Origin: Macrostomum lignano
Taxonomy: Eukaryota
Length of the DNA stretch: 42,225 nucleotides
Direction of reading: 5' to 3'
Assembly (NCBI GenBank): GCA_002269645.1
Contig: NIVC01004553.1
Location: 1 to 42,225, forward strand
How positions within the stretch are numbered: the stretch's first letter is position 1; each line of letters opens with the position of its first letter. This document shows, one piece after another, positions 1-42,225 of this stretch. The position numbers and the translations under genes were made by a program. The notes below the pieces were generated by a model. It saw only the letters and a program-made list of their open reading frames with translations. It had not been told where the DNA came from and searched no databases.

Positions 1-790
1 AAGGGAATCTGACCGCTAAGGAGGGGAATCTGACCGCTAAGGAGGGAATCTGACCGCTAAGGAGGGGAATCTGACCGCTAAGGAGGGGAATCTGACCGCT
101 AAGAGGGGAATCTAACTGGTATGTAGGGAATCTAACCGCTAAGGAGGGAAATCTGACCGCTAAGGAGGGGAATCTGACCGCTAAGGAGGGGAATCTGACG
201 CTAAGGAGGGGAATTTGACCGCTAAGGAGGGGAATCTAACCGCTAAGGAGGGGAATCTAACTGGTATGTAGGGGAATCTAACCGCTAAGGAGGGAAATCT
301 GACCGCTAAGGAGGGGAATCTGACCGCTAAGGAGGGGAATCTGACCGCTAAGGAGGGGAATCTGAACGCTAAGGAGGGGAATCTAACCGCTAAGGAGGGG
401 AATCTGACCGCTAAGGAGGGAAAACCGCTAAGAAGGGGAATCTGACCGCTAAGGAGGGGAATCACTGTAGTAAGGGGAATCTAACCGCTAAGGAGGGGAA
501 TCTGAACGCTAAGGAGGGGAATCTAACCGCTAAGGAGGGAATCTAACTGTATGTAGGGGAATCTAAAGCTAAGGAGGGAATCTACCGCTAAGGAGGGAAT
601 CTAACCGCTAAGGAGGGAAACTGACCGCTAAGGAGGGGAATCTAACTGGTATGTAGGGGAATCTAACCGCTAAGGAGGGGAATCTAACCGCTAAGGAGGA
701 ATCTAACGCGGCTAAGAGGGGAATCTAACGCGCTAAGGTGGGGAATGCTAACTGCTACGGGGAATCTAACCGCTATGGAGGAGAACCTGA
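1..790. repeat. Minisatellite, ~21-bp unit AATCTGACCGCTAAGGAGGGG with interspersed variant AATCTAACTGGTATGTAGGGG
   Basis: Direct tandem repetition from the window start, decaying near 700-790. The overlapping ORFs (FPSLAVR repeats) are artefacts. Confidence 0.95.
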
Positions 791-3241
791 TTTCTAAGGA
801 AGTAAATAAACAAGCTCGGAGATCTGAGAGGCCCGGTAAAAAGAGATGAACATGAAGGTTTTTTGCGACTTCTTTTCGTCCTTTTTCCTTTTCTGTGCGA
901 CTCGCTTCACCGCTAGGGTCGCGCCTTTTTCGTGTCGCCTCCCACGTTCCCCGTCCACCCATCTTCATATTAGGAAATCAAATGGCTTGTTGAGTTGGTA
1001 TACGCTGGGGGCAGTTTGAATCTGCATGACATCAACAGCAATTTTGCTATACGCGATCGTAGTAATTAGTACATTCTCTACATGAAAAAATCGGTGCGAA
1101 GTGGTAAAAAAGTGTCCAGTGTGGCGCCAAAGGCATGGCCTCAGTTCACATAAGTATATATTCTGAGATTCTCGTAGCCTCAAAACTGAAAATCCGGTCA
1201 CACCCCGGATTTCACTTAATTTTCTAACCTTAAATGATGGGATCGGAGAAGTTTGGAAATCGCTGTGCAAGCAAAGGGGATGCGCGATGGCTATTGGCAA
1301 ATATCCCGCGGTCACGATGAAAGAACTGCATGCGCAAACAATTCGCCCTTGTGCAAACAATGAAAATGCATGCACTGCTGCACTGCACTGCTCATCACGC
1401 TAATTGCTTGTGCGTGAAACATGATTCAATGATTAAGCATTCAATGATGGCTATAATCATAGCTGCATGGTAGAACACGAATGAGATCGATATTGGTAAC
1501 ATTTAGCTTTTAAAAAATCGTCTGTTGGTTTATTAGTGTCTGGTAAGTACATTTCATCTGCATACGACGACTGAGTAAAATGTACAACCGTTTCCCTGGG
1601 GTCTGCCAAAGCGAAATCGGCCATGCAGTGCCGAATTCAACTATGGCTAGACGCGAGCAACATGCAGCCATGGAAGCGGCCATGCAAGCGAATCCAAATT
1701 AATTTACATCCGGTTTCTAATGGGGCTACGAGCTATACGATTTGGTTCGAATTAAAGCCTTTGGCTGTTCGTCGAATTTCTTTGTGATGTAGTTCTGCAA
1801 TTTCTGCTTCACAGCATAGGCTAATATGCAGTCCTATTTAATATTACGATCGCAGGTATCGCTCCTTTGTGTCTCGATAGCACTGTTAAAGCCAAAGTAC
1901 AACGAGCTGAAGCGCTCCGATTTTAAAGCATGTATGTATGTATACATGATTGCGCAGCTGTCAGAATCAAACGCCGTGGAGAAGACATCTACGGCCAAGC
2001 ATTGACCATCCGTGATTTATCTTAAAACCATGCTCGTCCAGTCTTAAATTGGCAACAGATTTACTGCATGCAAAATGCTTGTTTGCTTTATAAAAAGTAA
2101 AACGCATATTTACGAATAATTAAAATTTCAAGAAATTTAGGCTAAATTTGAATAAGTAGCCACTATTTAACCTAGTTATAACAACAATACTTCGATAATT
2201 GCAACACTTAAAAGGACTAAGTTATGGTCGTAGTAAATAAAGAATTAAGATGCTAATAGTTTGACTAATCGAGTTAATAAACCTTCCTGAATTTTTCTAA
2301 CTATTGTTTACACAAGCAACAATTAAATCAACGAGGATATCTTCTTAAAATATTTGAAATCAGTACGTCCCTAGTCTACTAAAATAATCATACATTTACT
2401 AATTTATTAACATATAAATAATACGGTAATATTTTATATTAAAAAATATATATTAGAAAATTCTTTGCTCTAAAACTACACTTACAGTCTTTTTTCAACC
2501 CTCATATTAAACAATGCTGTATTTTGCTTCAGCTTCGCACCACCTTCACTGGACTGGCTTCCCAAAGAAATGTATTGATCAAGCAATCTGTCCAAACTAG
2601 ACTATACTTTTATTCTTTACAACAGTTATTAAAGTTGAACTATTTTAATGCAGGGCAACCTAGCAAATCACATGTAAACTATTTAGATTGTTCAACTATA
2701 TATGAACTGAATGAAATTTTATGTGTATAATATGCATGCAATAATACAAAAAAACACAATAAAAATGTTAATTTTGCAATGCTATTCCGTCATTTATATT
2801 CTAGAATGAAATTATTGGTTGTTTTAGGTTTAATCAATATTTATAATATTCATTGATTTAACTACCTGGACAGTAACTACAGATATAGGTTCCTTAAATA
2901 CAAGAATCATAGCAATAAGTATTAATAGTAGTAGCAATATAAAATCAACTATTTCAGTTATAATTTCAAATTTCACTTTGGAAATGACAGCTACTGCTTT
3001 TTCTGAAATTTTCTCTTGCTAATGGTCGAAATAATTTATTACCAATAATTTTTCTATTTGCCATCAAATTCATATATTTTCATGCTCAATTTTAATGCTT
3101 GTCAGTGCTGTAATTTTGATTTTATTTCTCTAAGTTTGAAACTAATCCAGATTATTTTTACCGTATCATGAAACAAAATAAATTTAATTAATATCATCTC
3201 AACAGAATCGATACAGCATGTGATTTCACTTTTTACCCCAA

Positions 3242-4610
3242 ATGCATCCATTTTTGTGCATGTCTTTTTACCGCTGTAATTTTCTGGGTGGGCAGCTGCT
3301 GCTGCTGGCCCTGCTGCTCACTCTGCTGGGCCGGCCATCCAGCCAGCTTGAGCTCAACTGCTCTGGAGGCCACCTACCGCCCGTGGGTCCTGGGGTCGAC
3401 CATCTCGAAGTGGTGGCTAACGCCGCTTCTGCGCCAGCTTCCTGCCAGCTGAGCGTGACTGCCGCTTCGGGCGCCGGGCGCTGGTACCTGTGGCTCGAGT
3501 CCAGCAGCGGGGCCGACGGCGATCTTGTTGTCCGCGACGGAGCCGACGTTACCGCCTGGAGCGGCACCTCCCAGCTCAACAGCGCCATCCTGGAGCGGAA
3601 GCTGATCCGGTCGGGCGCCTTCTCGCTGGACTTGACCCTTCGCGTGGGCCACCTGACTTTGCGGGCCGACCTCGTCGCGCCAGCGCCTGCCCTCCGGCGT
3701 CCGATGGCTGGTCGATGCCATGGCCCGGCGGCTGCCTGATGGTGTCCGCGGGCACCAACAATTTCCTGAGCTTTATGGACGCGCAGCACGCCTGTGAGCG
3801 AGTCGGCGCCAATCTGTTCACAACGTCAGCCTCGGACCCCACGGCCTGGGCCCTGTCTTACCTGTTCTTCGGCAACCGGTTGCGCACCGGCTTCGGCTAC
3901 TGGATTGGCGCCCGCCTCACCGCTGAGGGCAATTGGGCCTACATCAACGGCTCCCGCCTGCTGGTCGGCAGGTAGGCTGCCACAGAGCTGAATTGCACTG
4001 CTTTTCCTACTCTCCGTCTCACTCTATTCTCTCCCAATTACCTGCTATTTGAAATGAATTTAAAAAATTGAAATAACGCCGCTCCCTCCGCAGCACCCTT
4101 CCGCCTTACAAGTACGACTGCGGCCGGTCCGTGGCGGCCTGCCAGTGCGCTCTGTACCGAGAGGCGCAGCTCTACCGCAACGATTGCTCGGACAGGCGGC
4201 CTTTCATCTGCGCTGCTCCGCCAGGCGGCACCTTCGACTTCTTCTCCGCCCACAGTGCCAACTGCGTGGACTGCCGAAGCGCCGTGGTCACCGTGTCTGT
4301 CAGCGACGAATTCGCCGAGTCGGGGCGTCGGATGTACTTTTACTTGGTCAGCATTTGCGTCGTGATCCTGGCTGCCATCACAGCCGGGGTCATTGCCTGC
4401 TTCGTGCACAGCGTCAGGCGCTGGCGGATTGATGCCAAGCTGGCGGCCCGGCGGCCCCCGGACTACGACCTGGACGATGGACCGCCGAATTTCCCCGTGT
4501 CGGCGGCAGTTGCGCCCGCCAGCATCGACCTGGAATCCGAGCCGCCCGTCTATGACGGCTGCGTGGAGGCTGGGCTGCCGGCCAATCAGAATCCGCCAAC
4601 AGCCTTGTGA
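3242..4610 (+). CDS. Type I membrane protein: signal peptide, CUB-like domain, C-type lectin domain, TM helix, cytoplasmic tail with two PPxY motifs; one frameshift near 3672
   Basis: Exon 1 is ~3296-3971 and exon 2 is 4094-4610. The GT-AG intron 3972-4093 joins in frame (LLVGS|TLPPYKYDC). CTL motifs: AQHAC, YWIG, W, DCSDRRPFIC. TM: YFYLVSICVVILAAITAGVIACFV. PPDY and PPVY in the tail. A -1 frameshift at ~3671-3676 is needed to link the CUB-like and CTL parts (likely assembly indel). The CUB call is by pattern only. Confidence 0.75.
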
Positions 4611-4696
4611 TCGGGGCTGCCGGCCAATCAGAATCCGCCAACAGCCTTGTGATCGGGGCTGCCGGCCAATCAGAATCCGCCAACAGCCTTGTGATC
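4572..4696 (+). repeat. 3 x 42-bp tandem repeat containing the stop codon of the lectin gene
   Basis: Unit GGGCTGCCGGCCAATCAGAATCCGCCAACAGCCTTGTGATCG with period 42. The first copy encodes the C-terminus and TGA. Confidence 0.95.
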
Positions 4697-5375
4697 GAAA
4701 GTCAGAAAGAAAACTGATTGTCTGTTTGCTTTTTATAGAGATTTACTGTCTGTGGCTTAAAGCTCCCGTTTTCCCCAATCGCTGTCTGCAGCTGCAGGTT
4801 AAGCAGAGTTTGGGCGCGGTTAGTACACAGCTGGTTAGGCTTGTCTCACAAGTCAATGTATGATCATTTCAAAGAATTTCAAATAAAAGAAGTTATATAT
4901 TCAATTGTCGTTTTTCATGACGCACATGTAAGCTTGGAAAAAAATCTATACTTTTGCACATAGCAAACCCAAGTACAAAGAATTGTTTTATATAAGCAAA
5001 ACCTATTTGTATCGCTGGTGCACTAATCTCAACTCATCCTGTGTCTTCCATTTTTTCACTGAATCTGACCCAGTTTCCTGTCGGTGCTGTGAGATTTTTT
5101 TCAATCAAATTTCCGCTTTTGTCTTCCGTTTATAGATTTTTCAATTAAAAAATATACAAATTTCGCTGAGCAGATTGCTATTTTACGATAGAATTCATAA
5201 ATAATGAACGCCCGGTTCACCTTTCTGAACAGCAATTAGCGATACTTTCATAACGAGCGCTGCAACAGCACAGGCTCAAAAAAAGAGTTTCCCAACTCAA
5301 TGAGCAACACTCACTTGTATCCGCTTCAAAGGCTTAGGGCTGACGGTAATTGGACTGGCTGGGCTAATAGAACAG

Positions 5376-6044
5376 GTGCCCATAGAGACAAAGCTGGCTG
5401 TCGGCTTGCTCAAATCCGCTTTGACCAGCTCGATAAAACTGCCCGGCAATGCGAGCGGGGCTGACTGCAGCGCAATGGCCGCAGCACCTGATGAGGCCGC
5501 CAACGCAACCAGCCCGCAGGCTTTGCTGCAGACGTCCTCGGAGGCAGGCGGCCTCACCGTGCCGGGCATCGCCCTCATCTTCGTCTGCGCCTTCCTGCTG
5601 GCTGCGGCCGCTGTCGGCCTGGTGCTGTGGCTGCTGGTGAAGAAGGGCGTCATCTGGCGAAGCACCGAGGCTGACCGCTCCGAGATCAACGCCATGTGGT
5701 CGTCGGCGTCCCGGCCGGGCAGCCGGTGGACCAGGATGTCCTCGTCGATGTCCTCTTCGTCACGACCTGGCGGCGGTCCGCGGAGGGACAGCAGCCGGCA
5801 GTCGAATATCACGGCTGGCGGCGCTGGAGACGCCAGCACCAGCGGCTGCAGCAGCGGAGGCGGCCAGCGCAGCGACTCCTCGCCAGCCTGCGAGTCTTCG
5901 CCGAGTTGCCGCATCGCGGCCGACGACTGCAGCAGCCGCCGCAACAGTGAGGCGCAACACCAGAGACTGCGGATAGCGACTGCTTCAGGGAGTGAACAAC
6001 TGGGTGTTGACAGTTCAAGGCAGTTGACTGTTGTGGAAACCTGA
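5376..6044 (+). CDS. Small single-pass (type III-like) membrane protein with Ser/Gly-rich cytoplasmic tail
   Basis: GC-rich ORF with N-glycosylation sequons (NAS, NAT), then hydrophobic segment IALIFVCAFLLAAAAVGLVLWLLV followed by KK. First in-frame ATG is 5475; an AG acceptor lies at 5374-5375. No family recognised. Confidence 0.6.
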   Translation: MPIETKLAVGLLKSALTSSIKLPGNASGADCSAMAAAPDEAANATSPQALLQTSSEAGGLTVPGIALIFVCAFLLAAAAVGLVLWLLVKKGVIWRSTEADRSEINAMWSSASRPGSRWTRMSSSMSSSSRPGGGPRRDSSRQSNITAGGAGDASTSGCSSGGGQRSDSSPACESSPSCRIAADDCSSRRNSEAQHQRLRIATASGSEQLGVDSSRQLTVVET

Positions 6045-6148
6045 GCCGCATAACAGCTTTAGTGCATTCAATCATACGGTGTAAATCTAAGAATTGAGGC
6101 TGGATGCTTCCATAGATTTCTCAATCCCTATGTTATAACATGCAGTTC

Positions 6149-6881
6149 GGCTATGAGCATCTGGAGCTGGCATGCAGTTGCTAGGCTATACGCTGGGTTA
6201 TGAACTGGGCTATGAGCATCTGACACTGGCAATAGCTGGCCTATGAGCTGGGTTCTGAGCTGGGATATGAGCTGGGCTATGAGCACCTGACACAGGCAGT
6301 AGCTGGGCTATGAGCTGGGAAATGATTATCTGACACTGGCAGTAGGTGGGCTATGAGTTGGGCTATGAGCTGGGCTATGAGCATCTGGCACTGGCATTAG
6401 CTGGGTTATGGGCATCTGACACAGGCAGTAGCAGACCTATGAGCTGGGCTATGAGCATCTGGCACTGGCATTAGCTGGGTTATGGGCATCTGACACAGGC
6501 AGTAGCAGACCTATGAGCTGGGCTATGAGCATCTGGCACCGGCATTAGCTGGGTTATGGGCATCTGACACAGGCAGTAGCAGACCTATGAGCTGGGCTAT
6601 GAGCATCTGACACAGGCAGTAGCTGGGCTATGAGCTGGGCTATGAGCATCTGTCACAGGCAGTATCAGACGTATGAGCTGGTCTATGAGCATCTGGCACT
6701 GGCAAAGCTGGGTTATGGGCATCTGACACAGGCAGTAGCAGGCCTATGAGCTTTGCTATGAGCATCTGACACAGGCAGTAGCAGGCCTATGAGCTTTGCT
6801 ATGGGCATCTGACACAGGCAGTAGCAGGCCTATGAGCTTTGATATGAGCATCTGTCACAGGCAGTAGCAGGCCTATGAGCA
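6149..6881. repeat. Compound minisatellite of TATGAGCTGGGC and TATGAGCATCTGACACAGGCAGTAGC-type units, with a 74-bp higher-order period in its centre
   Basis: Tandem units are directly visible. TATGGGCATCTGACAC recurs at 6407, 6481 and 6555. Confidence 0.9.
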
Positions 6882-7226
6882 TACTATTCAATTATTCAAT
6901 CTGTTTATCAGCAAGCAGAAGTCTCGAAGTCTCGTGAACAGCAAACACACGATGTGTAGTTGAATCGAAAGTGCAGCAAAATGAACAAATTTCTGCTTGG
7001 CACACCTCAAGTCATGCCAGTTGGCAATAGAAATGCTTCCCAAACGGCCATGCTCTTTGACCCCATTTCTGGGAAATCAGCTCAATTCCAACAGAGACAA
7101 TTTTGACGGCTAGGCCCCATTTCTGGGAACCAACATCCAAAGGTGTGAAGTGTTTCCCAGAAACACATGCATGGCTCACATTAATTGTGAAGCCTCTATG
7201 GAAAGCTGGGAGACAAATGCACTGAA

Positions 7227-7374
7227 TGCGCTCCCATTAATGTGAGTCCGGGCTCCTTTAGGGTTCGCGGCGTAGCAGCGCATTCGTGCGGGTCACGTGG
7301 ACAAAACCTGACGAAAAGTTGCGCAGAAAGAAACATTATCGCTGCGACACACCTAGGCGGGTGGCCTATAAATA
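7227..7374 (+). promoter_or_regulatory. Putative promoter of the metallothionein-like gene: MRE core TGCGCTC (7227-7233), E-box CACGTG (7294-7299), TATAAATA (7367-7374)
   Basis: Matches to the TGCRCNC, USF-type E-box and TATA consensus 100-250 nt upstream of ATG 7471. These short motifs can occur by chance. Confidence 0.5.
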
Positions 7375-7470
7375 ACCCCCCAGCTGGGCTGGCGGAGAAG
7401 CCCGAAGCGATAGGAAAAAGAGGATTCTCCGATCTGAGCTCTGCGACCCTTATTGTTTAACCTTTTAACA

Positions 7471-8778
7471 ATGGACAAGCCAAGTTGCCCCACATGCAAG
7501 TGCGAGAACTGCAAATGCGAGAACTGCAAGTGTGAGAACTGCAAGTGCGAAAACTGCAAGTGCAAGAACTGCAAGTGCGAGAACTGCAAATGCGAGAACT
7601 GCAAGTGCGAGAACTGCAAGTGCGAGAACTGCAAGTGCGAGAACTGCAAGTGCAAAGACTGCAAATGCGAGAACTGCAAGTGCGAGAACTGCAAGTGTAA
7701 AGACTGCAAGTGCAAAGACTGCAAGTGCGAGAACTGCAAGTGTAAAGACTGCAAGTGTAAAGATTGCAAGTGCGAGAACTGCAAGTGCAAAGACTGCAAA
7801 TGCGAGAACTGCAAGTGCGAGAACTGCAAGTGCAAAGACTGCAAGTGCGAGAACTGCAAGTGCAAAGACTGCAAGTGTAAAGATTGCAAGTGCGAGAACT
7901 GCAAGTGCAAAGACTGCAAATGCGAGAACTGCAAGTGCGAGAACTGCAAGTGCAAAGACTGCAAGTGCGAGAACTGCAAGTGCAAAGACTGCAAGTGTAA
8001 AGACTGCAAATGCGAGAACTGCAAATGCGAGAACTGCAAATGCGAGAACTGCAAATGCGAGAACTGCAAGTGCAAAGACTGCAAATGCGAGAACTGCAAA
8101 TGCAAGAACTGCAAATGCGAGAACTGCAAGTGCGAGAACTGCAAGTGCAAAGACTGCAAATGCGAGAACTGCAAATGCGAGAACTGCAAGTGCGAGAACT
8201 GCAAGTGCGAGAACTGCAAGTGCAAAGACTGCAAGTGCAAAGACTGCAAATGCGAGAACTGCAAGTACAAAGACTGCAAGTGCAAAGACTGCAAATGCGA
8301 GAACTGCAAGTACAAAGACTGCAAGTACAAAGACTGCAAGTGCAAAGACTGCAAATGCGAGAACTGCAAGTACAAAGACTGCAAGTACAAAGACTGCAAG
8401 TGCAAAGACTGCAAGTGCAAAGACTGCAAATGCGAGAACTGCAAGTGCGAGAACTGCAAGTGCAAAGACTGCAAGTGCAAAGACTGCAAGTGCGAGAACT
8501 GCAAGTGCAAAGACTGCAAGTGCAAAGACTGCAAGTGCAAAGACTGCAAATGCGAGAACTGCAAATGCGAGAACTGAAAATGCGAGAACTGCAAGTGCAA
8601 AGACTGCAAATGCGAGAACTGCAAGTGTAAAGACTGCAAGTGCAAAGACTGCAAATGCGAGAACTGCAAGTGTAAAGACTGCAAGTGCAAAGACTGCAAG
8701 TGCAAAGACTGCAAATGCGAGAACTGCAAGTGCGAGAACTGCAAGTGCGAGAATTGCAACAGCGCGTCCTGCAACTAG
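7471..8778 (+). CDS. Giant tandem-repeat metallothionein-like protein (MDKPSCPT + 84 x CKCEN/CKCKD + CNSASCN); in-frame TGA at 8575-8577
   Basis: 15-bp unit from 7495 to 8754 with no indels. Variation is mostly synonymous (AAG/AAA, TGC/TGT, GAC/GAT). Unique N- and C-terminal caps. TATA upstream and AATAAA near 8906. Confidence 0.75.
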
Positions 8779-11700
8779 CAGCCGCAGTTTTCCTGCAGTT
8801 TGAGCTGAGGAAGTTGCCGGAACATTGAGGCATAACTAGCGTAACTAAAGTTTGATAAATGTGTATCCCAACCCTAAAGCAATTTTTTTATCGTGAATTG
8901 TTTTAAATAAATAACTGCATGCTATGAAATCTGTTTGCATGAATCACAAACTTGATTGCTCAATTTTATTGATTTTTCGCGCGAGGTTTATGGCACTCAT
9001 TCTAATAGAACTCTCGAGATTTGTAATTAATTTTGCACGAACAATAAACGCGTATGATTAAAGCCAGATGTAAAAGAAAACAAGATTCTTTCATTTTATG
9101 ATCAGTAATTGAAGAATTTTCGGTAATGTTAACTATGATCGAAAGTTTCATTGGAAGAGCAGACCAAGCAGAATAGTGGTTGTTTTGTACCCTCGATCGT
9201 AGCTATACAAAAATTGAGTTTAGTACTGTAGATTAACCTCGACCTTATACTTTCGTCCAGTTCGCATTAGATTCTACGACAATGCATTCAATGAGTGGCA
9301 TAGATCAAGTAGTATGAAAAATATGAAATCTGCATGTATGTTCTTCGGCCTTATTAGCTTATAGTGTAAGCTTACATAAGCTTGTAAGTTCGGCCTTATA
9401 TTATAAACGCGAAACGAAAATCAGTGCATATAAATATGCTTTATATACAGTCATCAAAACTCAGTTCAGGGGCGTAAATTTACTTTAAAAGGCTGGAAAT
9501 TTAGGATTCTACATATAGGATATCCAACTAAAAGTTACCGTTTCAGGACGCAACACTCGGCGATGCAGTATGCAACGAAGCAACGAAGCACCGATGCAAC
9601 GAAGATGCAGTAGTCATAGGAAATGAAATCGTTTGTCCACAAACTATTGTGTATTTTGTGCCCGTGTTTGTGTCATTGTTACAGTGGTGTCTGCTGTAAA
9701 ACAAATGACAAAGTGAGTTCATAAATGGTTCATGATGTAGCTTAAATTGAGTATACTCAACGTAGAGAACGACCATTAAGTTATTCGTTCAGTCATTTAC
9801 TTAAGACATCAAAAAAGAAGTTCTTTACACCCATAAAAGCTGTTTATTTTAATTCCTTTTCTTCTGCTAGTTCATCTAGTTCTAGTTTCATAATTGCTTT
9901 TCGTTATTTTGTAGGTTATCGTGTTTATTAAAAATAAAAGCATTATAACAAAATATTTAATCATTCAGAGAGAAAATAATCACTTATGAAAGATCCGAAA
10001 AACTTCATTTATCTGCTTACGGTACTTGTTTAAACCGTTATTATTCGATATTCAAACTGGAAAAGAAGCGTACGAGCTATATAGCAAGAAAGCAACAATG
10101 GGGAAGCTCTCTCTCGCGCCATAATTATCACAGAACCTGCACTAATATGATTCTGGCTATGCTACTCATGCTAGAGCATATATAGTTTGCTTCTACTCTA
10201 GGCCCTTAATTTATCTGTCTAATGTTCAGGACTTAATTCTATTTTATTAGTCCCATGACTCGCATCCATGATCCATCTCATTCTAGGCTAGGGCATAATA
10301 TCTTAATCTCCATGATATAATTTTCTTTTGAGTTGTTTTTTTCTGGCAGAAATGGGCCTAGCACTATAGCAGCCTAAGATAAAGGAAACCAAAATGTAAA
10401 CATTAATTTAGTCATCAATTGACAGTAGTCTATAGGCAAGCCAGGCCACAAACAATGTGGTGTGGCTGGTGCACAGTCATTTTGTCTGCTACCTTTTCGT
10501 CTGCCAGCAGACAAAACAACTTCTAAAAAAGAAAAAGAAAAATATAGGGCAATTTTCCTCTTTCATTTGTTAAATTAATTTTTCATTTTAACATGAACAA
10601 TACTGACTTAAAATGACAAAAAACGATAACAATATGATCCCTGGCCCCACCTCCATCCAATGATGATAATGCATTTGTTTTCCTGTTGCAGAGCTTATTC
10701 ATAATAAACAAAAAGGTCAAGTTAAATTTTTTGGGTCTTTTGGGTAATATTTTGAATTTTTAGATATACTTGACATTGACACTTGTACTTTTAAAAACTG
10801 ATTCAATATCTTTACTTTAAATATTTTTAAGAATAAGATATACAGTCCAGATATTTCCTTTTAATATTAACATTGTATTTAATATTTAACATATTTTTAT
10901 AATTATATATTAATTACATATATATTATTTGAAATTATATATTACGTTACAGGGCTGATTGTTTTCTCTTGAATGAAAATTTCACCATTAAGCCACCAAG
11001 TTGTTACAGGCATGTTTCCTACATGCTAGGAAATCTCATAAACTGCCATCAAAGTTGTGATAGGCTTTATTTCTGTCTCTTAAATGTTTTATTGTTGCCG
11101 CCAAGACTATTCTATTATGAATTTATTTTCCTAGAATAAGTCTAGGAAAATTAAAGTTTTTAGTATAAGTCTAATTATTCGTCTAAGTGTATTTATCTAA
11201 TAATCTAAGCATAGGTCAGAGTATTAGTCTGCAAATTATTGAGTATCATTCTTGGTATATGTTCTCACAGGTAACATTCTTACTATTATTCTGGTAGTGT
11301 TCTTATTGTTATTCTGGTACTCGTAGTGTTCTCACTATTATTCTTGTAGCATTCTTACTATTATTCTGGCCTAAGTAGTATATAGGCCTAGTCTACTGGT
11401 ATATATACTGGATGTATGTTCTCTCCAGTCCTGAGCGTTACTAGGATTAGAGGGTCATGGCCCTTTATATGTTTTGAGATCTACTTCGTATTTCTTCTCT
11501 TTCCAACATTCTATTTCTCAGTAGTATATACTATATGCTCTTCCTTCTATTTCACTTCACTTAGAAAATGAATTAACATGGAAAAACACTTCTTGAAATA
11601 TTTCTTTGGAATTCACTAAAAGATTTCTCAACTAACCATTTAGTTGAAGGCTGATTTAAAGCTCCAACAAACATGCCTCTCCTCGCCCAAAATTCATGTC

Positions 11701-14264
11701 TATTTATACTAAAATTTCAGTTCATTTATAACAAAAAATAAATTTCAAAAATATTTTGAGAAATGAATATTAAAACAAATTGTTTTCCTAAAAACATGCA
11801 GATTTTAAAATAGCATAGAAAGTTAGATTTTGTGTACAAATAAAAGAAAAGAGGCCTTTTATATATATTTATAATTTTACATAAAAACTATATATTCTAT
11901 ATATATTTATAATTTTACATAAAAACATAAAACCCAACAATGGTTTCAAATGAAAGAAATCAAAAGTTGGCAAACTAACTTTGTTTATTTCAAAGGATGG
12001 TAAGATTATTGTAGGTTATAATATCTATCACTTTTGGTTTGCAATCAGCTAAATTTGTTGCCCATTAAAATGATTATAAACCAAAGCTGGCTATAAGAAG
12101 GTGTGTCAAATATGACAAATAGTCACATGCAAAAAACTGCTACTTTTTCTAGATTAAGGGTATCAAAATCTTTCCTTACCTTTGCACCCTTTCTCACCTT
12201 CAGTTTACAATCATTTCCACACATGCACTCTGCTGAAATGATCCTAAACCAAAGCTGGCAATATTACTTTTACCTTAAATGCATGTTCAAAACAGTATTG
12301 ATTTAACCCAGCTTTGGTTCATAATTGTTTCTATATACATTACATATTCAAATGATTGTATACCAAAGCTGATTTATAAGCATCATCCAACAAATCACAC
12401 TTTCAATTTTGCATTTTTTGTCAGCCAGTTTTGAACACACCATTTTCGCACTACAATGAGCAAAATATAAGGTGATTATAAACTGAAACTGGCCAAATAG
12501 AAAGTGTAAACCAAAGGATTGCCCTTTTTATTGATTACTATAAAGAGACCTAGGCTTAAGAATTAGAAATAGACTAATGGAAATATCAAATCATTAAGAA
12601 AAAAAGAAAATTTTTATTAAAAATAAAAACTTAAAGAAAATTATTTTTTTATTTTCAGCAAAAATGCTGAGCATTCATTTTTAGATTAATATCTACTTTC
12701 TATAATTTTTATATATTTTTAGTTTATAATTAAGGTATTGAAAAGCAAATGAGTACCAAAATGCTAGGTACCAAAAAGCATAGGCATTGAAAAGCATAGA
12801 TATCCTCTGAGTTTATAGAAATAAATGCCCCCCCCCAAATCTATGTTATATAAACTTGATTATTAATACTCCATTTCTCCTAAAGCCTCAAATATAAGTA
12901 TATAATATGTTCACAATTGCTTAAGCACCCTTGCTTTTCCTTAAGACTATGTTTTCCCATCCTTAATTCCCTCCCCTTAGCCTTACATATAACCATAAGC
13001 CTATAATCCCTAACACTTGACTTTTTAAACTTAAGGTTCTTAGGCTTCCATTCTTTCTAAAGGCTTTTCAAGTCTTTCAAGTCTTTTCAACATAAACATA
13101 TTCAATTTGTTATGCCTTTAATCCCTTTACCTTTCCTTAAAATACAACTATCCCTATTTTTTTCTCTTCATTTATGAGCCACAATACCAACACTTGATCT
13201 AAACCTTTGCTCTATATCAAAGTGACTATTTGGTATTTGGATAATTAATTTTGCAATTCAAATTCAAACTAAATATTTGGTTGATTTGATTTTATTCTGC
13301 TTTAGGATATTGACTTATAGTTACAAACTTAAACTAACTACACTAAACTAATTAGACTAACTATAACTAATCATTAATTATAAATTTTGCCTTGAAACTT
13401 CAACAAGAGAATAATAGTGATCTTTTCTATTGAATGCATTGTTTAATTCTATAAAATTACATAAAGGAAATCATAATCATTCAAAATAGCTCACCTTTTT
13501 TTTCAGTGGCACAACCAGGGTAGATGGGGAAGTGGTTTCTCCTCTCTTGGCAGAGACTAGAAAAAGTCAAAGGGGAGACCAAGCAATTTTTTTGCCAAAA
13601 TGTAGAGCCACCCTCTCCACCCCCTCCCAAAGGTCTTTACCCTCCAAAATCTGCTCCCCCTTCTACAAATTGTACTGAATTTTTTACAAACTATGTTACA
13701 GCTATAATTTTATGATTATAAGATCATAAAAACAAGGAAGATTCTGTAGTAGCATTGTGCTTATAAAACATTTTTCCAATTAAAATCTGTTAATTTTTAT
13801 GCCTTTCCTCACTATATGAATATATGCTTTGTAAATATTTATTGCTATAAATGTTACAACCATTATTGTATGGAACAATCCAAAGGAGTAAAAAATTATT
13901 AATCAAATGATACCTTGAGAAAATTATTTTGCGTAGAAATTTTTATAAACATTAGTTATTTATAACTAAAAATATCTGTGCAAAACTTGTCTAAATTAGT
14001 TAGACAGAGGCTACTAGCCAAGGTAAGTTGCAAAATTGATCTCACTCCCAAAAATGCTAAAAAGGAAGACAAATAAACAAGGCAAGGAGAAAATAAGAGT
14101 GAAAAGACAAGAAAAAAACAGAAAGGCAACTATAAAATAGAGAGAAAATAAAGAAAAAGTTGCAACTAGAGTCAACCCAGTAGTAACATTTTGGTAGAGA
14201 TGCTTGTTTAATAAATAATAAAGAAATGAAGGCCAACACCAACATATAAGTAAATTATTATTAT

Positions 14265-14303
14265 AGCCAACGCATTTCGACACAAGCGGTCATCTTCAGG
14301 GCT
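14265..14303 (-). ncRNA. Minimal type I hammerhead ribozyme of the Penelope-like-element type
   Basis: Minus strand reads AGCC-CUGAAGA-U-GAC(CGCUUGU)GUC-GAAA-UGCG-UU-GGCU: stem I AGCC/GGCU, core CUGANGA and GAAA, stem II GAC/GUC, self-complementary stem III AUGCGU, cleavage triplet GUU. Confidence 0.75.
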
Positions 14304-15281
14304 TGCACTCATGATTCACAATTCCATATATTTAAATAAATAAAGAAAATAAAAACTGTACAAGGCAATAGATGAATGGGTTCAGTCCGGTCAATAATTG
14401 TACATTAAGACACAAAAATAAATTAAATTATTAGACCATTAAAAAAACCTAAAAACACAGAGAAGACAATTTTTGTTAAAACAAACTCTTCAGTCATATT
14501 AGACAACTTATTTATGTATGAAAGTAGCAAGTCTCTTGTTCAATGGCTAAAAACTCACACTAGTAGAACAAAAATACTGCATTGAAAAATAAGTATAGTA
14601 CAATGTAGTCCTTCAAAAACAATTTAAAATTTAGCTCTTGGCTGTGTAATACACAATTATTGCATGTTTTTATAATTTTATACTATGGGATGAGCGTTTT
14701 TGTTTTCTACATGGTTTCTGGCAACAGAGTGTTCTTGGTAGTTTCTGTGGAAAATTTATCAAAAAAGCAACTGAAAGGTATAGACAAAAATGATATTATA
14801 ATAATTGGCTTGGTGCCAAAAATATCATTTTGTTTTCATTAATGTCCGGAGGGAAGAGGCGGAGACGGAGCAATTTTGATTTTGAAATTTTGAGCGGCAG
14901 CAGCGCCCTCTCGCGCTGAGCTGAGCAACATATAAATAAAGCACACGCACACTAGGGGTTAGGGGTGCTAGTCAGATCACGTACGTACAGTGCGTAAAAA
15001 AGGTTTAAGGCGATAAAAAAGGGGTGCAGCGAGGCAGGTCGCTCCGCCATTAAAACCGGGTAAAGCCCACTTGCTTTACCCGCCCAGTACTAGGCAGAAA
15101 TATAAGCATCTACACAGCACCCGAAGCACTTTTTTTCAATTTTTCATGGCAATAATTATGATTGGGTTGCAGAATAACTGTTTGAATGACACAGTTCGAA
15201 TGATGAAGTAAAATAACGCTTAAGTTAATACAAGACATATTGCGCATCTCTTTTCATGCTTGATTGCGCAAGCCCTCAGCC

Positions 15282-15710
15282 ATGTCTTACATGCTGCCCC
15301 ACCTCACCAATGGCTGGCAGGTGGACCAGGCCATTCTGTCCGAGGAGGACCGGCTCGTGATTATTCGGTTCGGACACGACTGGGATCCCGCCTGTATGGT
15401 CATGGACGAGACTCTGTTTAAAGTGGCCGAGAAGGTTAAAAACTTTGCCGTCATTTACCTTGTTGACATTCAGAAGGTGCCAAACTTCAACAAGATGTAC
15501 GAACTGTACGACCCCTGCACGGTGATGTTCTTCTACAGAAACAAGCACATCATGATCGACCTGGGCACCGGAAATAATAACAAAATAAACTGGCCTGTCG
15601 AGGACACTGGCGAGTTTATCGACATAGTCGAGACAGTGTTCAGGGGCGCCCGCAAAGGCCGGGGTCTGGTGGTGTCGCCCAAGGATTATTCTACCAAATA
15701 TCGATACTAA
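15282..15710 (+). CDS. TXNL4A: U5 snRNP thioredoxin-like protein DIM1 (142 aa), intronless
   Basis: Recognisable DIM1 sequence MSYMLPHL..GWQVDQAILSEEDRLVIIRFG...VVSPKDYSTKYRY. AG acceptor 2 nt upstream of the ATG. AATAAA at 15827. Confidence 0.98.
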   Translation: MSYMLPHLTNGWQVDQAILSEEDRLVIIRFGHDWDPACMVMDETLFKVAEKVKNFAVIYLVDIQKVPNFNKMYELYDPCTVMFFYRNKHIMIDLGTGNNNKINWPVEDTGEFIDIVETVFRGARKGRGLVVSPKDYSTKYRY

Positions 15711-15955
15711 ATTAACTGCTAGTGCTTTTGACTGCTAGTGCGTGTCTAAACTCTCTGATCTGTACATAGCTGTTCGGCTACTGTTTAACTATGATGTGTT
15801 GTGCTCTGCTCATGCGCTATCCTCCTAATAAATGCTTTTAATAAGATTGTACCCAGCAAATGTGTCTTCTGCATTCATTTATTATATCGTAGCTCGCCTT
15901 AGTTTGGCAGTTTAACCTTTTAGGAAAATAGAATGTATTGTAGACAATATGTGTT

Positions 15956-15966
15956 TTTATTGCATG
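15956..15966 (+). other. Relic 3' end of a flatworm-type spliced leader (TTTATTGCATG)
   Basis: Occupies exactly the position where the second RPS20 copy has the acceptor TTTCCAG. Flatworm SLs end in AUG (Schistosoma ...TTGTTGCATG; I recall Macrostomum ...AATTTATTGCATG, to be verified). Confidence 0.7.
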
Positions 15967-16041
15967 CTGGCTCAGCGCTGCTTTACCTGAGCATCTCGGC
16001 CAGTCACTCTCGATAATCCAGTCAGCCTAGCAACAGTTGCC

Positions 16042-16392
16042 ATGGACGCCAAGGACGGCAAGGAGGAGCTGCAGTCGGCGCAGGTTCACCGGATCCGCAT
16101 CACGCTGACGTCAAAGAATGTCCGCAGCCTGGAGAAGGTGTGCGCCGACCTGATCAAGGGCGCCAAAGACAAGAACCTGCCAGTGAAGGGGCCGGTGCGA
16201 ATGCCGACGAAGGTGCTGAGCCTCACGACCCGCAAGACTCCGTGCGGCGAGGGCTCGAAGACGTGGGACCGGTACCGCCTGCGGCTGCACAAGCGGCTCA
16301 TCGACCTGCAGTCGCCCGCCGAGACCGTCAAGCAGATCACCAGCATCAGCATCGAGCCGGAGGTCGAGGTCGAGGTCACGGTGGCCAAGTGA
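16042..16392 (+). CDS. RPS20: 40S ribosomal protein S20 (uS10), copy 1, probable retrocopy
   Basis: [23 protein letters not shown]...GPVRMPTK...[15 protein letters not shown]...HKRLIDL; 116 aa, intronless. AATAAA at 16472. Confidence 0.98.
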
Positions 16393-17212
16393 AGAGGCGA
16401 TGTGTGTGTTCCAGGTTTTGCGCTGACTGCTTCCGCTGGTCTGCTTGTGTGTCCGCGGCCTACGGGCTGTGAATAAATTAGAGGGCTGAGAGAGTCGCAT
16501 TTCGGCTGCCTTGGACAAACTGCAGGGCTCTTCCGTCTTCTTTTTTGCCGCTGACTGCGGCAGCTTTCTTAGCGTCATTTGCATCTGGGGGGTGGGGGGA
16601 ATCAGGCGGCAGTTATATCTAGGTGAATGGGCTGGATTTTCTATCTGCATTTCATACTTGCAGCAAGCAAGGTGCACCGCTCGCTGCCAAACTTCAAACT
16701 GGTCGCCCCCCCTCCTATTGCAGGAAATGGAGCTAAAAATAACGCCAGATTCTGTCTGGCCCCCTCCCGGGTCCGCCCGGCCGCTATTTAATTGTTTGGC
16801 TTGATGGGTTGGCAAAAATGCATTCGGTGCGGTGGGCATTGGATTGGCCAGGCGCGTCTTACGCTAATAGGGAGCTGCGTTTAGCGCAGATAGGCATTGG
16901 GGTCTGGGGTGTTTCACAAAGCAAAGTTTGATCTTATAGGTTCCAACTTGGGCCCGAGGTTAGTATGTGGCTGTGTCATCACTAAACTAAAAATTGATCT
17001 TGGCTGGGATCCAAGTTAGATGCGACTCAAAGAGAGAAACGCTCGAACTTAAGAATGAAGTGTTTCACGACAGAAGATAGTCTGTGGTAAAAAACCCTTA
17101 TGTCCGTCCCAACTTTAGGGCACATACGGAGTTGTCCTAAGTCGCATCAAACGGATAGCTGATATATGTCTCAGCAAATTCACGGTAAAGCAGTATGATC
17201 GTTATGTAAATA

Positions 17213-17357
17213 ATAAACGCCGTTTAATTCACATTCTGTGGTTGGAATGTCCGAGGCTGCGTTTAATGGTCTCGAAGCGAGCGTAGCGAGCCGAGGACCA
17301 TTGATTGCAGCCGAGGATATTCTAACCATAGACTATGATGAATTAAACGGCGTTTAT
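17213..17357. mobile_element. 145-bp palindromic (fold-back) element with central CGAAGCGAGCGTAGCGAGCCG motif
   Basis: Perfect outer arms ATAAACGCCGTTTAATTCA / TGAATTAAACGGCGTTTAT and imperfect inner arms. Classification as a mobile element is inference. Confidence 0.6.
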
Positions 17358-17361
17358 CATA

Positions 17362-17766
17362 TATAGTATTTGTCATGCTGTCTCAGCCTGGAGACATCCA
17401 AACTCAGCCGGCCCATCTCGACAGTGCGATTTTTTACGTAAGCCAGTCAAGTTTTACCATAGACATGCTTCTTGGGGCCATGCTATCTCAGCCTGGGACA
17501 TGCAATCTCAGCCACTTTTCAGATGCTATGTCAAGCTGTCCGTGGCTTAGTCTGTGATCGAAGCAAATGAAACAGAATGAGAGCAACAAGCGACGAAGAC
17601 GAAGCGAGAAGTGTTTGCAATTGAAATCTATATTGGCTGAGATAGCATGGCCTTAAGAAGCATGTCTATGGTAAAAGTCGACTAGCTCGAGCCAAAAAAC
17701 GCATTGCGGAATGGGACTGGCTGAGTTTGGATGTCTCTGGGCTGGGATGGCATGACAAATACTATA
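17362..17766. mobile_element. MITE, ~400 bp, ~130-bp imperfect terminal inverted repeats, TA (or ATAT) target duplication
   Basis: TATAGTATTTGTCATGC...CCATGCTATCTCAGCC is mirrored by GGCTGAGATAGCATGG...GCATGACAAATACTATA. No coding capacity. Confidence 0.85.
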
Positions 17767-18418
17767 TTAAATTCGACTGCTCCTGATTTCGAGGAGATTA
17801 TATGATATAATATCCTAGTTTTTGTTAAAAATTAATTATTCGTGGAATTATAATTGGTTAATAGTCATAGATAATGCGTTAGAAATATACTATGACGGTC
17901 TGTCAAACCAAAGTATTGAAGTATGATTATTCAGATTCATTTTATACTACTGCACTATCAGTATAGAGAAGTCAGAATTAGGGTTATTGTAGTGATGCGT
18001 CTAGCTACTAGCTTCATTCACGTTTGTGCCAAAAACAGGTAAAGCTGAACATTGCAAACTGTTCACGGCAGGTATAATGGCTTAGAGAGGTAGATTTTAT
18101 GTTATAAGGATAAACATGCCTTTTCGGGAGCTATTTTCATAGATTTATTCAAATGGCTAAATTGAATTGATAAAACGTTTTTGCGTGAACGTTTGATTGA
18201 TTCTATTATTGAATTTTCAGTCTAATTATTGAATATTTTCCTTTCAAAATGTGCACTTCCCTACTATAGTAGTGTCTGTCTCTTAGATAGATGTGTGAGC
18301 TTGTAATCTATGAAACTAATTATAATTGCTACCTGCTTTCCAGCTGGCTCAGCGCTGCTTCACCTGAGCATCTCGGCCAGTCACTCTCGATAATCCAGTC
18401 AGCCTAGCAACAGTTGCC

Positions 18419-18769
18419 ATGGACGCCAAGGACGGCAAGGAGGAGCTGCAGTCGGCGCAGGTTCACCGGATCCGCATCACGCTGACGTCAAAGAATGTCC
18501 GCAGCCTGGAGAAGGTGTGCGCCGACCTGATCAAGGGCGCCAAAGACAAGAACCTGCCAGTGAAGGGGCCGGTGCGAATGCCGACGAAGGTGCTGAGCCT
18601 CACGACCCGCAAGACTCCGTGCGGCGAGGGCTCGAAGACGTGGGACCGGTACCGCCTGCGGCTGCACAAGCGGCTTATCGACCTGCAGTCGCCCGCCGAG
18701 ACCGTCAAGCAGATCACCAGCATCAGCATCGAGCCGGAGGTCGAGGTCGAGGTCACGGTGGCCAAGTGA
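18419..18769 (+). CDS. RPS20: 40S ribosomal protein S20 (uS10), copy 2, probable parent gene
   Basis: Same protein as copy 1; I see one synonymous difference (CTC/CTT). Acceptor TTTCCAG at 18337-18343. AATAAA at 18853. Confidence 0.98.
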
Positions 18770-19157
18770 AGAGGCAATGTGTGCGTGTGTTCCAGGTTTT
18801 GCGCTGACTGCTTCCGCTGGTCTGCTTGTGTGTCCGGGGCCTACGGGCTGTGAATAAATTAGAGGGCTGAGTCAGTTTCGACTTGCTTGGAATTGATTTC
18901 TCGTTGCCTTTCTTTTTTCTCTAATGTCTGCGCAAATACTTAGTTATGGTTTTTTAAGCTTTTAGTGTTAAGGCTTTTATTTTAGTAGTCTACTAATCTG
19001 TCAGTAGTAATTTAAGTAGCAGAAATAAAATCTGCATCCGCATCGATTCCAGGTATCGCAGGATGTGAAACGCGACCCAGGCGGCACCAAAAGCAGCCAG
19101 AGGCGCAAGCAACAGAAACAGCAACAGAAGCAGCAGCAGCAACAGCAAGAGGTCGCT

Positions 19158-21717
19158 ATGCGCGAATGCAAGGTCTTCGACGTCGTCGATGAGTTGAACA
19201 ACGGACTCGAAGACCTGCCGGTGGTCTGCTTAAAGTCCCTGCCGCAGTCGCACCCGTTCTCAGAGCGCCGGGTGCCGTTGGGCCAGGAGGCGGTGAAGAT
19301 CGGCCGGTCCGTGGCCAAGTCCAAGCCCTCCATCGACAATGCCATATTCGACTGCAAGGTGCTCAGCCGGAACCACGCCCTGCTGTGGTATGAGTCCGGC
19401 CAGTTCTGGCTGAAGGACACAAAAAGCAGCAATGGAACTTACGTTAACAATCAGCGGCTTGGCAAAGGCAACGAGGAAAGCCCGCCTCGCCGACTGCTTA
19501 GCGGCGACATCCTCCAGTTCGGCGTTGAAGTGGTGGAAAATTCTAAGAAGGTCACCCACGGCTGCGTCATAGCCTCCGTGTTTCTGTACCACGCAGACGG
19601 CAGCGAGGACAAGCGGCCGGACTCCGCCTCGTTGAGCTCCGCTGCCTCCGCGTTTGTGCCGCCCGGTTCCGAAGCAGACGCCGAGGCGGTGGCAGCCGCG
19701 GCAGCATCAGCGGCGGCCGCCAACACGGTGAGCCAGGAGCAGGTGCACCAGCTCAGCCAGTACCTGCAGGAGGCGCTGCACAGGGAGCGTCTGCTCACCG
19801 TTAAGCTGGACAAATTCCGCGAACTTCTTGACTCCATAGCTGGCGTTAGCGCGGGCGCCTGGACGACCGTGCTGGATCAGGAGCAGCTGACGCAGCGGCT
19901 TGAGCTACTTGAAGCCCAGGTAGCCGCTGCCGGTGTCAACTCTGACAGCGATGCTGACGACCGCGACAGAGCCGCTGCTGGCGACTCGCTGTCGGCTGCG
20001 GTTCGTGCCGGTGCCGCTGCCGAGGAGACGCTGAAGCGGCGCCTAGAAACCGCGCTAGTCGAGTGCGGCGCCGCCGTCCATAGAGCCGGCGAGCTTGAGC
20101 GGGCCTGGCGCGACAGCCAAGACGAGTGCCAGCACCTGCGGGCGGAGCGCGACCGCACCGAGGACCGGCTGCGCGAGCTCGGCGAGCGGCTGGCGCAGGA
20201 GTTAGATGAGCTGGGCTCCCAGCTGGCCAAAGAGATGGAGCGCAATTCTTCTCTTAAGTCACGAATTAAAGAACTGGGCGAGGCTCTGAACGACGGTCAG
20301 CGAGAGCCGCAGTCTGGGCGGAGTGGAGCCGTCGAACGAGCGGACGCCGAAGCGCAAACTGTGGCTGACTCGGGTGCCCCGGCGCCGCAAACAGGGCCGC
20401 AGGCGGACTTGTTGAAGGCGCAACTGCAGGTCGGTCTTAAACTCGATTATTGTTAATAATTCGTTTTATGCAGATTTATGCAGATTTGGCGATCTGCCAA
20501 AAGTCACACTCATTAAGGCCAACGCCAAGGCACACTGTGCATGACTGAATCTCAGTCACACTCATTAAGGCCAACGCCAAGGCACACTGTGCATGACTGA
20601 CTCTCAGTCACACTCATTAAGGCCAACGCCAATGCACACTGTGTATGACTGACTCTCAGTCACACTCATTAAGGCCAACGCCAAGGCACACTGTGCATGA
20701 CTGACTCTCAGTCACACTCATTAAGGTCAACGCCAAGGCACACTGTGCATGACTGACTCTCAGTCACACTCATTAAGGTCAACGCCAAGGCACACTGTGC
20801 ATGACTGACTCTCAGTCACACTCATTAAGGTCAACGCCAAGGCACACTGTGCGTGACTGAATCGCCTCAGAGCCCTCGCCTCTGAATGAAACTGTGAATG
20901 TTAATTCCATGTTTTGACCCATGGCATAGATATTGAACAGTTTTAGTGCAGTGTATGTACAAGTTCTCAGGACCTATTTACTCAATATCACCTTTCTTAA
21001 TGATGCAGGGATTATCAGTATGGGAGCAGCTAGTGTAACACCGCAAATGCATTTAACCCTCAGGCGTGCAAGACTCAGCTGCGCGACCAACAGGCGTCTC
21101 TGGACGCCTCCTCGGCCAAAGTCGACGACCTCCACACCCGGCTGGAGTCGGCTCTGTCCTGCCTCAACCAGCTGGAGACTCGAATGCTCGAGCTGGAGGC
21201 CCAGAAGCAGCTCCGCCAGCAGCGGCCGCGCCAGCAGCTGCCTCGGCCGCCATCGCCCGGCTCGAATGGCCAGCAGAACGCTGCCTGGCTGCTCGACCTC
21301 CTTCGCTGCCTTCGAGCCGATCCGATCGCCGTAGAGAAAGCAGAGCGCCAGCTGCTGCAGCCGCTGCTGAAGTCGTCGCCGACGCTACAGGCCGCTTTGC
21401 AGGAAGTCGACGCCGAAACTGCGCACCTTCGAGCCAGCCTGGACTCCGAGGCCGACAGGCGGCGCCAGCTTCTGGCCGACTGCGACAGCTTAGCGGCGCG
21501 GATTACCGACGCCGAGCTGACTGCCCTCGCCGGCCGTGACGAGCGCGCCAACCTAGAGCAGCGGCGTCGCGACCTCCGGGCCGCCTGCGACCGCCAGCTG
21601 GCCGACTGCCGCGCCGAGGCCCGGGCCGCCGCCAACCGCAGCCGCCTGCTGCTCGCCGCCGGGGTCCTGCCGGTGCTGCTGGCCCTGCTGACCGGCGTTT
21701 TCTGGATCGCCTCGTAG
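19158..21717 (+). CDS. SLMAP: Sarcolemmal membrane-associated protein (FHA domain, coiled coil, C-terminal tail anchor)
   Basis: FHA motifs KIGRS...NAIFDCKVLSRNHA...DTKSSNGTYVN...GDILQFGV..VTHGC. Exons 19158-20429 and 21064-21717 with a phase-0 GT-AG intron. Terminal TM LLLAAGVLPVLLALLTGVFWIAS. The frame is open further upstream, to 19053. Confidence 0.92.
20502..20862. repeat. Intronic minisatellite, ~7 x 52 bp
   Basis: AGTCACACTCATTAAGGCCAACGCCAAGGCACACTGTGCATGACTGACTCTC at 20502, 20554, 20606 and onward. Confidence 0.95.
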
Positions 21718-22864
21718 CTTCCGCGGCCCGCCAGTCAGTCAGAAATGTGCAGCACCTGCTAGCCCGCTGTGTCTCGCATTTCCCGCATGCACCCGCAATG
21801 CCCCCCCCCTGCCCCGACATCTCAACGCACTATAACAAGCGTTGCGTTGCGTTTCTTTTCTCTTGAGTATTGAGCACTGTACACACATGTACCGCAGATT
21901 CTGCGTCAATGCATTAGAGCATGAATAGAATAGCCACCAGAGCCTGTGCATGACCTGACCTCACCTGTTCATAAGCAGTCCCGGCCACTCCTTCTCAGTG
22001 AAATGAGCGCCGAGTTTTAGCACCGACTGCAGTCCACCGAGATCTGTTTTTTAAAGTCAGTACAGCGCCTGTCCGCACCAAACTTTCGTTGTTAATATCG
22101 TATTTCCATCTAGAATTGCTCCTTGTTGTACCTGTGTTTTCTTGTAAAACTTGATTGCTGAAATTGGCTATCTGAACTGCTGTTTGGCCAGCGGTTTCTC
22201 CGAGCTTGAATTGACAGCTTTTTTGTTTTTGTTTGCTTTTTTTCATTTGATCATCGTTCTACGGCAATTCCCGTTTGGCAGCTGGCATGGGATGATAAAT
22301 ATGATTATAGTGTACTTTTGGCGGCCTCTCTAATGACCTGTCCTGTGTGTATTCAGTCTGTCTCGATCATCACCATTCACTATTTCAGGACTTGCTCGGC
22401 TCGGCTTACCTGTATTGCGGTCCGTACTATGAAAGACTATGTGACTTATCCAATTTGTATGTTATATATAAGATAGATTTTCAGTGCCCTGAAACTCACC
22501 TATTGAAGTGTTTCATTCGACCTGCTGTACTGCATTGCCTCGCTGCGTGATACCCAGTGTCATTGATTTTTTGAGCCCTGTAAATCTCCATCAGTCTGTC
22601 TCTTGCGAGTACGTTTCACACCAAACACCCCCCCCCAGTGCAACCCCACAGAAACCCCACATTTATTGTCCACATTGCTCATCACCTACGACTAATAAAG
22701 TTGATGCGTTATCGTGTATGAAAAAGGCACTTTGGAGCGCTCTTAAAAACTTATCCAGTTGCAGAAGACCAATATCAGTCCTGTGCCCTGGGCTTAGGTC
22801 TGTCCGCACAGGCCAGTCGAGTTCTCTACCAGTATTTGAGTGGTCGCTGAAAGGAATTTGACTG

Positions 22865-22964
22865 AATGTCTGTCTGTCTGCCTGCCTGCCTGCCTGTCTG
22901 CCTGTCTGTCTTAGTGTCTGTCTGTCTGTCTGTGTCTGTCTGTCTGTTTTTCTGTGTGTCTGTG

Positions 22965-23055
<91 letters not shown>

Positions 23056-23104
23056 GCCTGCCTGCCTGTCTGCCTGTCTGTCTTAGTGTCTATCTGTCTG
23101 TCTG

Positions 23105-23143
<39 letters not shown>

Positions 23144-23158
23144 GTCTGTCTGTCTGTG

Positions 23159-23189
<31 letters not shown>

Positions 23190-23304
23190 TTTTCTGTCTG
23201 TCTGTCTGTCTGTCTGTGTCTGTGTCTGTCTGTCTTAGTGTCTGTCTGTCTGTCTGTCTGCCTGCCTGTCTGCCTGTCTGTCTTAGTGTCTGTCTGTCTG
23301 TCTG

Positions 23305-23341
<37 letters not shown>

Positions 23342-23362
23342 GTCTGTCTATCTGTCTGTCTG

Positions 23363-23401
<39 letters not shown>

Positions 23402-23514
23402 GTCTGTCTGTCTGTCTGTCTGTCTTAGTGTCTGTCTGTCTGTCTGTCTGTCTGTCTGCCTGCCTGTCTGCCTGCCTGTCTGCCTGTCTGTCTTAGTGTC
23501 TGTCTGTCTGTCTG

Positions 23515-23587
<73 letters not shown>

Positions 23588-23590
23588 TTT

Positions 23591-23625
<35 letters not shown>

Positions 23626-23700
23626 GTCTGTCTGTCTGTGTCTGTCTGTCTGTCTGTCTGTCTTAGTGTCTGTCTGTCTGTGTCTGTCTGCCTGCCTGCC
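22865..23700. repeat. (TCTG)n microsatellite with CCTG, TGTC and CTTAGTG variants
   Basis: Directly visible. The VCLS-repeat ORFs are artefacts. Confidence 0.97.
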
Positions 23701-24164
23701 TGTAGCTGCAGTCGTGAGAGGTGCGCGCGCGCATCTTTGATTAAGTAAAAGTTTTTTTCCTCTCTTTCTTTTTTGTTTTACCATTTTACTCTCCTTTGTT
23801 TCATTCAGCGCTGCCGGTCTTTCTTCTGTCAAGACCCCGACCCCTTCTTCCCTTGCCTACCCTGCCGCTTGTGTACCCTGCCGTTTTGGACAAGTTTTTT
23901 TTCATATTTTTCTACGTGACATAATTGCTTTAAATTTAGTTCTCACCTTCGATGTTGTATTGTATTGATTGCGATTTTTTACATTTAAAGTACAAGTGAA
24001 GAAGACTGAAAGAACGCGCTCTGTTGCTAGGCAGTTATCGTTATTATCACTGAGCTGTGCGAATTCGGCGTCTTGTATATTGCCAACTGGTGCAGAGCTT
24101 TGCCACACGAATCGGAATTGGGAATTTAGGAATCGGGTTCAGTATATTAAAAAATCAGGATTGC

Positions 24165-24480
24165 GATCAGTATATTTAGGAATCGGGATTGGGATCAGGA
24201 TATTTGGGGATCGGGATTGGGATAAGGATATTTGAGGATCAAGATTGGGATCAGGATACTTGGGGACCGGGATTGGGATCAGGATGCTTGGGGACCGGGA
24301 TTATCATCAGGATATTTAAGGATCGGGATTGGGATCAGGATACTTGGGGACCGGGATTGGGATCAGGATGCTTGGGGACCGGGATTATCATCAGGATATT
24401 TGAGGATCGGGATTGGGATCAGAATATTTGGTGATCAGGAATGGGATCAGGAGAATTCAGAAACAGGATTGGGATAAAAA
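24165..24480. repeat. 28-bp minisatellite GATCGGGATTGGGATCAGGATATTTGGG with an 84-bp (3-unit) higher-order duplication
   Basis: Tandem units are visible just upstream of Arp3. Confidence 0.9.
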
Positions 24481-24668
24481 GCTTCCTTAAGGCCAGAATC
24501 ATGGGGCTCGGTACTACCGGGATGAGGATCTCATGTTTAGTAGTTTTGTGACCTGGGTCTCAAAGATTCCCTAGAGTACATTCCCACAACTCAAAGCGGT
24601 CTGTGCAAAGCTATAAAAGTGGTACAAAAGCATGAAAACAAACATCTCCCCCCGCAGCTCCAGCAGCC

Positions 24669-25922
24669 ATGGCAGGCAGGCTTCCAGCGGTTGTCATTGA
24701 CAACGGCACCGGCTACTCCAAGATGGGCTACGCTGGCAACAGCGAGCCTCAGTTCATTATGCCCAGCTGCATCGGCATCAAGGAGGCTGCCAAAGTTGGC
24801 ACCAAGGAGTCCAGGCGCCTCGGCACCGGCCTGGATGATTTGAATTTCTACATCGGCGACGAGGCGCTGACGGTGGCCAGCAGCTACGCCACCAAGTGGC
24901 CGATCCGGCACGGCCAGGTGGACGACTGGGACCTGATGGAGCGCTTCTACGAGCAGGCCATCTTCAAGTACCTGCGCGCCGAGCCGGAAGATCACTACTT
25001 CCTGCTGACTGAGCCACCATTGAACACCCCGGAGAACCGGGAGTACACCGCCGAGATCATGTTCGAGACGTTCAACGTCCCTGGACTGTACATCGCTGTG
25101 CAGGCGGTGCTGGCCCTGGCCGCCAGCTGGACCACCAGGCCGGAGGGCGAGCGAACCCTCACCGGGGTTGTCATAGACTCCGGCGACGGTGTCACCCACG
25201 TCATCCCGGTGGCCGACGGCTACGTCATCGGCAGCTGCATTCAGCATATCCCCATCGCCGGCCGCGACATCACTTTCTTCATTCAGCAGCTGCTGCGCGA
25301 ACGCGAGGTGGGCATCCCGCCGGACATGAGCATGGACACCGCCAAGGCCATCAAGGAGCGCTACTGCTACGTGTGCCCGGACATCGCGAAGGAGTTCAAC
25401 AAGTACGACGCGGAGAGCTCCAAGTGGATTAAGACGTACACGAGCATCAACCCCATCAACAATGCCCCGTTCACTGTGGATGTCGGCTACGAGAGATTCT
25501 TGGCCCCCGAGATCTTCTTCCACCCGGAGTTTGCCAACCCGGACTTCCAGACTCCGCTGTCCGAAGCCGTGGACAACGTGATCCAGGCCTGCCCCATCGA
25601 CAACCGGCGCGGCCTGTACAAGAACATCGTGCTGAGCGGCGGCTCCAGCATGTTCAAAGACCTCGGCAAACGGCTGCAGCGCGACATCAAGCGAGCATCG
25701 GACAGCCGCCTGAAGGCTGTGGAGGCGTTCAGCGGCCAGAAGCCGACCCCAATCGAGGTGAACGTTTTCTCGCACGCCAAGCAGCGCTACGCTGTCTGGT
25801 TCGGCGGCTCCCTGGTGGCCTCCACCAACGAGTTCTACTCGGTGTCCCACACCAAAGAACAGTACATGGAATACGGAGCCAGCATCTGCCGACACAACCC
25901 GGTTTTCGGCGCCATGACCTGA
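24669..25922 (+). CDS. ACTR3: Actin-related protein 3 (417 aa), intronless
   Basis: [24 protein letters not shown]...[53 protein letters not shown]...[12 protein letters not shown]. Confidence 0.98.
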
Positions 25923-26583
25923 ACTGGCTGGCCGAACTTGGCTCATCGAATCACTGTGTCTCTCTGTGTACTCCTGCTTTCCATTTTTAATGACAATAAC
26001 CTTTGAATCCTACCTGTACTCGGCCTACGATTTCTTAATTGGAATGACTGATCACTAGGCACTGTTGAAATTGTTTAAATGCCTTTTTAAAGGCCGATTT
26101 TTATGTAAAATTATGTTTTTTTTAATATAGAGGCGGTTCCGCGTCTTTCTAATTCAGAACTGTTTGCTTGGACTTGGCAAGCAGCTTTCAATAGAGTTTT
26201 GTCAGCAAATTCGGATCTACTACTAGTAGTAATAATGAAATGGTTATACAGTATATATGTTTGCACCGCCGATTACAATAGTTCAGTGCAGATCCGCCCC
26301 CCCAAATATTCAGCCGCTATATTCAAGTTTACATTCTCCTGCCACACATTCGGAGCTGGTTCAAGTTCCTGGCGGCGGGGTTGTGTTTTTAATTAGTTAT
26401 ATTATATTCATGGTTCAACTCATTATATCGGTACTCGAGTTTGCATGCATATCATGATGCGTATATACATTTCTGTTTTCAAGCCAATGCATGTGGCATC
26501 TCAACTTGCGGTAGTTTCCCTAACTACGAACCTTTGCCCCAAATGGAAAATCCCATTTAGAAGCCTAACTAAATAGGAGTTCA

Positions 26584-26830
26584 CATTCTAGACTCCCTTT
26601 CTAGGAATGTACCTTAAGCTTCTCATTCTAGACTCCCTTTTTAGGAATGTATCTTTTAGATTCCCATTCTAGACTGCCTTTTTAGGAAAGTATCTTTTAG
26701 ATTCCCATTCTAGACTCCCTTTCTAGGAATGTACCTTTGGATTCCCATTCTAGACTCCCCTTTTTAGGAATGTACCTTTAGACTCCCATCCAGACTCCCT
26801 TTCTAGGAATGTACCTTTAGATTCCCTATT
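26584..26830. repeat. Minisatellite, ~6 x 40-42 bp (CATTCTAGACTCCCTTTCTAGGAATGTACCTTTAGATTCC)
   Basis: Tandem units, each with an imperfect internal inverted repeat CATTCTAGA/TCTAGGAATG. Confidence 0.9.
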
Positions 26831-27254
26831 TAGAGAAAATGATTGAATTCTGTTACTTCTTAAGAATTTCCTTTTAGGAATACCGTTTGGATATCTTTTC
26901 TAAGATAAGTGTCTTTGTAGATAAGTAATAAAATGAATACAACATTCAAATCCTGTTTTTTAGACTTGTTCAATTAGACAAACTTCTTATGCAGATAGTG
27001 ATGGAATGATCCACGGTCGCGTCCCTGTTTAAGCTTCGGCTTATAAGATATAAATATAGTTTTTTTCGTTATTGTATTGTGCTTTTTTACCTGCCGCCGC
27101 TGTCAATACTTGATTCAGTTTATGATTCTGACTGAGTTAATTGCTTCCCAAGAGCGACCGCGTTTTGATCGAATGATTATCCATGCCGCCTATCTTAAAA
27201 TATATATCGTGTCTATTCAGTTCTCCCAATGAAGTGCTATCCCCGCATCGGTGA

Positions 27255-27292
27255 TGACGTCACTTACTGATAATACACGCCCGACAGCCAAT
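27255..27292 (+). promoter_or_regulatory. CRE palindrome TGACGTCA and CCAAT box upstream of POLR1E
   Basis: Exact consensus matches at 27255-27262 and 27288-27292. Function is unproven. Confidence 0.35.
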
Positions 27293-27391
27293 AATAGCCA
27301 TCGCGTTGCAAACTAACGTCTGCTCTGATTGTCAAATTTCTGTTAACTGTTGGCTGGCTGACTCTTATTTTTTTCAACCAGGATATCCACG

Positions 27392-28181
<790 letters not shown>

Positions 28182-28404
28182 ATTAGGTTGTTATTACTTC
28201 ATACAAGTGACATTCAGGTGCAGAATTCTCTGTTCCCCATAGTACCCCATAGCTACGTAGACATCTAGTCTAACTGAAGTTCTTATCACGAATTCACATC
28301 ATATGCGAGCACCCGATAAGCTACTCAATTTGTTTGCTCTCATGCAGCCCGCTCCGTTGCCGGCTCCAATCCATACCCGATAGCTATCGCCAATTCGAGC
28401 AGCA

Positions 28405-30723
28405 ATGGTCAAGGCGGCCAAGGCCAAGACTAAATACGCTGTTGGTAAGCCTTTGCTGGTCTGTGCAATCTTAGCAACTCAAATTAATTTGGTACCCAAG
28501 CACAGCTAAATTCCCACCCTCTCCCCGATCACAGCGTACTTCTCGTCGCAGATCAACGCGGATGAAAACAAAGACCTGGAGATCTGTGTTCACCGCGACG
28601 CGGACAACACGGAGAAGAGCTATGTGAGAATGCTTTTAAATTGTCTTTTCCGCATCTTCCACTTTTGGAGTCTTCAGAATCACAACAGCCTCCATTCTTA
28701 ATAGATTCTCAAAACTGATACCAGTCGCAATATCACAGACCTTCGTTACCCAAACTGCCCTCTGACAGTACAAATTCATCAGTATTCGCTCTCTTCATCA
28801 ATTCTTCAGTCGTGCCGCACCTCTGGCGGCCTGCAGTGGACAGGACGTGACGACTCCCGCCTGGCCTTCGCCACCCGCCTGGTGCTGCTGGCCCGCGACC
28901 GCGGCACCGGCCGCGTCTCCATCCTGTCGCCCTCGGTTGACGCCGTCCGCTTCCTGCCGCAGTGCGTCGTTGACGCACCCGAGGCCGCCGGCGACGATGC
29001 CGCGGCCAGCGGCCGGAAGCGCACGGCGCAGCAGGCCGCCACCGCTATGTACGAGGAGTTCGGCAGCACGGCAAAGAAGCGGCGCATCGCCGAGTCCAAG
29101 CGGCTTAATGCCACCGTGACCTCGCGCGACCTCAAAGCCGCCGTGTCGGCTGCCAACCGCCGACTGGAAGCCGCTGCCACTACTTTGCCGGGCGGTGCCG
29201 CTGAAGCAACAACAGCGGCCGGCGATGTCGGCGGAGATCCGACAGCCTCGCTGCTGCCGCCCCGCAATCCCTCGGCCACTCAGCCGGCCGGAATCTATGG
29301 CCCGGACGCAGTCTGCCCGGCAAAGCTGCGGGCCGCCCTGCTGCCCGAGGCGGAGCGCCTGGCTGCGTCCGGCCCCGCCGACTGGGCCGCCTGGCGCTCG
29401 GAGGCCGCCTACCCGGACTCGCTGGTGCTGCAGCGGCTGCCCCAGGCGCCAACGGAGCCGTCGGCCAGGCTGAGCCACTGCGTCCGGCTGGCCATGCTGG
29501 CCTGCATGCGCAAGTTCTACGGCTTCTCCTACAAGATGGTGAATCGAAAGGGGCCGCTGCCGGACCTGCCAGAGGAGGTTGGCAGCTACCTGCTGGCGAA
29601 CTACACTCTGCTGGTGAGTCTAAAGTACACAGCTACTGTTGCTTATTTTTCCAATAAAACACAAATTCATATTGCCTACTGTCAGTAAGCTGTAGGTCTT
29701 TAATAATAATGTCTAAAGATTAATAACAGTATAAACTACAAAATTCACTGTAAGGTGGCCGGTGTTGCGGAGATATGCATGCAGTGCAGAGGCAATGCGA
29801 GCCAGCTTCATCTATTTTTGCAAGTTATTTTCACAACAGAGTGAACTGCAGCCCTGAGCTGCTGCCCAATCACAGCAGGGTGAACTGCAGCTCAGAGCTG
29901 CTGCCCAATCACAGCAGGGTGAACTGCAGCTCAGAGCTGCTGCCCAATCACAGCAGGGTGAACTGCAGCTCAGAGCTGCTGCCCAATCACAGCAGGGTGA
30001 ACTGCAGCTCAGAGCTGCTGCCCAATCACAGCAGGGTGAACTGCAGCTCAGAACTGCTGCCCAATCACAGCAGAGTGAACTGCAGCTCAGAGCTGCTGCC
30101 CAATCACAGCAGAGTGAACTGCAGCTCAGAGCTGCTGCCCAATCACAGCAGGGTGAACTGCAGCTCAGAACTGCTGCCCAATCACAGCAGAGTGAACTGC
30201 AGCTCAGAGCTGCTGCCCAATCACAGCAGGGTGAACTGCAGCTCAGAACTGCTGCCCAATCACAGCAGGGTGAACTGCAGCTCAGTCTGATTGACAGCAT
30301 AGAGTTATCAGCTGCGTACTAACCGCGGCCAACTGTGCTTAACCTGCCAAATCTGGTCCAAGAAGAGCATCCCTTCGTATTATCATTTATTTCCCGGTCG
30401 ATATCGCTTGTCCAACTACTTTTAGAAGTCCTTGTTTGTAACCGAGTAGCCGGTCTCCATTCCAGATGACCACCGGCTCGGGACAGCAGCAGCGGGCGCT
30501 GCCGAAGATCATGAAGGACAAGCAGCTGATGCACATGATCATCCTCTGCCTTCAGCTGGACGGCTTCGCCACCGAGACCCCCGGCCTGATGTCCGAGTTT
30601 CGACTGGCCTCCGACAAGCTGCACCGCCTGCTGAAGTCCATCGGCTGCGAGCTGGCCACGGAAAAATTGAGCAGCGGCCAGCAGGGCAAAGTGGCCCGGC
30701 TGAAGGCTCCGATCTCTAAATAG
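28405..30723 (+). CDS. POLR1E: RNA polymerase I subunit A49/PAF53 (~396 aa, 4 exons)
   Basis: Exons 28405-28444, 28535-28623, 28810-29613 and 30466-30723 join in frame via GT-AG introns. The C-terminus KDKQLMHMIILCLQLDGF...LLKSIGC...VARLKAPI fits the RPA49 family. Confidence 0.85.
29832..30287. repeat. Intronic minisatellite, ~12 x 39 bp with internal palindrome GCAGCTC-A-GAGCTGC
   Basis: Unit CACAGCAGGGTGAACTGCAGCTCAGAGCTGCTGCCCAAT, lying in POLR1E intron 3. Confidence 0.95.
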
Positions 30724-31095
30724 TCTCTCTTGTTGCTATCATCGCTGTGTACTTTCTGAGCACTTTTATTACTAGTTCTCATTACAGTGCCAAGGTTTCT
30801 CAACTTGGCGTCTTTTGATGGCTTTTATGGCGGCGTGTGAGCCAACCACAGGCTGTAAGCGAGTTCTCTGCTAGTTACCGCCGAAGTCTTGCTTGGAAAC
30901 CTGATCCGGTAGTACTGTGGAAAAATGCGTCCTTCTTGGCTATGGCTTCTCGCATTTTTACAGTATCGCATTAACAAATATAAAATTACTTTGTTGTTGG
31001 CGTCTTAACCGATTTGCTTGGACTGAATCGAATGTTGAATCAATTAGAATTTCGTTTTTGCTTATTCTTGAAGCCTCAAGTGTGGCTTAAAATTA

Positions 31096-31353
31096 TGTAG
31101 TAAGGATTTATGGAGGAGAGTTTAACTACGAGAGACGGACGGCTGCAAGCAAGGGGCAGCCTTTCAATAGAGCGAGGGAAATGCCCTGCCTTGTATTGAT
31201 CGGGCTTGAAGAATAAATATACACACAATGGCCGCCACCCCTGCTGGGCCTGGCCGCTCCGGCATTTATAAATACCCGGAGCCCCGGTGGCCTGTGGCAA
31301 GACGCTCTTCTATTGACAACAGAAGCCAATATCTTCTATGGGGTTACGTAACA
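31096..31353 (+). mobile_element. LTR-like fragment (TGTAGTA...CGTAACA, 258 bp)
   Basis: TGT...ACA termini, internal TATAAATA near 31267, followed by GCGCAGCGG resembling a tRNA-Ser-type primer binding site lacking TG. No TSD and no second LTR seen. Confidence 0.4.
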
Positions 31354-32738
31354 GCGCAGCGGAATGCCAGGAAGACCCTCCGTTCCTCCCTAGGGGGAAG
31401 CCACCCATTCATTGATTTGAAATTTCTTGTGATCGTTAATATCCACTGCAGAGTTATTGCTGAGCAGCTGGGTGCTCACATGTAAATACATTAGTTAGCC
31501 GACTCCAAGCATCCACAGGCAGTCCCATGCTACTCTCGTCTTATACGTTGAGTCCTTACTTAGGAGCAGTCAGGATGGCTGCTTCTCTCCGCACCGCTTC
31601 CTTCAGGGTCAGGTGGTCCCCGAGAAGCGTCGCTCAGGCAGTGAAAGCGCTGAGCACTTTATCTGCCATTGCTCGGTTTTCACCAGGGCCAGGCTCACTC
31701 GCCTTGGGCAAGCGGGTTCTCCCCAACTTTGCAGGCCTGAGAGCATCCCGCTGCTCGCCCTGAGTCCCCCTGAGAGACATCACTTACGAGTAGATGGAAA
31801 TTGTTAGTTGCTAGGGGCTAGCGGAATGGGAGGTTCCTTCTGCCACCACGCTGCATCCGCCAGTCAATGACCCTGCAGCCAAGTCAAAGTACATGTAAGT
31901 CAGGTCTCAGGCTAACAATTAATTAGCATTAATAAATATATAGTGATGATGACTGAAAAGCGAAATTTGCCTTGTAAATCAAGATGATTTTATTGATGCC
32001 GAAAGGACACTTCAAATTAATTTATATAAAAAAACACTTCAAGCGAGACGCGCAGACTGGCGGGAATCAACAACTGCACAGGGAATTGGTTAGTTGATGA
32101 AGCGGCAAAGCTTCTGGAGAGATAATTTTTTGAAGAAAAAACACTGGACCGGCCGGAATAGCAGCTAGATAAAAGTACATTGGTACCGCTTGGAATTAGG
32201 TCAGTAATAATAATAATAATGCCTGTAAAAATTGCAAGCTGGATATGGCTCGAGTTAAAACATTAAGCTGACAATTAGCGAACACTGGAGTTGAGCACAC
32301 AAATAGGTGTGTGGATAAAGTTGCACTCAAATAATTTCATATACACAATAGCAATAACAGAAAATACGACACCTACTGCAGCGATCAGCATCAGCTCAGA
32401 CTAGGGCGGCGGCAAAGCCAAGGAAAATTGGTACAAAACCGGAAAAAAATTACCATCATCAAAAGCACTATGAATAAATATTGCTGCGTTCGTGCAAAAA
32501 TAACAGAGAAAAAAAGCAATGCTGAACATTTACAGGAAAAATAGAAGCAAAGCTAGCTTAGAAATTGCATTATAAAATAACAAAAAAGTAAGCCAAAAAA
32601 GAAACGCACGAGATTGAGAAGTTCATGCAATAGCAGACACGCCGCGGTAGAGCATTGCAACACTGTAGTACACGAGCTGTATGAAATGTACAAATAATAC
32701 AAGCGAGACATACACATCAACAGCTCTTGATGAGAATG

Positions 32739-35700
32739 TCAGCACTGAGAACCGCTGTGCGACTGCAGCGTGCCCGCGGCTGACGAGCCCCCGGATGAGC
32801 AGCCGTTGGACAGCCGGAGAATGTGCATCTCTTTGGTCTCCAGGTCCACAGACAGCTGCTGAGCCTCCGCCTCGAGACGTTGGGATCGTTTAGTCAGCTG
32901 CAGATAGTTCATCTGCAGCTGCTTCTGATAGTTCAGCACCTGCGACTTCTCCTCCAGCCATTGGGCGCGCTCTTGGTCGAACTCGGACTTCTGCGGAATG
33001 GGGGCGGGCGGGGAGACTGCAGTCAGCATCAGTGCATTAGGGAGGCTGCAGTCAGCATCAGTGCACACTGGGGAGGCTGCAGTCAGCATCAGTGCACACT
33101 GGGGAGGCTGCAGTCAGCATCAGTGCATTATGGAGGCTGCAGTCAGCATCAGTGCACACTGGGGAGGCTGCAGTCAGCATCAGTGCACACTGGGGAGGCT
33201 GCAGTCAGCATCAGTGCATTATGGAGGCTGCAGTCAGCATCAGTGCACACTGGGGAGGCTGCAGTCAGCATCAGTGCACACTGGGGAGGCTGCAGTCAGC
33301 ATCAGTGCATTAGGGAGGCTGCAGTCAGCATCAGTGCACACTGGGGAGGCTGCAGTCAGCATCAGTGCACACTGGGGAGGCTGCAGTCAGTCAGCATCAG
33401 TGCACACTGGGGAGGCTGCAGTCAGCATCAGTGCATTAGGGAGGCTGCAGTCAGCATCAGTGCACACTGGGGAGGCTGCAGTCAGCATCAGTGCACACTG
33501 GGGAGGCTGCAGTCAGTCAGCATCAGTGCACACTGGGGAGGCTGCAGTCAGCATCAGTGCATTAGGGAGGCTGCAGTCAGCATCAGTGCACACTGGGGAG
33601 GCTGCAGTCAGCATCAGTGCACACTGGGGAGGCTGCAGTCAGTCAGCATCAGTGCACACTGGGGAGGCTGCAGTCAGCATCAGTGCATTAGGGAGGCTGC
33701 AGTCAGCATCAGTGCACACTGGGGAGGCTGCAGTCAGCATCAGTGCACACTGGGGAGGCTGCAGTCAGTCAGCATCAGTGCACACTGGGGAGGCTGCAGT
33801 CAGCATCAGTGCACTGGGGAGGCTGCAGTCAGCAAGATAAGCATGGCACAGAGACCCTCACCTGCTCCTCCAGCTGAGTCCGCAAAGCCGCCAACTCATC
33901 CAGCAGCTGCTGTCGCTGCTCTAGACCACCGCCGCCGCTATCGCTGTCTTTGGGAGCACCAGAAGTCGCCGTCGCATCGGTCTGGCATGACCGATCGGCA
34001 GTCGACACCGCGCCTCTGTCAGCGTCGTCATCGGCCACGCCGTTGTCATCGTTATCGTTGGCCCGCCGGCTGCGCTGCCGGCGCAGCTCCCAGGTGGCGG
34101 CGTCCAGCGACTCCCGCGACGCGGCCAAGCTGGCTTCGAGCTGCTGCACTCGGCCGGACCGGTCGCGCAGCTCCGCCTCCGCAGTCCGCAGCTGCGACTT
34201 CAACGACTGCAACTCGTCCAGGTGCGTCTGGGCCTGCAGCCGGAGATCGTTGATGGCCTGTTCGGATTGGCGAAGCCGCCGGTTGCCAAGGGAGACGGCC
34301 GGAGTGAGGCGCGCGTTCAGCGCCATCTCGTTGCGCAGCTGTGGCGGGGCGAAGGCGAAAGGAAAATGAAACGAAAATGTCTCTCCAGCAATATGGGAAA
34401 TGTTTTTTAGACTTCGAATAAAGCTACCCAGAAACCCAGGTAGAGACGGCGGACTCACTCGACTCTCCAGCTCGCCCTGCCGCTCCTCGAATACTCGCAC
34501 CAGGGCGGACTCATTCTGCTCCATAGTCCGCCTCAGCTCGGCCAGCTCGTTATCCTTTTCCCGCAGCAGATTCTCATAGTCGGCCAGCAGCAGGCCGCTG
34601 TCGCTTGGCGAGGTGGCCGCGCACGCCGAGCTACGATCGTCGCCGTCGCCATCAACGTCGAAGTCGCAGTCTACGACGGCTGCCGATCGTGACAAGGACG
34701 GCTCCTGACTGCGACGACCGTAGCCGCTGACGTCGACGAAGCCGCTGTCGCCGCTAGGTGGAGTCACCGGGTGCTGCCGCTGCTGCTGCTGGAAGGCGCC
34801 GCCGCTGCTGCCGCCGTTGCCGATGCGGACGGGCCGGAAGGCGCTGGGCCGCAGGATGAGGCTGCCAAGGTTGGCCGACTGGGAATGCGGCATGGCGCAG
34901 GCGCCAGACGGCTGAGGGTCAGATAGAGTGTGCAAGGACTTTTAAATTAATTAGCATCTGGAATCGGAGGACTGTTTTGCAGCTGGTACGATTGTAATTC
35001 AACTGGCAGATATTACTAAATTAGTAAAAAAGCTTTCTAAAGTGTATTTTAATACAGTAGTCTATAAACGAAAAGCTCTAAGTAAGGCTTGAACGGCCAA
35101 TTAATTAATTAGCCAATACCTGGGAGACTGGCGGCACTCCGCTCGGCAACAGCCTGGGCGGCGGGTCCGCTTGCACAGACCGGAACATCAAGCCGCCGCC
35201 GGCCGCCCCACTCGAGCCGCTGTTGCCAGACGACATTAGAAGCTGTGGAGACGCTTCGCTGAGACTCTCCTGACTGCGCCAGCGACCGCTGCTGCTGCCG
35301 CGACTGCCAGAGCGAGCCTGCTGGCTGCCGCCGCCATTGCCGGCACGCGGGTCGGCATAGACGGGAGTGCGCTGCCCGGCCCGCCTGCCGGGCGACTGAG
35401 CCGACAGGCCTGCCGCATCTCTGTGCTGCAACTGCTGCTGAATGACCTGATGCTGCCGCTGCTGCTGCACGGCTGGGGGCACTGGCGCAGCGTTTGTCCG
35501 CTGCCTGTCCATAGTTGGATACTGCTGGTGCTGATACTGCGGCTGTGGCTGCCTCTGCAGACTGGCCGACCTCTGTCTGGCACCAAATATTTTGGCCAGC
35601 TCGGCTACAGACACCTGGGAGACCGGACTCGCGCCAGGTGCGGAGCGTTGCAAAGATTGTTGAGTCGCCTGCTGCTGCTTGGGAGCCGGCTGGTACTGAT

Positions 35701-35740
35701 GATACTGATGGGCGCCGTTGGGATTTGGTGCAGCAGTCAT
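32739..35740 (-). CDS. LZTS/Fez1-family coiled-coil protein (~600 aa, 4 exons)
   Basis: Exons 35740-35120, 34911-34459, 34338-33862 and 32990-32739, all phase 0 GT-AG. Motifs PPRLLPSG, LILRPSAFRPV, LREKDNELAELRRTMEQNESALVRVFEE and FDQERAQWLEEKSQVLNYQKQLQMNY are typical of the LZTS1-3/N4BP3 family. The start codon is uncertain. Confidence 0.85.
33010..33833. repeat. Intronic minisatellite, ~31-bp unit, with 126-bp four-unit higher-order repeat
   Basis: Unit GGGGAGGCTGCAGTCAGCATCAGTGCACACT. The CATTAG variant recurs at 33311, 33437, 33563 and 33689 (period 126). Confidence 0.95.
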
Positions 35741-37769
35741 TCTGGCCCGCATTTTGCAATAATATTTTATGCACAAGAATTGCTTTACTTTACAAGCCTC
35801 TCTACTGGCAGAGCAAGTACGAGTCCCTGCTGATGAATTGATAGGTGCTCATTGGTGCCAAGCTGAAGGCTACAAACAAAACAGATGGGTAGGTTGGCAA
35901 CAATTTTAATGAACATGAATGAAAAATGGGTTTGGTATCAGTAACTTTGTAGCTGTTTCAAGTCATTATTTTAGCAACCTAATGAGCACTCATTTGATAA
36001 AAATAAAAATCAGTTCAAAATCCTTTATACACTTAAAAGTCCTTATCATATCATATAAGAAATATTATAGCATCAAAGCTATAGTTCCTCTAAGGTGAGA
36101 CTCTAGTCATGTAGACTATACAGATAACCATTAATGGATAAGCCATAAAAACCTCTTAAATACAACATATATACCTTAAATATAATTTGCTACTAGGCTA
36201 TCATAAGAAAACTCTTAATACTATTAGAATTTTAAATATAATTTTACTTTGGTAGTAGCCATTTTGATAACAATAATGTTGGTGACTAGTCATTTACATT
36301 TATATAAAACATACATGCGCAACTGCTGGCCAACCTAGCTGATCTAGCCACTGTAAATTGTGGTGGACCAGGGGTAAGTCACAAAAATGCCCATCCCAAA
36401 GAATATAGACATAGTACTAATTAGATTATGAGGCATTTAGCCCTTATAAGACAGTCATAGTTACTCCTGCTGTTTACCCAAAGTTGCGTTAATTTTGCTT
36501 TAGGACTTTTTTACATGTAAGTCACATTTTTGGCCAAAAACTATATCGCATTTTTGTTAAAACTAAGTTGCACGGCCAACCGAATTTTGGAGGTGGCACA
36601 CATATGATATAAAACTTATTGCTATAAAATATTCATATTTACCTAAGGCCTATGTAATGAAAATCAATGATGCATAGAATATTTAGGGGGCTAATTTGAA
36701 AAAATTCATATATTCAGGTTGTAGACTGAATATTAAATAGAAAGATCTACGAGACTTATTATATTGTAATTAAGGTAACTTTATTGTTATAGCAACCATA
36801 TAAGGATGTGGTCATTTTTTCTGCTGTCAGTTAGTTTGCCAGTAGATAAAATGACTATTTAGTGATAGATATATTAATTGATTTTTTAGGATAATTAAAC
36901 AACATTACATACTATATAATTATTTAATTAACTTGTGCATAATTTAGTTGACAATATTCAAAGCAAAGGGAAACAATTTATTATAGTTTGTTTACATGCT
37001 GTACTAGTAACATAATTTGATTAAGGCAATTCAAGCTGTGTAATTTAGCTTTGACATCATTTTCAACTGCAGATTTTTTAATTTTAACTGTGATTTTGTA
37101 TTGTATTTCATATTTTTTTTTATTGCAATCTTTCCATCTCCTATTTTTTTACTTTTATTCTTTATAAGAAACACACAGAGAAACTATATGAATTTCAAAT
37201 TTTGTGCAAAATTTCTACCAAAATGTAGGCCTATATTCAAAAGTCCAACTGCTGACCATCCACATTTATCTTAACAAAAGTAGCACTAAATGGTAAAAAA
37301 ATATATGCTTATTTCCAGCAAATACTGCTTTCTGCACCAGCACCACTACATTTACATGCTTCACTGCTTCATTGCTGGGTAGTAGACAAACCATCTACCC
37401 TAGCACGGACCTCCAATAGACGAACTGACAGCAGACGAAATGACCCATATTCACTAAAAAATAGTGAAATAGGTATTTTTATAGTCAACAGATAAATAAA
37501 ACACATATACTCATACCGTACGTAGTTAGACGCATTAATTATTCGAGAGGATATTTCCTAAATAACGACTAAATTAAAAAGTTTAACTTGGTATAACAAA
37601 AAGAAATAAATTTTGCCAACTTCTAAATGTAAAAATATGAAAATGCGGTTTAATTTTTAATTTTTACAATTTTTATAATTTAAATTTTAAAACTATCAAA
37701 AAGTGTACAACTTTATACTAATAGTTCAATCTATTGTTGCTCTTATTCGCTCTTTCATTGAGCGAAGGA

Positions 37770-37890
37770 CACGAGCAGGACACGACCACTTCGGTGATGA
37801 CGCCAGATGGACTGTCGGACCAGTTTGGCCACGTCGTAAGGCGTGCTGTGCTGCAGCGTGACAATCTGGCGCCTTCCTGTTTGTGCTGGC
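37770..37890 (+). mobile_element. Decayed RT fragment related to the downstream retrotransposon
   Basis: TTTSVMTPDGLSDQF...VLQRDNLAP(F)LFVL aligns with TRAAVVTADGLSDLF...GVLQGDTLAPFLFVL. Confidence 0.7.
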
Positions 37891-38009
37891 ACAACTATAT
37901 ATTGGGTGCTGGAGGACAGGCCTGCCCAAACCGGACGACGAGGGCGGCCCGAGCTCGGGAGAACCTCGGGTGCCGCGCCGTTTACCGATTAAAAGTTTTA
38001 ATCAATTAA

Positions 38010-38180
38010 GCAGAATTTACCTCGTCCGGACCCAGCGCTTTCCCGCCCGGTGACTGTTGGGCGAGTCTCACAACGTCGGCTGTGATGACTGGTGCTAGGC
38101 TGAAGCTCTCCTCTGCGACAACGGCAGAGGACCAACGCGACCTGCGCAGCATGCAGCTGTCTTCAACGCCTCGACGGCTA
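38010..38180 (-). mobile_element. Inverted decayed fragment of a related non-LTR element (pre-RT region)
   Basis: FSLAPVITADVVRLAQQSPGGKALGPDEV aligns with FCTRPVTTEDVVLYARKTSGGKALGP of the main element. Confidence 0.7.
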
Positions 38181-38459
38181 TAATTAAGCAATGCTTTAAA
38201 GCGGCCAATAGAGATTCAGTCGAACAGCCGACAGTTCCAAAAAAGAATCCCAGCTTGGATACCGGTACGAGCTACCAATTAGGAAAGCTCATCAGGCGAA
38301 ATGTATTTTAGAACCATGTACCCCATGCAGTCTGCGATGATCGATATACTCCCGATCTTTCATCCCCGATTAATTGTAATTCCTTGCTCGCCGTGCCCTA
38401 CTACCATTTGTTGTCTACTTGTCGTCTGTCAACCCTATAGTTTTCTAAGCTCCCATATG

Positions 38460-41400
38460 TTCAGCGTACGTGACTGCAACCTGCGAGGGCGACTCCGTGG
38501 CGCGGCCAGGCGCCTGTTGTCCCCAGTCCCTGCTATTTCAACTATGGATCCGCCGGGTGGCGCCGGGGACCATGAGGCCAACCTTCATCTGGCCCCAGCT
38601 GCACCAGGTGGCCGCCTCAGGCTCGGCACGATGAACTGCCGAACTCTGAAGGCCCCCTGGCGTCGCACCATCCTTGTCCAGCTGGCCCACGATCTACAGC
38701 TGGACCTCATCTCACTGCAGGAGGTTTCTATCGTGGCTGAGCCGGGGCTCCCTCCTGTACACGTCGGCAGACAACCGCGGCCGGGGCGGTGTCGGCGTGC
38801 TGATCGGACCGCGCCTCCAGCAGAGCGTGCACTGCATCTCGCTGTCCCGCGACTGATGCGGGTCGACCTGCGACTGCGCGCCCGCTGCATCCGGCTGTTC
38901 TGCGCGTAATGCACCCACCGCTGCTCACCCCGAGGAGGCTCGTGCCTTCTTCGACTTCCTGGCTGGGCAGCTGGAAGAGGTGCCAAACCGCGACACGCTG
39001 GCAGTGCTCGGAGACCTGAACGCAGTCCCGCGGAGGTCCGAGCGCTTGCCCTTTGTCGGGGGACGCGAGAACGCCAACACCGACGCACTGGAGGACCTGC
39101 TTGACCGGCTGGACCTGGTGTCCGCGAACACCCAGTTCCGCAAGCCCCCTGCTCGCCTGGTCACCTTTGCGGGCTGCAAGAGAAGGCGGCGGAACGCACG
39201 CGGGCGGAAGCCACGAGGAGACTGGCGCAACTCGATCATGCGCTGGTTCGCACTCGCGAGCGCCGCCGCGTCACCAACTGCGACACCATGGCTCCGCTGG
39301 CTCTCCGGTCAGACCACCGACTCCTGATCTGCGACTTGCGGCTCCGCAACCAGCTCTACGACCGCCAAAGCAGCGGCCACGGCGCTACTATCGCGCACTG
39401 TTGGACACCCGCGTGAAGCGTCAATTCGCGGGTGCCTTCGTCGGCGCGCTTGGAGACCAGCGCGAGGCGGAGTATTCCGACATCAGCACCGCCGTTAGAG
39501 CCGCTGCAGAGCAGACGGTCCCGCTGATGCGGCCAGCGCAGAAATCGCTGCCTGTCTGGCAGAGCGACCCATCATCAGGCAGGCGCGACTCAACATCGAG
39601 CGACTCCGCAGAAACCGGAGGCCCACAGGCGACGTTGAAGACGCGTTTGAGCGCCTTCTTGACGAGCGGCAGCAGGCCGCTGTCGACGACGCCGTCAGGT
39701 CCATCACTGCAGCCGGCCCCGACGTGAAGAGCCGCGCAGTGTGGACGGCCGTCCGGACTCTGACGGGGCGTAAAAAGCGCGTGGCGCTGAACCTGGCCGG
39801 CAACACCCCGGAGGAGCGCAGGAATGAATTGCGCGACTTCTTCGCCGGCATCGTAAACGTGCCCGCGTCGCCGCTGCCCGCCAGCTTTGCGCTCCCACTG
39901 GACACGCCGCTCCCAGCTGAGGAGGACTTCTGCACCAGACCAGTCACCACGGAGGACGTTGTGCTGTACGCTCGGAAAACATCAGGCGGCAAGGCGCTCG
40001 GCCCGACGAAGTCCCAGTCGAAGCGCTGCGGCTCCGCTGTGTGGCCTCCCAGGTCACAGGCGTCATGAACCGCGTGCTCGCCGGCGCTCCTGCGCCTACC
40101 GAGTGGACCGTCGCGCACATCGTGCCGATCCCGAAGAAGGCAGGGACAACACGGAAAGAAGACCACCGCGGGGTCTCGCTGATTTCCTGCACCGCGAAGC
40201 TCTTCAACCGGCTGCTGCTCGATCGTCTGCAGTTGGTGCTGGACCCGTACCTACGGTACGAGCAGAACGGATTCCGGCCGCAACGCGGTACAGTGACACA
40301 GATCCTCGCACTCCGCCGTGTCATCGAGGAGGCGCGCATCCGCCAGTCTACGCTGATCATTGTCTTCGTTGACTTTCGAAAGGCGTTTGACTCGGTGTTG
40401 AGAGCCGCGCTTCCCTTTGTCCTTCGCGCCTACCGGGTACCCCAGCAGCTAATCGACGCTGTCATGGCGCTGTATTGCGATACTCGAGCTGCTGTGGTGA
40501 CGGCGGACGGCCTGTCTGACCTGTTCGATACTTCATCAGGAGTTCTGCAGGGCGACACGCTAGCGCCGTTCCTCTTCGTGCTGCTGCTGGACTGGGTGCT
40601 TCGGACCGCACTCCCCTCGGCTAATGACGGGCTTCCTGCTGCGCAGACGCATCGGTCGCCGCCACGGCGAAAAGCGCCTGAGCGTACTTGGCTACGCTGA
40701 CGACTCGCCTTCCTGTCCTCGTCCGTTGAAGGCGCCCAGCGCCAGATCGACAGGCTGGTCGAGGTGGCATCGAGCGTCGGTCTGATCGTCAACACGCTGA
40801 AGACCGAGGTGCTGACTGTGCCGGCCGACATCCCAGCGGACCTGACGTGCCGCGGCGAAGACGGGCAGACGACCAGGCTCGCACGCTGCCAGCGGTTCAC
40901 CTACCTCGGCGGTCTGGTGCCCCACGTGGAAGAAGACCTCCGGCGGCGCAGAGGACTTGCCTGGGCGGCCTTTCGTTCGATCCGAGCCATCCTCCAGTCC
41001 GAAGCGCTGCCCGACCGCCAGAGGGCTCGGGTGTGGCAGGCGGTGGTCGAAACCGTCCTGCTATACAACGTCGAGACGTGGACGCTGACGGCTACGCTGG
41101 AGCGGCAGCTGGACTCGGCGAACTCAGGGCTGCTCCGTGCGGCCTTTCGAGCTGACGAGAGCGTCGGGACCGAGGTCCTGTACGATCGGGCCAAGCTGCA
41201 GCGCCCGTCCACCATCCTGCACCGGCGGCGACTTCAACTGGCGGGCCATGTGATCCGGGCCGAGGCTACTGCCCCCAACCCGTTCCGGACGTCCTGCTGC
41301 TCACCTTGCAGGGTCCGTTCAGGCGTGGTCAGCCCGAACCCGTCGATACGTGGACTGCCTGCTGTGCGACGCTGGGGCGCCGACACTGCCAACGGAGCGG

Positions 41401-41505
41401 ACTTTGTTCGCTCCCAGGCCCTGCGGCGCGCCATCTGACGCGCCCTGCTCTAACTGTGACTGTGCATGCGGGGTCGCGTATTTTGTTGCTGTTGTTTGTT
41501 GTTGT
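38460..41505 (+). mobile_element. Near full-length non-LTR retrotransposon (single APE + RT ORF, RTE-like), multiple frameshifts, (GTT/TTG)n tail
   Basis: APE motifs LGTMNCRTL, LISLQEV, LAVLGDLNA. RT motifs IVPIPKK, EQNGFRP, FVDFRKAFDSV, GVLQGDTLAPFLF, YADD, FTYLGG. ORF from ATG 38544 to TGA 41438. The clade call is inference from the single ORF and microsatellite tail. Confidence 0.92.
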
Positions 41506-41830
41506 ACAACGCCGAGACCTGCTGGACCCTGACGGACACCTTGTTGGAGAGGCAACTGGAGGCTGAGCATGTGGCCATGCTGCGTGCGCGCGTTCGGAGT
41601 GAGCAGCAGTCCAGGCAGCAATTAAGACCAATATGCCACGCTCTACACAAGGGCGCGCCTGATGCGGCACGCCAGTCGAAGTCGTCGCAGGTCAGAATTG
41701 GTCGGTGGCCCGCTGCCCTGAGACGCTGCACGAAGTGCTGCGCTCAAACTGCAGGGACCGCGCAGCGAGGCCAAGGGCGAACGGCGAGATACCCTGACAG
41801 GCTTTTGCTGACGCTGATGCCCCCGGACCA
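41500..41830 (+). mobile_element. Decayed C-terminal fragment of an older related element
   Basis: LLYNAETCWTLTDTLLERQLE aligns with VLLYNVETWTLTATLERQLD; later LQGP..RGQGRTARYPDRLL aligns with LQGPFRRGQ... Confidence 0.75.
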
Positions 41831-42225
41831 AGCTGGCCGGATATGGGGTGTGACCCATATTATTAAGCAATAATAAGTTGTTATTATTGAGGAAACATTA
41901 AAACGCACTATCAAGTGGATCATTTACTGCTTATCTGTCATCATGCAGTCACCAATGACTAGATGTAGAGTATAGTGATGGCTAGTGATGGAATTCGTAG
42001 TGATGGCTTCGACTGTTAAGCAAAAGTGCCATCAAATGTATTTGACTTTGTGCCGATGCTGACCCAAAACTCTTTCTGTCCCAATTTGTTGAATCTACAT
42101 AAGCTCTGCTGTGCTTCTCTTTAATTATTCAGTTTTAAAATGATTATGAAAAAAAATCATAAATTAACTCATAATCAATTGATATCATATCGCTAGTAAA
42201 ATGGACTCTTAAAGGTACACAATTA

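What the first reader, a model, noticed from the sequence alone, without database searches (positions are those of the whole stretch)
7471..8778. Giant repeat metallothionein-like protein: 84 CKCEN/CKCKD pentapeptides, about 165 Cys
Seen: a 15-bp unit with no frame-breaking indel over 1260 bp, third-position synonymous variation, only 5 Cys-to-Tyr changes, unique caps (MDKPSCPT..., ...CNSASCN-stop), and TATA, MRE core, E-box and AATAAA in gene-like positions. Known: CxC/CKC motifs, Lys/Cys richness and near-absence of aromatics typify metallothioneins, and modular elongated MTs exist in ciliates, snails and tunicates, though mostly with longer domain repeats. Inference: a metal sponge built by minisatellite expansion, possibly length-polymorphic. 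A Cys-rich structural or cross-linking protein is an alternative.
Basis: partly seen in the sequence, partly recalled or inferred. Interest (0 to 1): 0.8.

Follow-up and report, generated by a model that had tools for sequence, protein, structure and literature searches.

The report
Giant cysteine-lysine pentapeptide repeat gene candidate
A flatworm (Macrostomum lignano) scaffold carries an unannotated 1.3-kb stretch of 84 in-frame 15-base repeats that would encode a protein of about 38% cysteine resembling an enormous metal-binding metallothionein, but it has one premature stop codon, no relatives and no proof yet that it is expressed.

Summary
The repeat is real: 84 copies of a 15-bp unit at 7495-8754, with no indels. 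From the ATG at 7471 it reads MDKPSCPT-(CKCEN/CKCKD)n-CNSASCN-stop.

The window is a whole scaffold of the flatworm Macrostomum lignano (NIVC01004553.1). A second copy of the locus, 95-97.5% identical, carries the same array end, C-terminal cap and stop, but a different unit mix.

Evidence for coding is indirect:
- Codon adaptation is 0.81 in the Cys frame, equal to the ribosomal protein gene RPS20, against 0.19-0.38 in the other five frames (p about 0.01-0.05).
- All five third codon positions vary (p about 0.02).
- The ATG has a good Kozak context and a TATA box lies at -104.

Evidence against or neutral: the stop codon; four other frames are fully open; the genome is rich in minisatellites; the MRE, E-box and AATAAA are at chance level; and there are no homologues among 1.84 billion representative proteins. 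The missing GenBank gene model is uninformative, because repeat-overlapping transcripts were filtered out.

I estimate about 0.65 that it is coding and about 0.42 that it is a metallothionein-like metal binder. No Pfam metallothionein model is matched. Public M. lignano RNA-seq would settle the coding question.

The parts
7367..7373 (+). TATA-like box (TATAAAT), 104 nt upstream of the ATG
   Evidence: It is the only TATAWAW on the + strand between 4989 and 9429. There are 45 in the whole window, mostly in AT-rich stretches. Function is inferred, not shown.
7378..7384 (+). Possible alternative 5' end: a pyrimidine run followed by CAG (ccccccag|CTGGGC), resembling the acceptor-like tttccag|CTGGCT upstream of RPS20 copy b
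   Evidence: Sequence. M. lignano trans-splices about 30% of its genes at [T/C]TNCAG-type acceptors (PMC8629364). The strict motif is not matched here, so this is inference only.
7385..7470 (+). Putative 5' UTR with no upstream ATG; last in-frame stop at 7435-7437
   Evidence: no ATG between 7367 and 7470; upstream in-frame TGA at 7435.
7471..7494 (+). Start codon and unique N-terminal cap MDKPSCPT (context aacaATGg)
7495..8754 (+). Array of 84 15-bp units encoding C-K-C-(E/K)-(N/D), in 12 DNA unit types
   Evidence: There are 0 indels. Codon adaptation index is 0.81 and GC3 is 0.82 in this frame.
7750..7989 (+). Two identical 120-bp (8-unit) higher-order blocks, marking recent block duplication inside the array
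   Evidence: unit string HAFBAFAF occurs at unit indices 17-24 and 25-32.
8260..8394 (+). Zone holding the five Cys-to-Tyr units (CKYKD), arranged as a duplicated block pattern
   Evidence: J units at indices 51, 54, 55, 58 and 59. The AlphaFold2 confidence dip and the sub-threshold Pfam PF25296 match fall here.
8575..8577 (+). In-frame TGA (from TGC by C-to-A, the only transversion in the array); it truncates the ORF to 368 aa
8755..8778 (+). Degenerate last unit and C-terminal cap CNSASCN plus the TAG stop; identical in the second genomic copy
8906..8911 (+). AATAAA 128 nt after the TAG, conserved in the second copy but lying in AT-rich DNA

Best explanation
An unannotated, single-exon gene of Macrostomum lignano encodes a cytosolic, very Cys- and Lys-rich polypeptide. 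It consists of MDKPSCPT, then tens of C-K-C-x-x pentapeptides, then CNSASCN.

The gene grew by in-frame expansion of a 15-bp coding minisatellite, in single units and in 45-120-bp blocks. It still turns over quickly: the two genomic copies differ in unit composition.

The likely mode of action is metallothionein-like. Alternating CxC and CxxC thiols form metal-thiolate clusters with Zn, Cd or Cu, and the neighbouring lysines offset the cluster charge. By mammalian stoichiometry (20 Cys per 7 divalent ions), capacity would be roughly 47-58 divalent ions per chain.

The copy in this window carries a premature TGA. It would therefore yield a 368-aa, 140-Cys product, unless that base is an assembly or polishing error.

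Shown: the repeat anatomy, the frame-specific codon bias, the second copy, and the absence of relatives. Inferred: transcription, translation and metal binding.
For: - Frame-specific codon bias. CAI is 0.81 and GC3 0.82 in the Cys frame. The window's reference genes have GC3 0.81, with CAI 0.816 for RPS20 and 0.754 for Arp3. The other five frames score 0.19-0.38. The major unit uses only the most-used codon for each residue (CAI 1.0). Random 15-mers reach CAI 0.81 in a fixed frame with p about 0.01, and in any of six frames with p about 0.05.
- Third-position variation. Variable unit positions are 3, 6, 8, 9, 10, 12, 13 and 15, so all five third positions vary. The hypergeometric chance is 120/6435 = 0.019 (my arithmetic). 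Amino-acid changes are limited to E/K, N/D, five C-to-Y and one stop.
- No indels. There are none in 1260 bp. By contrast, 878 aligned bases of 3' flank differ between the two copies by 6 gap events.
- Start region. The ATG is 24 nt before the array, with A at -3 and G at +4. There is no upstream ATG, an in-frame stop lies at 7435, and TATAAAT lies at -104. The gene is on the same strand as every recognised gene between 3 and 30 kb.
- Composition. 38% Cys, 29% Lys, no His, Phe or Trp, and no signal peptide. Net K-(D+E) is +35 to +41.
- Second copy. The locus is kept in a second copy with an identical C-cap and stop, and 36 of 36 Cys codons intact in the 18 visible units.
- Precedent. The giant modular metallothionein OdiMT2 of Oikopleura has 399 aa and 123 Cys, with 3-7 repeat units depending on the population (PMC8283569).
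- Missing gene model is uninformative. The GenBank annotation excluded transcripts that overlap repeat annotations (PMC5730564).
Against: - An in-frame TGA at 8575-8577 interrupts the ORF. The Cys frame is one of only two frames with any stop, while four others are fully open.
- No transcript, protein or annotation evidence is available here. The exact products are not on record.
- No similar protein was found among 5.8 billion clusters. Among 1.84 billion representatives, the top hits are unrelated five-residue-period low-complexity repeats with at most one Cys per five residues.
- No Pfam metallothionein model reaches threshold. PF12749 scores 10-15 bits against a cut-off of 22, and PF00131 does not appear.
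- The genome is 15% simple and tandem repeats, and the window has about 15 separate arrays. Other arrays also sit inside ATG-started ORFs, for example 29775-30290 and 22866-23666.
- The MRE, E-box and AATAAA are at chance level.
- Frame preservation by whole-unit gain and loss is mechanical and does not prove selection.
- The two genomic copies are too similar (2-5% divergence) to show purifying selection on the caps.
Confidence: 0.42

Rival explanations
1. It is a non-coding minisatellite. The 15-bp array is one of the many tandem repeats of this genome, and its Cys-rich translation, nearby ATG and TATA-like box are coincidences.
For: - Tandem and simple repeats make up 15% of the genome, and Tandem Repeats Finder returns 42 rows in this window.
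- Four other frames are open across the array, and the Cys frame has a stop.
- Other arrays lie within ATG-started ORFs.
- There are no homologues, no annotated gene, and the promoter motifs are at chance level.
- Whole-unit slippage keeps the frame automatically.
Against: - Codon adaptation of 0.81 occurs in exactly the frame that has the ATG (p about 0.01).
- All five third positions vary (p about 0.02).
- There are no indels over 1260 bp, whereas the other arrays longer than 600 bp in the window show 4-13% indels.
- The start context is good and a TATA box lies in otherwise TATA-free DNA.
- The Cys pattern continues into both unique caps (SCPTCKC and CNSASC).
Confidence: 0.33
2. It is a real gene, but the product is structural or redox-active rather than a metal store. 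It would be an intracellular disulfide cross-linker, comparable to ultra-high-sulfur keratin-associated proteins or sperm cysteine-rich proteins, perhaps used in the stylet, sperm or another hardened cell product of the worm.
For: - The coding evidence is the same as for the best explanation.
- A 43-50 kDa size and a regular pentapeptide period are unusual for metallothioneins but typical of cross-linking matrix proteins (my own knowledge).
- Lack of a signal peptide fits an intracellular hardened structure.
- No metallothionein family model is matched.
Against: - There are no CC pairs and no Pro, Gly or Ser-rich context of the keratin-associated type, and no Pfam Keratin_B2 match.
- About 48% of residues are charged (Lys, Glu, Asp), with Lys next to almost every Cys and alternating CxC/CxxC spacing. 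This is the metallothionein pattern (and my own knowledge).
Confidence: 0.15
3. The polypeptide folds as a long beta-solenoid related to pentapeptide-repeat proteins, with the two Cys of each unit pointing into the core.
For: - The AlphaFold2 single-sequence model has mean pLDDT 87.8 and pTM 0.66, with strands at a five-residue period.
- There are weak matches to Pentapeptide families: PF13599 at 18.9 bits and PF00805 at 13 bits.
- PDB entry 6fls, a pentapeptide-repeat protein, matches at E = 0.022.
Against: - All Pfam scores are below their cut-offs of 20-38 bits.
- Foldseek against the PDB gives no match better than E = 2.8, with TM-scores of at most 0.16.
- The A(D/N)LXX consensus, with a bulky central residue, is not met.
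Confidence: 0.04
4. The gene is on the minus strand: the ORF 8833-7457 (ATG, 458 aa, CSSRTCSLCT repeats) is the real product.
For: This ORF starts with ATG and has no stop across the whole array.
Against: - CAI is 0.35 and GC3 0.39 in that frame, against 0.81 and 0.82 in the + Cys frame.
- Unit variation there falls mostly on first and second codon positions.
- All recognised neighbouring genes are on the + strand.
Confidence: 0.02

Closest known systems
Oikopleura dioica OdiMT2 (multi-modular metallothionein)
   Same: It is very large for a metallothionein (399 aa, 123 Cys, 31%). It was built by tandem repetition inside one gene, the repeat number differs between populations (3-7 units), and it has a short unique N-terminal peptide (PMC8283569).
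   Different: - The repeat unit there is a pair of domains (t-12C plus 12C), six such pairs making up most of the 399-aa protein, each with a defined 12-Cys pattern. That gene has introns. Here the unit is 5 residues (15 bp), the gene is a single exon, and Cys is 38%.
- No sequence similarity was detected.
- Metal binding is demonstrated for OdiMT2 and untested here.
Tremella mesenterica metallothionein ('longest metallothionein currently known' in 2016)
   Same: It is another unusually long, repeat-built metallothionein, known to me only from the reference title cited in PMC8283569.
   Different: It is a fungal protein with longer repeat segments. I did not read the paper or compare the sequences.
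Classical metallothioneins with CKC motifs (vertebrate CKCKECKC segment; ciliate copper metallothioneins)
   Same: They share CxC and CxxC spacing, Lys next to Cys, absence of aromatic residues and an MD(x)P-type N-terminus. This resemblance is recalled from my own knowledge and is a lead, not a test.
   Different: - Those proteins have 25-190 residues and non-periodic Cys patterns.
- Their Pfam models are not matched: PF00131 gives no hit and PF12749 scores 10-15 bits against a cut-off of 22.
Ultra-high-sulfur keratin-associated proteins and sperm cysteine-rich proteins
   Same: They are cytosolic, lack a signal peptide, have 30-40% Cys and use pentapeptide periodicity (my own knowledge).
   Different: - Those proteins use CC pairs with Pro, Ser, Gly and Gln and act through disulfides.
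- Here there are no CC pairs, no Pro in the repeats, and about 48% charged residues.
- No Pfam keratin family match was found.
Short (CKCEN)3-5 runs in small Cys-rich ORFs of metagenomic contigs
   Same: The motif is identical, for example MLKSCKNPNCKCENCKCENCKCKNCDC, MKMEDCKCENCKCKDCKCDGCGCSAK, and a 104-aa secreted protein with five CKCEN units.
   Different: These have only 3-5 units. They lie on low-GC (24-40%) contigs that look prokaryotic or viral, and they lack the caps. Convergence is the likely explanation. Their function is unknown.

Membership tests
Metallothionein (operational definition) | High Cys content (about 15-35%) arranged as CxC, CxxC or CC motifs | tested here: met
   38% Cys in strictly alternating CxC and CxxC spacing.
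Metallothionein (operational definition) | Few or no aromatic residues and no His | tested here: met
   0 Phe, Trp or His; 5 Tyr, all arising from Cys-to-Tyr changes in one zone.
Metallothionein (operational definition) | Low molecular weight (usually under 10 kDa) | tested here: not met
   42.8 kDa to the TGA, or 50.4 kDa if read through. Multi-modular exceptions such as the 399-aa OdiMT2 exist.
Metallothionein (operational definition) | Binds metal ions in thiolate clusters | not testable with these tools
   This needs recombinant protein with ICP and ESI-MS analysis, as was done for OdiMT2.
Established metallothionein sequence families (Pfam PF00131, PF12749 and others) | Score at or above the family gathering threshold | tested here: not met
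   PF12749 scores 10.5-15.2 bits against a cut-off of 22. No other metallothionein model was reported even at E up to 10.
Metal-responsive gene (MTF-1/MRE control) | Clustered MRE cores (TGCRCNC) in the proximal promoter | tested here: inconclusive
   One core at 7227. The background is 1.07 per kb in the window, so this is the chance expectation.
Protein-coding gene | Uninterrupted ORF from start to stop | tested here: not met
   TGA at 8575-8577 splits the reading frame into 368 aa plus a further 66 codons.
Protein-coding gene | Host-like codon usage restricted to one frame | tested here: met
   CAI 0.81 and GC3 0.82 in the Cys frame, against 0.19-0.38 elsewhere. The simulated p is about 0.01.
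Protein-coding gene | Transcript or protein evidence | not testable with these tools
   No exact product is on record. The GenBank annotation filtered out repeat-overlapping transcripts.
Pentapeptide-repeat proteins (Pfam PF00805, PF13599) | A(D/N)LXX consensus and a score above the family threshold | tested here: not met
   13-18.9 bits against cut-offs of 20.2-38. Foldseek against the PDB finds no significant match. The AlphaFold2 solenoid is unreliable for perfect repeats.
High-sulfur keratin-associated proteins | CC-containing pentapeptides (CCxPx) and a Pfam Keratin_B2 match | tested here: not met
   There is no CC dipeptide and no Pro in the repeats. No keratin family appears in the Pfam output.

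The most novel reading that the evidence does not exclude
A hypervariable coding minisatellite encodes the most cysteine-rich and one of the largest metallothionein-like proteins known. It would have 140-166 thiols, enough for about 50 divalent or up to about 100 monovalent metal ions per chain. Its unit number and unit type change fast enough to differ between the two recently duplicated copies of the locus. This would give the flatworm a metal-buffering capacity that is tuned by repeat slippage rather than by gene duplication.
Probability: 0.3. Interest if true: 0.75.

Novelty: new variant of a known kind. Interest (0 to 1): 0.5.

Why it matters
If it is expressed, this would be a metallothionein-like protein built from a five-residue unit rather than from folded Cys domains. 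It would show that a simple coding minisatellite can create and resize a metal sponge.

It would also be the first candidate of this kind I could find for Macrostomum. A review of this marine toxicology model reports lethality only above 330 µM cadmium but already above 10 µM copper, and it never mentions metallothionein.

The case also shows how repeat-masking rules in genome annotation can hide real genes.

Tried and rejected
- **Word-indexed protein search.** No hit at E <= 0.001.
- **Exhaustive phmmer search.** It gave 1404 hits at E <= 0.001. The 12 listed proteins I inspected, including most of those with the highest identity, are unrelated five-residue-period repeats (ENPKI, KYENG, ENFKP, VECEN). 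None has two Cys per unit, and maximum identity is 49%.
- **Pfam.** Only sub-threshold matches driven by periodicity: PF25296 'Decapeptide' at 41.6 bits against a cut-off of 45, the Pentapeptide families, and Metallothio_Euk.
- **PDB sequence search.** Nothing meaningful.
- **Structure.** AlphaFold2 gave a confident beta-solenoid. Foldseek found no PDB match, and the literature shows this is a known artefact for perfect repeats. I rejected the model as evidence.
- **Selenocysteine or recoded TGA.** There is no SECIS or other Rfam hit, and Arp3 uses TGA as its stop. Rejected.
- **Literature.** No paper prints the repeat. Nothing was found on a Macrostomum metallothionein. A first search for 'CKCEN' returned only noise.
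- **Organism identification.** Searching for the SRA run number failed. The SLMAP-like protein solved it.
- **Second copy, 5' half.** I could not fetch it. Look-ups of DIM1 variants were not on record, and the RPS20 look-up returns only the downstream copy.
- **Older paralogous FHA locus (53% identity).** It has no array.
- **Antisense ORFs.** Rejected on codon usage.

Full report
**What is there.** Tandem Repeats Finder reports an array at 7495-8759 with period 15, 84.3 copies, 85% matches and 0% indels. Read from the ATG at 7471, the frame gives:
- the N-terminal cap MDKPSCPT;
- 84 pentapeptide units: 44 CKCEN, 32 CKCKD, 5 CKYKD, 2 CKCKN and 1 *KCEN;
- a degenerate last unit and cap, CNSASCN;
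- the stop TAG at 8776-8778.

This TGC-to-TGA change is the only transversion in the array, and it ends the intact ORF at 368 aa with 140 Cys.

TGA is a true stop in this genome. The Arp3 gene ends on TGA at the conserved C-terminus, where a congener uses TAA. No SECIS or any other Rfam family is present.

**Where it comes from.** An SLMAP-like FHA protein encoded at 19155-20453 is 100% identical to BOX15_Mlig003602g1 of Macrostomum lignano. The contig carrying it is 42,225 bp long. The window is therefore the whole scaffold NIVC01004553.1 of assembly GCA_002269645.1.

Neighbouring + strand genes are DIM1, two tandem RPS20 genes, the FHA gene, Arp3 and an RNA polymerase I A49-like gene. The assembly was made from PacBio reads with Canu and polished with Pilon. 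Simple and tandem repeats make up 15% of the genome. About 180 Mb of the assembly lies in duplicated blocks that are at least 95% identical (PMC5730564).

**Is it more than a chance ORF?** ORF openness is worthless as evidence. Four of the other five frames have no stop across the array. Other arrays in the window also sit inside ATG-started ORFs.

The promoter-style motifs add little:
- The MRE core occurs at 1.07 per kb across the window, so one copy in the 590 bp scanned upstream of the ATG is the chance expectation.
- The AATAAA lies in AT-rich DNA.

Three partly independent signals do point to the + Cys frame.
- **Codon usage.** I built a reference from 1517 codons of the window's recognised genes (GC3 0.81).
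  - The Cys frame has CAI 0.81 and GC3 0.82, equal to RPS20 (0.816) and above Arp3 (0.754).
  - The other five frames score 0.19-0.38, including the antisense frame that shares its third positions (0.38).
  - The major unit has CAI 1.0.
  - Random 15-mers reach 0.81 in a fixed frame with p about 0.01, and in any frame with p about 0.05.
- **Pattern of variation.** The variable unit positions are 3, 6, 8, 9, 10, 12, 13 and 15, so all five third positions vary. The hypergeometric chance is 0.019 (my arithmetic). Replacements are restricted to E/K, N/D, C-to-Y and the one stop.
- **Start region.** The ATG is 24 nt before the array, with A at -3 and G at +4. There is no upstream ATG, an in-frame stop lies at 7435, and TATAAAT lies at -104 in a stretch otherwise free of TATA motifs.

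The absence of indels over 1260 bp is mildly supportive. The other arrays longer than 600 bp in the window show 4-13% indels. The 3' flank shows 6 gap events in 878 columns between the two genomic copies. However, whole-unit slippage preserves the frame mechanically, so this does not prove selection.

**A second copy.** Scaffold NIVC01000704.1 carries the same gene order at 95-97.5% nucleotide identity. The fetched locus L011 starts inside a homologous array, and shows the following:
- 18.4 units, with 96% matches and no indels;
- 16 CKCEN and 2 CKCDN units, with no CKCKD units and no stop;
- the same terminal GAGAAT unit;
- an identical CNSASCN-TAG cap;
- the conserved AATAAA.

In the window, the last 18 units are a CKCEN/CKCKD mixture that includes the TGA unit. 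The array interior therefore turns over quickly while its edges stay fixed.

The two copies are too similar to demonstrate purifying selection on the caps. I could not retrieve the 5' part of the second array. An older paralogous FHA locus (53% identity) has no such array.

**Relatives and families.**
- No protein scored E <= 0.001 among the word-sharing candidates from 5.8 billion clusters.
- An exhaustive phmmer search of 1.84 billion representatives returned 1404 low-complexity matches. The 12 I inspected are unrelated five-residue-period repeats with at most one Cys per unit.
- Pfam gives only sub-threshold matches: PF25296 at 41.6 bits against 45, Pentapeptide families at 13-19 bits, and Metallothio_Euk at 10-15 bits against 22.
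- No paper prints the repeat.
- A metagenome scan found the same motif only as 3-5 units inside small Cys-rich ORFs on contigs that look prokaryotic or viral. Convergence is the likely explanation.

No gene is annotated at the array. This is uninformative, because the GenBank annotation deliberately excluded transcripts overlapping repeat annotations (PMC5730564).

**Structure.** AlphaFold2 without an alignment gave a confident beta-solenoid (mean pLDDT 87.8). Foldseek found nothing better than E = 2.8 in the PDB. AlphaFold2 is documented to produce confident but unrealistic solenoids for perfect repeats (PMC11795689). I do not use the model as evidence.

**How it most likely works.** The best-supported reading is an unannotated single-exon gene. 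Its 5' end forms either at a TATA-driven start near 7397-7400 or at an acceptor-like ccccccag at 7384. About 30% of M. lignano genes are trans-spliced (PMC8629364).

The product has the following properties:
- no signal peptide;
- 38% Cys and 29% Lys;
- no His, Phe or Trp;
- alternating CxC and CxxC spacing;
- net K-(D+E) of +35 to +41.

These are the compositional hallmarks of metallothioneins. At the mammalian ratio of 20 Cys to 7 divalent ions (established knowledge), the chain could hold about 47-58 ions. Metal binding, inducibility and expression are all inferred.

A structural disulfide cross-linker, for example in the intracellularly formed stylet or in sperm, is the main functional rival. 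A non-coding minisatellite is the main overall rival.

My estimates are about 0.65 that it is, or recently was, coding, and about 0.42 that it is a metallothionein-like metal binder.

**Comparison with known systems.** The closest functional analogue is Oikopleura OdiMT2, with 399 aa, 123 Cys and 3-7 repeat units depending on the population (PMC8283569). It differs in three ways:
- its repeat units are pairs of 12-Cys domains;
- its gene has introns;
- its metal binding has been demonstrated.

Here the unit is five residues encoded by a minisatellite. The operational metallothionein criteria are met for Cys content, motif spacing and lack of aromatic residues. They are not met for size, and not for any sequence family. 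Metal binding is untestable here. I therefore describe the protein as metallothionein-like and do not call it a member of a metallothionein family.

**Verdict.** If the gene is real, it is a new variant of a known kind. Existing M. lignano expression data would decide the coding question in minutes.

Noticed in passing
window 1-42225; L011 (NIVC01000704.1:259031-279381, reversed): The window is an entire scaffold (NIVC01004553.1) of the Macrostomum lignano Mlig_3_7 assembly. A second scaffold carries the same gene order at 95-97.5% identity. This fits the duplicated large chromosome described for the DV1 line.
   Followed up: yes
window 16042-16392 and 18419-18769: Two tandem RPS20 genes encode identical 116-aa proteins. 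About 90 nt upstream of each ATG is also conserved. The second scaffold has the same pair.
   Followed up: partly
window 22867-23703 and 27393-28179: Two (TGTC)n arrays of about 800 bp each (roughly 200 copies), in the same orientation, bracket the single-ORF Arp3 gene (24669-25922). Each yields a long spurious Cys/Leu/Ser/Val ORF.
   Followed up: no
window 15264-25922: DIM1, both RPS20 genes and Arp3 each lie in a single uninterrupted ORF, all on the + strand, although the genome-wide average is 4.9 introns per gene (PMC5730564). This may be an operon-like, trans-spliced cluster. The Arp3 mRNA of a congener (L009, SRR28338163) starts with the last 26 nt of the M. lignano spliced leader.
   Followed up: partly
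window 29775-30290: A 39-bp array (11.7 copies, 96% matches, 0 indels) lies in an ATG-started ORF with repeats of HSRVNCSSELLPN. Its codon adaptation is 0.62 with no stop. It may be another coding repeat, or an intronic repeat of the A49-like gene.
   Followed up: no
window 38300-41900: A non-LTR retrotransposon remnant has a reverse-transcriptase domain (PF00078 at 40041-40700). Its reading frame is split over several frames, so it appears degenerate.
   Followed up: no
L001, L002, L004, L008 (metagenome contigs): Small Cys-rich ORFs contain 3-5 CKCEN/CKCKN units. Examples are the 27-aa MLKSCKNPNCKCENCKCENCKCKNCDC, the 26-aa MKMEDCKCENCKCKDCKCDGCGCSAK, and a 104-aa protein with a signal peptide. 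They lie on low-GC contigs and could be unannotated microbial metal-binding peptides.
   Followed up: partly
window 6192-6880: A complex 31/43/74/159-bp nested minisatellite lies about 500 bp upstream of the putative promoter. It separates the candidate gene from the upstream membrane-protein ORF that ends at 6044.
   Followed up: no
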